Source: Thermococci archaeon (GTDB lineage Archaea; Hadarchaeota; B88-G9). From it: a stretch of 55,630 bases of DNA. Positions 1 through 55,630 of the stretch are shown here, piece after piece. A model generated the notes under the pieces. That model saw nothing but the letters and a program-made list of their open reading frames with translations. It searched no databases and was not told where the DNA came from. Location of the stretch: contig QMUK01000001.1 of the NCBI GenBank assembly GCA_003660555.1, forward strand, positions 1-55,630. The letters run 5' to 3'. How positions within the stretch are numbered: the first letter of the stretch is position 1; every line of letters starts with the position of its first letter. Both the position numbers and the translations under genes were made by a program.

Positions 1-1595
1 TATTCAGTACTCTAACGAAAAGCGAGATAAGAAAGAGCTTCTCTAATCTATCTAGTTTGGACTTGAGACTTGCAGAGGCTGGGGAGACCAGACACATATT
101 AGATTGGTATTTTGGAGTTAACTTGACTAGAGCTCTCTCTATATCTGTTAGAAAGGCCGTGGGAAGCAGAGTATTAATAAGTACGGGGAGAGTACAAGGA
201 GCATGCCTTTCACTAATAGCTAAAAGAGAGTTCGAGATAAGGGAATTCAAACCGAGAAAGTTCTGGGAAATTGAAGCGAAACTCGAAAAGGACGGGAGAC
301 TTCTCTCAGCAAGACATAAATCAGGTAGAAGCTTCTCTAAGTCAGAGTTGAAATCCAAATTGGAGGAAATCAAAGATGAAAGATTTGCCGAAGTGAAGTC
401 GATAGAGGAGAAGGAAGTTAAGATACCTCCTCCACCTCCTTTTGATCTAGGAACACTTCAAATGGAATCCTTTTCCAAGTTGAACATCTCTCCGTCGAAG
501 ACCCTTAAAATAGCCCAAGACCTGTATGAGGAAGGATACATAAGCTATCCGAGGACAGATAGTCAAAAACTCCCGCCACTCAACTACAGGAAAATACTGT
601 CCAGTTTGTCATCAGTGTATGACGTAGAAGAGCTACTACACAAGGAAGAACTCATTCCTAGGCAGGGAAAAAAGGAAGACCCGGCACACCCTGCTATATA
701 TCCCACGGGACACCTTCCAACTAGAATGGGGAAGAAGTGGGAGGTATATGACCTGATAGCGAGGAGATTCATAGCTTGTTTCTCAGAACCGATGTTGCTC
801 AGGAAGAGTCGTGTGATAGTTACAATAGGCGGAGAGGAATTCATCCTTAGTGGAACCTCCGTGAAAAGTCCTGGATGGTCCAAACACTACCCAGCAGAGG
901 TCAAAGAGGAAGCCATACCAGCCCTAAGAGAGGGAGAACTATTAGAGGTAAAGGAGATTTCGCTCAGAGAAGGTGAGACTAGGCCCCCTCCTAGGTATAC
1001 TCCATCTACAATAATCAGGGAAATGGAGAGGAGAGGTCTCGGGACTAAGGCCACGAGAGCACATATATTGGACATACTCTACAAGAGAGGATACATCAGG
1101 GGGAGAAGGAGAATATACCTAACGAATCTTGGAGAGTCTGTTTTTAGAGCACTAGAGAAGTATTCTCCAGAAGTTTTGGACGAGAAACTTACCAGAAAAT
1201 TTGAGGATTCATTGGAGAAAATATGGGCGGGAGAAACTAGTAAGGACGAAGTATTACGCGAAGCTAGGGAGAAATTAGAGAGAATACTCCATTCCATAAA
1301 GAGAGCTGAGAGGGAAATAGGGAATGAGATATCCTTAGGAATGGGGACAGAGATAGGAATTTGTAGTAGATGTGGAGGGAGGTTAATCATCTCCGATTTA
1401 GGTAAAAAGAAGAGGATTACATGTACTGGACGTCTTAGTGGTAAATGTGATCTTGACAGAGAGATTGTAATCAATGGGGAGATAAAACTAAGTAAGAAGA
1501 GATGTAAGAGTTGCAAGTGCAGGTTAATCCACACAGGAATTGGAGAGGTATGTCCAAACCCAGAGTGCAACGGTAAAGTATATCTCCTAGATTGA
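1..1595 (+). CDS. topA: DNA topoisomerase, type IA (5' end lies upstream of the window; codon frame starts at base 3)
   Basis: The frame of ORF 57..1595 stays open back to base 3 (FSTLTKSEIRKSFSNLSS...), so the listed TTG start is an artefact. Type IA active-site Tyr motif EGYISYPRTDSQ. GTKATRAHIL helix. C-terminal CxxC...CxxC zinc-ribbon clusters. Confidence 0.85.
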   Translation, partial: FSTLTKSEIRKSFSNLSSLDLRLAEAGETRHILDWYFGVNLTRALSISVRKAVGSRVLISTGRVQGACLSLIAKREFEIREFKPRKFWEIEAKLEKDGRLLSARHKSGRSFSKSELKSKLEEIKDERFAEVKSIEEKEVKIPPPPPFDLGTLQMESFSKLNISPSKTLKIAQDLYEEGYISYPRTDSQKLPPLNYRKILSSLSSVYDVEELLHKEELIPRQGKKEDPAHPAIYPTGHLPTRMGKKWEVYDLIARRFIACFSEPMLLRKSRVIVTIGGEEFILSGTSVKSPGWSKHYPAEVKEEAIPALREGELLEVKEISLREGETRPPPRYTPSTIIREMERRGLGTKATRAHILDILYKRGYIRGRRRIYLTNLGESVFRALEKYSPEVLDEKLTRKFEDSLEKIWAGETSKDEVLREAREKLERILHSIKRAEREIGNEISLGMGTEIGICSRCGGRLIISDLGKKKRITCTGRLSGKCDLDREIVINGEIKLSKKRCKSCKCRLIHTGIGEVCPNPECNGKVYLLD

Positions 1596-1619
1596 CACAA
1601 CTGATGGGGGGTAGAGGAA

Positions 1620-1853
1620 ATGGTGAGTGCGTACGTCTTCATAACCACCCAGGTCGGCAAGGTCAAGAAAGTAATCGAGGAGGTAAAGAAGATAGAGGGA
1701 GTTGAGGAGGCAAAAGCAGTGACTGGTAGTTTCGACATAGTGGCGAAATTGTCCGCTAAGGACCTAGGCACCTTGACCAAAGCCATAATAGAGAAGATCC
1801 ACGAGATAGACGGTGTGTTGGACACTCAGACAGCAATAATAGTTGAACTATAG
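1620..1853 (+). CDS. Stand-alone Lrp/AsnC-type ligand-binding (RAM) domain protein
   Basis: 77 aa. Pattern AYVFI...G..V.EAKAVTGSFDIVAKL...IDGVLDTQTAIIV is typical of AsnC-type effector domains. Purine-rich RBS-like sequence upstream. Confidence 0.7.
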   Translation: MVSAYVFITTQVGKVKKVIEEVKKIEGVEEAKAVTGSFDIVAKLSAKDLGTLTKAIIEKIHEIDGVLDTQTAIIVEL

Positions 1854-1883
1854 TGTGAAAATGAAGTGAGTATTTACGATGGA

Positions 1884-2513
1884 TCATTTCCCCTTGGTGT
1901 CTATGTTTATCCTACCGATGTAATCCACAGGGACCCTCTTAGTCTTATTCCCTTCTTTCTTCTCTACTAATTCTACTGCTGAGACCTCGAACGATACCAT
2001 TGGGCTCACAGACACGTCTTTTGGAATAACACATTTGAAAATAATCTCCTTCTCTGATTTGTCTCCAGACAGTCGGTTTTTGAAGTGGAAATCATGCTCT
2101 CCATCATGGAGCGGCATTACTCTCCTTACTTCCTCACCCCTAATGATCTCGACTACGTACCCCTCGTAGTTCACCTCTGCAGATGAATTCATTCTCAAAT
2201 CTACTTTCAAGTCCACTTCGTATCTGTTGCAATTTCTATAAGGAGCAATTCTGCCAGTTACCTCTATCTCTCTCTCTTTCTTTAAATACTCCTTTATTAG
2301 ATTATTTGGGAGGACTTTGACGCTCAGAGTAATTTCTCCTATTTCAGTTGCGTTTTCAAAAAGCTGAGGATATATCTTCCCCGATTTAGTTATTTCAATT
2401 CCTTCAGATATGGTTATCCTCGAGGCCCCTATCATTCCGGTAGTGAGAACTATTCCGATTAGGAGAATAGCCCCAGTCACTTGAGACACTTTAGACAGAG
2501 TGGACAAGCTCAT
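1884..2513 (-). CDS. Hypothetical membrane-anchored protein (single N-terminal TM helix)
   Basis: N-terminal hydrophobic helix VTGAILLIGIVLTTGMIGA. Host-like codon usage. 23-nt overlap with the upstream gene. No recognisable domain. Confidence 0.5.
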   Translation of the reverse strand: MSLSTLSKVSQVTGAILLIGIVLTTGMIGASRITISEGIEITKSGKIYPQLFENATEIGEITLSVKVLPNNLIKEYLKKEREIEVTGRIAPYRNCNRYEVDLKVDLRMNSSAEVNYEGYVVEIIRGEEVRRVMPLHDGEHDFHFKNRLSGDKSEKEIIFKCVIPKDVSVSPMVSFEVSAVELVEKKEGNKTKRVPVDYIGRINIDTKGK

Positions 2514-3879
2514 TCCCTCCTTTCATCACCGAAGCTCTTGCCAGGAGGTAGGGGAGTAGGACCAATATTAAGGTTAGTGCTAGGAGAAACACATAGGCCC
2601 GTTTCCTATCCTCAACGACTATCTCCGTTGTCGAGGTATTCCCTACAAATCTTCTCCCACAACACTTGAATTCCGGAGGCGGAATCCTAATCACTCCCGG
2701 CATTTTCGGCCTGAAGGAATAAATCACGCTCTTCTTCTCACCTTTACCAACTCTTATTGTGAACACTTCCTCTTCTCCACCTTCGTATGGAACATCTACT
2801 ATTTTCCCTATTAGGGAAGTCCCTCCTGAGTTACTTATTTCGATGCGAACCTCCAAAGTCTCTCCAACCCAGGCTTTCGACTTAGATACAAACTTCTTGA
2901 TCTCTATTTTAGGAGACAAAGAAATGGCAGTGACTGCGAATCTAGTATAGAGTAGCCTACTCTCTTCATCCGAGATATAACCCCTCTCCAACAGAAGTTT
3001 TACTTCCTCTAAAGTCTCGAGGAAATCCTCATGCTTTCCAGTCTCTTCGTATAGCTTCGACATCACTATAGCGGCTAAGGACTTCGTGAGCAAGTCTCCG
3101 ATTTTAGCCTTGGAAGACAACCACTCCACCCCTCTGGAAGCGCTCTTAATGAACCTCTGGTCACCGGTCCTTCTGTAAAGCTCTATCAATGCATTACTTG
3201 CGTAATAAGTCTCAAGGTACCGAATTATTAGTGGTTGTTCTTCATCACCTTTACCCCAATATCCTTCCTCGTTTTGAATGGATATTAACCAATCTCCTGC
3301 ATCAATTAGGGAGTCCATAGCCTGCTCTCTCTCATCTAGCTGTAAGTCGGAATAGTACATCAAGGCCTCCATCATGTAGCATGTCTGAGGCACGTATACC
3401 TTCCAAACTGTGGAGTTAGTCCAAGTTTGCCTTATTAGCCAAGAACCAGCGTTTTTTATATCTTTCATTATGTTTTTCTTGTAGTTCTCATCTTTAACGT
3501 AGTTCAGACTCTCCCTAAGTGTTATTATTACTATCGCAGTGAGATCTTCCTCGGGCCTCCTTTCCGATCCAGAGATATATTCGCCCCAAACCCTGAATAT
3601 TCTATTGCCTTCTCTGTGGGGAATCCTTTGTCCTCTCAACCAACTTATCCCTTCTATAGCAGGAGATAGGAATTCCTTTCTCCCAGTGTAGTTGTAAAGT
3701 CTAAGCAGAGTGTAAACGGTGACCGCTGTTTTACCGACACTCTCCTCTGAGATATATGACTTCTCTCTTGATATCAGCCAGTTCCCTACATCTTCTAATC
3801 CCCCACTAGCTTCTTGCAGATTACACAGTAGAGTTATCGAGAGGAGAAGTAGAACGATGACTTCCTTGAGATCTTTCAC
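2491..3879 (-). CDS. Secreted alpha/alpha-toroid (prenyltransferase/squalene-oxidase-repeat-like) protein with Ig/CARDB-like domain and C-terminal TM anchor
   Basis: Signal peptide VIVLLLLSITLLCNL. Five spaced repeats: GNWLISRE, ISWLRGQR, GSWLIRQT, GDWLISIQNEEGYWG, VEWLSSKA. Beta-rich segment VGETLEVRIEISNSGG. C-terminal helix YVFLLALTLILVLLPYLLA. ATGA overlap with the upstream gene. Confidence 0.6.
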   Translation of the reverse strand: MKDLKEVIVLLLLSITLLCNLQEASGGLEDVGNWLISREKSYISEESVGKTAVTVYTLLRLYNYTGRKEFLSPAIEGISWLRGQRIPHREGNRIFRVWGEYISGSERRPEEDLTAIVIITLRESLNYVKDENYKKNIMKDIKNAGSWLIRQTWTNSTVWKVYVPQTCYMMEALMYYSDLQLDEREQAMDSLIDAGDWLISIQNEEGYWGKGDEEQPLIIRYLETYYASNALIELYRRTGDQRFIKSASRGVEWLSSKAKIGDLLTKSLAAIVMSKLYEETGKHEDFLETLEEVKLLLERGYISDEESRLLYTRFAVTAISLSPKIEIKKFVSKSKAWVGETLEVRIEISNSGGTSLIGKIVDVPYEGGEEEVFTIRVGKGEKKSVIYSFRPKMPGVIRIPPPEFKCCGRRFVGNTSTTEIVVEDRKRAYVFLLALTLILVLLPYLLARASVMKGGNELVHSV

Positions 3880-4988
3880 TTTCCTATCACCCTAATGATG
3901 ACTTCATCACCTATTTCTAATCCCAGACTCTTTCTTATGTGCCTTGGTACTCTGACTACACCTTTACCGGAGTAATCTCTTTCTTGAATTGGATATACCC
4001 TAGCCCTTCCCTTCATGCCACCCCTAGATACTATTTCCACTTGATATCCTGGTTCTCTCGGCACTCCTGGTATCAATCCCCATCTCTTTATGAGTTCTGG
4101 GTCTACTCTGACGACATCTCTTCGTTCATCACTCCAAGAAGCCTCTACTACAGTCAACCTAACCTCAGCGAGCACCCCCTCTTCTCTCCTCTTCTCCTTT
4201 ATTTCGGCCTCCTCCTCTCTCTCGATTTTTCTAGACCTGATGGTCCCTTCTATTATTACCCCTTCTCCTATCTTTATCGATTTACCATATTCTACTCCCT
4301 TTCGTATTACAGAGCTGCTTCCTATTTCTAGCCCCCCATTGACTTTCATTTCTTCTATTTCGCATGATTTACCTACTTTTACATCCCCTTTTACATCTAT
4401 TTCCCCTATGGAACACTTATCTCCAATCTCTAAATCGCCATCAGAGGAGATTCCCTTGGGAATGGAACAGCTCTCTCCAAGTTTGACGTTGGAATTACAA
4501 GAAACTTTCCCAAGGATTTCTGAGGAGTTGCCTACTATTAGCCTACCACCAACTATTAGGTCTCCGGATATTCTAGAGTTAGGTCCTATTTCTGCATCTC
4601 TGTTCACCTTGAGAGTCCCTTTGACTACTAAGCTGTCTTTCGAGGACAAACTTCCGGAAACTTCTAGATCTCTCTCAAAAGTAGACTTCCCACTTAGATC
4701 TAGGCTGCCTTCAACTTTCATACTACAATCAACCTTTAGACTCCCATTAGACTTGACGTTACCAGAAAATGATACCTCCTCACCCATACACACTATTTCT
4801 ACGTCCTTACCGAGTATTGCTCCAGAACTAACCTGAATGAGACCAATTTTAGTTCCATCTGGAACGATGAGATTCCTCTCCCCTTCCCTCCTAGTCCTAA
4901 ATGTCTCTTTTTCTACTCCAATCCTATCCCTGAGGCCTTCCTCACCCATCTCCTCTCTCCTTCCGAAGACCCTCATGACACTCCCCAT
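3876..4988 (-). CDS. Bactofilin-like (polymer-forming beta-helix) protein fused to a CDC48/VAT-N-like or AbrB-like C-terminal barrel
   Basis: About 200 aa of degenerate G-x-[LIV]-x-[LIV] repeats (GSLKVDCSMKVEGSLDLSG..., GDLIVGGRLIVGNSSEILGKV...). Charged linker. C-terminal VVRVDPELIKRWGL...GVVRVPRHIRKSLGLEIGDEVIIRV. Confidence 0.6.
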   Translation of the reverse strand: MGSVMRVFGRREEMGEEGLRDRIGVEKETFRTRREGERNLIVPDGTKIGLIQVSSGAILGKDVEIVCMGEEVSFSGNVKSNGSLKVDCSMKVEGSLDLSGKSTFERDLEVSGSLSSKDSLVVKGTLKVNRDAEIGPNSRISGDLIVGGRLIVGNSSEILGKVSCNSNVKLGESCSIPKGISSDGDLEIGDKCSIGEIDVKGDVKVGKSCEIEEMKVNGGLEIGSSSVIRKGVEYGKSIKIGEGVIIEGTIRSRKIEREEEAEIKEKRREEGVLAEVRLTVVEASWSDERRDVVRVDPELIKRWGLIPGVPREPGYQVEIVSRGGMKGRARVYPIQERDYSGKGVVRVPRHIRKSLGLEIGDEVIIRVIGK

Positions 4989-5007
4989 CCTACTCTTCAG
5001 TCACCGG

Positions 5008-5017
5008 CATATAAATA
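5008..5017 (-). promoter_or_regulatory. TATA-like box, putative leaderless promoter of the 4988..1884 operon (may also serve the + strand gene at 5070)
   Basis: CATATAAATA is centred about 24 nt upstream of the ATG at 4988. The same spacing is seen at several other first genes and at the three tRNAs in this window. Confidence 0.4.
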
Positions 5018-5069
5018 GATGGTACGGGAAAACTTGAAAGACCTGAGGTAGAAAGGAGCTGGGGATAAC

Positions 5070-6476
5070 TTGAAAGTAACCATAATTGGTGCAGGACCAG
5101 CTGGAATATTCACAGCATTCGAATTGGGCAAATCAGGTGACATGGACATATTGCTAATAGAACAAGGTCCAGACATAGATAACAGACATTGCCCTATGAT
5201 GCGACTTGGAAGATGTACATATTGCAAGATATGCCACGTAACTCACGGTTTCGGAGGAGCTGGAGTATTCTCCGACGGCAAGTTAGACATAACCCCATAT
5301 GTCGGAGGCAATCTGGAGGAGTTCGTCTCCCAAGATGAAGCTTGGAAGATAGTTAGATACGTCGATGAAGTATTCGTGAAACATGGAGGAGACACGAAAT
5401 TGATAGTCCCAGATCCAGAAAAAGTTGCTGAGCTAAAGAAAAAGGCAGCTGCTGCAGGAATAGATTTCCTAGAATTTCCAGTGAGACACCTAGGCACAGA
5501 GAACTCAGTGAGGGTCATAACAAACCTCAAGAGGACCCTTAAACGAATGGGAGTCAAGATCATGTTTAACACCAAGGTGAAGGGAATAAAGACAGACGGT
5601 GAGACAGCTAAAGGAGTAGTCTTGGAAAACAACAAGGAAATAGATTCAGACTACGTGGTAGTAGCTCCTGGAAGATCTGGGGCTAAGTGGTTCTCTCAAG
5701 AGATAAAAAGACTGGGAGTAGAGGCAGAACACAATCCAGTTGATTTAGGTCTTAGAGTAGAAGTTCCGAAAGTTGTCTTGGAGCCTGTTACCGAGATAGT
5801 GTGGGATCCGAAGTTTCACATAATGACTAAAACATATGACGACTTCGTGAGGACTTTTTGCGTAAATCACGGAGGATACGTAATAAATGAGGTCTATGAG
5901 GACTTCGTCAGTGTGAACGGTCACACCATGAAAGATAATAAGAGCGAGAATAGTAATTTCGCTCTATTGGTAAGAGTTAAACTCACAGAGCCAGTCCAAG
6001 ATGCCGCAGAATATGGAAGGGCAATAGCTAGGTCTGTGACTAACATAGGAGGTGGAAAGCCCATAATTCAGAGATTAGGAGATTTGTTAAACGGGAGGAG
6101 GAGCACGTGGTCTAGAATAAGGAGGAGTTATGTCAGACCAACACTAAGAGATGTAACTCCAGGAGACATAGCCATGGCAATGCCTTACAGGTTCGTCACG
6201 GATATAGTGGAGAGCATAGAGAGATTGGATTACGTGATCCCAGGGGTAGCAGCCGACTCCACACTATTATATGCAATAGAGATAAAAGAGTACAGCATGA
6301 GAGTGAAAGTAAATCAGGGAATGGAAACAAACATTAAGAACCTATACGCAGTAGGAGATGGAGCTGGGATATCCAGAAATATTGTAATAGCAGCATCTAC
6401 GGGAATATTAGCTGCTAGATCCATATTGGAAAAGGAGGGTTATGTTTGGGAACCGAATCTACCAAAGAGAAATTAG
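5070..6476 (+). CDS. FAD-dependent oxidoreductase (COG2509-like uncharacterised dehydrogenase)
   Basis: N-terminal dinucleotide fold MKVTIIGAGPAGIFTAFEL. C-terminal LYAVGDGAGISRNI. TTG start preceded by GGAGC. Confidence 0.75.
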   Translation: MKVTIIGAGPAGIFTAFELGKSGDMDILLIEQGPDIDNRHCPMMRLGRCTYCKICHVTHGFGGAGVFSDGKLDITPYVGGNLEEFVSQDEAWKIVRYVDEVFVKHGGDTKLIVPDPEKVAELKKKAAAAGIDFLEFPVRHLGTENSVRVITNLKRTLKRMGVKIMFNTKVKGIKTDGETAKGVVLENNKEIDSDYVVVAPGRSGAKWFSQEIKRLGVEAEHNPVDLGLRVEVPKVVLEPVTEIVWDPKFHIMTKTYDDFVRTFCVNHGGYVINEVYEDFVSVNGHTMKDNKSENSNFALLVRVKLTEPVQDAAEYGRAIARSVTNIGGGKPIIQRLGDLLNGRRSTWSRIRRSYVRPTLRDVTPGDIAMAMPYRFVTDIVESIERLDYVIPGVAADSTLLYAIEIKEYSMRVKVNQGMETNIKNLYAVGDGAGISRNIVIAASTGILAARSILEKEGYVWEPNLPKRN

Positions 6477-7162
6477 CTAAGATAATCGCTGGCGAAATAG
6501 CTCTCTCTGAGAGACCAGGAGATGCTATGAAGAAGTGGAGAGAAATGTTTGGAGTGTCACAAAGTCAATTGGCAGAGCACTTGAACGTATCCTCCTCGGT
6601 AATAAGTGACTACGAAAAGGGAAGAAGGAGATCTCCTGGAGCGAACACGATAAAGAAGTTCGTTGAAACTCTCATAAGAATAGACGAGGAACAGGGAGGA
6701 CAAGTAATAAGAGCTTTCAGCAAGATGTTAGCTTCAGAGATCCCAACCGATGTAATACTGGACATGAGGGAGTTTACTAGACCTAGAAATGGTAGGGAGA
6801 TATGTGACGCTGTTGAGGGAGTCGTACTTGCCAACGAGGACCTAGTGGACAAGTCGATATATGGATATACCGTCATAGATAGCATAAAGGCAATACTCAA
6901 GCTCTCGTCTGATGAGTTCATTAGGCTTTATGGATGGACAACCGAGAGAGCTTTGATATTCACTGGAGTCTCACACGGCAGATCTCCAATGGTGGCTATA
7001 AGAGTCAAGGGAATAAAGCCAAGCATGGTGGTACTGCACGGCCCTCAAGAAGTGGACAACGTGGGTGTTACATTGGCGAAGTTGGAGAGAATTCCTCTAG
7101 TTCTGTCTAGGATAAGCTCTGTTCAAGAGATGATAAAGAACCTAAGGAGACTAGGGACCTGA
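6446..7162 (+). CDS. XRE-family HTH transcriptional regulator with conserved archaeal C-terminal domain
   Basis: HTH_3 motif FGVSQSQLAEHLNVSSSVISDYEKGRRRSP. Start uncertain: TTG at 6446 overlapping the upstream gene, or ATG at 6527. Confidence 0.7.
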   Translation: MGTESTKEKLAKIIAGEIALSERPGDAMKKWREMFGVSQSQLAEHLNVSSSVISDYEKGRRRSPGANTIKKFVETLIRIDEEQGGQVIRAFSKMLASEIPTDVILDMREFTRPRNGREICDAVEGVVLANEDLVDKSIYGYTVIDSIKAILKLSSDEFIRLYGWTTERALIFTGVSHGRSPMVAIRVKGIKPSMVVLHGPQEVDNVGVTLAKLERIPLVLSRISSVQEMIKNLRRLGT

Positions 7163-7163
7163 G

Positions 7164-8129
7164 ATGAAGCCCCTACACTTATTGATATTAGTTGTATTGG
7201 TCATATTCCTAGGTGCTCTTGGCTTTTCAGCTATAGAGAGACACAGTTTGTTAGATTCCATATACTGGGTAGTGATAACGCTATCTACAGTGGGATATGG
7301 AGACTACGTCCCTACTACACGAACTGGAAAGATTTTCACGGCTTTGCTAATAGTGATCGGGTGGTTATCTATTTACCTACTGCTACACACACTAGTGGGC
7401 AGGGTGGTCACAGAGAAGGTCGAGGAGGTACTGGGATTGATCGAGAGATATGTGGATCTAAAGGACCATTACATAATATGTGGATACGGTAAAATAGCGG
7501 AAATACTAGTCAGAGAACTAGAGAAGATGGAAAAACCATTTGTTGTAATAGAAAAAGACGAGGAAAAGGTTAGGGAATTAACTGAAAAGGGAATAAAAGT
7601 AATACATGGAGACGCCCTCTCAGAAGAGACTCTTAAGAGAGCAGGAGTAGATAGAGCCAAAGGGTTAGCATCAACGTTCGGAGACGACGCAGAGAATGTG
7701 TTCCTCACCGTCACGGCCAAGGACATGAATCCGAACCTCAGAGTAGTGGTAGTCTCCAACAGAGAGGAGAACATAGATAGGCTATACAGAGTCGGAGCAG
7801 ATAGGGTGATATCTCCGAAGGTGGAAGGGGGAAGAAGTCTAGCACGAGCACTCATCTCTCCTATACTTATGGATTTCATAGACAGATTCTCCCTATTCAA
7901 GGGAATAAGCCTATTCCAAATAAAAGTTAAGGAAAGCTCACCCTTCCTAAGTAAGAGTATAAGGGAATCAGGAATCAAGGAGAAATACAATGGAATTGTA
8001 ATAGCTGTTATGAGGGGTGGAGAGGTAATCCCAAATCCTGATCCAGACTTTGTTATAGAGAAGGGCGACAATTTGCTTGTTTTCGGGAAAGAGGAAGGGA
8101 TAAGGAAACTCGAGGAGGAGATAACTTGA
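7164..8129 (+). CDS. MthK-like two-TM potassium channel with RCK (TrkA-N/TrkA-C) domains
   Basis: K+ selectivity filter TLSTVGYGDY between two hydrophobic helices. Rossmann motif IICGYGKIAEILVREL. C-terminal TrkA-C-like segment. Confidence 0.85.
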   Translation: MKPLHLLILVVLVIFLGALGFSAIERHSLLDSIYWVVITLSTVGYGDYVPTTRTGKIFTALLIVIGWLSIYLLLHTLVGRVVTEKVEEVLGLIERYVDLKDHYIICGYGKIAEILVRELEKMEKPFVVIEKDEEKVRELTEKGIKVIHGDALSEETLKRAGVDRAKGLASTFGDDAENVFLTVTAKDMNPNLRVVVVSNREENIDRLYRVGADRVISPKVEGGRSLARALISPILMDFIDRFSLFKGISLFQIKVKESSPFLSKSIRESGIKEKYNGIVIAVMRGGEVIPNPDPDFVIEKGDNLLVFGKEEGIRKLEEEIT

Positions 8130-8130
8130 A

Positions 8131-8207
8131 TGGTGGGCCCGACGGGATTTGAACCCGCGACCACCAGGTTATGAGCCTGGCGCTCTACCTGGCTGAGCTA
8201 CGGGCCC
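8131..8207 (-). tRNA. tRNA with CAU anticodon (elongator Met or, more likely from its Ile-like body, tRNA-Ile2 that is agmatidinylated by TiaS); CCA encoded
   Basis: The reverse complement GGGCCCGTAGCTCAGCCAGGTAGAGCGCCAGGCTCATAACCTGGTGGTCGCGGGTTCAAATCCCGTCGGGCCCACCA folds as a 77-nt cloverleaf. Anticodon loop is CUCAUAA. Confidence 0.9.
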
Positions 8208-8225
8208 CCTTTGATACATGTGCCC

Positions 8226-8238
8226 TTAATATTTAATA
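8226..8238 (-). promoter_or_regulatory. TATA-like box upstream of tRNA(CAU)
   Basis: The minus-strand sequence TATTAAATATTAA is centred about 25 nt upstream of the tRNA 5' end at 8207. Confidence 0.45.
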
Positions 8239-8281
8239 CTTTTGCTAACCCGAACAGGGGTCAGTGGCTTGTGAGAGCTCC

Positions 8282-8989
8282 TCACTTTATTGTCTCTCTC
8301 CTTCCAGTTACCATGTATATAACAGCTTCTCCGATTTTACAAGCGTGATCAGAAATTCTCTCCAGATATCTAGCTATGAAGAGTATCAAAGGTCCTTTGG
8401 CTAGATATTCCTCCTCCTCAGTCATTCTGTGAGTCACTTCTCTGTATATCTCGTAAAAGAGTTCGTCAACCCTATCATCCAGCTCAGATAGTTTTTCTAC
8501 GTACTTCACGTTTTCCTCTCTAAATGCTCTTAGAGATAGGTCTAACATCTCTTTGGCAATTAGACACATCTCCCTAAGGCTTTTCATCTTTGGGACAGAC
8601 TTCATCTCCTTCGATATATCGTATATGTGCAGTGAAAGTCTAGAAATCCTTTCAAGATCTGTTATTATCTTGAGACAAGAGCCTATGACCCTGAGGTCTC
8701 CCGCAACTGGCTGGTACAGAGCTATACAGTCGAAACACCTTTTTTCAATTACGTTTACTCTCTCAGAAACATCACGATCCAATTTCTCCAATCCTTCTAC
8801 AGTCTTACCATTTAGTGATGATATGGCCATGTCTGTTTCTAGTTTTACCAGCTCTCCCACTCCTAATACCTCTTTCTTTAGGATCTTGAGTCTATTTCTA
8901 AGTCCTACTGTCAAGTCTCCTTCCCCCAGTATGACACATGAGTTCTCGCAGAACCTCCCTATTAAAAACTCTATGCCACCAGTTCCCAC
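8282..8989 (-). CDS. phoU: PhoU-family phosphate-uptake-regulator-like protein
   Basis: Two PhoU repeats: DCIALYQPVAGDLRVIGSCLKIITDLERISRL and DELFYEI...ARYLERISDHACKIGEAVIY. Start uncertain. The listed start at 9148 and the ATG at 9061 give an implausible N-terminus. The GTG at 8989 (MGTGGIEF...) lies downstream of the TATA-like element at about 9066-9078. Confidence 0.65.
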   Translation of the reverse strand: MGTGGIEFLIGRFCENSCVILGEGDLTVGLRNRLKILKKEVLGVGELVKLETDMAISSLNGKTVEGLEKLDRDVSERVNVIEKRCFDCIALYQPVAGDLRVIGSCLKIITDLERISRLSLHIYDISKEMKSVPKMKSLREMCLIAKEMLDLSLRAFREENVKYVEKLSELDDRVDELFYEIYREVTHRMTEEEEYLAKGPLILFIARYLERISDHACKIGEAVIYMVTGRRETIK

Positions 8990-9147
8990 GATATTTTGCC
9001 ATATGGTGAAGAAAAATTGGATTGTAAAACAGAAGTGACTCTGGAGAACAAGTACGCACATAGTTTTATATATATCCACTTCCAGAGCAACCACAAAGCT
9101 AGAAGGAGGCGACGGTAGAGCGTTTCTGTCGGAAATTCGTACAGTCA

Positions 9148-10707
9148 TTGGGCCTTCGGGGGTGCATTAATCTGAAAAGTAGCGTCTTACTCAAAGGAGA
9201 GGAGTTCATTGTTAAAGGTCATCTGAAAGAAGTCCTGGAAGAATCATATGAGCTTTTGAAATTCTCCGAGAGAATAGGGGATTACGCCTCCTACTCAGAT
9301 GCCCTATACTTAATTTCTGTTGTGAGCAGACTCCTAGGTAATATAGAACTTAGTGTCAGAGCGTCTGAAAGAGGTGTAGAGGCGTCAAGGAATTCTAGCT
9401 ATAGTGAAGGGCTCTGTATGTGTCTTCTATCAAGAATAAGGGCTATGGAATCTAGAAAAGAAAAAGAAGGGATATCAACTCTCTTAAAAGAGTGCGAGAG
9501 AGTGTGTTTAGAGACAGATATATATTACGAGTATCTAAGACTTCTTGGAGATCTTAAAGTCTCCGATTTCAGATACGAAGAGGGAATTAGACTGTATGAC
9601 AAAGCTGCAGACCTAGCGACTAGGAAGGGAGACAAGCTATCAGAACTTAAATGCAAATTTAACCTTGGAGTCACTAAATTAGCGTCAGGAGATCTGTCTG
9701 GAAGAGGAGAGTTGAAAGAGGTAATGGAAGAGTTCCAAAGTAAAGGATACAAACTAGGAATGTCTGTATTGCTGCTAAACTTAGGAATAAGTGAGCTACT
9801 ATTTGGAGAAACCAAGAAGGCATTGGATTATTCCGAAAGGGTAATAGAAATAAGCAAGAACATGGGAGACAGAATACAGGAAATGAGGGCACTATTTTTG
9901 AAGGCTGATGCATTATACTCACTAGGAAAACTCGATGAAGCAATCGCTGTGATGGACGAAGGGCTAGAGATAGCTTTCTCTACTGGAGATCATCGCGAGA
10001 TCACAACTAGGCTACTCATGAAGGGGCTAATTCTACTGGATAAGGGAGAGATAAAATCTGCAGAGGAGATACTCCATACAATGAGAGAATACGAGAAATA
10101 TGAAGTAGATAAGTCATTATTAAACTTCTTAATTGGGAAGATAGAAGCTGAAAAGGGAAACTACGAAATAGCAGAGAAATATCTAAGAGAAGCCATAGAG
10201 AAATGTGAAGGTTGTTCTCCGAGGATTATACTAATGATGAAACTCAGTCTAGCTAAGACAATGTTAGACTACAGAGAGCTTAGAGAGGACATTAGAGCAA
10301 ATATTTCCTCGGTCATCGAGGATATCGAGGGAGATCCAACGGTAAAGAGATATGCCTCTATTATGGCTAATCTGAAGTTAATAAGAGGGCTACTCTCAGC
10401 TTTGACGGAGGATTATGAGCATGGAGAAAGGTTAATATTGGAGGCACTATCCATATGTAATGAGCACGACCTCATCATGACTAGAGAGAAAATATTGGAA
10501 GAACTGAAGATACTCAGAACGTACATGATATCTCACAACGTGGAATCAATTGTTATGGATAGAATCAAAGACAATGAAGCATTCTCAGGAAAGGCAAAGG
10601 AGTATCTAAGTATGCTGACTTCGCAATTGTTTTGGGTGAGGGACATCAGAGAAAAAGCGACTAACATAGAAAAGAGAAAACATTGGCAATCGCTTCGAAG
10701 AGCGTGA
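9148..10707 (+). CDS. Tetratricopeptide-repeat (TPR) protein
   Basis: 519 aa of helical-hairpin repeats with TPR-like spacing (ALYSLGKLDEAIAVMDEGLEIA, EAEKGNYEIAEKYLREAIEKC). No enzymatic motif. Start uncertain (TTG at 9148 or TTG at 9253). Confidence 0.55.
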   Translation: MGLRGCINLKSSVLLKGEEFIVKGHLKEVLEESYELLKFSERIGDYASYSDALYLISVVSRLLGNIELSVRASERGVEASRNSSYSEGLCMCLLSRIRAMESRKEKEGISTLLKECERVCLETDIYYEYLRLLGDLKVSDFRYEEGIRLYDKAADLATRKGDKLSELKCKFNLGVTKLASGDLSGRGELKEVMEEFQSKGYKLGMSVLLLNLGISELLFGETKKALDYSERVIEISKNMGDRIQEMRALFLKADALYSLGKLDEAIAVMDEGLEIAFSTGDHREITTRLLMKGLILLDKGEIKSAEEILHTMREYEKYEVDKSLLNFLIGKIEAEKGNYEIAEKYLREAIEKCEGCSPRIILMMKLSLAKTMLDYRELREDIRANISSVIEDIEGDPTVKRYASIMANLKLIRGLLSALTEDYEHGERLILEALSICNEHDLIMTREKILEELKILRTYMISHNVESIVMDRIKDNEAFSGKAKEYLSMLTSQLFWVRDIREKATNIEKRKHWQSLRRA

Positions 10708-10710
10708 GCA

Positions 10711-10767
10711 CTCTCACTAATTGAGGCCCATCTAATTAATGTGTTGGCCTTTGACAGTGAGAGTTTT
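10711..10767 (+). terminator. Hairpin plus T-run directly after the TPR gene stop codon
   Basis: CTCTCACT (10711-10718) pairs with AGTGAGAG (10756-10763). There is an inner GGCC/GGCC stem. TTTT follows at 10764-10767. Confidence 0.35.
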
Positions 10768-10901
10768 GCGTTTGAAGTGAAACTCGAAACCCAATCCATT
10801 TGCCACCTCAGACGAAACGTCTACGTGATGAAATAACCCAGCTAGATGTGAGAATAAGGAGGGAGAAAAAGATAAAAAATAGTGTCTAGGCATGCAGGAG
10901 C

Positions 10902-11357
10902 TTGAGAGGAAGTGATAGTTTGGGGGAGGACCATCTCGGGGTAAATGATGTTAGGGATGAGTACAACCTCAGGAAATTGATAGAGTTAAATAACAGGATA
11001 GTCAACCTCTTAGTAGACATACACAAGAAGGTGGAGGAAATATCGGAGTTGGTTGAGGCGGAATTCAAAACGCTAAACATGCAAATGGAAACCATAAACG
11101 AAATCAAGGAATTATTCTCTAAGGACGAGATGAATACCTTAAAAGAATTGGATCCAACGGTTCTCCTATCTCTGCCAGATTACCTGAGGAAAACGCTCAT
11201 GGAACTATCCAAACATGAGGAAGCTACTGCTGAGACAGTTTCAAGAAACACAGGTAGAAGTAGGGCAATTGAAAGTCTTTATTTAAATCAACTGTGTAGA
11301 ATGGGCCTAGCAAGGAAGAAAAGAGTAGGGAAGAGAGTGTACTTCTCTCTAAGGTGA
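10902..11357 (+). CDS. Coiled-coil protein with C-terminal winged-helix DNA-binding domain
   Basis: C-terminal wHTH LRKTLMELSKHEEATAETVSRNTGRSRAIESLYLNQLCRMGLARKKRVGKRVYFSL. Stop lies 6 nt before the ParA-like gene. Start uncertain. Confidence 0.55.
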   Translation: MRGSDSLGEDHLGVNDVRDEYNLRKLIELNNRIVNLLVDIHKKVEEISELVEAEFKTLNMQMETINEIKELFSKDEMNTLKELDPTVLLSLPDYLRKTLMELSKHEEATAETVSRNTGRSRAIESLYLNQLCRMGLARKKRVGKRVYFSLR

Positions 11358-11363
11358 TAAAAA

Positions 11364-12083
11364 ATGAAAACCTTGGCAATACATTCTTATAAGGGAGGAA
11401 CGGGGAAGACATTCTTAGCAATAAACTTAGCGGCACAATTAGTTGAGCTAGGAAAAGAGACAGTCTTGTTAGAATTAGATTTCGATGCTCCATCACTTAA
11501 GACAACTCTTGGAATAGAAGCCGAAAAATGGACCAATGACGTACTAATTCGTGGAGTGAACATAGAGGAGGCCCTTGTTTCAATAAACAATTTTAAGGTA
11601 GCACTATCTAATCCGTCAATCGAAGAAATAAACAAAGTAGCCTCATTGAGGAAGACTGAATACATGAGAGTCCTCGGGAGACTCTTAAGAGCATTGAAGA
11701 AGTTAGAAAGAGAGGGTATTGATTATGTGATAATAGATACGAGCCCTGGTGTGAGCCTAATGACTATAAACTCGATAGCAGCATCAGATGTAGTCCTTTT
11801 GGTTATGAGAGAGGATGACATAGATATATCTGGAACCAAAAACATGATAGAAGGAATATACGACGTGTTGGGAAAGGAAGTGTACATCGTCTTGAATAGA
11901 GTTCTTAGAAAAGAAAACAAGGAGAAAATCGAGAGAGAACTAAATATTGAGGTCATATCTGAGATAAGATGCTCTTGCGATGTACCACTATGGAAGGGAA
12001 AGATATTCTCGATTGAAAATAGAGATCATCCTGTATCTGTTGGTATAAGAGAACTATCTGAGAAATTGATTTCTCTGGGATAG
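11364..12083 (+). CDS. ParA/MinD-family P-loop ATPase
   Basis: Deviant Walker A SYKGGTGKTFLAINLA with signature lysine. Walker B YVIIDTSPG. Length 239 aa. Confidence 0.85.
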   Translation: MKTLAIHSYKGGTGKTFLAINLAAQLVELGKETVLLELDFDAPSLKTTLGIEAEKWTNDVLIRGVNIEEALVSINNFKVALSNPSIEEINKVASLRKTEYMRVLGRLLRALKKLEREGIDYVIIDTSPGVSLMTINSIAASDVVLLVMREDDIDISGTKNMIEGIYDVLGKEVYIVLNRVLRKENKEKIERELNIEVISEIRCSCDVPLWKGKIFSIENRDHPVSVGIRELSEKLISLG

Positions 12084-12232
12084 TTCCCAGACGTTTTTAG
12101 ACAACTCCTCTCTTGTCGACGTTCAAAGCATGACACATTTCATCGGAAAAGTATATATGTGTTTTCGAGTTTAACTCAAAAACAGGTGGTCGTCTGCACT
12201 TCCTCTCTAGACAGGGAATTAGGGAGAAGTGG

Positions 12233-13105
12233 ATGGTCGGGAAAATAAGAGGTTACTCGAGAGACCCTAGAATGGGACAACTACTCCAAATGTGGAGAGA
12301 TGGGCAAGTAATAGAGAAGAGACTTACATCGGAGATGAAGGAGAGGCTACCGAATTTAAAGGACGAAGAAATAACAGAAATATTAGAGGAAGAGAAGAAG
12401 TTAAGAGAAAGAGAGGAGAAAGTGATGAGAAAACTTCATTTATATTTTCTGGCCTGCTCTATCTCTCCTCTAAGTGGCAGGAGAGATTCGTGTAGAAGAT
12501 ATGAGTTCAGAGTGAATGATCTGATTAGCAAATACTGCAGAGGAGAACTATCTCCAAAGGAGTACCTAGAGCAATTAGAAAAGCTAGAAAGAAGAATAAT
12601 GGCAGAACACGAGGTAGTCATGTTAGAAAAACACTTCTTTGATAAGGTCAGTAACATCCTCAAACTCTCTGGAGTGGAAGTGAGTGACGAGGCCCTAGCG
12701 ATGAGACTTTTCCCAGAGAGCGTAGATGGACTCAAGAAGTACAGACTAAGCGAATATAGAGAGAGTCTGAATGAGAACAATAGCTTAGCAAAACTGGTCA
12801 GGATAGTTGTCGAGAGACTTGCACACAATGATGTAGCGCCAATTCTACTAGACACTAACGAGGAAAAAATGCTTCGGGAAGTAGAAAGAAGAAATGTCAA
12901 TTCAAGGAAACTGGAAAAGGACGAGGAAAAAGCTAAAACAATAAACAAACTAGTCGGAACAGGATTAGTGCTCATAGAAAATGGAGAATATGCAATAACT
13001 GAAGAGGGCAAGGAAGTCATGAGAATACAGGAGTTCTTAAACGATATAGCCAGAAAAATAGGATACGAGAGATGGAATGACCTAGTAGCTCCGAGAACAA
13101 CTTAG
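12233..13105 (+). CDS. Hypothetical highly charged coiled-coil protein, possible C-terminal wHTH wing
   Basis: Host-like codon usage. ATG preceded by GGGAGAAG. KLVGTGLVLIENGEYAITEEGKEV resembles a winged-helix wing. No other motif recognised. Confidence 0.5.
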   Translation: MVGKIRGYSRDPRMGQLLQMWRDGQVIEKRLTSEMKERLPNLKDEEITEILEEEKKLREREEKVMRKLHLYFLACSISPLSGRRDSCRRYEFRVNDLISKYCRGELSPKEYLEQLEKLERRIMAEHEVVMLEKHFFDKVSNILKLSGVEVSDEALAMRLFPESVDGLKKYRLSEYRESLNENNSLAKLVRIVVERLAHNDVAPILLDTNEEKMLREVERRNVNSRKLEKDEEKAKTINKLVGTGLVLIENGEYAITEEGKEVMRIQEFLNDIARKIGYERWNDLVAPRTT

Positions 13106-13122
13106 AAAAAATTATCTCAGTC

Positions 13123-16100
13123 CTAGGGGGGAGAAGAGAAGTCCTCTCCCCATATTTCTGGATTATAGTATGCGTAGGCCTTATTGTATAATTCCTTGCC
13201 CTTTACTGGAAATAAAGCTGAGGCTTTGAACGAGAAAGACAGTATCTCAAATGCCTCTAAGTTGTCTATATAGAATATGACTTTTCTTCCGGCCAAATCG
13301 TATCTCTTGATTTTGTTAGGCAGATTTAAAAGACTATCCTCCACGACTTTAAATCCCGTTGGAACCGAGACATCTAGGACGACCATGCCAGTTTCCATGG
13401 GCATCCCTTCTTTCGGAACGTACTTAACTCTGACGAGTATCGAGATCTGATCAGTCTCCTCGATACCCTCTGAAGAATATTCTACGTCTAGCTCGATTGG
13501 TTCATAACTCTGTTCTTCTCGCAGAACATTGTATTTTCTTACCAATTGGAGGAATACCTCTCCTTTACCCTTGGAGACTACCTTAATTCTCTTATCCGGG
13601 GGTATCGACATCTCTTGCAACACATCGAAGTTGTTCTCATCCACCTTCATCTCACCGATTTTCCTTCCTTCTGCTAATACCTCTATCTCCATTTCGACTT
13701 CTTTCCCTTTGGCTCCAGCTGCTAGGGAGAACTCAGTAATGGCTTTTATTGCTACCACTGTGTCTTGGGTTGAGAAGAATCCTCCGTTAGAGTTTCTCTT
13801 ACTTAATATCCAATCTATTGCCTGTTTAGCATCCTCAAATCTACCAGAATTGATTAGGGCAAGTGCGGCATATGAAGTGGCCTCTATTGAAATAGCTGGG
13901 TTTTCGAATTCATATCCCCAATGGAGTCCGTTTTCATCTCTCCTCGAAGCCTCTATTAACTTGTCTATCACTTCGTCAGAGGAAGAACCAGCTAGAGATA
14001 GTGCGTAGGAGACTATTGCTATGGAATAAGAGTCATCTAGTGTGGGATAAATCTTCTTCAGATAGGATATGCCTGATTCAGTCCTGTAGCCATATTCCAA
14101 CAGAGAAGAGACTACATAAGCCGTAAGGGGTACCCTGCCTGAGACCCCACCGAGTATTTCCTTATGATGAACGAATCCGATCGGCTCCCAGTATCCCTCT
14201 TCAGACTGCTTGCTTATTATCCAGTTCTTTGCTCTCTCCAGCACATTTTCATCTATGTATATTAATTCTTTCGCCTCTGAAAACGTCCTGAGTACGAAAG
14301 CAGTCAGGAACAGGCTCCCTTCATCATCTCTTTCACCAAAAGCTGAAAATGACCCATCTTCTCTCATGAACGTTAGCTCTCTCTGATATCCTGTAATTAG
14401 AAACTTTTCAGCCTTTGCCAGTATTTCAGGGTTAATATCTCCAGAAGACTTCATGTATTTTGTCACATAGACATCTGGAGCCATGAATATCATGTTCTGC
14501 TCTCCACAACCGAAGGGCATCTTCAAGAGAGAGTCTAGACCCTCTATTACTTGAGACATGTAAGCACCAGTTACTCTCAAGTAAACCTTTTCTGATCCCA
14601 CTACGTGCTTTGGTACCTTAGTATCTAGCTCTATGATGTCTCCGGAAGTTAATTTGTAGTTCTCCACCTCTTCGACAGGCTTACCTTCCGGATCGACTTT
14701 CAACGTCTTTGAGACAGCATCCGAGTGCCTTTCACCTCTAGCAAATATGGTGAATCTCCAAAGTCCAATCTTCTTTGGTCTTATTCTAAAAGAAACCGAG
14801 TTCAGGTCATTTCCATCAACTTCAATCCATTTTCTTTTATCGTCTAAGAAATCCAACCAAGTCTCGTTTGTATTGAAATCCAATAGGACTCTCTCCTTTC
14901 TGTCAGAGTAGTTGTAAATTGTTACCTTGATTGGAAACTCCTCTCCTCTAATAACAGAATATGGAACGTCTACTTTCAAGAAAAAGTCTCTGAAGACTCT
15001 TATTTCACTTTCCCCTATACTTATTCCTTTTTCAGAAGTTGAGATGGCTCTGAGATACCAAGTGGTTATGGTATCTGGAGCAGTTAAAACGATCTCTTTT
15101 TCTCCTTTCGAGACTACACTTCCCCAGAACCAAGTTTCCGGGAAGTACTCCCTGATTAGTTCAATTTCTTTTAGACCCATGGCAGCTTCCCCTATAGACT
15201 CAAGCGTCTTTCTCTGTTGAGCTAAAGGCATTATTACTCCTTTTACACCACCGAAATCTCCTTCTACCGCGATTTCTGGCCTAGGCATACTTGGTATTGA
15301 AGCGTTGGATATCACCATCACTTTAGCCTCTGAGAACACTTCCTTAGAAGATCTGAAGTGCACCTCATACCTAGGTTCCATGTAGACTCTCTCTAGCTCC
15401 TCTAACACTTGCTCGAGGTTTAGCCTAGACTCCTCCAAGAACACTAAAGACTTATCTATCAGAGTTAGACCCACTTTAGCCACACCATCTGTCTTTATCT
15501 TTAGTTTCACATCTTCTCTTGGCTCAACTTCTTCCTTAGAGAAGGAAACTTCTAAAATTTCTTCCAATCCCTTTACCTTTACTGGAAGATAGTCAACAGC
15601 CACCTCTAAACTAGGTGTTATTTGATATACTACTACTTTGAACTCGGGATACATCTCGGGAGTTACTTTAAGCTTTAGAACTTCTCTAGTAGACCCAGAT
15701 TCTAGTACTCTTCCCCAAACGTTTATTACTTCATAAAAGATAGTACCCCCACTGCTAGTAGAATAAATTCTAAATTCTACTTTTTCTCCTATTCTAGGAA
15801 CTCCATCAGATACTTGCTCTATGTGAATGAAGCTACCGCTCGGCGAATAGTACGGGAACATCTCTTTCTTAGAGTATAGCTCTCCTCTAATGTAAGCTAG
15901 GATCTCCAAGTAAGTACAGTCTTCAGGCGGGGTTATAGATAAGATTGCCTTTCCCTTCTTCGATTTAACAGATAATTTATCTTCTCTTAGACCTTTTTCT
16001 GTGTAGTATCTTGCTTTAACCTCCAACTCAACATCTATAGGAGAGTTATCTGGATTCTCTGTTATCAGAAGTGTTTTCAGAGGCAATCCAGGTTTAAAAC

Positions 16101-17109
16101 TCAAGTCACTAGGTATTATTTGTACTAGGACAGGTTTCTCTGGTATTTCTACTATCTCGGTTCTGCTTTGGGAATAACCACTGTCTTTTTCCGTTACAGT
16201 GAAGTTCAGTAGGACTTTCCCCATTCCTCTTCCTGAGAAAGTCCCAGTAGTGTATTTGACTGGAGGAACCCTGAATTCAGCTTCCCCGTTTATTTCACTC
16301 TTTCCTCTGAAATACTCCTCCCATTTACCTACGTATCTCATCGCTCTTATTTCCAAAGTTCCTTTGACAGCTCTTCCGAATGAGTACTCTGCCTTAACCA
16401 CTCCTCTTATGCTCTCATCTGGGAGAAACCAACTTTTACTCAACTCAACTGAAATACCGAATTTGGGAAGGGAGTATTTCTCAACTCTGAATTCAACCGA
16501 GGATAGACTATCCCCAGACTTAACTTCAACCCTCCATCTTCCCAAGTTAGGCTCTTCTGAAAGAGGAAATGAAAGTTCATAGAAGCCAAATTCGTCAGTC
16601 CTAGCTTTTTTGCGAAATACTTTGATGTTCTTCGAATCGAAGACACTAATCTCGATTTCCTTTGAGAGAGGATTCATCATAGGTCCTAGGGATATTATCC
16701 TGAGCTTTACATCTTGTCCTGGCTTATATATGGGTTTGTCTGTCTCTATTATCAGAATCGGTCTATCTACCACTCTTATGGTATCTCTTCCCTCGAAATC
16801 TCTTGATTTCACGATTACTAGGTACTCTCCAGGCTCAACCAATTCTAGCGGTATTTCTTTTTTTCCATCGACTTTCACCTTTTTATTCAAAACTTCTCTG
16901 TTGTCCTTCTTGACCAGAACCTCTAGCGAAACTTCCCCCCGAGAGACTACGGATAGACTTCCTTTTTCTCCAAGAGAAAGGATTTTAGGTGCTGTCAATA
17001 GAAAGTAGCCCCCACCTCGTTCAGATTCACGTTGAATGCAGCAGCTCAGAGGGATTGTTAATACAAACAGCAGCAGTATTAGAGCCATCGGTAACTTCTG
17101 CCCAACCAT
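13123..17109 (-). CDS. Alpha-2-macroglobulin / thioester-containing protein family member with intact CGEQ thioester motif
   Basis: 1328 aa. Signal peptide MALILLLFVLTIPLSCC (lipobox-like). Beta-rich MG-like N-terminal half. PFGCGEQNMIFMAPDVYV, with the CGEQ codons at 14497-14508. Toroid hallmarks LFLTAFVLRTF and WIISKQSEEGYW. C-terminal beta domain. Confidence 0.9.
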   Translation of the reverse strand: MVGQKLPMALILLLFVLTIPLSCCIQRESERGGGYFLLTAPKILSLGEKGSLSVVSRGEVSLEVLVKKDNREVLNKKVKVDGKKEIPLELVEPGEYLVIVKSRDFEGRDTIRVVDRPILIIETDKPIYKPGQDVKLRIISLGPMMNPLSKEIEISVFDSKNIKVFRKKARTDEFGFYELSFPLSEEPNLGRWRVEVKSGDSLSSVEFRVEKYSLPKFGISVELSKSWFLPDESIRGVVKAEYSFGRAVKGTLEIRAMRYVGKWEEYFRGKSEINGEAEFRVPPVKYTTGTFSGRGMGKVLLNFTVTEKDSGYSQSRTEIVEIPEKPVLVQIIPSDLSFKPGLPLKTLLITENPDNSPIDVELEVKARYYTEKGLREDKLSVKSKKGKAILSITPPEDCTYLEILAYIRGELYSKKEMFPYYSPSGSFIHIEQVSDGVPRIGEKVEFRIYSTSSGGTIFYEVINVWGRVLESGSTREVLKLKVTPEMYPEFKVVVYQITPSLEVAVDYLPVKVKGLEEILEVSFSKEEVEPREDVKLKIKTDGVAKVGLTLIDKSLVFLEESRLNLEQVLEELERVYMEPRYEVHFRSSKEVFSEAKVMVISNASIPSMPRPEIAVEGDFGGVKGVIMPLAQQRKTLESIGEAAMGLKEIELIREYFPETWFWGSVVSKGEKEIVLTAPDTITTWYLRAISTSEKGISIGESEIRVFRDFFLKVDVPYSVIRGEEFPIKVTIYNYSDRKERVLLDFNTNETWLDFLDDKRKWIEVDGNDLNSVSFRIRPKKIGLWRFTIFARGERHSDAVSKTLKVDPEGKPVEEVENYKLTSGDIIELDTKVPKHVVGSEKVYLRVTGAYMSQVIEGLDSLLKMPFGCGEQNMIFMAPDVYVTKYMKSSGDINPEILAKAEKFLITGYQRELTFMREDGSFSAFGERDDEGSLFLTAFVLRTFSEAKELIYIDENVLERAKNWIISKQSEEGYWEPIGFVHHKEILGGVSGRVPLTAYVVSSLLEYGYRTESGISYLKKIYPTLDDSYSIAIVSYALSLAGSSSDEVIDKLIEASRRDENGLHWGYEFENPAISIEATSYAALALINSGRFEDAKQAIDWILSKRNSNGGFFSTQDTVVAIKAITEFSLAAGAKGKEVEMEIEVLAEGRKIGEMKVDENNFDVLQEMSIPPDKRIKVVSKGKGEVFLQLVRKYNVLREEQSYEPIELDVEYSSEGIEETDQISILVRVKYVPKEGMPMETGMVVLDVSVPTGFKVVEDSLLNLPNKIKRYDLAGRKVIFYIDNLEAFEILSFSFKASALFPVKGKELYNKAYAYYNPEIWGEDFSSPP

Positions 17110-17193
17110 TTTTACCCCCTCTGTCTAATATCTCTCCTCAATCTATATTCTCAACTTGGAATTTCAATGTATCTTAAAACAATTTTGAAGAAA

Positions 17194-17219
17194 TAGTTCA
17201 GAGTAGTTCCTCTTAGTTC
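17194..17219 (+). promoter_or_regulatory. Three TAGTTC direct repeats with exact 10-bp phasing (candidate operator)
   Basis: TAGTTC occurs at 17194-17199, 17204-17209 and 17214-17219. The repeats lie between a TATA-like CTTAAAACAATTTT (17173-17186) and the GTG start at 17225. Confidence 0.45.
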
Positions 17220-17224
17220 CGAAA

Positions 17225-18166
17225 GTGATATACCTCGGAAGTGAAAGAAACTCTGGGTCAAGCTTGCTTCCAGTGGTCCTCATCTCGCTGCTAGCTCTCG
17301 CCCCATTATATCAAATAGAGGAGCTGAACGTCACAGTGGAAATTACCGAGATGGGATACTCAATGGAAGAAATGAAAATACTCTACTTAGCTAATTCAAC
17401 TCTGATAGGAGATAAATTGCACCTCTATGGAGAGATAGAGATCCTATCTGTGGAGGATGAAAAGGGAGAGATTCAGCACCAAGAGGAGTACACAGATAGG
17501 GGACTTCTCCTAACGTATGTGTTTCGTAAGCCACTTAGGAGTGGAGAGGAGTACAGGGTCAGGGTCAGATACAGGAACTGGGGAATAAACAAGAGAGGTA
17601 GAAGCTGGGTATACGATAAGACGCTTTCCTCAGGAGCTCCGATACACACTTTAGAAGTGAAAGTCTATCTACCAAAGGATTTCAGAGTCAAGGTCCCTGA
17701 TGAGATCCCTCCAAACTATATAGGAGAGGAAAACGGGAAAATAGCACTTATTTGGACCACTTCACTTAAAACCAGAGAGGAATTTGTGCTTAGATTCGAA
17801 TACTCCTCTGAACCCAGTGAAAAAAGAAACTACTTACTTTACTTAACTGTAACGTCCTTGTTCACTTCAGTGATTTTGTCTATTCTTTTAGTCAGAGAAA
17901 TATATACTTCAAGGAGAAGAAAAATAAAGCTAATGAGTATATACCGAACCCTAGATGAGAGGGAGAGAGAAGTGCTGGACTTCCTGAGGAAGATGGGAGA
18001 AACATGCCAAGGGGAAATAGGGAAAGCTTTAGGAATACCCAAGTCCTCTTTGAGTAGAACGGTCTCTCGTCTAGAGAGAAAGGGACTAGTAAGGGTTAAT
18101 AAGAGGGGGAAGAGAAAGTATCTTTCACTGAGGGAGGATGTGGTTGAGGATGATGAGCAGCAGTAG
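17225..18166 (+). CDS. Membrane-tethered winged-helix (MarR/TrmB-like) transcriptional regulator with extracytoplasmic domain
   Basis: N-terminal hydrophobic segment LLPVVLISLLALAPL. About 190-aa beta-rich domain. TM helix YLLYLTVTSLFTSVILSILLV. Cytoplasmic wHTH EVLDFLRKMGETCQGEIGKALGIPKSSLSRTVSRLERKGLVRV. Confidence 0.65.
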   Translation: MIYLGSERNSGSSLLPVVLISLLALAPLYQIEELNVTVEITEMGYSMEEMKILYLANSTLIGDKLHLYGEIEILSVEDEKGEIQHQEEYTDRGLLLTYVFRKPLRSGEEYRVRVRYRNWGINKRGRSWVYDKTLSSGAPIHTLEVKVYLPKDFRVKVPDEIPPNYIGEENGKIALIWTTSLKTREEFVLRFEYSSEPSEKRNYLLYLTVTSLFTSVILSILLVREIYTSRRRKIKLMSIYRTLDEREREVLDFLRKMGETCQGEIGKALGIPKSSLSRTVSRLERKGLVRVNKRGKRKYLSLREDVVEDDEQQ

Positions 18167-18396
18167 TAGTAGGCTAGTAATCATTTCGATAATGCTTCTC
18201 TTGTCTCTGACAACGTCTACACTCTCATACTTGGAATACTTAGAAGGAGGGAGAGAGACGCCACCTCCAGTTAAAATGGGAAGACAGTTCGTTGAGACGG
18301 AGAGCACTCGCCACATCTCAAAATCATTTCAGGAGGCTGTAAACAAAGAAATAAACTCTACTTACATTGGAAGAGGAATAACTTTCGGGTGATTCC

Positions 18397-18756
18397 TTGC
18401 ACGAGTTCAGTGTCATGGAGAGAACAGTGAGAAGAATACTAGAGAGGCTAAACGGTGAAAATTACGAACGAGTCCTAAAGGTCAGAATGGTGGTGGGAGA
18501 ATTGACCCATCTCTCAGAAGAACAGATGAAGTTCTCATTCCAAGTGTTAACCAAAGGGACACCTTTGGAGGGTTCCGTGCTGGAGATAGTAAAGAAGAGA
18601 GCTAAGGTCAAGTGTGAAGAATGTTCTTATCGGGGAGAGATACCCAGAGTAGATGGATCTTACTTCCTACCACTGTTCAAGTGTCCGAGCTGCGGAGGGA
18701 AACTAATCATTCTAGAGGGAAGAGAGTGCTATGTAGACAGCGTGGAGGTTGAGTGA
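18397..18756 (+). CDS. hypA: Hydrogenase nickel-insertion protein HypA
   Basis: N-terminal MHEFSV (TTG start). Zinc site CEECS...CPSCGG. Adjacent to hypC. Confidence 0.85.
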   Translation: MHEFSVMERTVRRILERLNGENYERVLKVRMVVGELTHLSEEQMKFSFQVLTKGTPLEGSVLEIVKKRAKVKCEECSYRGEIPRVDGSYFLPLFKCPSCGGKLIILEGRECYVDSVEVE

Positions 18757-18758
18757 AA

Positions 18759-18980
18759 ATGTGTTTGGCATACCCTGGGAAAGTGGTAAAGATATTAAAT
18801 GAAAATCAGGCGCTAGTGGACTTCGGAGGAGTGAAAAAGGCAGTGAACACTTCTCTAGTGGACGATGTAAAGATAGGCGAGTACCTCTTGGTACACGCTG
18901 GATATGCCATACAAGTCATAGACGAGGAAGAGGCGAAGAAGACTATAGAAATATGGAAGGAACTGCTAGAGTCGATCTGA
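18759..18980 (+). CDS. hypC: Hydrogenase assembly chaperone HypC
   Basis: Canonical N-terminus MCLAYPGKVV. The ORF-track start at 18753 would bury the essential Cys2, so the ATG at 18759 is preferred. Confidence 0.9.
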   Translation: MCLAYPGKVVKILNENQALVDFGGVKKAVNTSLVDDVKIGEYLLVHAGYAIQVIDEEEAKKTIEIWKELLESI

Positions 18981-21182
18981 AGCTATCAGGTTTTGCCCTA
19001 CGGATATCCCACCATCCCCGTTTGGTATTTCGTTATGCATTGCAGCATCTCGTCCTTCTTTCTCGAGAATCTCGCAGAAAATATCACATATAACTTGATT
19101 GTAGCTCACTCCTCCCGTGATCCCTATGACGTCAGCACCGGATTCGAGAGCTATGTACACCAATTCTCTCAAAACAGCTCTAACAGCAGAGTATGCTAGT
19201 TCACCCCGTTCCCTCTCACCTTTAGCTCTGGGTAATCTCTCGATTAATTCTTGAAATACTGGCGTTATTAGCACAGTCTTTCTGCCATTCAGGGAAGTAG
19301 AGTACGTTTCGATTAAATTCTCATCAACTCCCTTCGAGGATCCAATCAGTAGTAATTTCTCTAGCTTCATAGCTGGCTCGCCATCGTATGTCCTTCTTTG
19401 ACAGACGTCAAAGAGAGACGAGAGCGCATCTAGGAACCTACCGAAACTAGTAGTAATTGGAGAGTCCTTTAAAATCCTCCTCAGAATCTCAGCATCTTCT
19501 ATTTCCATTTCTATTCCTGCCTTCTCACATATGGAGAACAAGATTCTTTTAGGACTTTCAATAGCTTTCTCTCCCCCAGGAAGAGGTATTTCTTCTAGAG
19601 ATCCTATTCTAGAAAAATCAGAGTTGGTCGATCGTATTACTTCCCCGCCCCAAGCTTTACCATCCAATCCGTATCCAGTACCATCCAAAGCCAAGGCGAC
19701 GAGCTCATCTAGACCGTTATCGAAGGCTAAGGATCTGCAATGAGCCCAATGATGCTGTACTTCTACTAATTCACAAGAGTATTCTTCAGAGAGTCTTCTA
19801 GCCAAGTCTCTATAGGAATATCCTGGATGTAGGTCTATAACTATCTTGTCTAGTTCTTTGAGATTCAGCCATCTTAGAAATTTCCTTATTGTTTCCTCCA
19901 TGTACTCCAATACTGAATACTTCCATAGATTACCGATGAAGTGTGACAGGTAAAGTCTACCATTTTTACTAATCGAAAAAGTAGAATTCAGCTCTGCACC
20001 GAGAGAAAGGATGTTTTCATAGTAATTCACTTGGAAATACTTGGGACAGAATCCTCTTGACCTTCTTATGAAGAATTTCCTTCCATTGTATACTCTTAAT
20101 AGGGAGTCGTCTATCCTGTTAACTATTTTTCTATTGTGGAGCAAATACGAGTCTGCTTTAAGAACAAAGGCCTCTTCGTTATCTATAGCCATGGCCTCTC
20201 CAGGGGGATTTGCTGAAGTGAATATTAGCAAGTCTTGAGAGCAGAACTCAAATATAAGGTAGTGTAATCCGCTATACGGGAGCATGATTCCGATATTCGG
20301 CAAACCAGGAGCTACTCCATCTAGCTCATCCGAAATTTCTTTCTTCTTTCTCAGGATCACTATTGGTCTCTCAGGAGACGTAAGGACTTTTTCTTCATCC
20401 TTAGATATTTCCGCGTACTTCTTAGCCGACTTCAAGTCTCTAGCCATAACAGCGAATGGTTTCTGCTCTCTCCTGTAATACTTCCTGAGTTTCTGAGCAC
20501 AATCAATCCTGGAGACCAAGTGCATTCCCCCCCATCCTTTCACTAGCCCTATTCCTCCGGATTCTATCAACTTAGAGAATTTTTCTATCGATTCTAGAGT
20601 ATCAGAGGATATCAGCTTCCTGTTTCCATCGTAAAGGAAGTACTTGGGGCCACATTTCCAACAAGAGATCGTCTGTGCGTGATATCTCCTGTTGTTCACG
20701 TCTTTGAACTCGGAGAGACACTCACTACATAGAGGAAACTCCTTCATTGCAGTTCTCTCTCTATCGTAAGGTAAATCCTCAATTATTGAATATCTCGCAC
20801 CACAATTCACGCAATTAGTAAATGGATACATGTATCTCCTATTTTTTGAATTGAAAATTTCTTTGAGACATTCACTACATATTCCAACATCTGGGTGAAG
20901 AAACGAATCTACCTCTCCCTTTTCACTACTTAGAATATTAAATCCAGTGTGCTTGGAATCTAATTTGAAATCTATTACTTCTATGGAGTCTATCTTAGCC
21001 AGAGGAGGAAGATTGTTTATTAAGTTCTCCAAAAACTCACTATGATCACCATTTATGGCAATTTCTACGTGAGATCCCTTGTTTATTACGTACCCGCTCA
21101 AGCCGAGTCTCTTCGCTATTCTCACCACAGTGGGTCTGAAGCCCACACCTTGAACTATTCCCCGTATTATCAGTTTGACCAA
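18966..21182 (-). CDS. hypF: [NiFe]-hydrogenase maturation carbamoyltransferase HypF
   Basis: Acylphosphatase domain IIRGIVQGVGFRP. Two CxxC...CxxC zinc-finger pairs (CSECLKE..CVNCGARY; CSECLSE..CWKCGPKY). YrdC-like and Kae1-like C-terminal halves. 738 aa. Confidence 0.95.
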   Translation of the reverse strand: MVKLIIRGIVQGVGFRPTVVRIAKRLGLSGYVINKGSHVEIAINGDHSEFLENLINNLPPLAKIDSIEVIDFKLDSKHTGFNILSSEKGEVDSFLHPDVGICSECLKEIFNSKNRRYMYPFTNCVNCGARYSIIEDLPYDRERTAMKEFPLCSECLSEFKDVNNRRYHAQTISCWKCGPKYFLYDGNRKLISSDTLESIEKFSKLIESGGIGLVKGWGGMHLVSRIDCAQKLRKYYRREQKPFAVMARDLKSAKKYAEISKDEEKVLTSPERPIVILRKKKEISDELDGVAPGLPNIGIMLPYSGLHYLIFEFCSQDLLIFTSANPPGEAMAIDNEEAFVLKADSYLLHNRKIVNRIDDSLLRVYNGRKFFIRRSRGFCPKYFQVNYYENILSLGAELNSTFSISKNGRLYLSHFIGNLWKYSVLEYMEETIRKFLRWLNLKELDKIVIDLHPGYSYRDLARRLSEEYSCELVEVQHHWAHCRSLAFDNGLDELVALALDGTGYGLDGKAWGGEVIRSTNSDFSRIGSLEEIPLPGGEKAIESPKRILFSICEKAGIEMEIEDAEILRRILKDSPITTSFGRFLDALSSLFDVCQRRTYDGEPAMKLEKLLLIGSSKGVDENLIETYSTSLNGRKTVLITPVFQELIERLPRAKGERERGELAYSAVRAVLRELVYIALESGADVIGITGGVSYNQVICDIFCEILEKEGRDAAMHNEIPNGDGGISVGQNLIASDRL

Positions 21183-22112
21183 TCACTCTCCCTCCACTGT
21201 AAATCCACTCACTCTTCTCTCGTACTCTAATTCGGTGTAGATTCCATTTCTCAGGAGTATCTCGTTAGCCTCTTCTAAGCTCTTGGTATTAGAGATCAAT
21301 TTGGAAATTCCGTTGACCTGATATACCACTTCAGTCCTGAAGTAAAAGGTAATTAGAGAGAGAGGAGTGAGATTGGCCACCCTCCTTCCACCTCTCATCT
21401 CATGCAATCCTAGTTCTCCCTTCATAACTAGGAGGGGCAGCATACTGGCTTCAGTGGGAACTTCTTTAGTTAGCTCTTCCATTTCTTCAGCTACTTCTAC
21501 GTCAAGACCTATGGACCAGACGTATCCTCCTTTCTTGCAGATCTCAGAGAATCTCTCGTTTAACTCTCTAACGCTTAATTCTCCGTCCGAACCATATCCG
21601 AACACACCTATCAGGGTATCTACGCCCTTTAGTGAATTAAGAGCAGCTAGCATCAAAGAATCAGCTAGTGGACTCCTTAGTCCAGGCTCATTACCTCTTG
21701 CTAACACGTCTCCCCCAACGTCTATGCCAATCACTAGGTCGAAGCCAAGCTCACACACGACGTCTTCTAGGCTCTCTCTAGTTCCCTCTACTCCACCGCT
21801 CACGTCTATTAAAATGACTTCTTTTCCAATCTTAGAGGAGATTAAGCTCTCAGAGAACATTACACCACTCTCAGTCCTAGTTTCACTGTTAGCAAGTACA
21901 GCATACTTTGATATTCTCCTAGCGTTTATTATCTCTTCTGTTTTTCTTGGTCCAGGCTTTGGATCCACTATTAGTCTCTCCCAAGTAAGTCCCCCTAGGT
22001 ACACGTCCTTTTTAATACTCTCTAGGAACCTATACGTTGGAAGAGTCCCTACTACGTCACCACCTCCGCCCATGCCTATTAGTAACACCCTCTCGTACTC
22101 TTGGAATATCAT
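21183..22112 (-). CDS. Conserved archaeal protein, DUF1152-like (GGGGD motif)
   Basis: LLIGMGGGGDVVGTLP near the N-terminus and IDVGGDVLA in the middle, as I recall for DUF1152. Its stop codon abuts the hypF start codon (21183/21182). Confidence 0.5.
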   Translation of the reverse strand: MIFQEYERVLLIGMGGGGDVVGTLPTYRFLESIKKDVYLGGLTWERLIVDPKPGPRKTEEIINARRISKYAVLANSETRTESGVMFSESLISSKIGKEVILIDVSGGVEGTRESLEDVVCELGFDLVIGIDVGGDVLARGNEPGLRSPLADSLMLAALNSLKGVDTLIGVFGYGSDGELSVRELNERFSEICKKGGYVWSIGLDVEVAEEMEELTKEVPTEASMLPLLVMKGELGLHEMRGGRRVANLTPLSLITFYFRTEVVYQVNGISKLISNTKSLEEANEILLRNGIYTELEYERRVSGFTVEGE

Positions 22113-22205
22113 CTTGATACCTCCATAAGTAATATATAGTAGGTACGTATTACGTTCTGGGGGATTGGGCTGAGGGCTCTGGTACCACTGCTAATAACAT
22201 TAACC

Positions 22206-23678
22206 TTGCTTTCGACTCAGTGTGTAGAGAGCAAAGATGAATTCTGTAAATGGCCAGATTGCAAGGACTTTTCGTTTGCTCTGAGAATAGACATAGATGA
22301 ACCTCTCACGAACAAGGAAGTAGAGGAAATAAATAATCTATTAAAGGAAAAGGAAGTGAAAGCCACGTTCTTTTTCTCAGGAGTTCTGATAAACCAAATG
22401 AAAGAACAGATAAAATATCTGGAGAGAAATGGACATGAAATAGCATTACTCAACTACTACTTTCAACCTTTCCATAAGTGGCTTACCAGCCCGAAAAAGG
22501 AGATGGAACGACTCTACCTACCAACTAAAACTTCCAGAGACTACTACCCTGAGGTAAATAGAGGAACAGGCCTAATTTTGTATAAAGCTCATGTGAACGA
22601 ATTGAGTGTCCGAGAAATTTCTAGGAGCATGCAGCTACTTGACACACTCGGAATAGAATATTATGGCTTCGGAGGAATAGAAACTGAGGTAATAGGTGGA
22701 ATCCCAAAGGAACCTGGGGAAAGTAGAATAAAGGGGTTTAAGTACGTATCTTTCGATGAAACGGGATACTACTTCCCAAAAATAGAAGAAAAGGACGGAG
22801 ATTTAATAATACACGTACCACCGACTATGGGGGATGAGATAGACTCCGGAACATCGAAGGACTTCCTGGAGATACTCTGGGTAAGAGAAACTCCCATTTC
22901 AGGGGGAAAGAGAGTATCGATAGGAATTAGAAACAACTGGAAGGATAAAACAACTGTCTACTTAGATGTGCTACTTCCACCAGCCTTGGAGGAATTAGAA
23001 GTGAGTATCCCATGGGTCTACTCAGAGTTAGAAGGGAAGTATCTACATGTGTTGCTTAGGACCCAGGTTCCTCCGAATGAGACAGAAGAAGTCAAGATAT
23101 CATACAAAGTTAAGAAGGAGTTAGTTGAATATGAAGTGAAGTATAGGAGTTTCGCTGAGTGGTCTCCAAGAGAGTTGAGAATAGACGTCGACTCTGGAGG
23201 AATAATAGAATATCCCATAATAGTCTGGAGTCCAGACGTTGCCCTAGAAACTTGGAAAAAGAAAATGGACAAGATCAGAGAGAAAGGTGGGATGGCCACT
23301 GTTAGGATACAAGCAAAAACTATTCTCGAAGTTCCAGATATTCTGGAGATAGTAGAGTACGCTAGACAGAGGGGAGCGTGGATTACTCTATACAGAGACA
23401 TAGCCAATTGGTGGTCTCTCAAAGACAGCATAGAGATAGGCGAGACCCAAATTTTCCCAGGAAGTCAATCAACCCTTCTTAGAATACCCGTCTATAACAA
23501 GGAAGGAGTGAGGCTGAGTGGATACCCGATATCCATAGTATTAGAGGAGAATTGTTCATTCCTCCCAGATTATCCCTATAAAATCCTAGAAAAAGACGGA
23601 AAGAGAATAATGGTAGTATCTCTAGATTTCGATGAGGAGGAAAAAGTTAAGAGAATAGACGTCATAACAGATTGCTGA
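22206..23678 (+). CDS. Divergent polysaccharide-deacetylase-like protein (two-domain), possibly exported
   Basis: FALRIDIDE...KATFFFSG...NGHEIALLNYY resembles NodB-fold motifs with altered catalytic residues. The in-frame upstream sequence (22143-22205) encodes a signal-peptide-like stretch but has no canonical start codon. Confidence 0.4.
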   Translation: MLSTQCVESKDEFCKWPDCKDFSFALRIDIDEPLTNKEVEEINNLLKEKEVKATFFFSGVLINQMKEQIKYLERNGHEIALLNYYFQPFHKWLTSPKKEMERLYLPTKTSRDYYPEVNRGTGLILYKAHVNELSVREISRSMQLLDTLGIEYYGFGGIETEVIGGIPKEPGESRIKGFKYVSFDETGYYFPKIEEKDGDLIIHVPPTMGDEIDSGTSKDFLEILWVRETPISGGKRVSIGIRNNWKDKTTVYLDVLLPPALEELEVSIPWVYSELEGKYLHVLLRTQVPPNETEEVKISYKVKKELVEYEVKYRSFAEWSPRELRIDVDSGGIIEYPIIVWSPDVALETWKKKMDKIREKGGMATVRIQAKTILEVPDILEIVEYARQRGAWITLYRDIANWWSLKDSIEIGETQIFPGSQSTLLRIPVYNKEGVRLSGYPISIVLEENCSFLPDYPYKILEKDGKRIMVVSLDFDEEEKVKRIDVITDC

Positions 23679-24268
23679 TGCCCTCCCCAATCCCCACTCC
23701 AAGAAATTTAAGTGAGGCAATTAGGATACAGATCGAATGGAGTAGGTTATTTGAATTCGACTATCCTAGTATAGACAGGATACTATGCGTCGACTCATCT
23801 TACTCAATTGATCAAAAATCAATGTACACAGTCTTGCTTGGATTCAATCTAGAGGGGGAGAGAATTCTCAAGGACGAATTACACTCCGAAGTGAACTTTC
23901 CCTATATACCCACGCTCTTCTGTTTCAGAGAGGGACCACCCCAGACGAGAATACTAGAGAAGTACGCTTCCGAGGGAGACTTGATTGTCGTAAATGGGCA
24001 TGGAATAGCTCATCCTAGGAGATTCGGTCTAGCGACTTACGTAGGTGTAAGTTTAGACTCTCCAACACTGGGTCTAGCTAAAAAGAAAATAGTTGGGGAG
24101 TATAATGGAGATTACCTAGTTCACATGGGAGAGGTAGTTGGGAGAAGGGTAGGAGGATTTTTAGCTAGTGTGGGTCACAGATTCAATCTAGACGACATAG
24201 AAATAATAAGACTGTGTACCCGTTTAATGAGGAGGACACACAATGAGTGTCGCAGGGGATGGAAATAA
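23678..24268 (+). CDS. nfi: Endonuclease V
   Basis: Motifs CVDSSY, YIPTLFCFREGPP, VNGHGIAHPRRFGLATYVGV, PTLGLAKKK. The ATG overlaps the upstream stop codon (TGATG). Confidence 0.85.
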   Translation: MPSPIPTPRNLSEAIRIQIEWSRLFEFDYPSIDRILCVDSSYSIDQKSMYTVLLGFNLEGERILKDELHSEVNFPYIPTLFCFREGPPQTRILEKYASEGDLIVVNGHGIAHPRRFGLATYVGVSLDSPTLGLAKKKIVGEYNGDYLVHMGEVVGRRVGGFLASVGHRFNLDDIEIIRLCTRLMRRTHNECRRGWK

Positions 24269-25589
24269 AGGGAAAAAGAAAGCTCTAGTGTTGATAGACG
24301 GCGAACATTATCCACCAGTAATCAAAGAGGCAATAGACAATTTATCCAAAAAATATAAGATTTTAGGCGCGTACTTCATTGGAGGAACTGAGAAAATAGG
24401 AGAAAGGTCATTGGAATCAGAACTAGGACTGAATGTATATGATAAAAACCTAAGAGATGTGATTAGAAGATTAAGAGCGGAAGTAGTAATAGATCTGAGT
24501 GATGAACCAGTAGTGGACTATGAAAGGAGATTCCTTCTAGCTTCCGAAGTGTTGATTGAGGGGAGTTCATACATAGGCCCGGATTTCACTTTCTCACCAC
24601 CAGAGCTATTCGAAGTGTTAAACAAACCCTCCATATCCATAATAGGAACCGGGAAAAGAGTAGGTAAAACTGCTGTCTCTGGCTACGTATCTAGGCTATT
24701 AAAGGAAAATGGATTAGATCCAATAGTCATTACAATGGGGAGAGGAGGGCCAAAGGAACCAGAAATTATCAATAGCGGAACTAAGATAACTCCAGAGAGT
24801 TTACTTGAGATTTCCAAGAAAGGAGGTCACGCAGCCTCAGATCATTGGGAGGACGCACTTACCAGTGGAGTGACCACTATAGGATGCAGGAGATGCGGAG
24901 GAGGTTTAGCTGGAAAGACTTTCTTTAACAACGTCATTAGTGGAGCAGAAATATCTAATTCGATGAGTGGAGGAATAGTAATAGTAGAGGGAAGTGGAGC
25001 AGCAATACCACCAATTAAGACAGATAAGGTAATTCTAGTTGGGAGTGGAAGAAAAAAAGGAATATCTAAGTTCTTCGGAAGATACAGGATCCTATTGTCC
25101 GATTTAGTAATTTTAACTTCCTGTGAAGATCAGGGGAAGTCTAGAGAAATAAAGGAGGAAGTACTCTCTGTCAAGAATATACCAGTAGTAGAGACAGTAT
25201 TTAGGCCAGAACCGCTCGGAAATGTAGAGGGAAAGAGGTGTTTCCTCATAGCAACCTCTAAACAGATGGTCAAAAACATACCCTACTTAGAGGAGAGGTA
25301 CGGCTGCGAGATAGTTGGATTTTCTCCGAACCTATCCAATAGGACTAAACTCAAGAAGGAGATCGAAGAAACACTTAGTGGTGTAGAAGTCGTGCTAACA
25401 GAGCTCAAGGCATCTGCAGTAGACTTGGTTACTAGAGAAGCTCTTGCTAAGGGCAAAGAGGTTATATATTACGACAACGTCCCTATTGGGATACCGTCGA
25501 ATAAAGTTTTAACTGAGGAGATACTCAGACTAGTAGGAGAAGCGAGGAGAGGTTGGGATTGGAGAGAGGGAGAAGAAAAGGAGTCCTAA
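24243..25589 (+). CDS. cpgS: Cyclic 2,3-diphosphoglycerate synthetase
   Basis: About 450 aa. N-terminal LIDGEHYPPVI signature. P-loop-like IIGTGKRVGKT. Immediately followed by, and overlapping, the 2-phosphoglycerate kinase gene. Confidence 0.75.
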   Translation: MSVAGDGNKGKKKALVLIDGEHYPPVIKEAIDNLSKKYKILGAYFIGGTEKIGERSLESELGLNVYDKNLRDVIRRLRAEVVIDLSDEPVVDYERRFLLASEVLIEGSSYIGPDFTFSPPELFEVLNKPSISIIGTGKRVGKTAVSGYVSRLLKENGLDPIVITMGRGGPKEPEIINSGTKITPESLLEISKKGGHAASDHWEDALTSGVTTIGCRRCGGGLAGKTFFNNVISGAEISNSMSGGIVIVEGSGAAIPPIKTDKVILVGSGRKKGISKFFGRYRILLSDLVILTSCEDQGKSREIKEEVLSVKNIPVVETVFRPEPLGNVEGKRCFLIATSKQMVKNIPYLEERYGCEIVGFSPNLSNRTKLKKEIEETLSGVEVVLTELKASAVDLVTREALAKGKEVIYYDNVPIGIPSNKVLTEEILRLVGEARRGWDWREGEEKES

Positions 25590-26470
25590 TAGAGGAGGAG
25601 AACGGGAGAACATCACCCTACTCTAAAGGTATTTTGGCCCAGAGATTAATGGTCTCAGGAATAAGCAGAGATAAAGCCTATGAGATAGCTAGGAAAATAG
25701 AGGAAAAACTAACTTCCAAGGGAGTAGAGAGAATAAAGCAGGAAAAACTCCAGGAAATAATATATGAAACAATAAAGGAGGAAGTAGGGGAAGAAGAGGC
25801 TGACAGATACAGATTATGGATAAAAATAAAGAGGAAAAAGGAGCCGATAATAATATTGTTGGGAGGAGCAACGGGTTGTGGCAAATCCACAATAGCTTCT
25901 GAACTAGCTTACAGGCTTGGAATAAGGCACGTAGTCGGAACAGACGCCATAAGGGAGGTCATGAGGAGAATATTGTCTAAAGAACTAATGCCTTTTCTTC
26001 ATGAATCTTCCTACACGGCTTGGAGAGCCATACACGTGCCGATACCTCCCACATACGATGAAATGATAGTTGGCTTTGAAGAGCATGCTAAACACGTAGT
26101 AGTTGGAATAGAAGCAGTCCTGAGAAGAGCACTGGTTGAGGGGATGAACATGATAATAGAAGGAGTACACATAGTTCCAGGGTTCATAAAAAAAGAGTTC
26201 ACTGACTTGCCTAATGTAATTCCTATCATTCTTTACGTTGAAGATTCAGATGAGCATAAAATAAGATTTTATGCTAGAGCTCAGGAGGCCCCCTTTAGGA
26301 AACCAGTGGAGGAGTATATAAAGGACTTCGAGGCAATAAGGAGAATACAGAACTACCTAGTAAGACAAGCCGAAATATATGGGGTACCTGCTATAAAGAA
26401 CGAGTCGATGGAGGAAACAGTGGAGAGAATAATAGGAATAATAACTGAGAGGCTTAAGAGACTAGTCTAG
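25553..26470 (+). CDS. 2-phosphoglycerate kinase
   Basis: N-terminal ATP-cone-like PYSKGILAQRLMVSGISRDKAYEIARKIE. P-loop LLGGATGCGKSTIASELA. Length about 300 aa. TTG start. Confidence 0.8.
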   Translation: MGLERGRRKGVLIEEENGRTSPYSKGILAQRLMVSGISRDKAYEIARKIEEKLTSKGVERIKQEKLQEIIYETIKEEVGEEEADRYRLWIKIKRKKEPIIILLGGATGCGKSTIASELAYRLGIRHVVGTDAIREVMRRILSKELMPFLHESSYTAWRAIHVPIPPTYDEMIVGFEEHAKHVVVGIEAVLRRALVEGMNMIIEGVHIVPGFIKKEFTDLPNVIPIILYVEDSDEHKIRFYARAQEAPFRKPVEEYIKDFEAIRRIQNYLVRQAEIYGVPAIKNESMEETVERIIGIITERLKRLV

Positions 26471-27086
26471 TTTTTCATTGTACTGCTGGCCAATTACCCA
26501 TCGAAGTAATTGTTTAAGAGATGAGGCTCATTACGAGCCTGAAAAGAAAGCTGTATGAGGGAGGACTTGAGAGGTATCCAGCATTTCTATTTCTAGGCGA
26601 AAAGAATTCGAGAATTTCCATAGCTTAGTCATATGCTTTTTATTTCTCATGACAATATACTACTAAGGAAAATGGTCAGCACAGATTAGGAAAAGCTTTT
26701 CGCCATCACTTCAAAAGAGATTCTGGGAATATTAACTCAAACTCAGAATAAAACTCACCAGAATAATTGATCGCAATACCTATTGCTAGGACAGTCTCAG
26801 CCCTTTCTTAACTGCTCCATCACATTGAGCTGTCTCCTATTATTTTTTTCTCATCATCTTGCCACTCTTTCTCCTAACTCTGAACTTGACAAGTCACAAG
26901 GAGTCATGTGAAAGTAAGATGAGATTCACCTGCCTAGTGAGTATGCGAAAGGCAGTTGATGTGCTAAGTTGAGGGATTAAGGCCTATCTCAACAATACTT
27001 CCCAGCGGGAAGAGAAATGGAGGATCAAAGATTTTTTAGTGTTTTATACTCTTTGACTCACTAGCTCCAATTGGATTGTTGACTGC

Positions 27087-27596
27087 CTAATTTTCTCCCC
27101 CGTCTATTACTATCTTGGTCCTACAGGGGAGTTTAGCAGCAGCCCTTCTCAGAGCTTCCTTTGCCACTTCCAAATGCTCCTTCTTAACCCTAACGAGGAG
27201 AACGTCCTTCCCCTTTTTGACCCTAGCCGCAGTGCCTATCGGTTTTCCGAAGGCCCTTCGCATGCCATCCGAGTATCTATCAGCATGGTGTCCTATTGCC
27301 ACAGGATTCCATCTCAGTACGTGATGGGGATATACCTTGATCTTCAGATGGTAGTTTCCTCTTCCGAGACTTCTCTGCAGGTACTTGTTAGCGGCAACTC
27401 TCATGGCCTCTATGGCGTTATGTCTTATCTGCACGTCCTCCTTGGTTATAAGAGCCACACTTAGGTCGAAGTCTCCTTTGGGATTACCCATGTCGAACTG
27501 CGCTACCTTTATCCCCGGGACTCCTCTTATGAATTCTCTCCTAGTATAGGCTGGCCCTTTGATCTCTCGGAATATTCTAGCCGGTTTCAGGCCCAT
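27087..27596 (-). CDS. rpl10e: Large-subunit ribosomal protein L10e (uL16)
   Basis: [38 protein letters not shown]... is a typical archaeal L10e N-terminus. 169 aa. Confidence 0.95.
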
Positions 27597-27681
27597 GGGA
27601 CCACCTCACGACCTGAGCCCTATCAGCTGGAAACGTTTTAATTACTTTTCCCTATATGGGGGCTTGGCCGGAGGCTCAGAA

Positions 27682-27975
27682 ATGGCCAATAGCAAGTTAG
27701 ATAACCAAAACTCTGAGGTAGTAATAAGAGGAAAGTTCAACGTCACGATCAAACCAGTGAGAGGGAGGATATACGTCATAAGAGATAGATGTAAGGGATG
27801 TGGCTTTTGCGTGACTTTCTGTCCGAAAGGAGTCTTAGAGCTATCCGAGGATTTTAACTCCAAAGGTTACCACTATCCGATCCTGAAAGAGGAACCGCCA
27901 GATAAGATTTGCATAAACTGTGGATTTTGTTCACTAATATGCCCAGAATTTGCCATATTCAATGAGGAGGATTAG
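27682..27975 (+). CDS. korD: 2-oxoacid:ferredoxin oxidoreductase, delta (2x[4Fe-4S] ferredoxin) subunit
   Basis: CKGCGFCVTFCP and CINCGFCSLICP. ATG at 27682 preceded by GGAGG. The N-terminal extension in the ORF track overlaps the divergent rpl10e gene. Confidence 0.85.
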   Translation: MANSKLDNQNSEVVIRGKFNVTIKPVRGRIYVIRDRCKGCGFCVTFCPKGVLELSEDFNSKGYHYPILKEEPPDKICINCGFCSLICPEFAIFNEED

Positions 27976-27976
27976 C

Positions 27977-29104
27977 ATGAACCCAGGAATGCACTTCCTC
28001 TCCGGAAACATAGCTTGTGCAGAAGGAGCAATAGCAGTAGGATGTAGATTCTTCGCTGGTTACCCAATAACTCCCTCTACTGAAATAGCTGAGCACATGG
28101 CCTACAGGTTGCCCCAAGTAAAGGGGATATACGTGCAGATGGAAGACGAGCTAGCATCAATGGCGGCAATAATAGGAGCTTCTTGGGGCGGAATGAAGGC
28201 CATGACTGCCACTTCTGGTCCTGGATTTAGTTTAATGCAGGAAAACATAGGTCTAGCGGTGATGACTGAAACCCCTTGCGTTGTAGTCAACGTCCAGAGA
28301 GGCGCCCCCTCCACGGGACTGCCTACCTTGGTGGGACAAGGGGACGTGATGCAAGCTAGATGGGGATCCCACGGCTCATATGAGATAATAGCACTTTGCC
28401 CGAATTCACCACAAGAGTGTTTTGATCTCACGGTTAGGGCTTTCAATCTCTCTGAGAAGTATAGAGTCCCTGTAATTCTCTTGATGGACGAGTGTGTAGG
28501 ACACATGTACGAGAGAGTATTCATACCAGAGGAAGTCGAGATAGTGAATAGGAAGAAGCCTCTGGAGGACAAACGCGATTACCTACCCTTTCTACCGAAG
28601 GAAGACCTAGTGCCCGAGATGGCCCTTGCCGGAGAGGGCTTTAGAATACACGTCACTGGCTTAACTCATGATGAGAGAGGATATCCTGCTACTAATCCAG
28701 AGGCACACGAGAAGTTAGTCAGAAGACTCTGTGAGAAAATTCGAGTCAATAAGAAGAAGATAGTGGACTACGAGGGAGTACTCCTAGATGACTCAGACGT
28801 GTTAATAGTGGCCTACGGAGCACCATCTAGGACGTCCATGAGAGCTCTGAGAGAGGCAAGAAAGAGGGGTATTAGGGTAGGCCTCTTTAGATTAAAGACC
28901 ATTTGGCCATTTCCAGAGGAAGAACTTAGAAAAGCATCCTCTAATGTGGAGCACATAGTAGTTCCTGAGATAAATTACGGCCAATTAGTTCTAGAAGTGG
29001 AGAGAGTTTGTAAAGGGGGAGAAGTTCACTTAATTCCAAAAATGGGTGGTAGGGTTCATTCACCAAGGGAAATCTTAGAATATCTAATTAATCTCAACAG
29101 GTAA
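27977..29104 (+). CDS. korA: 2-oxoacid:ferredoxin oxidoreductase, alpha subunit
   Basis: FLSGNIACAEGAIAVGCRFFAGYPITPSTEI. ATG at 27977 after GAGGAGG. The delta-alpha-beta-gamma gene order matches archaeal 2-oxoglutarate-type enzymes. Substrate cannot be determined from sequence alone. Confidence 0.9.
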   Translation: MNPGMHFLSGNIACAEGAIAVGCRFFAGYPITPSTEIAEHMAYRLPQVKGIYVQMEDELASMAAIIGASWGGMKAMTATSGPGFSLMQENIGLAVMTETPCVVVNVQRGAPSTGLPTLVGQGDVMQARWGSHGSYEIIALCPNSPQECFDLTVRAFNLSEKYRVPVILLMDECVGHMYERVFIPEEVEIVNRKKPLEDKRDYLPFLPKEDLVPEMALAGEGFRIHVTGLTHDERGYPATNPEAHEKLVRRLCEKIRVNKKKIVDYEGVLLDDSDVLIVAYGAPSRTSMRALREARKRGIRVGLFRLKTIWPFPEEELRKASSNVEHIVVPEINYGQLVLEVERVCKGGEVHLIPKMGGRVHSPREILEYLINLNR

Positions 29105-29125
29105 CGATTAATTGAGGGGATAAGC

Positions 29126-29965
29126 ATGATGCAAGCTCAAGAACATCCTTTAGAGAAATACCTCAGAGTTGACAGACTACCGCACGTTTGGTGTCCTGGA
29201 TGTGGTATAGGGACAGTCCTTGGAAGCTATGTGAGGGCAATTGATAGACTAGGTTTAGATCTGGACAAGATGGCAATGGTCTCTGGAATAGGGTGTGCAG
29301 GGAGAGCAGCAGGATACGTGAACATGGATTCCTTCCATACGACTCATGGTAGGGCTATACCATTTGCAGTCGGACTCAAGCTCGCTAAGCCAGAGCTAAT
29401 AGTAACTGTCTTCAGCGGAGACGGAGATCTATTTGCTATAGGAGGCAATCACTTCATACATGCAGCTAGAAGAAACTGCGACCTCAAAGTAATATGTGTG
29501 AATAACTTCAACTACGGGATGACTGGTGGCCAATTGGGCCCGACTACTCCTCTTGGAGCCAAGACTACTACTTCTCCATATGGAAACTTGGAGTTACCAC
29601 TCAACCTACCATATTTCGCTGCTTCCTGTGGCTCCTCTTATGTAGCTAGGTGGACTTCTCTGCACGCTAGGAACATGATCGAGTGCTTCGAGGAGATATT
29701 AGAGAAAAAGGGCTTTTGCTTCGTTGAAATACTATCGCCTTGTCCAACGGTATATGGGAGAAGAAACGAGATGCCAGAGGGATTAGACATGATGAAACTC
29801 TTCAAAGAGAGATGTGAAATAAGGAACTTTGAAGACACTTCCAGAGTTGGCCTTAATCAGGAAAAAATAATAATAGGAAAGTTCGTAGACGAAGAGGAAA
29901 AAGAGACGTTTGAAGACAGAGTATATTCTCTCATGGAGGAAGTGAAATGGGGAGGTTCGAGATAG
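29126..29965 (+). CDS. korB: 2-oxoacid:ferredoxin oxidoreductase, beta (TPP-binding) subunit
   Basis: WCPGCGIG, SGIGCAGR, and GDGDLFAIGGNHFIHAARRN (TPP/Mg motif). Confidence 0.9.
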   Translation: MMQAQEHPLEKYLRVDRLPHVWCPGCGIGTVLGSYVRAIDRLGLDLDKMAMVSGIGCAGRAAGYVNMDSFHTTHGRAIPFAVGLKLAKPELIVTVFSGDGDLFAIGGNHFIHAARRNCDLKVICVNNFNYGMTGGQLGPTTPLGAKTTTSPYGNLELPLNLPYFAASCGSSYVARWTSLHARNMIECFEEILEKKGFCFVEILSPCPTVYGRRNEMPEGLDMMKLFKERCEIRNFEDTSRVGLNQEKIIIGKFVDEEEKETFEDRVYSLMEEVKWGGSR

Positions 29966-30495
29966 TGTTCTCGGGATTCGGAGGACAAGGAATAGTTCTA
30001 GCTGGATTGATAATCGGAAAGGCTGCAGCAATATTCGATGGAAAGGAAGCAGTTTTTACACAAAGCTATGGACCAGAGGCAAGAGGAGGTGCCTCTTCCT
30101 CATCAGTAGTTGTTGATGAAGAGAGAGTGGACTACCCCTACGCGGAGAACCCAGACTTGCTAGTAGTCATGTCCCAAGAAGCCTATAACAAGAGGATAGG
30201 AATGCTCAAGCCTGGAGGAACCCTAGTCTACGACTCAGATCTAGTGAAAATAGACGAGAGAGCTAGAAAAGCCTCCGAGATATACGGGATCCCAGCTACT
30301 AGAATAGCGGAAGAGAAGCTAGGCAAGAGAATAGTGGCGAACATAGTTATCTTAGGATTCTTAGCCAGAATCTGTAAAGTAATAAGCAAGGAATCTCTTA
30401 AAAAAGCAGTTTTAGACACAGTACCAAGAAAATTCAGAGAAGTAAATGAAAAAGCATTCGAATTGGGTTATTCTTACCTTGATTGGAGGGAATGA
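29947..30495 (+). CDS. korG: 2-oxoacid:ferredoxin oxidoreductase, gamma subunit
   Basis: FSGFGGQGIVLAGLIIGKAA...SYGPEARGG. 19-nt overlap with korB. Confidence 0.9.
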   Translation: MGRFEIVFSGFGGQGIVLAGLIIGKAAAIFDGKEAVFTQSYGPEARGGASSSSVVVDEERVDYPYAENPDLLVVMSQEAYNKRIGMLKPGGTLVYDSDLVKIDERARKASEIYGIPATRIAEEKLGKRIVANIVILGFLARICKVISKESLKKAVLDTVPRKFREVNEKAFELGYSYLDWRE

Positions 30496-30496
30496 C

Positions 30497-32467
30497 TTGA
30501 GAATAGGAGTCTTCGTTTGCCATTGCGGAAGAAACATATCCTCCACAGTAGACGTATCTAGAGTTGTCCGAGAGGTTTCAGAGAGGAGCAGGAAGGTAGT
30601 CTTCTCAACGGATTATAAATACTTGTGCTCTGACCCAGGACAAAAGCTAATAGAAGAAAAAATTAAAGAAGAAAACCTAGATGCTGTAGTAATAGCTGCT
30701 TGTTCCCCCTCTATGCACGAAGAGACTTTCAGGAGAGTGCTAAAGAGAGCTGGAATAAACGAGTACTTGTTGGAAATAGCTAATATAAGGGAGCAATGCA
30801 GCTGGGTACACGAAGACGGTACTGAAAAAGCAATAGCTCTAACATTGGCTGCAGTGGAGAAGGTATCTAGAAATGAGAAGTTAAAACCAATTAAAATAGG
30901 AGTTAAAAGAAAGTGTCTAGTTATAGGCGGAGGAATAGCTGGAATAACTGCTTCCCTGGACTTAGCTAATTCAGGATTTGAAGTAATCTTAGTTGAGAAA
31001 TCCCCAACAATAGGTGGAAAAATGGCCCAATTGTCCGAGACTTTTCCAACATTAGATTGTTCCCAATGCATTTTAACACCGTTAATGGTATCTCTATCAA
31101 GAAATGATAGGATAAAGCTTTATACAATGAGTGAAGTAGTAGAAATTGATGGATACGTGGGGAACTTTAGGGTCAAGATAAAGAAGAAGCCTAGATATGT
31201 AATAGAGGAAAAATGCACAGTATGCGGCGAATGCGAGAAAGTATGCCCAGTAATAGTCCCAAATGAGTTCGATAGAGGCCTTTCCTATAGAAAAGCAATA
31301 TACATACCATTTCCACAGGCTGTACCCTCTTCCTATGTTATAGATCCAAACAGTTGTCTCGGATTGAATCCCGTGGTCTGTGGGAAATGTAAAGAGGTTT
31401 GCGAAGCAGACGCAATAGACTATCACATGAGAGAGGAGACGATAGAAGAGGAAGTAGGTGCGATAATCGTTGCTACAGGTTATGAGCTCTTTCCTAAGGA
31501 TAGAATAGGAGAATACGGATATGGAACATATGAAGACGTAATAGATGCGCTGGAATTCGAGAGAATACTTTCCTCTACTGGACCAACAGGAGGTACTGTG
31601 AAGAGGCCCAGCGATGGGAGAACACCAAAGAGAGTCGTTTTCATACAGTGTGCAGGCTCCAGGGACGAGAATTATCTGGAGTATTGCTCTAAGATCTGCT
31701 GCATGTACACAGCTAAGCAGGCGATGTTATACAAACACCTAGTTCCAGAGGGAGAGGCATATGTGTTCTACATAGACGTGAGGACAGCGGGAAAAGGATA
31801 CGAAGAGTTCTTTAGGAGGGTTCAGGAAGAGGAGGGAGTCATCTACATAAGGGGGAAGGTATCCAGAGTCTACCGAGAAGGAGAGAATCTAATTGTAGAA
31901 GGAGTAGACACGCTCACAGGTAAGAAGCTCACCATAGAGGCGGATCTGGTAGTTCTCTCCACAGGAGTAGTTCCTCCGGAAGGAACAGAGAACTTAGTCT
32001 CTGTGTTGAAGATACAACAAGACCAGAGTGGTTTCCTCAAAGAAGCTCACCCAAAGCTGAAGCCGACTGAAACCCTTACCAAAGGTATTTTCATTTGCGG
32101 AGCAATTCAAGGACCAAAAGACATAACTGAGACAGTTTCTCAGGCAAAAGGAGCTGCTAGTGCGGTAATGGAGTTGCTATCTATGGGAGAAGTGGAGAGG
32201 GATCCCATAGTAGCTAGGGTGAATGAAGAGTACTGCGTGGCTTGCAAGACTTGCGAATCCCTCTGCCCATTCGGGGCCGTGAAAGTCAGAGATAAAGCGG
32301 AGGTAAATGAGGCTTTATGCGAAGGATGTGGAATATGTGCAGCTTCTTGTCCAACAGGAGCAATAGAAGTGGTTAACAATAAATTTGATCAGTTCGAAGA
32401 GGTCTTAGAGGTGTTAATCAATGGTAGAGAAAAGCTGGAGACCGAGAATAGTGGCCTTCCTTTGTAG
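30497..32467 (+). CDS. hdrA: Heterodisulfide reductase subunit A (FAD/Fe-S, electron-bifurcating type)
   Basis: N-terminal IGVFVCHCGRNIS. FAD fold LVIGGGIAGITASLDLA. Several CxxCxxCxxxCP clusters. A TTG start at 30497, 1 nt after the korG stop and after GGAGGG, is preferred over the ORF-track ATG at 30446. Confidence 0.9.
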   Translation: MRIGVFVCHCGRNISSTVDVSRVVREVSERSRKVVFSTDYKYLCSDPGQKLIEEKIKEENLDAVVIAACSPSMHEETFRRVLKRAGINEYLLEIANIREQCSWVHEDGTEKAIALTLAAVEKVSRNEKLKPIKIGVKRKCLVIGGGIAGITASLDLANSGFEVILVEKSPTIGGKMAQLSETFPTLDCSQCILTPLMVSLSRNDRIKLYTMSEVVEIDGYVGNFRVKIKKKPRYVIEEKCTVCGECEKVCPVIVPNEFDRGLSYRKAIYIPFPQAVPSSYVIDPNSCLGLNPVVCGKCKEVCEADAIDYHMREETIEEEVGAIIVATGYELFPKDRIGEYGYGTYEDVIDALEFERILSSTGPTGGTVKRPSDGRTPKRVVFIQCAGSRDENYLEYCSKICCMYTAKQAMLYKHLVPEGEAYVFYIDVRTAGKGYEEFFRRVQEEEGVIYIRGKVSRVYREGENLIVEGVDTLTGKKLTIEADLVVLSTGVVPPEGTENLVSVLKIQQDQSGFLKEAHPKLKPTETLTKGIFICGAIQGPKDITETVSQAKGAASAVMELLSMGEVERDPIVARVNEEYCVACKTCESLCPFGAVKVRDKAEVNEALCEGCGICAASCPTGAIEVVNNKFDQFEEVLEVLINGREKLETENSGLPL

Positions 32468-32837
32468 GTGGTGTGGGTACGCTGGAGCTGATCTGGCTGG
32501 TGTTTCGAGGATGAAGTACCCAGAGATATATCCAATTAGAGTGAATTGTAGCGGGAGCGTACATCCAGAGCTCATTTTAGATGCTTTCAGGAAGGGAGCC
32601 GATGGAGTCCTAATATGTGGTTGCCATACGCCCAATGACTGCCATTACATCTCCGGAAACTACAAGGCATTGAAGAGGGTGGCCCTAGTAAAGAAGTTGC
32701 TTTCCCAGCTGGGAATAAACCAAGAAAGGGTTAGACTCGAGTGGATATCTGCTGCAGAGGGCAGGAAGTTTTCAAGAGTAGTTAAAGAGTTTTATGAAAA
32801 GATAAGAGAACTAGGACCATTGGAGGTGCGTGTTTGA
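32421..32837 (+). CDS. mvhD: Methyl-viologen-reducing hydrogenase delta subunit (MvhD)
   Basis: IVAFLCRWCGYAGADLAG...CSG...GADGVLICGCH motif set. Overlaps the hdrA 3' end. Confidence 0.85.
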   Translation: MVEKSWRPRIVAFLCRWCGYAGADLAGVSRMKYPEIYPIRVNCSGSVHPELILDAFRKGADGVLICGCHTPNDCHYISGNYKALKRVALVKKLLSQLGINQERVRLEWISAAEGRKFSRVVKEFYEKIRELGPLEVRV

Positions 32838-33766
32838 AGAAGATAGCCATTTTAGGAGGAGCCAGTTGCTCCGGATGCGACGTAGCTTTATTTGACCTTC
32901 CAGGGGATGAATTAGAGAGATTCTTCTCGGAAGTAGAAGTGGTCTTCTGGTCCACGACGATGGATTCTAGGATAGAGGACTTCGAAGCCCAGGGGAAAAT
33001 AGATCTAGTGATGTTTCATGGAGGAATTAGGACGGAGGAGCACAGAAAACTCCTCATCCAAGCTAGAGAGAAGGCTGAAATTTTAGTGGCACTCGGATCC
33101 TGCGCTTCATTCGGAGGAATACCAGGAATAGCGAACCTCTTCGAATTGGACGCGATATTAAAAGACATATATGGCGATGAATTCACTAAATTGAGCGGAG
33201 AGAGAATACCTAAACCCGAGGAAAGACTGAAACCAATTTCTAGCTACGTTGAGGTTGATTACTATCTTCCAGGATGTCCACCACCAGTTGAGACAATATC
33301 CGAGTTTTTGGACCACTTCATACTAGGATCTCTACCTCCTAGGGGAATCTTCGGTAAGGAATCTACGGTATGTGACGAATGTGATAGGATCAAGCCTGAG
33401 GATATATCAATAGAAGAGGTGAAGAGGATAGGATCTAAGGACTGGAGCGAGATAGACCCAAAGGTGTGCTTCCTCGCTCAAGGAGTGGTTTGTCTAGGAG
33501 CTGTAACACGAGGAGGATGTAAGGCAAGATGTATTAACGCTAATTTCCCGTGTAGAGGTTGCATGGGACCTGCTCCAAATATAAGAGACCAAGGAGCTAG
33601 AATATTATCCGAAATAGCCTCATTACTAATGAAAGAATCTGAGAAGAATTTGTCCGATGAGGAAATTTACGAAAGAGTTCAAAAGGAGATAGTAGACCCT
33701 GTAGGCCTATTCTACAGATACACTCTTCCCCACTACTGGGGTGGGAGCAATGAAGAAGATGATTAA
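32834..33766 (+). CDS. mvhG: F420-non-reducing [NiFe] hydrogenase small subunit (MvhG)
   Basis: ILGGASCSGCDVALFDL, LGSCASFGGIPG, C-terminal Cys clusters (CDECD, CLGAVTRGGC, CRGC). Confidence 0.85.
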   Translation: MKKIAILGGASCSGCDVALFDLPGDELERFFSEVEVVFWSTTMDSRIEDFEAQGKIDLVMFHGGIRTEEHRKLLIQAREKAEILVALGSCASFGGIPGIANLFELDAILKDIYGDEFTKLSGERIPKPEERLKPISSYVEVDYYLPGCPPPVETISEFLDHFILGSLPPRGIFGKESTVCDECDRIKPEDISIEEVKRIGSKDWSEIDPKVCFLAQGVVCLGAVTRGGCKARCINANFPCRGCMGPAPNIRDQGARILSEIASLLMKESEKNLSDEEIYERVQKEIVDPVGLFYRYTLPHYWGGSNEEDD

Positions 33767-35162
33767 GATAGATCCCGTGACTAGATTGGAAGGGGAAGCT
33801 AAGATTTCGATATTCATGGATGAAAGCGGAAAGACTGTGGAAGACGTATTGTTCCAAGTGACTGAGTTCAGAGCATTCGAGAAGTTCTGCATCGGAAGAG
33901 ACGTCATGGAAATGCCTAGGATAACCAGCGCGATATGTGGTTTCTGTTCCTGGGCTCATCACTTGGCATCTGTTAAGGCTGTGGACAATCTTCTGGGAAA
34001 AAACGTTCCGGAACCAGCCGAAAAGCTCAGAGAACTTGGATATTGTGCTCACATACTTCATAGTCATCTGGCTCATATGTATCTCTTGGCATTACCTGAT
34101 TTCCTCCAACTGAAGGAGAAAAACGTCTTTCACTTAATGAAGGAGAATCCCTCCCTAGTGAGAGATATACTAGAGAAAAGGAGATACTCTTACTTCATAC
34201 AGGAGATGGTTGGTGGAAAAGCGATACATCCAGTTTTCGCTATACCGGGAGGAGTAAGTAAATCCATTAGTGAAAAGGAAAGGGTTAAAATAGAGGAGAT
34301 GTCCAGAGAGTTAGTTGACTTCTCCAAGAAGTCAATAGAAGTGTTTATGGAAGCAACCCTCAAATTCAGGGAGAATGACCCATACTACCACGAGACGCAT
34401 TACATGTCATTGGTGAAGAACGGAAAGCTGAACTTCTACTCTGGGAAAATAAGGGTAGTGAATACTGAAGGTAAGAAAATACATGAGTTCTCACCCGAGG
34501 AATACTCGGATTACATAGGAGAGGTAGTCAAGGATTGGAGCTACACCAAGTTTCCCTACCTAAGGGAAATGGGATGGAAAGGGCTAACATGGGGAAAGGA
34601 GAGTGGAATATTTAGGGTAGGTCCCCTAGCTAGAATGAACGTTTGCGAGAGAATGGAAACTGAAGGTGCACAGTGGGAATACGAGAGATTCATTGAAGAA
34701 ATGGGAAAGCCATGCCATAACACCATGGCATTTCATTGGGCCAGAGCCATAGAGATACTCTATGCCAGTGAAAAAATGCTAGAACTATCTAGGGAGGAAG
34801 ACATAGTAGATTCTAAGGAGATATTCGATCCAGACGGAGAGTTGAGAGGTAGAGGAGTAGGAGCACTAGAGGCTCCGAGGGGTACGCTATATCACGACTA
34901 TGAAGTAGATGAGGAAGGGAGAGTGACTTTCGTGAACCTAATCGTTCCCACGACAGAGAATAATCCAAGCATATGTATAAGTGTCAAAAAAGGGGCAGAA
35001 GAACTCTTGTCTAATGGAAAAAGAATAGACAGGAACATATTAAACAAGATAGAGGTGGCTTTCAGAGCATATGATCCTTGCTTGGCGTGTTCGACTCATA
35101 ACCTGGATCAGTCCATTAGAGTTGAGATATTCCATGGTAGCGAACTCGTCAAGACACTATGA
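33750..35162 (+). CDS. mvhA: F420-non-reducing [NiFe] hydrogenase large subunit (MvhA)
   Basis: L1 motif RLEGEAKI. RITSAICGFCSWAHH (RxCGxCxxxH). C-terminal DPCLACSTH followed by a roughly 20-aa cleavable extension. Confidence 0.9.
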   Translation: MKKMIKIDPVTRLEGEAKISIFMDESGKTVEDVLFQVTEFRAFEKFCIGRDVMEMPRITSAICGFCSWAHHLASVKAVDNLLGKNVPEPAEKLRELGYCAHILHSHLAHMYLLALPDFLQLKEKNVFHLMKENPSLVRDILEKRRYSYFIQEMVGGKAIHPVFAIPGGVSKSISEKERVKIEEMSRELVDFSKKSIEVFMEATLKFRENDPYYHETHYMSLVKNGKLNFYSGKIRVVNTEGKKIHEFSPEEYSDYIGEVVKDWSYTKFPYLREMGWKGLTWGKESGIFRVGPLARMNVCERMETEGAQWEYERFIEEMGKPCHNTMAFHWARAIEILYASEKMLELSREEDIVDSKEIFDPDGELRGRGVGALEAPRGTLYHDYEVDEEGRVTFVNLIVPTTENNPSICISVKKGAEELLSNGKRIDRNILNKIEVAFRAYDPCLACSTHNLDQSIRVEIFHGSELVKTL

Positions 35163-35171
35163 GGTGATTAG

Positions 35172-35663
35172 GTGTTACTCATAGTAGGGTTGGGCAATGA
35201 ATTAGCTGGAGAAGACGCGTGCGGGATCCTAATAGCAAAGGAAATAATCAAGGAGGTAAAAAAAGAGGATTGGTTAAGAGATAAGCTTGAGAGCGGGGAG
35301 TTAACGATAAAATACGGAATAAACAACTACTTCTCTCTAATAGAGGAGTCCATAGGATTCGATGAGGTAATAGTATTGGATTCCATAAGCTCAGAGGATT
35401 TGGATGAAGGGGAAGTAGTCGAGATATCTTTGGGAGACAACATACATCAAGTCATACCACCCCATCCGGTCTCCCTGCTCCAAGGAATAGAGTTGATGAA
35501 GTCTCTTGGAATCTTCCCAGAGGAATTCAGGATAATATGTGTTAACGTCAGGAGGAAAAGCTTCGGGGGAAGAATTTCCGAGGAGGTAATCCGAGGTATG
35601 GAGATAGTCAAGGAGATAGTGATGGAGGAGATAGCTTATGAATTCGGTGAAGGAAATAGCTAA
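35172..35663 (+). CDS. [NiFe]-hydrogenase maturation endopeptidase
   Basis: N-terminal LIVGLGNELAGEDACG. Position directly after the large-subunit gene. Confidence 0.8.
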   Translation: MLLIVGLGNELAGEDACGILIAKEIIKEVKKEDWLRDKLESGELTIKYGINNYFSLIEESIGFDEVIVLDSISSEDLDEGEVVEISLGDNIHQVIPPHPVSLLQGIELMKSLGIFPEEFRIICVNVRRKSFGGRISEEVIRGMEIVKEIVMEEIAYEFGEGNS

Positions 35664-36021
35664 GGAAGTGAAGTTGATAAGCGGACAAAATGTCTTTGCG
35701 TGCTATCAATGTGGTAGATGCTCCTCTGCTTGTCCGATGACAGAGGAAATGGATCTCCTCCCAAATCAGATAATCAGACTAGTTCAAATGTCAGACGATG
35801 CTGTGCTTTCCTCAGTGACCCCATGGATATGCGCTTCCTGCTTAGATTGTACTATAAGGTGTCCTAGAGGAATAGACGTCGCTAAAGTAATGGAAGCCAT
35901 TAGGCAACTCTCTATAAGGAGAGGCATCGAGAAGAGAGAGGAATTAGTAAGAAATTTCAAAGAAATGGATGAATTGCCACAGATATTGCTAGTGAGTGCG
36001 TTCAGAAAGTACACGGGGTGA
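35638..36021 (+). CDS. hdrC: Heterodisulfide reductase subunit C-like (2x[4Fe-4S])
   Basis: CYQCGRCSSACP and CASCLDCTIRCPRGIDV. Confidence 0.8.
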   Translation: MNSVKEIAKEVKLISGQNVFACYQCGRCSSACPMTEEMDLLPNQIIRLVQMSDDAVLSSVTPWICASCLDCTIRCPRGIDVAKVMEAIRQLSIRRGIEKREELVRNFKEMDELPQILLVSAFRKYTG

Positions 36022-36800
36022 TACTTTTGGGTAAATACAGATACATGTATTACCCTGGGTGCACTCTCAAAGGATGGGCTAAAGACCTAGAAACATCAAC
36101 TCTTAAAGTCTGTGAGATACTCGGCATTGATCTAATTGAGCTGGATAGATGGTATTGTTGTGGAGGGGTATTCGAGTTATCAGACAATCTAATGAGACAC
36201 TTAGGTGCAGTTAGAAGTCTAATAAAAGCAGAAGAGAAGTCAAAGGAGATAGGAACAGGGGATTTGGTTACCATCTGCTCCATGTGTTATAACGTCTTGG
36301 GTAGAATCAGTTTTCAGCTGAAGAAAGAAGACATCGAGAAGATAAATTTCTTCATGGATGACGAGAAAGACTATTCTGGTAAAATAAGAGTTAAGCACTT
36401 CTTGGAAGTGCTAAAAGAGTACGGATTCAATAAAATAAGGAATTACGTAGACGAACAAATGGGAATTAAAGTCGCACCATACTACGGTTGTACACTCCTC
36501 AGACCGGAGGAGATAGGTATAGATGACAGTCAGAAACCGAGGATCATGGAGGAGTTATTAGAAGCAATTGGTATGGATCCAGTAAGCTTCCCAATGCAGA
36601 CAGTTTGCTGTGGATCATATAACTCAGCTAGAGGGATTAAGGCCGTAGAAACTTTGAGAAAGAAGATATTAGAGTCAGCTAAAAGAGAAGGAGCAGAATT
36701 AATAGTTACCTCTTGCCCCCTATGTAAATACAATCTGAAAGAAGCTATGTATTTCACCGAGTTGATGGAAATGGCCCTCGGAGGTGCCCGTCATGGGTAA
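36018..36800 (+). CDS. hdrB: Heterodisulfide reductase subunit B-like (two CCG domains)
   Basis: YYPGCTL...WYCCGG and YYGCTLLRP...VCCGS...SCPLC. Exact start uncertain (36018, 36027 or 36045). Confidence 0.85.
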   Translation: MILLGKYRYMYYPGCTLKGWAKDLETSTLKVCEILGIDLIELDRWYCCGGVFELSDNLMRHLGAVRSLIKAEEKSKEIGTGDLVTICSMCYNVLGRISFQLKKEDIEKINFFMDDEKDYSGKIRVKHFLEVLKEYGFNKIRNYVDEQMGIKVAPYYGCTLLRPEEIGIDDSQKPRIMEELLEAIGMDPVSFPMQTVCCGSYNSARGIKAVETLRKKILESAKREGAELIVTSCPLCKYNLKEAMYFTELMEMALGGARHG

Positions 36801-37458
36801 GACCGTTAGAATATACGTCATGGGGAGGGAGTACGAAGTCCCAGAGGGTCTGACGATAATGAAAGCCTTGGAATACGTTGGTTATAGATATATTAGAGGA
36901 GCAGGATGCAGAGCGGGATTTTGTGGAGCATGCACAACAGTTTACAGGAAAAACGGAGACTATAAACTATATTCCGGGTTAGCATGTCAAACCACAGTGG
37001 AAGACGGAATGTATCTAGTACAAATACCGTTTGTTCCAGCAGAGAAACCTAAATATGAAGTTTCTGAAATAAAGGACGTCGAGGACATACTTAGAGTATA
37101 TCCGGAGATAGCTAGATGCCTCTCTTGTAATACCTGTACCAAGTCTTGTCCTCAAGGGTTAGAGACCATGGACGTAATACAGTCTATTTTGAGAGGGGAC
37201 ATAAAGAGAGCAGCAGAATTGAGTTTCGACTGCATACAATGTGGAATCTGTTCTATGAGATGTCCTGCAGAGATAACTCACTATCACGTAGCTCAATTGG
37301 TCAGGAGAGTCTACGGAAAGCATTACTTGAAGAAATCCAAGGAGCTCGAGAGGAGAATAAAAGAAATAGAGGAGGGAAAATACCAAGAGGAGATAGAGAG
37401 GTTGATGAAGCTACCTAGAGAGGAACTAGAGAGACTCTACAAGGAGATTAGGAGGTAG
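36793..37458 (+). CDS. SdhB/FrdB-like iron-sulfur protein (plant-type 2Fe-2S plus two 4Fe-4S motifs)
   Basis: CRAGFCGAC...LAC (2Fe-2S), CLSCNTCTKSCP, CIQCGICSMRCP. ATG at 36793 preceded by GGAGGTG. Confidence 0.7.
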   Translation: MGKTVRIYVMGREYEVPEGLTIMKALEYVGYRYIRGAGCRAGFCGACTTVYRKNGDYKLYSGLACQTTVEDGMYLVQIPFVPAEKPKYEVSEIKDVEDILRVYPEIARCLSCNTCTKSCPQGLETMDVIQSILRGDIKRAAELSFDCIQCGICSMRCPAEITHYHVAQLVRRVYGKHYLKKSKELERRIKEIEEGKYQEEIERLMKLPREELERLYKEIRR

Positions 37459-37464
37459 TTGTAG

Positions 37465-39114
37465 ATGTCGTATCCGGAAGAGATGAGGAAATCTATAGAA
37501 AAAGTTGAAGAGACTAGGGATGAAAGATTAGGGCTTGAAATAAATAGAATGTCCCTAGAGGAGAGGGAAGAAATACTGAAGAAATTTCACCCTGATTATA
37601 GACCCGAAGCCAAGAGAGAAATAGGAATAGGACCAAATAAAGGAGACTTAGCGCCTAATGAGGTTGTCGACCTATTGGAGTCTTATCCCATAGTCGATCC
37701 AGAGGAAGTCGACCTGAGTCAAGTGGATTACGATGTTTCCCTCCTCATAATAGGAGGAGGAGGCGCTGGAACAGTCGCTGCATTGTGGGCCCATTACTCA
37801 GGATTGCCTGTAGAGGAGATACTGATCTCCACTAAACTAAGACATGGGGACTCCAATTCCATAATGGCACAAGGAGGGATACAAGCAGCAGACAAACCAG
37901 ATGACTCCCCAGTGCTACATTACTTAGATGTAATGGGCGGAGGACATTTCGCGAATAAACCAGAATTGGTGAGAGAATTAGTTCTGAACGCACCCTCAAT
38001 ACTCAAATGGCACGAGGATTTGGGAGTGATGTATGACAAGGACGAGGACGGAAACATGCTTACTCTCCCCGGTGGAGGTACTTGTAGGAATAGGTTACAC
38101 TCAGCCAAGGATTACACAGGTATGGAAATAATGAGGGTGATAAGAGATGAGGCTAGGAACTTGGGAATAGAGGTTTTGGAATTCTCTCCAGCAGTGGAAC
38201 TCCTGACTGACAATGGAAGAGTCACTGGAGCCTTGCTCTGGAATATGGAGACGAATCAGTATTACGTTATAAGGGCTAAGGCAGTGATCTTGGCAACCGG
38301 AGGCTTCGGTAGGCTTCACATACAGGGTTACCCAACTACCAATCATTATGGAGCCACAGCTGATGGATTGGTCATGGCGTATAGAGTAGGAGCTAGACTA
38401 AGGGACATGGACTCAGTGCAGTATCACCCAACCGGAGCAGCTTATCCTGAGCAGATAGTAGGTTTACTCGTCACTGAAAAGGTCAGGGGATTGGGAGCTC
38501 AGCCAGTTAACAGAGAGGGAGAAGCTTTTGTCCATCCATTGGAGCCTAGAGATGTAGAAGCTGCCGCTATTATAAGGGAGTGCTATGAGAGAAGACTAGG
38601 AATTGAAACACCCACTGGGATGGTAGGAGTCTGGTTGGACACACCGATGATTGAGGAAATTCACGGAAAGGGAACTATAGAGAGTAAGCTATCGGCCATG
38701 TACAGAATGTACTCTAGGTTCGGTATAGACATGACCCAGGATCCAATTCTGGTCTTTCCGACTCTTCATTACCAGAATGGTGGTGTGGAGATAGACGAGA
38801 AGGCCAGAGTTCTCGGAGAAAGTGGGGTTATAGACGGCTTATTCGCTGCTGGTGAAGTCACTGGTGGAGTACACGGTAAAAACAGACTAATGGGAAATTC
38901 ATTGTTAGATTATAACGTCTTTGGAAAAATAGCAGGCGAATCAGCAGCTAAGTACTGTAAGTCCAATGGAAAGGGTAGATTGACACTAGACCACGTTATT
39001 AGATACATGGAGGCCCTGAAGAAAATGGGAGTGCCAGAAAATAGAAAGTCTCCGCTCATACTTCCGGATTACAGGGGAAAGAAGGTACTAATGAGGACAT
39101 TAGATCTGTTCTAG
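37465..39114 (+). CDS. Succinate dehydrogenase/fumarate reductase-type flavoprotein (FrdA/TfrA/aspartate-oxidase superfamily) with N-terminal extension
   Basis: FAD fold LLIIGGGGAGTVAAL. YHPTG. LFAAGEVTGGVHGKNRLMGNSLLD. About 90 aa of extra N-terminal sequence. Confidence 0.8.
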   Translation: MSYPEEMRKSIEKVEETRDERLGLEINRMSLEEREEILKKFHPDYRPEAKREIGIGPNKGDLAPNEVVDLLESYPIVDPEEVDLSQVDYDVSLLIIGGGGAGTVAALWAHYSGLPVEEILISTKLRHGDSNSIMAQGGIQAADKPDDSPVLHYLDVMGGGHFANKPELVRELVLNAPSILKWHEDLGVMYDKDEDGNMLTLPGGGTCRNRLHSAKDYTGMEIMRVIRDEARNLGIEVLEFSPAVELLTDNGRVTGALLWNMETNQYYVIRAKAVILATGGFGRLHIQGYPTTNHYGATADGLVMAYRVGARLRDMDSVQYHPTGAAYPEQIVGLLVTEKVRGLGAQPVNREGEAFVHPLEPRDVEAAAIIRECYERRLGIETPTGMVGVWLDTPMIEEIHGKGTIESKLSAMYRMYSRFGIDMTQDPILVFPTLHYQNGGVEIDEKARVLGESGVIDGLFAAGEVTGGVHGKNRLMGNSLLDYNVFGKIAGESAAKYCKSNGKGRLTLDHVIRYMEALKKMGVPENRKSPLILPDYRGKKVLMRTLDLF

Positions 39115-40419
39115 CTTCGGAGGAGGACCAACTCCAATCCAGAGTCCCCTATTGAGGAATGAGACTTCCTCCTCGCTCAGTTTACCGTCTTTCTCTCTTC
39201 CTTCTCTGATAAGAGGTTTAGATATGTGCCTCCTAGCTCTAGGAGGTACCTCATACTTGCCCTCTGAAATCTTCCTAGGTATCTCTACTCGTATCTTTTC
39301 TCCCTCGAACTTCACATTACACTTCTTGCAGACATATCCCTTCCTGAAACCTAAGGACTTTCCCCTTCTACCACATTTCGGACAAGGAGGATTCAACTCA
39401 ATGATTTCTCTTTTTAGCTTTAGTATTTCTATTTTCTCAAGATTTAGTGCCTTTCCATCGAGCCTAATGCATCCATAAGCTCTTACAATGTCACCTTCTC
39501 TCAGAGACAGTATCACATCTCTGAAACCACCAGTCGGCTCGTATGCTGCACACGGAATTCCAGATATCCTCGTTATTACGTGTCCACCTGCTATTTTTCT
39601 CCCCCTCTCTTCCACCTCTCCTCGGATCTCAATGCAATCTCCAGGTTTGTACTTCTCTCTGATGGATATGTGGTCATCCGTTCCTTGGTTAGTTCTGTAT
39701 ATGGTCCATCTCTCTATCTCCTCGTAGACCTTGATCATAGAGGCAGCTTCTAGCACCGTCCAAGGGTATTCCCCCCTTATTCCAAATAACACTGGGTCTT
39801 TCCCCCTTGGACATATTAGGATCCTTCCGGTCTCTGGATCTAGGTTGTCGAATGTATCTGGATAGGTCTTATAGTCCATTTCAATTACACTGCTTTGGTC
39901 TAAGAGTCTTTCTCTTCTATTTCTCATCTTCTCGGTCCGATAACTAAGAAATTCGTATGTGTAGTCTTTGAGTCTATACAGTGCAGAGGCTGCAGCCCCT
40001 ATAACACCGAGGCCGCCAGCAGTTTCAACTCCCTCCATCTCCTCTATCTGATTCAGTGCATCGCTTGGTTCCAACACTCTAGAGACTGCATTTCTTACGA
40101 TTTCATGGTTTATCAATCTGTCAGTTGAGCAGAAGAAGACACCCCACTCTCTACTTTCACTCAGGTCTTCTACTGTGTCTAACACTAGCCTTTTCACAGC
40201 CGAGTAATCCTTCACCAACAGATGAAATGAGATTGCTCCATTCCCTCTAGTCTTGTATGGAACACTTGGATTGAGCCTGATGAGTCTCGGATAGTCTAGG
40301 AACTTAACACTCCCCATCCTGATAAGCTTGTTTGCCAAGACGGACCCGAGATACGTAGTACACATTCCCTTCCTAGAGTCGGTGTCGTCTATACCTACCC
40401 TGATTTCCTCCCAACTCAA
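39100..40419 (-). CDS. tiaS: tRNA(Ile2) 2-agmatinylcytidine synthetase TiaS
   Basis: N-terminal VGIDDTDSRKGMCTTYLG signature. OB-fold region. C-terminal CPKCGRR...CKKC zinc ribbon. 439 aa. Confidence 0.85.
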   Translation of the reverse strand: MSWEEIRVGIDDTDSRKGMCTTYLGSVLANKLIRMGSVKFLDYPRLIRLNPSVPYKTRGNGAISFHLLVKDYSAVKRLVLDTVEDLSESREWGVFFCSTDRLINHEIVRNAVSRVLEPSDALNQIEEMEGVETAGGLGVIGAAASALYRLKDYTYEFLSYRTEKMRNRRERLLDQSSVIEMDYKTYPDTFDNLDPETGRILICPRGKDPVLFGIRGEYPWTVLEAASMIKVYEEIERWTIYRTNQGTDDHISIREKYKPGDCIEIRGEVEERGRKIAGGHVITRISGIPCAAYEPTGGFRDVILSLREGDIVRAYGCIRLDGKALNLEKIEILKLKREIIELNPPCPKCGRRGKSLGFRKGYVCKKCNVKFEGEKIRVEIPRKISEGKYEVPPRARRHISKPLIREGREKDGKLSEEEVSFLNRGLWIGVGPPPKLEQI

Positions 40420-40628
40420 ACCCTTTTCTCCCAGAGTTCCTTCTTTAGTAGGTCTCTAATGGCATACCTTATTGCTTCACTTCTATTTGGGTAAAAACCC
40501 TTCTGAACTAAATTTTCTAGCCCTTTGACATAAGCCTCTGGGAGCTGCACGGAAATGAGTTTCATTCTCCTAACTTCTTCCTCAGATATTTCCTTCCCAA
40601 CAACTCTCTGCTTTTGGGTAGTGACCAT
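40416..40628 (-). CDS. Ribbon-helix-helix (CopG/NikR-N-like) protein
   Basis: LISVQLPEAYVKGLENLVQKGFYPNRSEAIRYAIRDLL. 4-nt overlap with the tiaS start. ATG at 40628 preferred (purine-rich SD, TATA-like AATATAAATAC at about 40679-40689). Confidence 0.7.
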   Translation of the reverse strand: MVTTQKQRVVGKEISEEEVRRMKLISVQLPEAYVKGLENLVQKGFYPNRSEAIRYAIRDLLKKELWEKRV

Positions 40629-40719
40629 AGCCCGAACCCCCTTCTTATTACCCTCCGACCTCACATATGTAACTCAAGTAATATAAATACTTTAGGGACG
40701 TCTTATCACAGGAATACAC

Positions 40720-41526
40720 TCATCGCTCTAGTTCGTAATCCTCGAGTTCTATCACGACAGATGACCCTGCCCTAGAGTATGTATACTTCACTAGGAACCT
40801 AGGCCTTTCCTTTCTCAGATATATCTTCCCCATCCCACCAATGTATGAATTCCTGACGGAGAATACTAGGCATGTAAAGTTTCCTGCTGGAACTGAGACC
40901 ATTTCCTCTCCAATTAAGTCTATTTTAAGAAATCCTCCCTGAGGCATACCTGGCTCTAGACTATCTATCTTGAAGGAGGTGATGTTAAGCTTGCCTAGGC
41001 TTAGTAGGAGAGAGTAAGTATCTGTTACTGGAACCGAGGTGTTTACCACAATTCCTCTCTCTTTCCCATCGTATAACATCTTTATCCTGTTTAATCCGGC
41101 CTTTTGATCATATATTACTTCTACCTCCATTTCCTTTCCAGACTTCTTTTTTGGATGAAGTGTCACGTATCTAGGCAGCCCATTCTCGTATAAATATCTA
41201 ATTTGGGTGAACTCTTCACTGTCTACGTGTATCACTTTAGTGACTTTGATCAAATTCTCTCCTTTGTACTTCTCCACACCTGAGATCGATATCTCTTCCC
41301 ATCCAGATCTCTCTCTGCCACTTACTCTGTATCTCGCCTTAAATCCACCTTTAATCTCCATAGGAACGTCTAAAAATTCTCTTATATAGGCCGGCATCTC
41401 TGAGGTGACGTTTATCTCAGGAGGAAGTATTGCTCCCTCCCCTACCCTCTCCTCTCTCTCCTCGATGCAACTCACTAAGAGTGATGCAACAATAACAAAT
41501 ATCAGGAGAGGAGAGAGGCGAGACAT
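40720..41526 (-). CDS. Hypothetical secreted protein with lipobox-like signal peptide
   Basis: MSRLSPLLIFVIVASLLVSCIEE (L-V-S-C). The rest is beta-rich with no recognised domain. The ORF-track extension to 41634 overlaps the upstream gene. Confidence 0.5.
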   Translation of the reverse strand: MSRLSPLLIFVIVASLLVSCIEEREERVGEGAILPPEINVTSEMPAYIREFLDVPMEIKGGFKARYRVSGRERSGWEEISISGVEKYKGENLIKVTKVIHVDSEEFTQIRYLYENGLPRYVTLHPKKKSGKEMEVEVIYDQKAGLNRIKMLYDGKERGIVVNTSVPVTDTYSLLLSLGKLNITSFKIDSLEPGMPQGGFLKIDLIGEEMVSVPAGNFTCLVFSVRNSYIGGMGKIYLRKERPRFLVKYTYSRAGSSVVIELEDYELER

Positions 41527-41537
41527 CTCTCTAACCC

Positions 41538-42506
41538 TCAGTAGAACATTCTGGACAGGACATAGTCCTTGAATTTCTCTACTATTTCTTTGTTTAGACC
41601 TCTCTTCTTGGACAATTTCCACAACTTTTCGCAATCCTCTAGACTCAAGCTCTCACTCAGAGCGACATATCTGTCTTCATCAGTAGTCATGGGTTTCACT
41701 CCGAAGACCTCGAACACTATTTCCATCTCTCCCTTTGGTATGTCCTTCAGGTATACTAACTTCTTCTCTTCCTCGGTTAGTTCCTCCTTTTTCTCCTTTA
41801 ATTCTTTTATCCTCTCTTTTGTTAGCTCCGTAACTCTCTCTTCCTTCACCTCTTCCTTTACTTCTGCTTTGGCCTCCTCTACAGCAGCAACTTCTCTCTC
41901 TATGACTTTGGGCTTTTCTTTTATTTCCGGAATTGTTATTTCTTCGAATTTAACAAGTTTGAATTTCTCAGCATTCTCTGCTCTAGATAAAGCTGTCTCT
42001 CCCCATTCTCTCTCTTTGTTTGAGTAGACGGCAGCTAGCACGTCACCTTCGGAGAAGAAGATAAGTCCCCTCCCATCCTTGCTAAGGAAGTATAGAAATC
42101 CGTTGTACTTCTTCTCAGTTAAGTCCTTCAGGAATTCCTTCACCTTCAAGTACCTAGTCTCGAGCTCTATGGGGGCCTTAAGCTCTTCTATGAAGGGAAG
42201 AAGGGACTCGATTATCTCCTCCTGGTCTAGCTTGAATATGTCCATCTTTCCATTCTCTGAAGATACTCTCTCAATCAACTCCTTGGCCACTCCTCCTTCC
42301 TTACCTCTCTCACTAACGGTCATTATTGGTTTACCGTCCATGAACAGTACTTTATACTCCTCTTCTTTGTCGAATCGTAGACTCAAGTAACCACTGAATT
42401 CTTGAGCAGAGAGAAATGACAGCAATTTCTGGAAGTCTACATAGTAAGTGTCAACACCCTTAGTTAATAGCTCCCCTCCCTCCATACTCTCCATTCCTTC
42501 ACCCAT
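41538..42506 (-). CDS. Hypothetical protein with two PATAN/DUF4388-like repeats, acidic coiled-coil linker and small C-terminal domain
   Basis: FSGYLSLRFDKEEEYKVLFMDGKPI and YNGFLYFLSKDGRGLIFFSEGDVLAA resemble the G-x-L...dG-x-i pattern of PATAN domains. The assignment is tentative. Confidence 0.45.
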   Translation of the reverse strand: MGEGMESMEGGELLTKGVDTYYVDFQKLLSFLSAQEFSGYLSLRFDKEEEYKVLFMDGKPIMTVSERGKEGGVAKELIERVSSENGKMDIFKLDQEEIIESLLPFIEELKAPIELETRYLKVKEFLKDLTEKKYNGFLYFLSKDGRGLIFFSEGDVLAAVYSNKEREWGETALSRAENAEKFKLVKFEEITIPEIKEKPKVIEREVAAVEEAKAEVKEEVKEERVTELTKERIKELKEKKEELTEEEKKLVYLKDIPKGEMEIVFEVFGVKPMTTDEDRYVALSESLSLEDCEKLWKLSKKRGLNKEIVEKFKDYVLSRMFY

Positions 42507-42521
42507 AACTCTTTAATTCCC

Positions 42522-42535
42522 GTTTATATTTAAAC
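42522..42535 (-). promoter_or_regulatory. TATA-like box for a leaderless transcript starting at 42506
   Basis: Minus-strand GTTTAAATATAAAC is centred about 23 nt upstream of the ATG at 42506. Confidence 0.4.
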
Positions 42536-42545
42536 GTTTACGAAA

Positions 42546-43004
42546 CTACCACCTAGATCTTCGATCTCTTCTTCCGAATTCCCTGAATTTCCTCTTTGAG
42601 ACATCGTTCTCTGTATTTACTTCTTCTATGTCTCTGTCCTCAACAGGTTCTATGCTTCCGTACTTTCCAACGTTGAGTCTCATTGACCCTTGATGTAGAG
42701 TTGTATATCCGTTAGATATCTTGTATACTTTACCCAATTTCACCTCTTCTATCCGTTCGTCCCAGAGAGTCAGAAGTACAACCCCTGTTTCGTCTCCGAC
42801 AGTGAATTCTGCTAATTTATGTTTGCTCCCGTCTCTCCTAGATACAACATCTCTCTCGGCTATTTTCTCAATAGCCTTGACATATAGGTTCACGTTCCTA
42901 AAACCAGGCTTTAATTCATCTACGTACACGAACTTCTCCAACTCACACTCCTCCTGAAGAGAGAAGAGCTCCCAGAAAACAGGGCCTACCCTCTCTCTTC
43001 TCAT
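42546..43004 (-). CDS. ssb: Single-OB-fold ssDNA-binding protein (crenarchaeal SSB type)
   Basis: VNLYVKAIE...KHKLAEFTVGDETGVVLLTLWDERIEEVKLGKVYKISNGYTTLHQGSMRLNVGKYGSIEPV parallels Sulfolobus SSB. Charged C-terminal tail. TATA-like CATATAAAAAC (43020-43030) lies about 21 nt upstream of the ATG. Confidence 0.8.
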   Translation of the reverse strand: MRRERVGPVFWELFSLQEECELEKFVYVDELKPGFRNVNLYVKAIEKIAERDVVSRRDGSKHKLAEFTVGDETGVVLLTLWDERIEEVKLGKVYKISNGYTTLHQGSMRLNVGKYGSIEPVEDRDIEEVNTENDVSKRKFREFGRRDRRSRW

Positions 43005-43077
43005 GTATTTGGGACAGGAACATATAAAAACATTAGCTCTCTACACACTACGAACTGTTGAAAAGAAAGACGAATTG

Positions 43078-43689
43078 CTAGGTACAAAATCCAAATTGGA
43101 AGAAATCCATCAGTGTTTTTCTCTCTCTCAGAATATTACCGAGGACTTGAAAGTCTGTCTCTATTTCCTCTCTCAGTTCGGGATGATATAATGCTGCAGC
43201 TGGATGATATGTGGCCAAAAGCCAAACTTCTTTCCCCCATTTCCTTACTCTCCTAGGTTTGCCCCTCTCTCTGGATATTTTGGAGAAGTTCATTCCCATT
43301 TCATTGAATAAGAATCTAGCGGAATGTCTTCCAAGGCATAGTATTACCTCAGGTCTAACTTCATCCAATTGTCTAATTAAATAGGGAGAACACGCTTTTA
43401 TTTCTTCTTCTGTTGGATCTCTGTTCCTAGGAGGTCTGCACTTGAGTAAATTCGTTATGAATACGTCCTCTCTTCTCAGTCCCAGCTTTCTCTCTATTAA
43501 TTGGGTGAGGTATTTGCCAGCGCTCCCAACGAAAGGTCTACCTCTGAGGTCTTCCTCTCTTCCGGGAGCCTCCCCAACCAAGAACAACTTCGCCTTTGGG
43601 TTTCCCTCCCCCGGAACATAGTTCCTCTTTTCTTTCCATAAATCACATTTCTTGCAATTCCTTATCTCAGCCTCTATTTCTGAGAGCAT
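43078..43689 (-). CDS. udg: Uracil-DNA glycosylase, family 4
   Basis: CKKCDLW, GEAPGREED..GRPFVGSAG, TYHPAAALY. Confidence 0.9.
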   Translation of the reverse strand: MLSEIEAEIRNCKKCDLWKEKRNYVPGEGNPKAKLFLVGEAPGREEDLRGRPFVGSAGKYLTQLIERKLGLRREDVFITNLLKCRPPRNRDPTEEEIKACSPYLIRQLDEVRPEVILCLGRHSARFLFNEMGMNFSKISRERGKPRRVRKWGKEVWLLATYHPAAALYHPELREEIETDFQVLGNILRERKTLMDFFQFGFCT

Positions 43690-43693
43690 GAAT

Positions 43694-44518
43694 TCACCCC
43701 AGTTCGAGCAATTCAGATGCGTTCTCCCAAAACAACCTGTTATAAGTTTCTTCTTTCAGATTCATGTCTAATAGTTCTTTTACTGCAATTTCGTGCTTGA
43801 TGAGTGGATAATCGGTTCCAAAAAGAGCTTTGTCAACTAGGATGCTATCCATTAGTCTTATCACTTTCTTTGGGATGTACTTTGGTCTCCATCCAGCTAT
43901 ATTGAAGTAAACATTGTCATGTCTCCTGACTATCGATAAAGCCTCCTCGTACCAAGGATATCCGAAATGAGCCATTATTATTTTTAAATTTGGAAAATCT
44001 ACAGCTACATCATCCAGATATATCGGCCTGCAGTACTTCAGCCTACTCCCTACATGGAACTGAGTTCCAGTGTGGAACAGTATTGGAATCCCAAGCTCTT
44101 GAGCCTTCTCGTATATTGGATACATTTCCTCGGAGTTAGGTTTTACTTCGTGTAAATGCGGCACTAATTTAATTCCTCTGAACCCATCTCTGTGTAATTT
44201 CTCTATTTCTCGCACTGCACTCTCTTTTTTTCTCGGATCTATTCCCATAAACCCAATTACTTTCCCTTCACCCCTTCTCATAGCCTTTAGGACTTCTTCG
44301 TTCGGTATTTTGTAATTGAATGTTGTCTCAGCATCTATTCCTACAATTACTATTCTATCGATTCCTACATCTTCCATTTCCATGAACAATTCATCTAGGC
44401 TGTAAGACAGTTTTCTTTTGAACACCTCTTCATATTTGGAGTGTATTTCCTGAGGTAGATTTGAGACCACCTCTTCTGTCCAGAGTTGGGCATGCGTATC
44501 TATTATCTTCCAAGACAT
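43694..44518 (-). CDS. Amidohydrolase-family metal-dependent hydrolase (TIM barrel, COG2159-like)
   Basis: N-terminal IIDTHAQLW, later HFGYPW and GTDYP. A TATA-like element at about 44541-44552 lies 28 nt upstream of the ATG. Confidence 0.75.
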   Translation of the reverse strand: MSWKIIDTHAQLWTEEVVSNLPQEIHSKYEEVFKRKLSYSLDELFMEMEDVGIDRIVIVGIDAETTFNYKIPNEEVLKAMRRGEGKVIGFMGIDPRKKESAVREIEKLHRDGFRGIKLVPHLHEVKPNSEEMYPIYEKAQELGIPILFHTGTQFHVGSRLKYCRPIYLDDVAVDFPNLKIIMAHFGYPWYEEALSIVRRHDNVYFNIAGWRPKYIPKKVIRLMDSILVDKALFGTDYPLIKHEIAVKELLDMNLKEETYNRLFWENASELLELG

Positions 44519-44581
44519 GGGATGGTATCTGCAAGTGATAACTTTAATAGTTTTTCACCTGGAGGCTCTCACGGGAGATGG

Positions 44582-44734
44582 TTGAGAGCAATAGAGGGGC
44601 TGATAATTGTATCTCTAATGTCTGTCCCGTTCATTGTTAGAATGAAGGGGATAGGAACTTATTTCTACTGGGTAGGACTCGCACTGCTTTACCTGCTCTA
44701 TTCGTACCTAGAAGTGAGGAGGTGGGAGGACTGA
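44582..44734 (+). CDS. Small membrane protein preceding the solute symporter (possible accessory subunit)
   Basis: Two hydrophobic stretches (AIEGLIIVSLMSVPFIV; YFYWVGLALLYLLYSYL). Overlaps the symporter start. Start codon uncertain (TTG at 44582 or ATG at 44618). Confidence 0.3.
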   Translation: MRAIEGLIIVSLMSVPFIVRMKGIGTYFYWVGLALLYLLYSYLEVRRWED

Positions 44735-46095
44735 ATAGTCTTTATTTGGCTATATTACTAATTTATTTCTTCATTGGAACAATTATAGTAGTGTATTCAA
44801 TGAGAGCTAGAACAAGAGACCAAGAGGACTACTTCTTGGCGAGGAGGAGACTTGGAGGCTTGGTCTCCTCCTTGACGTACGCAGCTACTACCTATTCCGC
44901 CTTCATGATGATAGGGCTCGTTGGCTTAACATATTCCACAGGAGTAGGTGCTCTCGGATTTGAACTTCTCTATTTAGTCGGAACTCTATTCCTGCTTAGA
45001 TATTACGCTCCAAGAATATGGGAACTTTCAAGGAAAGAGAAAATAGTCAGTCCCTCTGAGTTAATATCCCTAAAACACGGAAGAAACTCTGGAAGACTCT
45101 CTGCAGTAATATCTCTCTTTGCTCTAATACCTTATACATCAGTTCAATTGATAGGAGTTGCCCTACTCTTAAACAGATTTGGAGTTCCGTTCCACACCGG
45201 AATTATTCTGACAGGTTTCATAGTAGCTCTTTGGGGACTTTTAGGTGGAATGAGAGGAATAGCTTGGACAGATGCATTTCAAGGAGGAATTATGCTATTT
45301 TCAGCCCTAGCTTTAGTTTCTTGGGTTCACCTTCACCTAGGGGGCTCTTTGTTCATTGGTACTGAGGAGAAGATCCTAGAGGTTCCAAACGAATTCTGGA
45401 CTCCAGTTAAATTTATCTCGTTAGCTACCCCCTGGTTCTTTTTCTCCCTGACCAATCCCCAAGTTTTACAGAGGGTCTTCGTTCCGAAGAATAAGCTTGC
45501 CTTAGGTAGAATGATAGTTCTCTTCGGATCATTTGGTCTAGTTTACACAGTACTAGTCACCCTACTTGGATTAGAACTTAGGTTTCTGACAGAGAATGGA
45601 GTTTTCCCGAAAATACTAGATAGAGACTTAGTGACGCCCACTTTGCTGGGATTAGTCCCAGAGTGGTTACTCATAGCTGTTTCTCTTAGCATAGTGGCAG
45701 CAGCAATTACGACAGCGAATTCCATAGTTCTCACACTATCTTCCATGTTATCTAGGGACGTCCTGGGGGAGAAGAGAAGAGTAGTTGTTGGCAAAATGGG
45801 GATAGTTGGACTGACTATAATGGTAATGGCATTTGCCTCCAAAAGACCAGATTACATAGTAGAACTAGCGGTTTTGAGTTCTACGATACTCCTATGCCAA
45901 TTGCCATCTATTTTAGGAACAATTCACCTCAAGAAGACCGGAAAACACTCTTCAATTTTTTCCATGATTTCTGGATTTCTTACATCCACGTTAATGGCAA
46001 TTTATAGCCTAAATCCTCTCGGAATTCCGTATTCAGTTTGGACTCTCCTGATTTCCCTCTCTGTTTACTTACTCCTTCTTCGATTGGAGAGGTGA
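44722..46095 (+). CDS. Sodium:solute symporter (SSS) family transporter
   Basis: Multi-TM protein of 457 aa with SSS-like motifs (EDYFLARRRLGG, GIAWTDAFQGGIM). Confidence 0.85.
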   Translation: MGGLNSLYLAILLIYFFIGTIIVVYSMRARTRDQEDYFLARRRLGGLVSSLTYAATTYSAFMMIGLVGLTYSTGVGALGFELLYLVGTLFLLRYYAPRIWELSRKEKIVSPSELISLKHGRNSGRLSAVISLFALIPYTSVQLIGVALLLNRFGVPFHTGIILTGFIVALWGLLGGMRGIAWTDAFQGGIMLFSALALVSWVHLHLGGSLFIGTEEKILEVPNEFWTPVKFISLATPWFFFSLTNPQVLQRVFVPKNKLALGRMIVLFGSFGLVYTVLVTLLGLELRFLTENGVFPKILDRDLVTPTLLGLVPEWLLIAVSLSIVAAAITTANSIVLTLSSMLSRDVLGEKRRVVVGKMGIVGLTIMVMAFASKRPDYIVELAVLSSTILLCQLPSILGTIHLKKTGKHSSIFSMISGFLTSTLMAIYSLNPLGIPYSVWTLLISLSVYLLLLRLER

Positions 46096-46101
46096 TCAGA
46101 G

Positions 46102-47406
46102 ATGGAGCTGTTGAACTTACTTAAAGAGCTAGTCTCCTTCGATACCACCATAGGAGTAAAGAAGAAACCTAGTAAGGATTGTCCGAAGTTCATAAGAGAT
46201 TACCTAGAGGACAGAGGAGTATCATGCGAGATACTCGAGGAGAAAGGATACTACACTGTTCACGGAGAGATTGGAAGAGGGAGACCAATTGTAGCATTGC
46301 TGTCCCACTTCGATACAGTCCCCTTCAATCAGGAGGAGTGGAAATCTCACCCACTGGAGCTCAGGGTCGATGGAAATAGGGCATATGGCAGAGGTTCTTT
46401 AGACGACAAGAGCAACGTCGCATCAATAATGACAGCTCTGGAATCCATGGAACCCAAGAAGGGAAGAGTGGTTTTCGCATTTACAGGAGATGAGGAGATA
46501 GGAGGGAAAATGGGAGCATTAAAGTGGGCAGATTATTTAAAGGAAGAGGGACTATGGCCAGACTATCTAATAAATGGAGATGGATATGGAATGTTTCCAA
46601 TAATAAGGAGAAGGGGAGTATTTGGGGTAAGAATAACGGTACCATCGGATAAACGAAAAGTAAAAGGGTTAGAAGTAGAATTCGATTTCTCGCTCAGATG
46701 CCCAATATCCAAAACAGGACATGCCGCCCAGTTCCTCCCTGGAGTAGATGAACATCCCCTAATAGCTCTGTCTCAGGAGGTAAGACTCAGGGGGATACTT
46801 CTATCTAATATAGATGGGAACTTCGTAAAAAGCAACGTCCTGCCTAGTAGGGTCAAGGCGAGAGGAGTAATTCCGAAAGGGGATAGTGGAGAGGAGATAG
46901 AAGTAAATTTAGGGCTAACTGAATTGGTTAAGTCAATAGTACCTCTGACTAGAATACCTCTAAAGCCAGAGAAGTACAGCGATTTCGGAATCAACATCAC
47001 CCCAAATGTACTCGAGGTAAAGGAAAAGAGCATAGAATTGCTCTTGGATGTAAGGATTATGAGTCGAGAGCTATCTAAGGAGGAATTCGAGGAGGTATTG
47101 AGGTCTAATTTGAGAGAGTACTCCCTGAGGATCTCGGGCAAGTCCGGATACCTATACACTCCTGAGAACTCCAAACTAGTACTAGAGTGTTTAAAGGTGC
47201 TCAGAGATTTAGGAGAAGAAAGCTCTCCAGGGGAGGGAGCCGGAGCATCAGACTCTAGATATTTCTCTCCCGAGGTAGAGGCAATAGACATAGGACCCAG
47301 AGGGGGTGGAGCGCACTCCTCGGAGGAATACGTGGAGATAGACTCCCTAGAGAAAATGCCCATGCTCTATTCGAGATTGGTAAAGAGTCTCTTAGGAGGT
47401 GGTTAA
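46102..47406 (+). CDS. M20-family metallopeptidase/deacylase (ArgE/DapE/LysK-like)
   Basis: LLSHFDTVP, AYGRGSLDDK, FTGDEEIGG. Confidence 0.85.
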   Translation: MELLNLLKELVSFDTTIGVKKKPSKDCPKFIRDYLEDRGVSCEILEEKGYYTVHGEIGRGRPIVALLSHFDTVPFNQEEWKSHPLELRVDGNRAYGRGSLDDKSNVASIMTALESMEPKKGRVVFAFTGDEEIGGKMGALKWADYLKEEGLWPDYLINGDGYGMFPIIRRRGVFGVRITVPSDKRKVKGLEVEFDFSLRCPISKTGHAAQFLPGVDEHPLIALSQEVRLRGILLSNIDGNFVKSNVLPSRVKARGVIPKGDSGEEIEVNLGLTELVKSIVPLTRIPLKPEKYSDFGINITPNVLEVKEKSIELLLDVRIMSRELSKEEFEEVLRSNLREYSLRISGKSGYLYTPENSKLVLECLKVLRDLGEESSPGEGAGASDSRYFSPEVEAIDIGPRGGGAHSSEEYVEIDSLEKMPMLYSRLVKSLLGGG

Positions 47407-47410
47407 TTTG

Positions 47411-47803
47411 TCGATGTTGAGGGAGGGACTGAATATAGAGAAAGTCTTCGAAGTGAAGGAGGAACATTTAGCTAAGTTCTTAGCTAGTGGAGACGTGTAC
47501 GTGCTGTCTACTCCTTCAATGATAGCCTTCATGGAGAACGTCTCTAGGATGTTAGCAGAGAAGTACTTGAGTAATGAGGAAACCACTGTTGGGACCAAGG
47601 TTTGCGTAAGACATCTTAAGCCAGCACCTCTTGGGGCAGAAATAAGAGTTAAGAGCACTCTCACGAAGATAGATGGAAGAAGATTGACTTTTAAAGTGGA
47701 AGCCTGTTGGAAGGATGAACTAATAGGAGAAGGAGAACACGAGAGGTTCATAGTGAATAGGGATAAGTTCTCCGAGAGAGTAAAGAGATTGAGTACTTTA
47801 TAA
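47411..47803 (+). CDS. Hotdog-fold thioesterase (FlK-like)
   Basis: VLSTPSMIAFMENVSRML...TTVGTKVCVRHLKPAPLGAEIRVKSTLTKIDGRRLTFKVEA. ATG at 47411 lies 9 nt after AGGAGGTGG. Confidence 0.7.
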   Translation, partial: SMLREGLNIEKVFEVKEEHLAKFLASGDVYVLSTPSMIAFMENVSRMLAEKYLSNEETTVGTKVCVRHLKPAPLGAEIRVKSTLTKIDGRRLTFKVEACWKDELIGEGEHERFIVNRDKFSERVKRLSTL

Positions 47804-47932
47804 AGCAAAGGAAAACATCAGAAGGAATCCTAGTAGTTTGCGACAACACCATTCCATCTACTGGAAGTGGTGCATCTATCCAAACAAATGGTTGCTCCCT
47901 ACATAACTACTACGTTGGAACCAAGCGTAATC

Positions 47933-47940
47933 AATAAATA
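47933..47940 (+). promoter_or_regulatory. TATA-like box upstream of tRNA-Gly
   Basis: AATAAATA is centred about 28 nt upstream of the tRNA 5' end at 47965. Confidence 0.45.
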
Positions 47941-47964
47941 CTCTGGGGGAGTTCCAAGGGAAAG

Positions 47965-48041
47965 GCGGCCGTAGTCTAGTCTGGTTAGGACAGAGGCCCC
48001 CCAAGCCTCTGACCCGGGTTCAAATCCCGGCGGCCGCACCA
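47965..48041 (+). tRNA. tRNA-Gly (CCC), CCA encoded, unusual C at position 33
   Basis: GCGGCCGTAGTCTAGTCTGGTTAGGACAGAGGCCCCCCAAGCCTCTGACCCGGGTTCAAATCCCGGCGGCCGCACCA. Acceptor GCGGCCG/CGGCCGC. Anticodon stem GAGGC/GCCTC with loop CCCCCAA. Confidence 0.85.
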
Positions 48042-48042
48042 T

Positions 48043-49035
48043 TCAAATTTCGATTAATTCGTAATCCATAGATCCAAGTCCTATTTTCTCTGCGTATTCT
48101 ATTTGCCTTAGTGGATCTACTCTGTGCACTCTTTCGAATAAACCCTCTCCTCCCTTTTCATGTATCAAGTCCAAGGAAGCCTTCTCTATAGAGACTATGT
48201 CCTCAGAGGCCAATATACCGATGTCTCCGCATATTATCTCATTCCTAGGGGAAGAGGAGCAATCGCAAAGTTTGCTTATTCTCAATAGATAGTTGAGGTA
48301 CAACACCTTTCTCATCCCAAGAAGGCAAGCCTTAGCAGATATTGCTAGAGCCTCTAAGAAATTTCTCAGAGAGTAGTCCAAGGCCCCCTCTGGACAGTTC
48401 TCTACGCACTTACCACATCCGAAACACTTCTCTCTATCCCAAACCCATTGCCCTTCTTGAACATTTATTGCGTTTTCTGGACAAACTTGGGCACATATTC
48501 CACAATAATTACATAATTCCTCTACTCTTCTAGGCATTGCCCCCTCATGTAGCAATCTCTTCGTCTCTTTCGTTACTCCCCCCATTCCTAGGTTCTTTAT
48601 TGCTCCCCCGTATCCAGACATGGCGTGTCCCTTGCAGTGACTGATTACCACCATCTGGGAGTTCGTTGCTATGGTTTTACACACCTCTATCCTCAGCCCC
48701 TCTACCTCCACAGGCACACCTTCTTCGTCTATTACCACATCGCAAATTTCAGAGAATCCGTGCCTCTTTGCTACCTCCATGTATCCGCTGACCGACGATC
48801 TGGGACTCCTATATAAGACGACCGTGTCGAAAAGGAATGGGTGACCTCCATTTTCTCTTATGAATTTCAAGACTGGTTCTATTTCGTTTGGCCTCAAGAA
48901 GTACTTGTTCCCAGGCTCCCCCATGTGAATTTTTACGGGGACTTTACCAGTGAATCTTGGAGACACCTCTTCGAGGAGTTTTTCTAGATCCGAAATGTCT
49001 CTAACTAGATACACCACTCCCAAATGGGACCCCAT
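48043..49035 (-). CDS. DUF362-type Fe-S protein with inserted 2x[4Fe-4S] ferredoxin domain
   Basis: VPVKIHMGEPGN, ISHCKGH, CNYCGICAQVCP, CFGCGKCVENCP. ATG at 49035 is preferred over 49089, which would overlap the divergent gene. Confidence 0.75.
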   Translation of the reverse strand: MGSHLGVVYLVRDISDLEKLLEEVSPRFTGKVPVKIHMGEPGNKYFLRPNEIEPVLKFIRENGGHPFLFDTVVLYRSPRSSVSGYMEVAKRHGFSEICDVVIDEEGVPVEVEGLRIEVCKTIATNSQMVVISHCKGHAMSGYGGAIKNLGMGGVTKETKRLLHEGAMPRRVEELCNYCGICAQVCPENAINVQEGQWVWDREKCFGCGKCVENCPEGALDYSLRNFLEALAISAKACLLGMRKVLYLNYLLRISKLCDCSSSPRNEIICGDIGILASEDIVSIEKASLDLIHEKGGEGLFERVHRVDPLRQIEYAEKIGLGSMDYELIEI

Positions 49036-49055
49036 TGTGGTCAGCGAGGCAAGGG

Positions 49056-49061
49056 TTATAA
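49056..49061. promoter_or_regulatory. Palindromic TTATAA box shared by two divergent leaderless genes
   Basis: The centre is about 23.5 nt from the minus-strand ATG (49035) and about 25.5 nt from the plus-strand ATG (49084). The spacer is only 48 nt. Confidence 0.4.
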
Positions 49062-49083
49062 CCGTAATCTCTGGCTTCGAACC

Positions 49084-49842
49084 ATGCACCCATTAGTCTT
49101 CCTTCTGTTCGGCATCTCGATTGGAGCAATTGGTTCTTTCCTTGGGATAGGAGGAGGCACCATAGCGGTTCCGGTACTCTATTTCATAATGGGGTTAGAA
49201 ATACACGAAGCAATAGCTCTATCTACAGCAATGGTGTTCCTTACATCCATTTCAGGAGGAATAGCTCACAAGAGAGCAGGGAATTTGGATTTTAGGACCT
49301 CAGTTCTAGTTTCTTCTCCTGGATTGCTTACAGTAATACTCACCTCCTACAGTTTTCCCAGAATGAATCCATGGATTCTAGAATTAGCAATAGGGTCTTG
49401 CTTATTGATCGCTTCTTTGAGGATGTTTAGACAAGCTATATCAGAGAAAATTGGAGAGAAAGCCACTTTCAAACGCATAGACGGAAAGAAAGCTATAGCA
49501 TTGAAGCTAGTGCTTGGATTAGTTGTAGGTGGAGTAGTGGGAATGACCGGGACTGGAGGAGGATTCGTTTTAGTTCCAGCATTTACTTTGTTGTTGGGTA
49601 TGGAGGTGAGGAAAGCAGTAGGCACATCTTTGGTCTCATTTATGCCATTAGCGTTTTTCTCCACATTAGCCAAACTCTCTCAGGGATTCCTCAATTTGAG
49701 TTATGCTCTTCCTCTTGGAATTGGAGTTGTGATGGGAGCTCAGCTAGGAGCTAGAGCTGTGGAAATAGCTAAACCTTGGATGATAAAGCTGATTTTCTCT
49801 CTGTTACTTATGGGGATCTCACTCAGGTTACTCTTACCCTGA
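49084..49842 (+). CDS. TauE/SafE (DUF81) family anion exporter
   Basis: Two GIGGG/GTGGG motifs (FLGIGGGTIAVPVL; GMTGTGGGFVLVPAF) in a multi-TM protein. Confidence 0.8.
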   Translation: MHPLVFLLFGISIGAIGSFLGIGGGTIAVPVLYFIMGLEIHEAIALSTAMVFLTSISGGIAHKRAGNLDFRTSVLVSSPGLLTVILTSYSFPRMNPWILELAIGSCLLIASLRMFRQAISEKIGEKATFKRIDGKKAIALKLVLGLVVGGVVGMTGTGGGFVLVPAFTLLLGMEVRKAVGTSLVSFMPLAFFSTLAKLSQGFLNLSYALPLGIGVVMGAQLGARAVEIAKPWMIKLIFSLLLMGISLRLLLP

Positions 49843-49937
49843 GTCAGCGACATCGTCACCCAATGTCAGCGAACAATAGACACACACATTTTGGCAGAAT
49901 TACGAAACTCCAGACAGATTATTTGACTGTACCTGAG

Positions 49938-50549
49938 ATGAGAGATAATTTGAAGTTCCTTACCATAGTAACACCTTGGGGGAATGACTTGGACAAGAAG
50001 AAGAGAAGAAGGGAAGATGAGATATTCGAGGAAATAATCAGGGCCATGAGAGAGATAACTGAGATGATCAGTGAAGGAGGAATCGACTTAAGAGATCTCC
50101 TGGAGAGAATAAACAAAGAATCGCTCTTAGGTTTCAGATACGTCTATACTCCAGGTAAGTCGAGGATAGAAGTCCTAGACGATAGGGGCTGGAGAGAAAT
50201 ACCCATAGAGGACGAACTTCAGGAAGAAGTACCAAATGTAAGCGATCACGAGACGAGCGATCAAAGTGTAGGGAAGGAGTTTTCAGTTTCAAAAGTCCTA
50301 GAAACAAAAAGTACAAAAGTAGTGACACCTACGGAAGTGAAACTTCTGATACTAGCTCCAGATGTAGAAGAAAAGGACGTAAAAATAAGAAAAATAGGAA
50401 ATTCAATAGAGGTCATGTGCAAGAGGAGAGACGGATCCGGATATTTCGAGACCATGGAAGTCCCAGAAGACATCTCCATAGACGAGATGACAATCTCCAA
50501 AAGAGATGGAAAATACATAGAAATAAGAATACCTAGGATTATCTCATGA
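49938..50549 (+). CDS. Hsp20/alpha-crystallin-domain-like protein (divergent)
   Basis: C-terminal VKLLILAPDVEEKDVKIRKIGNSIEVMCKRR...YFETMEVPEDISIDEMTISKRDGKYIEIRIPRI follows the ACD beta-sandwich pattern. The ATG at 49938 avoids overlap with the TauE gene. Confidence 0.55.
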   Translation: MRDNLKFLTIVTPWGNDLDKKKRRREDEIFEEIIRAMREITEMISEGGIDLRDLLERINKESLLGFRYVYTPGKSRIEVLDDRGWREIPIEDELQEEVPNVSDHETSDQSVGKEFSVSKVLETKSTKVVTPTEVKLLILAPDVEEKDVKIRKIGNSIEVMCKRRDGSGYFETMEVPEDISIDEMTISKRDGKYIEIRIPRIIS

Positions 50550-51282
50550 ACGTCCACTCGTCGGATGAGTATTTACTCACTAGCTCCCTAGCTAATTCGA
50601 CCTCTGATTTGGTAAATTTGCTTTCCGAGAACTCAACTCCTAAAGCTTCTGAGAACCCCTCGGACAATAGAACCTTCATCTCGTCCTTGTTGGGTATTCC
50701 TCCTAATTCCCAATTAAGACATGTGACTCTTCCTTTAACGTCCTTTATGAGTTTGTCTGATACTTTCTCTCTAGAAACTCTAAGAACTGAAAACATAGCC
50801 TCGAGGTCTAAGTCTAATAGCAGAGTGCCGTGCTGGAGTATTCTTCCCCACTTCCTAGTTTGAGCATTTCCAGAAATTTTTCTCCCCTCCACTAGTACAT
50901 CGTTTATTGGAGAGAAAGACGCATTTAGTCCTAAATTTCTAAGAAAAATCACTATGCCTTCGCATATTTCTCTATAGCTCTCGGATATACTTTCGGAGGC
51001 GAACTCCTCTGGAAAAGTGAGACTATACGTTATTTCCCATTGATGTAGTACTGCTCCACCGCCTGTTATTCTCCTCACTAGATCAAAACCCCTTTTCTTT
51101 AGTTCTTCCACGTCTACTTCTTCCTTCACCTCTTGGAAATACCCTATGGATACTGCAGGCGGCCTCCACTCGTAAATTCTCAAAGTACTCTCCTTACCCC
51201 TTAAGAGAGCCTCATCCAATGCCATATTCCAGTAAGCGTTTCTAGCTCCGTCTATTATTAATCTCCACTTCTCCGGAGGCAA
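50539..51282 (-). CDS. lplA: Lipoate-protein ligase A catalytic domain protein
   Basis: NMALDEALL, RRITGGGAVLH, GRKISGNAQTR. Confidence 0.85.
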   Translation of the reverse strand: MPPEKWRLIIDGARNAYWNMALDEALLRGKESTLRIYEWRPPAVSIGYFQEVKEEVDVEELKKRGFDLVRRITGGGAVLHQWEITYSLTFPEEFASESISESYREICEGIVIFLRNLGLNASFSPINDVLVEGRKISGNAQTRKWGRILQHGTLLLDLDLEAMFSVLRVSREKVSDKLIKDVKGRVTCLNWELGGIPNKDEMKVLLSEGFSEALGVEFSESKFTKSEVELARELVSKYSSDEWTFMR

Positions 51283-52207
51283 TCAAATCCACCTCAATCT
51301 CCCTCAGTTCCTCTCTACTTAATGGCCTAGGGTAATTGTAGATTGGTCCAAGTGGCCCCTCATTGTAGAAGGGCCTGTTACATCCTGGACACCCAGAGGT
51401 CTCGAATGCCCCAGGAGGAACCTCTCTCACTTTCAATATTATTTTTCCCTCACGAGTCTCTATGTCAGATTTCTCTAGTTCCTCTTTGAATATCAGATAC
51501 CTAGCTAGTTGTATTTTCCTATAGGTAGTAATAGGTGGACCCTTCCTCCCCTTCATGGGGGTGTAAGCGAACAAGTTCACATTAACGCCCATCTTCTTCA
51601 TTAGGAAGATGAATTCTATTGCATCTAACTCACTTTCACCCAAACCAACTATGAGATTTGTATGTACTCTGAATTCTCCCATTTCCTTTACAGATTCCTT
51701 TAGTGCCCTTATGTGATCTTCCCATCTAAAAGGGTTACCAACTCCCTCCCCTTTTAATCTAGAGAAAAGCTCAGGAGTGGCGCAGTCGAGGGGAATTGAT
51801 ATTCTATCCAAGTAACTGTATACTTCCTTGTCTCTAAGTGGCTGAGTCGAAACAGAGAGGGGGAGACCAAGGTTACTAAATTTACTAGAGATTCGAATCA
51901 GCTCCTCTTCAAATCCGTCCTTTAATATCGTCTGAATACAAATTCTCCGAAATTCGTTTTGTTTTTTCTTAATCCTATCAATAACCTCTGACATTGGGAA
52001 AGAAGGCCACCTCACACGGGAGAGTTTGTTTCCTTTATTCCAGTAGCAGAAGGCACACTTTCCCTGACACTTGCCATGCATGATGAGGTAAGCTGTACTG
52101 GGTTTAACACAAACAGAGTTTTCGGTCAATCCCAATACAGAGGAAGTTCCTAGAGAAACTCCTATTTTTACCCCTTCATCTTCTTTGCTCCTCATTGGCC
52201 AATTCAC
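51242..52207 (-). CDS. Radical SAM protein, candidate archaeal LipS-type lipoyl synthase component
   Basis: CxxxCxxC motif CQGKCAFCYW. TIM-barrel-length protein. 41-nt overlap with lplA. Confidence 0.7.
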   Translation of the reverse strand: MNWPMRSKEDEGVKIGVSLGTSSVLGLTENSVCVKPSTAYLIMHGKCQGKCAFCYWNKGNKLSRVRWPSFPMSEVIDRIKKKQNEFRRICIQTILKDGFEEELIRISSKFSNLGLPLSVSTQPLRDKEVYSYLDRISIPLDCATPELFSRLKGEGVGNPFRWEDHIRALKESVKEMGEFRVHTNLIVGLGESELDAIEFIFLMKKMGVNVNLFAYTPMKGRKGPPITTYRKIQLARYLIFKEELEKSDIETREGKIILKVREVPPGAFETSGCPGCNRPFYNEGPLGPIYNYPRPLSREELREIEVDLIASGEVEINNRRS

Positions 52208-52415
52208 CTAGAGTTAAAGACTCTCCAGGTCCTAGGATTATTTCCCTCTTAGACTCTTTAGAGACTACCTCGAGGTGGACTCCCTTGGGGGATAAGTTTC
52301 TAATCTCTAGTTCATCGCCCCCTCTCTTTCCTTCTTTCTTGGACTCCAAGTAGACCGAGGCTAAGTAGAGGAGTATTCCTAGCACGAACAAAACGATACC
52401 GAGTTCAGCTAGCAA
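52176..52415 (-). CDS. Small hypothetical membrane-anchored protein
   Basis: N-terminal TM helix LGIVLFVLGILLYLASVYL. Host-like codons. Overlaps the radical SAM gene start. TTG start. Confidence 0.35.
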   Translation of the reverse strand: MLAELGIVLFVLGILLYLASVYLESKKEGKRGGDELEIRNLSPKGVHLEVVSKESKREIILGPGESLTLGELANEEQRR

Positions 52416-52441
52416 ATCCCTCCCCTCTTCTTGAAACGTTA

Positions 52442-52532
52442 TGGTAGCCCGGGGCGGATTCGAACCGCCGTCACGGGATCTCTCCGCTTAGGCTCCAGAG
52501 TCCCGTATGCTTGACCGCTACACCACCGGGCT
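52442..52532 (-). tRNA. tRNA-Gln (CUG) with 15-nt intron at the canonical 37/38 position; CCA encoded
   Basis: The reverse complement is AGCCCGGTGGTGTAGCGGTCAAGCATACGGGACTCTGG[AGCCTAAGCGGAGAG]ATCCCGTGACGGCGGTTCGAATCCGCCCCGGGCTACCA. A1:U72 pair as in archaeal tRNA-Gln. Intron at 52480-52494 with a bulge-helix-bulge fold. Confidence 0.85.
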
Positions 52533-52555
52533 CCTCCGGCGATAGAGTCACTCAG

Positions 52556-52564
52556 TATAAAAAG
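52556..52564 (-). promoter_or_regulatory. TATA-like box upstream of tRNA-Gln
   Basis: Minus-strand CTTTTTATA is centred about 28 nt upstream of the tRNA 5' end at 52532. Confidence 0.45.
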
Positions 52565-52745
52565 ACTTTTCCCAGCCCAAGTCCTAGAGCCCAAGATGTA
52601 GAGGGAACCTAAGAAGTGTCTGATTTCATAGTTCATCAAGAAGATCGCTGAAGTTTAGAGAAAATCCAAGTTCCTTTCCATAGTCTAAAATTGGTCACAC
52701 TTCAACTCCCAAATGGTCAGAAGGCATCAAATTAATCCAAATTCA

Positions 52746-52760
52746 GATGAATAATTCATC
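52746..52760. promoter_or_regulatory. Perfect 15-nt palindrome GATGAAT-A-ATTCATC upstream of the 52817 gene
   Basis: 7-bp arms, 57 nt upstream of the TTG start. Could be an operator and/or part of the A/T-rich promoter. Confidence 0.25.
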
Positions 52761-52816
52761 TCGAGGACACCAAAACCCTTATTTCCCCGTGACTCCTTCA
52801 TGAGTAGGGTGAGCTC

Positions 52817-53401
52817 TTGGACTTTACACAGGCTAGGACATACGGTGGAGTAGGAGCTTTACTGTCCTTCATGGGATACATAGGGACCATAATGTTCCCC
52901 GGGTCTATTATCCTCTCTGTCATAGGAGCAATACTCATATTGGTAGCAGTAAGGATGATTTCCTCTGAACTAGAGGACGAGCCCATATTTACGAATTACC
53001 TCATATCCTTCATCTTGGGGATAACGTCCATAGCAGTCCTGTTTGCCGGATTGATAGTAGCAGGCCTTTCCCTTTTCGGAGCATCTATTTTGGGACTAAT
53101 AACTAGTATAGTTGTCTTCGGAGTAGCCTTCATTTTGTTGGAAATTGCGAGTGCCTTCTTCTTGTGGAGAAGCTATAAGAGAATATCTTCTGGAACTGGA
53201 GTTCAACTGTTTGAGACAGTGGGCCTTCTATACTTCATAGGAGCTCTCACATTGGTGATCATAGTGGGAATGCTCGTCTCTTTCATTGCGGCCATATTGG
53301 AGATAGTAGCTTACTTCTCTTTACCCTTTAAGCTTGAGAAATCTCAATCAAAAGACGAAGGAAGACCCGAGGTGGTCGGATATGAGCCCGATCCAAGTTG
53401 A
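52817..53401 (+). CDS. Archaeal multi-TM membrane protein, DUF996-like
   Basis: ARTYGGVGALLSFMGYIGTIMFPGSIILSVIGAILILVAVRMIS is followed by three more TM helices. Host-like ATA-rich codon usage. Confidence 0.5.
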   Translation: MDFTQARTYGGVGALLSFMGYIGTIMFPGSIILSVIGAILILVAVRMISSELEDEPIFTNYLISFILGITSIAVLFAGLIVAGLSLFGASILGLITSIVVFGVAFILLEIASAFFLWRSYKRISSGTGVQLFETVGLLYFIGALTLVIIVGMLVSFIAAILEIVAYFSLPFKLEKSQSKDEGRPEVVGYEPDPS

Positions 53402-53422
53402 TATCTTAACATCCGATACCCT

Positions 53423-53773
53423 TTATGGACTTGGGATCCGTTGATCCTTTAGGAGTATTTTTGTGACGTTGCAGACAGCATGCCCCCTGTTAGGCGACGT
53501 TGCCATGAATATATCAATCATCGGAGTTTCTGACGATGCTGGATTGGGCATAACATCCCTCGTTCTTTGGTCTATTATTAGTCCAATTCCTCTAAAACTA
53601 CTTGTCCAATAAGAGGTTGCGACCTCTCCTCCCTATTACATCAAATGTTCCTTCTTGCTCCAGGATTTCTATTACTATAAACTTTCCGCCTTATTGTTCA
53701 CATATCTCACTTTCTCCTCACGAACTTTCCCTAATCTGAGTTCACGCACTACATCCTGTGGTAATACCACCAT
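53423..53773 (-). pseudogene. Decayed vapBC-like toxin-antitoxin pair (AbrB-type antitoxin plus PIN-domain remnant), multiple frameshifts
   Basis: The minus strand reads MVVLPQDVVRELRLGKVREEKVRYVNNKAESL*, continuing after a 1-nt shift as KFIVIEILEQEG (AbrB/SpoVT-like). It then reads ...RNLLLD/TSSF... (PIN N-terminal LLDTS motif split by a frameshift) and ...MIDIFMATSPNRGHAVCNVTKILLKD (PIN C-terminal D..iAa.a...g..lvT.n pattern). Confidence 0.35.
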
Positions 53774-53884
53774 CGTGGCTCTGCATCTATGAGATCATCT
53801 ATCTCTGCGGATTTGCTCAGTTCAAAACATTTGTCATCTTAACTCTCTTCCGAGTACCTAGACTATACAGTTCGTCGAAGCCAA

Positions 53885-54533
53885 CTAGTCAAACGGGTGC
53901 AACGTGGTGAGCAGGAACAGAACGGAAATAATAATCGGACCGAGGATATAGCTCCAAAAGGCCTACGTGGCAAACCTTAGCTGGCCGTGCGCCATTGTCC
54001 TTCCATGAAGAAAAGAGGAACATGCCACAATGCCCATACCACGCCCAGTATCAGACTCGAGAAAAGGGCATTATACCTTGCTTGCAGACCATCCAATGCA
54101 TAACCACGCCAACTAAGCTCCTCAGGTCGCCAAAATTAAGATAAAGATTGCAAAATGGCAAAATTCTCCAAGGTTCAGACAGCAGGTTTTCAGCAGTTTC
54201 AAATTCTGGCAAAGGTGAATCCGAGAGTGTGTTCAATAAAATGGCAATGGCATGCACAACGGGAAAGATGAGTAAAAAACACTTCTTACCGATTCGCTTA
54301 ACATCAAATACACGCTGCCAGTAATCTCTCCACTGCTCTCTATCGTGAGTGCGAGAGATTAGTATGATTTCCGCAATTGCAGGGCCAAACAATCCAAAAG
54401 CACCAAAAAGAATTGCTGGAAATGTAAAAACATTCCAGCCTAGCAATATAACCCACATCCAGAAAAACCATGAAATGCCAAGGGCTAAAGCAAAAAATCT
54501 CCAGGGATTTGCTTTTGAGATTTTTACGCTCAT
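53885..54533 (-). pseudogene. CPBP-family (CAAX/Abi) intramembrane protease, frameshifted
   Basis: The N-terminal part is in frame (MSVKISKANPWRFFALALGISWFFW...). The catalytic motif appears only after a frameshift near 54128-54130 (FG/PEELSWRGYALDGLQARYNALFSSLILGVVWALWHVPLFFMEG). A further shift is needed for the last helix (YILGPIIISVLFLLTTLHPFD). ATGA overlap with the upstream paralogue. Confidence 0.55.
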
Positions 54534-55282
54534 GCCAACCCCCAGATGACATGCCACACCATATCTGTCCAGAAATGTATGCCAACTGGAGCAAGAAATC
54601 CAAATTTCCTGAAATAATAGGCAGCAAAAATTGAAAGAACTCCATTGAGAAGGATAATCTCGCTCAAAAGAGTAAATGGAAATTCACTAACAGCATTCAA
54701 CCCAAAAAGAATCATTACCGAAGGGATATGCCCAAAAGCAAATGCAAGAGCTGATAAGATTGCTATGATCCAGAAAATCTGATTTTGCCATCTCCTCTTT
54801 AGGATCACAAAGGAAATGAGCCATACCCAAAACGGGATGAAAAACAGGTGAAATATTATTTCTTCTCCAATACCAGCAATAGCTGATGTGACGAGAGAAG
54901 TAGGAAATGGTGGATGAGGAAGCGGCCCTAAGGTATGAAATCGGCTCAAGATGATATCGGCGAAGATGAAAAATACGCCGATGGCTATTCCAACGAGTGC
55001 AGGAATCAAGAATCTCTGTTTATTGGTAACTCTCGAATCCCAGATATCAGCAAAGCCGAGCTTTTGTGAAAGCTTTAATCCAATAAAGCCCAAGCCTCCG
55101 TAGAGAATAAGCATAATGACTGCATTCACAAAGGCAAGTACTGGTTTGGAAGCTGGAAGTTCTTGTGCTGGCAAAATTGATAGGAAAGAACCTTGAGGTA
55201 AGAAAACGTTAATCGCTGCTAAGATGGCAAGGATCATTATAAGACCAACATATATTTTGGCTGATAGAGATATTTCCTTCAT
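54530..55282 (-). CDS. CPBP-family (CAAX/Abi) intramembrane glutamic endopeptidase
   Basis: Motifs IAGIGEEIIFHLFF, ALAFAFGHIP, IHFWTDMVWH in a multi-TM protein. ATG at 55282 preceded by GGTGGAG and a TTTTATATGG element. Confidence 0.8.
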   Translation of the reverse strand: MKEISLSAKIYVGLIMILAILAAINVFLPQGSFLSILPAQELPASKPVLAFVNAVIMLILYGGLGFIGLKLSQKLGFADIWDSRVTNKQRFLIPALVGIAIGVFFIFADIILSRFHTLGPLPHPPFPTSLVTSAIAGIGEEIIFHLFFIPFWVWLISFVILKRRWQNQIFWIIAILSALAFAFGHIPSVMILFGLNAVSEFPFTLLSEIILLNGVLSIFAAYYFRKFGFLAPVGIHFWTDMVWHVIWGLA

Positions 55283-55630
55283 GGTTTCATCTCCACCCCG
55301 TGAATTCAAAACCATATAAAATTCTTTTCCAAAAGCGGCTTGGACATTTCACTCAACGCTTTGCGGATATGCGAAGCTCGTGGAGAGCTGGGTGGGTGAT
55401 AACGAATTATATACCCGCTGCTAGGCAGGTGATAGCCTCGAAGCGAGCGATAGCGAGCGGAAAGTTCACGGAGCCCCGCCGAGAAACTAAATTTGATTTT
55501 CTCTTATTATCAAAAAAACTATTGAAAGTATTAACCCTGTCGTATAGAGAGGAGAAATTATAAAGTAGAACGGAAAGAATAGGTTAGGTATCACAGAAAT
55601 GTTTGTGACTAAAACTTCGGTGAAATTGCA

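Follow-up and report, generated by a model that had tools for sequence, protein, structure and literature searches.

A native thioester-protein gene on an archaeal contig

Does a thioester protein of the alpha-2-macroglobulin (A2M)/TEP family truly belong to an archaeal genome, and what might it do there? The question is posed by a gene at 13123..17109 on the minus strand of the window (the whole 55,630-nucleotide stretch analysed). Its ORF is complete and, as the sequence-only reading had it, the largest present: 1328 amino acids (aa), the runner-up in the ORF list having 738. The Pfam array, together with phmmer and Foldseek matches, identifies the product as a CD109/TEP-like protein of the alpha-macroglobulin family, a relative of immune proteins of animals.

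Flanked by a divergent upstream neighbour (17225..18166, plus strand) and a convergent downstream one (12233..13105, plus strand), the gene is monocistronic by geometry, and there is no PBP gene among the window ORFs scanned; both points had been read correctly at the outset. The 115-bp divergent intergenic region (17110..17224, minus strand) holds, by eye, a putative Shine-Dalgarno-like GAGGGGGT at 17114-17121 and a putative TATA-like TTTTAAGATA at 17170-17179. Profile matches and sequence mark the product of 17225..18166 as an orphan membrane-tethered winged-helix regulator, with a MarR_2/TrmB/DUF7343 wHTH at the C-terminus and two hydrophobic segments; it has no homologue that we could find beyond its own cluster, stays beside the A2M gene in all assemblies of the species, and is a candidate regulator of it. 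The surroundings are otherwise housekeeping genes (Hyp, PhoU, TrkA): PADLOC finds nothing around the gene, the locus is not a defence island, and the peptidases among the ORFs scanned are a cytoplasmic-type M20 peptidase and an Rce1-like membrane protease, with no secreted protease gene.

Nearly all homologues are bacterial, as might be expected had binning or assembly wrongly placed Chloroflexota DNA in an archaeal contig; such an artefact is, however, effectively refuted and hardly credible. The gene lies 13–17 kb inside the 55.6-kb contig, with archaeal markers (TopA, above its curated cut-off, TiaS and HdrA2) on both sides; synteny is identical in three independent assemblies (JGI, ENA, Logan); codon usage (z=-0.04, GC3 0.406) is typical of the contig; the amino-acid bias is hyperthermophile-like, equal to that of the neighbours and above that of all 119 homologues compared; and the nearest homologue is only about 45–47% identical. 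We conclude that the gene is native to an archaeal contig, which settles the worry over contamination or chimerism raised at first reading. Of the recent horizontal gene transfer (HGT) also mooted there we see no sign, the gene being fully ameliorated and sitting, in our phylogeny, on a long, early branch. The host's proteins look heat-adapted, their composition seeming to imply hot growth.

Domain architecture and predicted fold

The protein carries the full array MG2-MG3-MG4-BRD-A2M-TED-RBD, all domain matches lying far above the Pfam curated cut-offs and MG4 alone below. Reading from the N-terminus (all coordinates on the minus strand), residues 1–24 (17038..17109; MVGQKLPMALILLLFVLTIPLSCC) form a hydrophobic stretch resembling a signal peptide, with Cys23-Cys24 at its end. 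The signal peptide with lipobox-like LSCC described earlier thus stands in part: the hydrophobic stretch and its cysteines are there, but the lipobox is imperfect (IPLSCC), where bacterial homologues show the canonical form, (I/L/V)P(G/A)C, at the aligned Cys. Conservation of Cys24 reaches at least 90%, and we regard this residue as a probable lipid anchor, lipidation in this archaeon being predicted from sequence.

There follow a probable MG1 (about residues 34–117, 16759..17010), which lies outside both the Pfam matches and the structure model and is placed by full-length collinearity with homologues and a conserved Y36/P41 start; MG2 (residues 121–209, 16483..16749; PF01835, E=2.7e-20), a beta-sandwich in the model; MG3 (residues 211–281, 16267..16479; PF17791, E=1.7e-10); and MG4 (residues 332–405, 15895..16116), weakly matched by PF17789 (E=0.005), all-beta in the model and aligned to CD109 by Foldseek. 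MG5/MG6 with the bait-region domain (A2M_BRD; residues 432–556, 15442..15816; PF07703, E=6.7e-24) precedes the A2M domain proper (MG6 second half and MG7; residues 659–741, 14887..15135; PF00207, E=3.4e-24), a conserved REYFPETWFW standing immediately before the start of the latter. The thioester domain (TED; residues 844–1127, 13729..14580; PF07678, TED_complement, E=1.3e-73), an alpha/alpha toroid that is helical in the model, is inserted between two probable halves of a CUB domain, seen as beta strands at model residues 611–719 (about residues 746–843, 14581..14874) and 1011–1102 (about residues 1128–1238, 13396..13728); the first half holds the same position relative to the TED as in CD109 and A2ML1 (Foldseek). 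The chain closes with MG8, a receptor-binding-type domain (A2M_recep; residues 1239–1318, 13156..13395; PF07677, E=1.2e-14), which, going by the role described in PMC9156758, should cover the thioester while the protein is native. The Pfam search of the protein gave no extra domain of anaphylatoxin or C345C type, and the whole chain has only 4 Cys.

Confidence in the structure model is moderate (pLDDT 75.5, pTM 0.52). By Foldseek the model resembles native conformers (TMq 0.66–0.69; 0.67–0.69 for CD109, A2ML1 and A2M) rather than the activated ones (0.35–0.43), a preference that may reflect AlphaFold training.

Thioester motif, catalytic-type histidine and bait region

The thioester signature, PFGCGEQNMIFMAPDVYV (residues 865–882), contains Cys868-Gly-Glu-Gln871 within GCGEQNM; its codons, TGT GGA GAG CAG, read 14508->14497 on the minus strand (14497..14508). 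The window motif aligns with those of CD109, A2ML1 and A2M, and profile search and structure place Cys868 and Gln871 at the thioester positions with MG and receptor-binding domains on either side, bearing out the identification as a thioester A2M/TEP homologue. The toroid hallmarks reported with the motif are likewise present: LFLTAFVLRTF (residues 933–943) and WIISKQSEEGYW (residues 963–974). Column by column, His982 (14164..14166, minus strand) falls at the position of the catalytic His of A2ML1, where an acyl-imidazole forms; CD109 also has His in this column and A2M has Asn. In A2ML1 this residue enables hydroxyl reactivity (PMC9156758); the opsonins C3 and C4B have it as well, so it cannot tell a trap from a surface tagger. 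Both GCGEQNM and His982 are invariant in a 57-sequence clade alignment, and conservation along the protein is highest in the TED, where the family alignment gives 0.35–0.5 bits of entropy around the motif.

At the other extreme is the predicted bait region (about residues 585–650, 15160..15357, minus strand), a disordered, hypervariable and presumably protease-sensitive loop. Model confidence drops below pLDDT 50 at model residues 428–529 (protein residues 556–657), and the segment varies more than any other in the family, in sequence as in length, its entropy peaking at 1.9–2.4 bits (mean 1.09) and its length being 61 aa here against 71–90 in homologues. Within the species, variable sites are concentrated in it (7 of 40, where 2.0 were expected; p=0.0027, or p=0.009 with a structure-defined window), on a base of only 40 sites and 13 related sequences. 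All 13 population variants carry the gene intact, with GCGEQNM and His982 retained. Such bait-centred diversification points more to changing external targets than to a fixed endogenous protease.

Relation to known alpha-macroglobulins

By sequence and predicted fold the closest known proteins are native human CD109, A2ML1 and insect TEP1. Full-length phmmer against the PDB gives collinear similarity to CD109 (5e-125), A2M (4e-118) and TEP1 (3e-91); Foldseek gives native CD109 (E=3e-71, TMq 0.69) and TEP1 (1.9e-61); and the TED alone matches CD109 (2e-58), A2ML1 (5e-52) and A2M (2e-50), YfhM reaching only 0.055–0.18.

CD109 (PDB 8S3O native, 9FX3 activated), the best match on both counts, shares the domain order, GCGEQNM, the lack of anaphylatoxin and C345C domains, a His in the catalytic column (VIHSELQGG against FVHHKEILGG) and a similar size (1445 aa against 1328), albeit at only about 26–31% identity. 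It is a GPI-anchored, lipid-tethered monomeric alpha-macroglobulin protease inhibitor, furin-processed and with its GPI at the C-terminus on MG8, whose activation leads to release from the cell (PMC12927315). Lipid anchorage on the producing cell would thus be a further likeness; unlike CD109, however, the window protein would be kept on the cell by its N-terminal Cys, and it lacks the N-glycan and disulphide framework and has a shorter bait. A2ML1 and the TEP1-type iTEPs (insect and myriapod; PDB 7Q1Y, 2PN5/4D94; P0188, P0191, P0213) are collinear, monomeric and about 28–31% identical, but secreted, soluble and metazoan. TEP1 is an opsonin working with LRIM partners; partner genes are absent at the window locus.

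E. coli ECAM/YfhM and Salmonella SaA2M (PDB 5A42, 4ZIQ, 4U48) belong to the same superfamily, share the overall fold (Foldseek TMq 0.55) and are lipoprotein-anchored monomeric thioester traps (PMC12939704), the PDB naming ECAM ‘lipoprotein YfhM’. Their sequence similarity is barely detectable, a single 149-aa patch of 21% identity in BLASTP for YfhM; they are longer, at 1653 aa, with additional MG0/NIE domains at the N-terminus (PMC12939704), and sit in a pbpC operon and the periplasm of diderm bacteria, whereas the window gene stands alone. YfhM reads PYGCLEQT against our CGEQ, so the earlier statement that enterobacterial proteins carry CLEQ was right, as was the placing of the protein with metazoan-like forms and not the ECAM/pbpC type.

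GCGEQNM is not, however, an animal hallmark. The window protein falls (bootstrap 200/200) within a prokaryotic ‘CD109-like’ clade encoded by 491 species representatives, mostly Chloroflexota with Actinomycetota and a second archaeal lineage (L054/L064), in which GCGEQNM, the catalytic-type His982 and the N-terminal lipobox Cys are conserved. Its mean identity to crown members is 43%, where these share about 64% with each other; overall divergence from its nearest relatives is about 55%. Members have the same length (about 1330–1400 aa), Pfam array, Cys after the signal peptide and variable bait, and are likewise stand-alone genes: no conserved partner was found across 82 clade loci, so that the missing pbpC, first taken as peculiar to this gene, is the rule. 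What sets the window protein apart is its archaeal host, hyperthermophile-like composition, imperfect lipobox and shorter bait.

The view that such proteins lie outside the archaeal repertoire is also outdated: Makarova et al. 2021 (PMC8416519) report TED/CxEQ A2M homologues in 24 archaeal genomes, with signal peptide and intact CxEQ as here. Those come from complete genomes of Halobacteria and Methanomicrobia, often beside Ig-domain or PTS-related genes; they are ECAM-like or archaea-specific with varied domain organisations, and some are attributed to HGT from bacteria (PMC8416519). Nowhere does the text of that paper mention a Thermococci-labelled MAG with the full CD109-type architecture.

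A probable protease trap

We propose, at a probability of about 60%, that the protein is a protease trap of the CD109/A2ML1/iTEP type: a conjugation-dependent monomer tethered to the membrane and native to a heat-adapted-looking archaeon. By analogy with CD109, A2ML1 and ECAM, the protein would be exported and probably anchored by its N-terminal Cys on the outside of the cytoplasmic membrane, its Cys868-Gln871 thioester buried between TED and MG8. A foreign endopeptidase cutting the exposed bait loop (about residues 585–650) would trigger a large MG-ring/CUB-TED rearrangement that exposes the thioester; attack by His982 would then yield an acyl-imidazole that reacts with amine or hydroxyl groups close by on the protease. 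The result would be a protease locked covalently to the trap and sterically hindered at the cell surface, which would protect S-layer and membrane proteins in a protease-rich sediment.

In favour of the trap are the strong domain array, the collinear similarity to CD109, A2M, A2ML1 and TEP1, and the native-like model; invariant GCGEQNM and His982 with a disordered, variable, polymorphic bait; the homologues’ lipoboxes and the precedent of CD109 and ECAM as lipid-anchored monomeric inhibitors; and the lack of anaphylatoxin/C345C domains, the intact gene in 13 variants and host-like usage. The imperfect lipobox IPLSCC weighs against it, as does temperature: thioesters are heat-labile, A2M and C3 undergoing heat-induced autolysis, and the proteome composition implies hot growth. 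Taken further, this lability could mean that the protein has no thioester or is otherwise non-functional, a structural component of the surface built on an inherited A2M scaffold and trapping nothing when hot, and functional thioester-less relatives such as complement C5 do exist (PMC9156758). Strict retention of GCGEQNM, His982 and surrounding residues despite about 55% divergence, their persistence in 13 of 13 population variants and the strong conservation of the TED make this very unlikely.

The earlier alternative of trap or covalent tagger was a reasonable one. As a TEP1/C3-type opsonin-like adhesin, the protein would, once activated by limited proteolysis, couple itself by His982-catalysed transacylation to surfaces rich in hydroxyl groups, for example the glycans of neighbouring cells, viruses, ectosymbionts or mineral-associated polymers, with tagging, immobilisation or attachment as the result instead of inhibition. 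The position of His982, which confers hydroxyl reactivity in C3, C4B and A2ML1 (PMC9156758), the strong full-length TEP1 match and the conflict and self/non-self recognition context given to archaeal TEP homologues (PMC8416519) speak for this. Yet CD109 and A2ML1 have the same His and are protease inhibitors, neither the window locus nor the 82 clade loci offer downstream effector or receptor genes, a tether to the cell’s own membrane fits local capture better than deposition on distant surfaces, and a hypervariable bait is what marks the protease-inhibiting alpha-macroglobulins; on balance the trap is favoured, and tagging seems unlikely. Equally doubtful is a housekeeping role in controlling or buffering the cell’s own extracellular proteases or envelope maturation, with a bait tuned to endogenous secreted peptidases that limits self-damage in a host that may ferment peptides. 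A long-resident, ameliorated chromosomal gene among housekeeping neighbours, with nothing nearby for PADLOC and a divergent membrane-tethered regulator that could couple expression to envelope signals, would suit it; within-species diversification concentrated in the bait and the M20 and Rce1-like enzymes as the only peptidases among the ORFs scanned would not.

The protein type is already known, and its bacterial relatives are annotated as A2M family (‘alpha-2-macroglobulin family protein’ in PGAP, ‘CD109 antigen’ in IMG), so novelty is limited; the interest lies in the high-temperature setting and in a large, undescribed and little-noticed clade.

Domain architecture and fold

The gene singled out by the sequence-only reading is a genuine minus-strand ORF (13123-17109; 1328 amino acids), with no larger ORF in the window, and its CGEQ codons lie exactly where that reading had placed them (14497-14508). 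The peptides it quoted are likewise found in the translated product: PFGCGEQNMIFMAPDVYV at residues 865-882, LFLTAFVLRTF at 933-943 and WIISKQSEEGYW at 963-974. Promoter and Shine-Dalgarno elements, picked out by eye, are putative.

Profile searches of the halves flanking the thioester signature returned matches to MG, TED and receptor-binding Pfam models alike. Working from the N-terminus onwards, we see MG2 (residues 121-209) and MG3 (211-281), both above cut-off, a weak match to MG4 (332-405), then A2M_BRD (432-556) and A2M (659-741), again above cut-off, followed by TED_complement (PF07678; 844-1127, E=1.3e-73) and finally A2M_recep (PF07677; 1239-1318, E=1.2e-14); this is a complete alpha-macroglobulin array, with matches far beyond chance. 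The protein is covered by no family model in NCBIfam and matched by no defence-system model in PADLOC. An AlphaFold2 model spanning residues 129-1328 (pLDDT 75.5; MG1 lies outside the model) aligns to CD109 over some 1270 columns; it shows the all-beta repeats of an N-terminal MG ring and then a helical block (model residues 722-1007) with beta segments to either side, as for a TED inserted in a CUB domain and followed by MG8/RBD. Cys868 and Gln871 fall at the thioester positions, as had been proposed, aligning with the GCGEQNM of CD109, A2ML1 and A2M.

A CD109-type rather than ECAM-type protein

The best matches among solved structures are all metazoan: CD109 (5e-125), A2M (4e-118) and A2ML1 (7e-99), with mosquito TEP1 (3e-91) and C3 (2e-79) further down. 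When the comparison is restricted to the TED, CD109, A2ML1, A2M and TEP1 score between 1e-47 and 1e-58 versus E=0.055-0.18 for E. coli YfhM, and BLASTP against YfhM of strain MG1655 finds a single 149-residue, MG2-like patch at 21% identity. Foldseek comparison of the predicted structure, a check suggested by the sequence-only reading, returns alpha-macroglobulin folds with native CD109 foremost (E=3e-71, TMq 0.69), alongside the native A2M monomer (TMq 0.68) and native A2ML1 (TMq 0.67); activated or induced conformers score TMq 0.35-0.43, and ECAM and Salmonella A2M appear at ranks 43 and 47 (TMq 0.55, 13% identity). Taken together, the sequence and fold matches identify a CD109/iTEP-type alpha-macroglobulin and not one of the ECAM type.

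The differences from the other branches of the superfamily are consistent with this. ECAM/YfhM proteins carry CLEQ (the sequence-only reading was right about this enterobacterial motif; in YfhM it is PYGCLEQT), possess an extra N-terminal MG0/NIE and run to ~1650 amino acids, whereas the archaeal protein has CGEQ, 1328 residues and no match to the bacterial-MG Pfam models. Complement C3, C4 and C5, which score below CD109, A2M and TEP1, bear an anaphylatoxin in place of the bait and continue into a C345C/NTR domain; the archaeal protein has no ANATO or NTR Pfam match and stops at MG8 (residue 1328).

Host genome and authenticity

The contig carries archaeal markers, namely TopA (TIGR01057, above cut-off) and the archaea-specific TiaS. 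At 90% identity the A2M protein clusters with near-identical sequences (13 members), one of which is NCBI RLF96394.1, ‘hypothetical protein [Thermococci archaeon]’; the sequence is thus already public, without functional annotation. Independent JGI, ENA and Logan assemblies share the same gene order: HypF, HypC, HypA, a small ORF, a wHTH regulator, the A2M gene, a 290-residue protein with no assigned function and a ParA-like gene.

In codon usage the A2M gene does not stand out from the contig (leave-one-out z=-0.04, GC3 0.406), nor does it in amino-acid composition: IVYWREL is 0.470 and the charged-minus-polar value 0.122, compared with the hyperthermophile-like 0.475 and 0.131 of the remaining ORFs. 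The corresponding means for 119 bacterial homologues are 0.418 and 0.044, with not one of them attaining the values seen here. The formula value of ~110 °C for growth temperature, derived from the composition of 46 ORFs, is beyond trust as a number, and we read it only as pointing to a ‘hyperthermophile-like’ host. Codon usage, amino-acid bias and synteny in independent assemblies together exclude contamination, chimerism and recent transfer, leaving mis-binned or mis-assembled DNA with a negligible probability. Horizontal transfer, raised in the sequence-only reading, therefore fails in any recent form, including from Dehalococcoidia: the composition is host-like, and the gene sits on a long branch outside the crown group.

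Outside its own cluster, the A2M protein has its nearest matches at 42-46% identity (~45-47% for the closest one). Among 5.8 billion proteins, the neighbouring HypF has its closest non-self relative at 50-51% identity, with matches in ANME-1, Thermoplasmatota and Halobacteriota, and the regulator divergent from the A2M gene (see below) has no homologue beyond its own species cluster. The host lineage is thus an isolated one, and the gap of 45-47% is unexceptional for this genome.

A prokaryotic CD109-like clade

The named nearest relatives are annotated as ‘alpha-2-macroglobulin family protein’ (Dehalococcoidia or Chloroflexota) or, in IMG, as ‘CD109 antigen’. When each GTDB species was represented by a single genome, 491 species proved to encode a relative, the host of the present contig not being returned itself; the best 80 of these are nearly all Chloroflexota (Dehalococcoidia, Anaerolineae and Chloroflexia), with several Actinomycetota, one Sphingomonadaceae bin and two loci labelled archaeal, L064 (Methanosarcinales, Guaymas) and L054, whose A2M proteins are 79% identical. 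L054 is confirmed as archaeal by its neighbouring uL6, which scores above the cut-off of the archaeal equivalog but below that of the bacterial counterpart. The A2M gene of L054 is intact and adjoins the genes for this archaeal uL6 and for A-ATPase subunit D. In L064 (31-3687; Methanosarcinales archaeon B64_G16) the gene is split into ORFs of 1034 and 176 amino acids, through a frameshift/pseudogene or else through an error in sequencing, and it is truncated at the contig end.

An exhaustive phmmer search of 1.84 billion cluster representatives places this group within a large superfamily (10,911 matches at E≤1e-3; 2,561 at E≤1e-30), of which only ~25 representatives lie at 35-44% identity to our protein. 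At ~30% identity we find two kinds of sequence: bacterial YfaS-type and Armatimonadota proteins, matched over the C-terminal half only, and metazoan CD109-like/TEP1 proteins of millipede, centipede, horseshoe crab, abalone and mosquito, collinear over their full length.

In a neighbour-joining tree (112 sequences, 1316 columns, 200 bootstraps), the prokaryotic CD109-like clade, including the archaeal protein, is recovered in 200/200 replicates, and a long stem sets it apart from its metazoan counterparts; the tree is distance-based, has weak internal support and gives no direction of transfer. Clade members share with our protein their length, Pfam array, GCGEQNM, histidine, signal peptide and N-terminal cysteine. 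Within the clade, our protein has a branch length of 0.52 and forms a weak pair (101/200) with P0148, which comes from a metagenome, is unplaced and has its A2M gene alone on a 4.3-kb contig; the pair falls below the group made up of L054/L064 and the Chloroflexota/Actinomycetota crown, again with weak placement (39/200). The archaeal copy is thus either old or fast-evolving, in keeping with its apparent thermoadaptation. The two archaeal lineages are not supported as sisters, L054 and L064 lying beside the Chloroflexota crown and apart from our protein; these separate positions imply that the gene entered archaea at least twice. Among deeper clade members, P0155, P0158 and P0163 (Acidobacteriota and unplaced; ~1900 amino acids) have C-terminal extensions of ~500 residues past MG8.

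Thioester, bait and proposed mechanism

All 57 aligned clade members keep GCGEQNM unchanged, along with the DGSFSAFG and GSL(W/F)LTAFV blocks; the motif, taken in the sequence-only reading for an ‘animal-style’ one, is hence not specifically animal. His982 (FVHHKEILGG) is also invariant in the aligned members, its column holding His in A2ML1 (LLHTAMKGG) and CD109 (VIHSELQGG) and Asn in human A2M (LLNNAIKGG). Set beside this conservation, loss of thioester formation by the scaffold is decidedly improbable. The equivalent histidine in A2ML1, C3 and C4B attacks the nascent thioester to give an acyl-imidazole, which can react with both hydroxyl and amine groups (PMC9156758); employment of such a bond by a surface tagger or an adhesin is unlikely in our estimation, although it deserves more weight than loss of the thioester.

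Between the BRD and a conserved REYFPETWFW lies a segment (~residues 585-650) with the flexibility and sequence variability of the exposed bait that is inserted in MG6 of the protease-inhibitor alpha-macroglobulins (A2M, A2ML1, CD109 and ECAM). The model predicts disorder here (pLDDT <50 across residues 556-657 of the protein), the column entropy of the segment is the family maximum (1.9-2.4 bits versus a mean of 1.09), and its length is 61 amino acids versus 71-90 in relatives. Among 13 near-identical population variants, 7 of 40 variable positions fall within 585-650 where 2.0 are expected (hypergeometric p=0.0027, in a small sample of related sequences), and the enrichment holds for the structure-defined bait at 556-657 (8 sites, p=0.009). 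A protease-sensitive bait under diversifying pressure would be expected to show just such a pattern, which we regard as supportive, not conclusive. Control of the cell's own proteases, to which we assign the same low likelihood as surface tagging, is the remaining alternative.

The best-supported reading, by analogy with CD109/A2ML1 and also with ECAM, is that of a monomeric, membrane-tethered, conjugation-dependent protease trap. We infer the sequence of bait cleavage, conformational change and trapping solely from homology to CD109 and A2ML1 (PMC12927315, PMC9156758): cutting of the bait by a protease would trigger a conformational change, uncovering the thioester otherwise buried between the TED and MG8, whereupon transacylation assisted by His982 would link the protein covalently to its attacker.

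Putative membrane anchor and gene neighbourhood

In bacterial clade members the signal peptide is followed by a canonical lipobox (IPGC, LPAC or VPGC), taken here as [LVI][ASTVI][GAS]C after the signal-peptide h-region. For the archaeal protein, the ‘lipobox-like’ LSCC of the sequence-only reading stands in part; the signal peptide does end in IPLSC23C24, but the lipobox is imperfect, neither cysteine giving a perfect match.

By its geometry the gene is monocistronic, as had been noted, with a divergent gene upstream and a convergent gene downstream. The absence of a PBP partner is likewise real but not peculiar to this locus: yfhM adjoins pbpC in E. coli MG1655, as is usual for the ECAM type, whereas no PBP neighbour occurs here or in 82 related loci, making its absence a property of the clade. 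Clustering of the flanking ORFs (≤3.5 kb) across those 82 loci reveals no conserved partner of any kind (pbpC, ECF sigma/anti-sigma or other), the largest flanking-gene family being present in 7. PADLOC matches to the neighbours are at the domain level only (a wHTH similar to Csa3/CasR, P-loop and TPR).

On the far side of a 115-bp spacer, and transcribed away from the A2M gene, lies an orphan membrane-tethered regulator (17225-18166, plus strand), in which an ectodomain of ~170 amino acids separates an N-terminal hydrophobic segment from a second TM segment, with a MarR/TrmB/DUF7343 winged helix at the C-terminus. At L081, a related locus, an ECF sigma and zf-HC2 anti-sigma pair (8524-9878) is found divergently upstream of the A2M gene (encoding P0002); this arrangement is not conserved in the clade, and it is a functional parallel to the membrane-tethered regulator described here.

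Other features of the contig

The contig also encodes DUF1152 and HypA/C/F, together with a run of co-directional ORFs (29126-39114, plus strand) that includes an HdrA2-like protein, the large subunit of a Vhu/Mvh-type [NiFe] hydrogenase and a TfrA-like flavoprotein. No methanogenesis marker was seen among the contig ORFs scanned, and the run suggests Hdr/Mvh-type electron bifurcation in a non-methanogen. The tRNA-Gln(CTG) gene (52442-52532, minus strand) is 91 nt long versus 77 nt in the other two tRNAs and probably contains an archaeal intron. In the ORF at 3876-4988 (minus strand) a bactofilin domain is fused, unusually, to a C-terminal CDC48_N / MazE(AbrB)-like domain. Outliers in codon usage (54051-55315, minus strand, and 49024-49842, plus strand) comprise a Pfam-less ORF (z=-3.7), an Rce1-like CAAX protease (z=-3.0) and a TauE exporter (z=-2.3); the two with Pfam matches belong to membrane-protein families, and so may reflect a composition effect and not foreign DNA.

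Discussion

Recent reviews (2026) confine the A2M family to metazoa and Gram-negative bacteria (PMC12939704, PMC13069473), and the sequence-only reading placed such proteins outside the usual archaeal repertoire. That view does not survive: the same subfamily occurs at L054 and L064, and Makarova et al. (2021; PMC8416519) reported TED/A2M homologues with an intact CxEQ in 24 archaeal genomes, some of them ECAM-like acquisitions and others, from Halobacteria and Methanomicrobia, with architectures specific to archaea. The presence in an archaeon of a thioester protein of the A2M type is consequently no novelty in its own right; the protein type, the likely mechanism and the annotation of homologues as A2M family are already known. 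Saying this, we found no description of the large prokaryotic CD109-like clade in the searchable literature, nothing on bacterial alpha-2-macroglobulin together with Chloroflexi, and no thermoadapted archaeal member.

A stronger reading is that the archaeal protein is a thioester protease trap working at hyperthermophilic temperatures and, at the same time, an early-branching archaeal member of an undescribed clade to which, among prokaryotes, metazoan CD109 and iTEPs are most closely related; we hold this tentatively, at roughly one chance in four. Members of the clade occur in free-living anaerobic Chloroflexota, in Actinomycetota and in two or more archaeal lineages rather than in animal-associated Gram-negatives. 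Many Dehalococcoidia, like archaea, have no peptidoglycan wall, depending instead on a surface layer of protein; a clade with no PBP partner would fit such hosts.

Whatever its precise role, the clade consists of stand-alone, probably lipid-anchored proteins far closer in sequence to animal CD109/TEPs than to the ECAM type, and so bears both on the origin of the complement/TEP scaffold and on how microbes with little envelope beyond the membrane might resist extracellular proteases. Its occurrence in free-living anaerobes and archaea sits awkwardly with the idea of prokaryotic A2Ms as colonisation factors borrowed from metazoan hosts, an idea that the stronger reading, if true, would challenge, suggesting instead that the scaffold arose in prokaryotes or, at the least, was exchanged in ancient times. 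The adaptation of the archaeal copy to a hyperthermophile-like host raises the question of how a labile thioester is kept intact when hot; the protein may prove robust enough for structural or trapping uses and would, on the stronger reading, be a thioester protein already stabilised by nature against heat, of use in mechanistic studies and in biotechnology.

What the first reader, a model, noticed from the sequence alone, without database searches (positions are those of the whole stretch)
27682..39114. Thirteen-gene co-directional array fusing 2-oxoacid:ferredoxin oxidoreductase, HdrA-MvhDGA, HdrCB and a fumarate-reductase-like module
The genes run in this order: korD, korA, korB, korG, hdrA, mvhD, mvhG, mvhA, endopeptidase, hdrC, hdrB, an SdhB-like gene, an SdhA-like gene. 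They follow each other with overlaps or gaps of 22 nt or less, and hdrA starts with a TTG 1 nt after the korG stop. Each module is well known. Their apparent organisation as one unit links three functions: a ferredoxin-reducing decarboxylase, a flavin-based electron-bifurcating hydrogenase/heterodisulfide reductase, and a fumarate-reductase-type flavoenzyme. No mcr, mtr or CoM/CoB biosynthesis genes are visible here, so the physiological disulfide or acceptor is unknown. This may represent an uncharacterised confurcating or bifurcating redox supercomplex.
Basis: partly seen in the sequence, partly recalled or inferred. Interest (0 to 1): 0.6.

Follow-up and report, generated by a model that had tools for sequence, protein, structure and literature searches.

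The report
Hydrogen-driven Hdr-linked fumarate reductase with KOR
A heat-loving, uncultured, non-methanogenic archaeon packs a hydrogenase, an electron-splitting flavoprotein, a soluble fumarate reductase and a 2-oxoglutarate enzyme into one 13-gene operon; this probably lets hydrogen power both reducing steps of the reductive half of the citric-acid cycle, an idea already proposed for an NADH-driven cousin but never tested biochemically.

Summary
Thirteen co-directional genes (27682-39114, + strand) run korDABG, hdrA, mvhDGA, protease, hdrCB and an SdhB/SdhA-like pair. Junctions range from a 47-nt overlap to a 21-nt gap, and opposite-strand genes bound the array on both sides.

The link between modules is not chance. 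In 80 loci from distant Archaea and Bacteria:
- the SdhBA-like pair is almost always adjacent (77);
- it is usually preceded by hdrCB (58);
- it often lies near hdrA/mvhD (43/40), kor (28) and mvhA (18).

The genome (91% complete) shows no McrA, ComA, DsrC, CdhC or citrate synthase. It has only this one HdrB. It does have fumarase, succinyl-CoA synthetase and malic enzyme. The flavoprotein keeps every fumarate-site residue but lacks the covalent-FAD histidine. The hydrogenase metal ligands are intact.

Best reading: H2 electrons are bifurcated at HdrA. One branch goes through HdrCB-SdhB to fumarate. The other goes to ferredoxin for KOR, in 1:1 stoichiometry. The reverse, H2-producing direction is not excluded.

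An NADH (Flx) version was proposed in 2019 for tubeworm symbionts and Pseudoclostridium thermosuccinogenes. I found no biochemical test of either version in the papers searched. This scan has met the same kind of cluster on other genomes before.

Verdict: a new, H2-driven variant of a known, uncharacterised kind.

The parts
27637..27681 (+). Putative promoter and leader: TTTAAT (TATA-like) box 45 nt before the korD ATG, with GGAGG about 7 nt before the start
   Evidence: Sequence inspection. Not tested experimentally.
27682..27975 (+). korD, the delta subunit, with two CxxCxxCxxxCP motifs
   Evidence: Pfam Fer4 families. Best NCBIfam match is OGOR_delta, below its cut-off.
27950..29104 (+). 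korA, the alpha subunit of a 2-oxoacid:ferredoxin oxidoreductase
   Evidence: POR_N and PFOR_II. NF006412 scores 593 bits against a cut-off of 411. Best PDB sequence matches are 1YD7, 8YS5 (2-oxoglutarate synthase) and 6N2N; a POR scores only 66 bits.
29126..29965 (+). korB, the TPP-binding beta subunit
   Evidence: TPP_enzyme_C. Best NCBIfam match is the 2-oxoglutarate Fd oxidoreductase beta subunit.
29947..30495 (+). korG, the gamma subunit
   Evidence: Pfam POR. NF006323 scores 230 bits against a cut-off of 235.
30497..32467 (+). hdrA, the electron-bifurcating flavoprotein, with a TTG start
   Evidence: 702 bits and a full-length alignment (2-632 to 5-641) to 5ODC_A, with the cysteine motifs conserved. 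NCBIfam HdrA2/HdrA.
32421..32837 (+). mvhD, the [2Fe-2S] connector subunit
   Evidence: Pfam FlpD 9.7e-53. NCBIfam VhuD.
32834..33766 (+). mvhG, the [NiFe] hydrogenase small subunit
   Evidence: Oxidored_q6. NCBIfam VhuG.
33741..35162 (+). mvhA, the [NiFe] hydrogenase large subunit of Mvh (group 3c) type, with an intact metal site
   Evidence: Best PDB sequence match is 5ODC_F at 410 bits, full length. The CGFC and DPCLAC ligand motifs are present.
35172..35663 (+). Hydrogenase maturation endopeptidase
   Evidence: TIGR00072 scores 53.7 bits against a cut-off of 47.45. Pfam HycI.
35638..36021 (+). hdrC, short form of 127 aa, with two CxxCxxCxxxCP motifs
   Evidence: NCBIfam HdrC models, below cut-off. 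Translation.
36018..36800 (+). hdrB, with two CCG domains and all ten cysteines; 260 aa. It is the only HdrB-type gene in the assembly.
   Evidence: Pfam CCG x2. Alignments to 9SFI_C, 8RVV_B and 5ODC_B. Genome-wide CCG search. It matches the C-terminal half of TfrB and the SdhE subunit of MFR.
36784..37458 (+). SdhB/TfrB-N-like iron-sulfur subunit, with motifs for [2Fe-2S] plus two four-cysteine [4Fe-4S] clusters
   Evidence: Fer2_4, Fer2 and Fer4 families. It matches residues 19-186 of TfrB.
37465..39114 (+). SdhA/FrdA-like flavoprotein of 549 aa. It has a conserved 90-aa N-terminal extension, no covalent-FAD histidine and a complete fumarate site.
   Evidence: FAD_binding_2 at residues 93-480 and no Succ_DH_flav_C hit. 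Alignments to 7D6V and 1D4C. Invariant residues in alignment A2. AF2 pLDDT 89. Best fold match is E. coli FrdA 1KF6_A.
18397..21182 (.). Accessory genes: hypA (18397-18756, +), hypC (18753-18980, +) and hypF (18966-21182, -), which are [NiFe] maturation genes 6.5 to 9.3 kb upstream of the array
   Evidence: Pfam HypA, HupF_HypC and the HypF domains.

Best explanation
The array encodes an H2-driven, flavin-based electron-bifurcating system in which fumarate replaces the methanogens' CoM-S-S-CoB as the high-potential acceptor.

Proposed electron path:
1. MvhA oxidises H2.
2. Electrons pass through MvhG and MvhD to the FAD of HdrA.
3. One electron path goes downhill through HdrC, the two non-cubane clusters of HdrB and the SdhB-like subunit to the non-covalent FAD of the SdhA-like subunit, which reduces fumarate to succinate.
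4. The other path goes uphill to ferredoxin (or directly to KorD).

[quoted passage not shown] Malic enzyme, fumarase and succinyl-CoA synthetase are encoded elsewhere in the genome.

Shown here: gene content, cofactor-binding and catalytic residues, conservation of the gene association, and the genome inventory. Inferred: the electron path, HdrB acting as a wire rather than a disulfide site, the direction, the stoichiometry, and any physical complex with KOR.
For: 1. The operon is tight and bounded by opposite-strand genes.

2. The gene association recurs. Seven loci hold every module, in three different gene orders. The hosts include Thermoplasmatota, Asgard archaea, Bathyarchaeia, Bipolaricaulota, Chloroflexota, WOR-3 and Bacillota.

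3. The SdhA-like protein keeps the HPTG, TExxR, RD, HYxxGG and NRLxGNS motifs, which align with the fumarate-site residues of Shewanella flavocytochrome c. These residues are invariant in 46 sequences. Asn replaces the histidine that binds FAD covalently, as in soluble fumarate reductases. The predicted fold is closest to E. coli FrdA.

4. The hdrB and sdhB-like genes match the two halves of TfrB.

5. HdrA, HdrB, HdrC, MvhA, MvhD and MvhG are complete, with their ligands conserved. A maturation protease lies in the operon, and hypA, hypC and hypF lie nearby.

6. Genome inventory at 91% completeness:
- Not found: McrA, ComA, DsrC, CdhC, citrate synthase.
- The only other CCG-domain protein is an FAD-oxidase fusion.
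- Present: sucCD next to fumAB, and a malic enzyme.

7. Thermodynamics, from textbook potentials: H2 -414 mV, fumarate +33 mV, ferredoxin about -500 mV. These make the forward reaction strongly exergonic.

8. Literature on the NADH-driven analogue.
Against: - There is no experiment on any member of the SdhBA-like family or on the complex.
- Direction is not fixed by gene content. The same set read backwards is a coherent glutamate-oxidising route.
- KorA is closest by sequence to a Pyrococcus 2-keto acid oxidoreductase chain (1YD7). Its in-vivo direction was not checked here, and OFORs are reversible.
- The genome also carries other 2-oxoacid oxidoreductases and Mbh/Nuo-like modules, as peptide fermenters do.
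- A canonical sdhA-sdhC-sdhD-sdhB with the covalent-FAD histidine lies on contig C100, so this is not the only fumarate/succinate enzyme.
- No malate dehydrogenase of the Ldh type and no archaeal PEP carboxylase was found.
- HdrB keeps a complete disulfide-type cluster site, so an unknown thiol cannot be excluded. In Methanofastidiosum (L007) the same hdrCB-sdhBA genes follow hdrA-mvhDGA; that genus is, from memory, a methanogen, where CoM/CoB would be available.
- KOR specificity for 2-oxoglutarate rests on best-hit family models that score below their curated cut-offs.
Confidence: 0.55

Rival explanations
1. The same machinery runs in reverse, as confurcation, in a peptide or glutamate fermenter. 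KOR oxidises 2-oxoglutarate and reduces ferredoxin. That ferredoxin, together with electrons from succinate oxidation by SdhBA, converges at HdrA to make H2 through Mvh. This would allow the sequence succinate, fumarate, malate, pyruvate without quinones.
For: - The 1:1 stoichiometry holds in reverse as well.
- The genome has malic enzyme, fumarase, sucCD, several 2-oxoacid oxidoreductases including IOR, and a class III aminotransferase next to fumAB.
- KorA is closest by sequence to a Pyrococcus 2-keto acid oxidoreductase chain.
- The proteome composition suggests a hyperthermophile (IVYWREL fraction 0.46).
- One paper argues that succinate oxidation to H2 becomes feasible above 65 C (PMC9723716).
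Against: - From textbook potentials, the average donor potential is about -235 mV against -414 mV for H2. That is about +70 kJ per 2 H2 under standard conditions, so very low H2 would be required.
- The covalent-FAD histidine that succinate-oxidising enzymes rely on is invariantly Asn in this family.
- A canonical Sdh with the covalent-FAD histidine is available on C100 for succinate oxidation.
- The group 4/Nuo-like modules could already dispose of reduced ferredoxin.
Confidence: 0.17
2. There is no direct wire. A conventional Mvh-Hdr reduces an unidentified disulfide (a small thiol or a protein-bound one), and a split Tfr-like enzyme re-oxidises the thiols with fumarate. KOR is only co-regulated and uses free ferredoxin.
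For: - HdrB keeps all ten cysteines of the two non-cubane clusters that form the disulfide site in methanogens.
- hdrB plus the sdhB-like gene equal a split TfrB, and Tfr is a thiol:fumarate reductase.
- The same genes occur in Methanofastidiosum (L007), from memory a methanogen, where CoM/CoB would exist.
- The literature usually assumes an unknown heterodisulfide for Hdr in non-methanogens.
Against: - A thiol loop needs two HdrB-type sites, one reducing and one oxidising. The operon has one. The assembly has no second HdrB, only an FAD-oxidase-FeS-CCG fusion.
- No ComA, McrA or DsrC was found.
- CCG-domain subunits act as plain electron entry or exit modules in the MFR-type SdhABE enzymes, and this HdrB matches that SdhE family almost as well as it matches methanogen HdrB (115 against 132 bits).
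Confidence: 0.15
3. The flavoprotein reduces a different unsaturated or amino dicarboxylate (for example an aspartate-oxidase-like or another enoate reaction), so the fumarate label is wrong.
For: - The protein is below the curated cut-offs of all NCBIfam TfrA, Sdh/Frd, NadB and flavocytochrome c models.
- It has a unique, conserved 90-aa N-terminal extension.
- It has no recognisable Succ_DH_flav_C domain.
Against: - All residues that bind and protonate fumarate are invariant.
- It always has an SdhB-like partner, which NadB-type and urocanate-type enzymes lack.
- The genomic partners are KOR, and elsewhere in the genome fumarase and succinyl-CoA synthetase.
- Bacterial loci in the same family tree as the window protein (57-59% identical to it), such as the Sporomusa locus L075, share the Flx-Hdr plus two-gene layout of the 'succinate operon' of a succinate-producing Clostridium relative (PMC7282089). 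This link is by operon architecture only. The sequences were not compared directly.
Confidence: 0.06

Closest known systems
MvhAGD-HdrABC of hydrogenotrophic methanogens (structures 5ODC, 8RVU, 9SW2), the H2:CoB-CoM heterodisulfide, ferredoxin reductase
   Same: All six subunits are present. HdrA aligns over its full length at 702 bits. MvhA aligns over its full length at 410 bits. HdrB keeps both CCG motifs. The [NiFe] ligands and a maturation protease are present.
   Different: No McrA or ComA was found in the genome, so there is no known heterodisulfide. HdrB (260 aa) and HdrC (127 aa) are shorter than the methanogen forms. All subunits score below the NCBIfam equivalog cut-offs. An SdhB/SdhA-like pair and a KOR are fused into the operon.
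Thiol:fumarate reductase TfrAB of Methanothermobacter and Methanococcus
   Same: It is a soluble, quinone-independent fumarate reductase. The TfrA model is the best NCBIfam match of the flavoprotein, and TfrB matches hdrB (its C-terminal half) and the sdhB-like gene (its N-terminal half).
   Different: TfrB is split into two genes in the reverse order, and an HdrC is added. The flavoprotein scores 321 bits against the TfrA cut-off of 718, carries a 90-aa N-terminal extension and does not match the C-terminal part of TfrA. The thiol substrates are not expected in this genome.
flxABCD-hdrABC-tfrAB-korABCD rTCA cluster of tubeworm symbionts and Thioflavicoccus mobilis (PMC6315080, PMC11636981), and the Flx-Hdr-fumarate reductase 'succinate operon' of Pseudoclostridium thermosuccinogenes (PMC7282089)
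   Same: The logic is the same: an HdrA-based bifurcating module interleaved with a soluble fumarate reductase and, in the symbionts, with a four-subunit KOR. The proposal is that it feeds both enzymes. Loci with the Flx layout carry the same SdhBA-like family, for example Sporomusa rhizae (L075).
   Different: The electron input there is NADH through FlxABC. Here it is H2 through MvhGA plus a dedicated protease. The hosts there are Bacteria. Only expression data exist, and I found no enzymology of either version in the papers searched.
Type E succinate:quinone oxidoreductase and MFR (SdhABE), which use an HdrB-like CCG subunit
   Same: An HdrB-like two-CCG protein serves as the electron partner of an SdhAB core. 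The window HdrB scores 115 bits on the MFR SdhE model.
   Different: Those enzymes exchange electrons with quinones. Here the CCG subunit is coupled to HdrC and HdrA, and no membrane or quinone element lies in the operon.

Membership tests
MvhAGD-HdrABC (group 3c hydrogenase / heterodisulfide reductase) | Full-length HdrA with an FAD domain and all Fe-S cysteine motifs | tested here: met
   Aligns at 2-632 to 5-641 of 5ODC_A, 702 bits, with the Cys motifs conserved by eye.
MvhAGD-HdrABC (group 3c hydrogenase / heterodisulfide reductase) | HdrB with two CX(n)CCX(n)CXXC motifs, and HdrC with two [4Fe-4S] motifs | tested here: met
   Ten cysteines are present in HdrB. HdrC has two CxxCxxCxxxCP motifs. 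Both proteins are shorter than the methanogen forms.
MvhAGD-HdrABC (group 3c hydrogenase / heterodisulfide reductase) | MvhA with [NiFe] ligands, plus MvhG and MvhD | tested here: met
   CGFC and DPCLAC motifs. Best PDB sequence match is 5ODC_F. FlpD and Oxidored_q6 domains.
MvhAGD-HdrABC (group 3c hydrogenase / heterodisulfide reductase) | CoM-S-S-CoB as substrate, that is, a methanogenic or CoM/CoB context | tested here: not met
   McrA 0 and ComA 0 in the 91%-complete genome. CoB biosynthesis was not tested.
MvhAGD-HdrABC (group 3c hydrogenase / heterodisulfide reductase) | Scores above the NCBIfam equivalog cut-offs | tested here: not met
   HdrA2 832 against 1100; VhuA 361 against 800; VhuG 183 against 450; HdrB 132 against 345; HdrC 68 against 160.
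Thiol:fumarate reductase TfrAB | TfrA-type flavoprotein above the family cut-off | tested here: not met
   NF004900 scores 321 bits against a cut-off of 718, and only profile positions 6-413 of 546 are matched.
Thiol:fumarate reductase TfrAB | Single TfrB polypeptide with an N-terminal 2Fe-2S/4Fe-4S part and a C-terminal CCG part | tested here: not met
   It is split into hdrB (matches TfrB 261-468) and the sdhB-like gene (matches TfrB 19-186), in reversed order.
Thiol:fumarate reductase TfrAB | Uses CoM-SH and CoB-SH as reductant | not testable with these tools
   This needs an enzyme assay. The genome lacks ComA and McrA.
Complex II superfamily (Sdh/Frd flavoprotein plus Fe-S subunit) | Fumarate/succinate site residues (HPT His, TE, two Arg, HY His) | tested here: met
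   H321, T337, E338, R341, R362, H435 and R474 are invariant in 46 sequences. The predicted fold is closest to FrdA 1KF6_A, TM 0.67.
Complex II superfamily (Sdh/Frd flavoprotein plus Fe-S subunit) | Histidine for covalent 8-alpha-FAD linkage | tested here: not met
   Asn131 is invariant at that position.
Complex II superfamily (Sdh/Frd flavoprotein plus Fe-S subunit) | Succ_DH_flav_C domain and a membrane anchor | tested here: not met
   No PF02910 hit and no Sdh_cyt gene in the array. Both are present in the separate canonical operon on C100.
Four-subunit 2-oxoglutarate:ferredoxin oxidoreductase (KGOR/OGOR, delta-alpha-beta-gamma) | Four subunits with TPP-binding and 2x[4Fe-4S] delta domains | tested here: met
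   Pfam. korA NF006412 scores 593 bits, above its cut-off of 411.
Four-subunit 2-oxoglutarate:ferredoxin oxidoreductase (KGOR/OGOR, delta-alpha-beta-gamma) | Specificity for 2-oxoglutarate | tested here: inconclusive
   The best models after the generic 2-oxoacid ones (NF006412, NF006323) are the 2-oxoglutarate ones, but they score below cut-off. PDB sequence matches are 8YS5 and 6N2N (OGOR), far above POR. No assay was possible.
Flx-Hdr-linked fumarate reductase / rTCA Hdr-Kor cluster (proposed, uncharacterised) | HdrABC plus an MvhD/FlxD module adjacent to a two-gene soluble fumarate reductase, with kor interleaved | tested here: met
   Window gene order. Recurrence across loci.
Flx-Hdr-linked fumarate reductase / rTCA Hdr-Kor cluster (proposed, uncharacterised) | FlxABC NADH-oxidising input module | tested here: not met
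   No NAD_binding_1 or FAD_binding_6 gene lies in the array. MvhG, MvhA and a protease stand in that place. The Flx genes are seen in L075.

The most novel reading that the evidence does not exclude
All thirteen products form one soluble super-complex in which HdrA hands its low-potential electron directly to KorD without free ferredoxin. H2 oxidation, fumarate reduction and CO2 fixation onto succinyl-CoA would then be mechanically coupled in a single machine. More broadly, fumarate would be the long-sought acceptor of the 'orphan' HdrABC-MvhADG complexes of non-methanogenic archaea such as Asgard archaea, Bathyarchaeia and Thermoplasmatota.
Probability: 0.15. Interest if true: 0.85.

Novelty: new variant of a known kind. 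Interest (0 to 1): 0.6.

Why it matters
HdrABC-MvhADG genes are reported in many non-methanogenic archaea and bacteria. Papers routinely assign them 'an unidentified heterodisulfide'. This operon and its many relatives point to a concrete, testable answer: fumarate, reached through HdrB and an SdhB-like wire.

If that is correct, three things follow.
- It defines a new physiological acceptor for Hdr-type bifurcation.
- Because fumarate is a much stronger acceptor than the heterodisulfide, ferredoxin could be reduced at very low H2.
- It explains how anaerobes without quinones could run the two redox steps of the reductive TCA branch at balanced stoichiometry.

Cultured carriers of the NADH version, such as Sporomusa rhizae DSM 16652 and P. 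thermosuccinogenes, make the core idea experimentally accessible.

Tried and rejected
I took neighbourhoods from the search for related loci and tblastn instead.
- The sigma-70 promoter and bacterial terminator scan does not apply to an archaeon. I replaced it with a T-run and TATA-box look.
- My first regular expression for the N-terminal [NiFe] motif gave false negatives. An alignment corrected this.
- The cysteine in the GAC-QGPKDI motif of 5ODC HdrA is Ile in the window protein. It is not conserved in other cluster HdrAs either, so I dropped it as uninformative.
- Two papers proved irrelevant: the Fng glycerol-3-phosphate bifurcating enzyme and the non-methanogenic Methanocellales archaeon.
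- I could not name the host phylum. The nearest genomes held are only 'same phylum', and TiaS is at most 47% identical to named proteins.
- I did not compare the family directly with the P. thermosuccinogenes fumarate reductase sequence, because no reference to that sequence was available.
CoB biosynthesis, Ldh_2-type malate dehydrogenase and pyruvate carboxylase were therefore not checked.

Full report
**Observation**

ORF listing, Pfam and NCBIfam confirm thirteen co-directional genes on the + strand between 27682 and 39114. They are:
- korD, korA, korB, korG
- hdrA
- mvhD, mvhG, mvhA
- a hydrogenase maturation endopeptidase
- hdrC, hdrB
- an SdhB-like iron-sulfur gene
- an SdhA-like flavoprotein gene

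Junctions range from a 47-nt overlap to a 21-nt gap, and most genes are preceded by a GGAGG-like motif. hdrA is best started at the TTG at 30497, 1 nt after the korG stop. The family models and the 5ODC HdrA alignment begin there, and GGAGGG lies 8 nt upstream.

The array is flanked by rpl10e and tiaS on the opposite strand. Only two T5 runs occur on the coding strand within it. A TTTAAT box lies 45 nt before korD. hypA, hypC and hypF lie 6.5 to 9.3 kb upstream. Single-transcript status is inferred, not shown.

**The parts**

- HdrA aligns over its full length with the Methanothermococcus HdrA of structure 5ODC (702 bits), with the cysteine motifs conserved.
- HdrB keeps all ten cysteines of the two CCG motifs but is about 35 residues shorter than the methanogen proteins. 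HdrC is also short, at 127 aa.
- MvhA is closest to the 5ODC MvhA (410 bits). It has both ligand motifs, CGFC and DPCLAC, so this hydrogenase is not one of the 'dead' forms noted elsewhere. In my set only L014 has lost the ligands.
- KorA exceeds the curated cut-off for 2-oxoacid:acceptor oxidoreductase alpha subunits. Its best solved relatives by sequence are a Pyrococcus 2-keto acid enzyme, a 2-oxoglutarate synthase and the Magnetococcus OGOR. A pyruvate enzyme scores far lower.

**The flavoprotein pair**

The SdhA-like protein (549 aa) has an FAD_binding_2 domain at residues 93-480, no detectable Succ_DH_flav_C domain, and an extra 90 N-terminal residues. It falls below the curated cut-offs for TfrA, Sdh/Frd, NadB and flavocytochrome c.

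Alignment to mycobacterial Sdh1 and to Shewanella flavocytochrome c fumarate reductase shows the HPTG, TExxR, RD, HYxxGG and NRLxGNS motifs in place. Asn sits where complex II enzymes have the histidine that binds FAD covalently. In a 46-sequence alignment spanning Archaea and Bacteria these residues are invariant: H321, T337, E338, R341, R362, H435, R474 and N131. Much of the N-terminal extension is conserved as well.

The AlphaFold model is confident (pLDDT 89, pTM 0.90). Its best fold match is E. coli FrdA.

The SdhB-like protein has a [2Fe-2S] motif and two four-cysteine [4Fe-4S] motifs. It matches the N-terminal half of TfrB, and hdrB matches the C-terminal half. So hdrC-hdrB-sdhB-sdhA reads as a split, rearranged Tfr-like fumarate reductase with an added HdrC.

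**Is the association real?**

The SdhA-like protein has relatives at 57-73% identity in very many uncultured lineages. A capped scan of one genome per species returned 597 confirmed stretches, of which the best 80 were kept as loci.

I ran tblastn of the 13 window proteins on those 80 loci:

| Feature near the sdhA-like gene | Loci out of 80 |
|---|---|
| sdhB adjacent | 77 |
| hdrC or hdrB | 58 |
| hdrA | 43 |
| mvhD | 40 |
| at least two kor subunits | 28 |
| mvhA | 18 |

Seven loci hold every module, in three orders:
- kor-[hdrA...sdhA]: L001 and L013, as in the window
- [hdrA...sdhA]-kor: L015, L016, L023
- korG-[hdrA...sdhA]-korDAB: L011, L030

A kor operon falling within 10 kb by chance would be expected in about 1% of genomes, so the link is far beyond chance.

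Where MvhGA is absent, another input module can stand in its place. In the cultured Sporomusa rhizae (L075) the order is hdrB-hdrC-hdrA-mvhD/flxD-flxC-flxB-flxA-sdhB-sdhA.

The SdhA-like tree mixes Bacteria and Archaea. It places the window next to a Thermoplasmata MAG with modest support.

**The host genome**

The assembly is 1.30 Mb in 150 contigs, 91% complete. Its nearest genomes in the held set are related only at phylum level, and none of the 40 searched has the SdhA-like gene. TiaS is at most 47% identical to anything except a near-identical twin. The cluster was therefore probably acquired horizontally; this is an inference.

Family searches of the genome gave the following.

| Family | Result |
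|---|---|
| McrA | not found |
| DsrC | not found |
| ComA | not found |
| CdhC | not found |
| Citrate synthase | not found |
| Ldh-type malate dehydrogenase | not found |
| Archaeal PEP carboxylase | not found |
| CCG domain | the operon's hdrB, plus an 898-aa FAD-oxidase/Fe-S/CCG fusion on C96 |
| sucD-sucC, divergent from fumA-fumB-aminotransferase (C8) | present |
| Malic enzyme (C11) | present |
| Group 4 hydrogenase or Nuo-like modules (C6, C64) | present |
| Further 2-oxoacid oxidoreductases | present |
| Canonical sdhA-sdhC-sdhD-sdhB with the covalent-FAD histidine (C100) | present |
| Decayed hdrC/mvhA/protease remnant with mixed stop codons (C14) | present |

Amino-acid composition gives an IVYWREL fraction of 0.46. 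With the Zeldovich relation, recalled from memory, this suggests a hyperthermophile.

**Mechanism**

The best-supported reading is H2-driven bifurcation at HdrA with fumarate as the high-potential acceptor. The route to fumarate would be HdrC, HdrB, SdhB, then the SdhA FAD. Ferredoxin would be the low-potential acceptor and would be consumed by the co-encoded KOR to carboxylate succinyl-CoA.

From textbook potentials (H2 -414 mV, fumarate/succinate +33 mV, ferredoxin about -500 mV), the forward reaction is about twice as exergonic as the heterodisulfide version. Two H2 would supply exactly one fumarate reduction and one carboxylation.

Three points support this direction:
- the invariant loss of the covalent-FAD histidine;
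- the single HdrB and the absence of known disulfide systems;
- the absence of citrate synthase alongside the presence of malic enzyme, fumarase and succinyl-CoA synthetase.

None of this is experimental.

The mirror-image confurcating route (2-oxoglutarate and succinate oxidised to H2) uses the same genes and fits a peptide-fermenting hyperthermophile. It is thermodynamically demanding, and the non-covalent flavin and the separate canonical Sdh count against it.

A thiol-mediated loop is disfavoured because it needs two HdrB-type sites. It cannot be excluded, because HdrB keeps a complete cluster site.

**Comparison with what is known**

A conserved interspersing of korABCD and tfrAB with flxABCD-hdrABC was described in tubeworm symbionts and Thioflavicoccus mobilis. 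Those authors proposed that the complex shuttles electrons to OGOR and thiol:fumarate reductase (PMC6315080). Co-expression data followed (PMC11636981).

An Flx-Hdr plus 'novel fumarate reductase' succinate operon was described in Pseudoclostridium thermosuccinogenes (PMC7282089; it cites a 2019 preprint that I could not read).

The Culexarchaeia paper notes SdhA next to HdrBC. Other genome papers still speak of an unidentified heterodisulfide.

I found no enzymology of any member of the family and no description of the H2/Mvh-KOR form. Earlier notes of this scan report the same kind of cluster on several other genomes. I used them as leads to the papers and to the dead-hydrogenase check, and I tested both here.

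**Verdict**

This is a real, tightly packed and widely conserved operon. It is a new, H2-driven and archaeal variant of a proposed but biochemically untested kind of system. Interest is moderate to high because it offers a concrete candidate for the acceptor of orphan Hdr-Mvh complexes in non-methanogens.

Noticed in passing
L001, L013, L015, L016, L023, L011, L030 against window 27682-39114: The three gene orders seen in the complete loci are cyclic rotations of one ring: korD-A-B-G-hdrA-mvhD-G-A-hdrC-B-sdhB-A. This could come from a tandem duplication followed by differential loss, or from insertion of the Hdr/Mvh/Frd block at different kor boundaries.
   Followed up: partly
Own genome contig C100 (L087:1439-4652): A second, canonical complex II operon, sdhA-sdhC-sdhD-sdhB. 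It has the covalent-FAD histidine, a Succ_DH_flav_C domain and two Sdh_cyt membrane subunits. It sits on a short 4.7-kb contig, so its membership in the bin is not certain.
   Followed up: partly
Own genome contig C14:1661-3421 (L085): A decayed paralogous remnant: an hdrC-like stretch, the C-terminal half of an mvhA-like gene, and a protease-like stretch. It is interrupted by TGA, TAG and TAA stops, so it is a pseudogenised second Hdr/Mvh set rather than a selenoprotein or an alternative genetic code.
   Followed up: partly
Whole genome (G000): The host is a deep lineage. The nearest 40 genomes held are only 'same phylum', and none carries the SdhA-like gene. TiaS is at most 47% identical to any named protein. 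The IVYWREL fraction of 0.46 predicts growth near 97 C, which fits the cDPG synthetase and 2-phosphoglycerate kinase pair at 24243-26470.
   Followed up: partly
window 37465-37740 (residues 1-90 of the SdhA-like protein): A family-specific N-terminal extension, absent from TfrA, FrdA and NadB. It is conserved across Archaea and Bacteria and is modelled with pLDDT of about 85-96. It may be a docking element for SdhB or HdrB.
   Followed up: partly
L014:6820-8080 (Desulfurococcales MAG): The MvhA homologue in this related cluster has lost the [NiFe] ligands (CGTQS instead of CGxC, and no DPCxxC). This is an example of the inactive-hydrogenase variant. The other MvhA homologues that could be checked keep the ligands.
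   Followed up: partly
Own genome contig C8:13379-18170 (L081:5380-10171): sucD-sucC lie divergent from fumA-fumB, which are followed by a class III aminotransferase. An indolepyruvate oxidoreductase alpha-like gene lies downstream. This is a small TCA-branch and amino-acid island, separate from the array.
   Followed up: partly
Own genome contig C96:1197-3893 (L082): An 898-aa fusion of an FAD-linked oxidase (GlcD-like), a 4Fe-4S dicluster and a CCG domain. It is the only other CCG protein in the assembly and is probably a lactate- or glycolate-type dehydrogenase.
   Followed up: no
window 21183-22112 (-): A DUF1152 gene abuts hypF on the same strand. hypA and hypC converge on hypF from the other side.
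   Followed up: no
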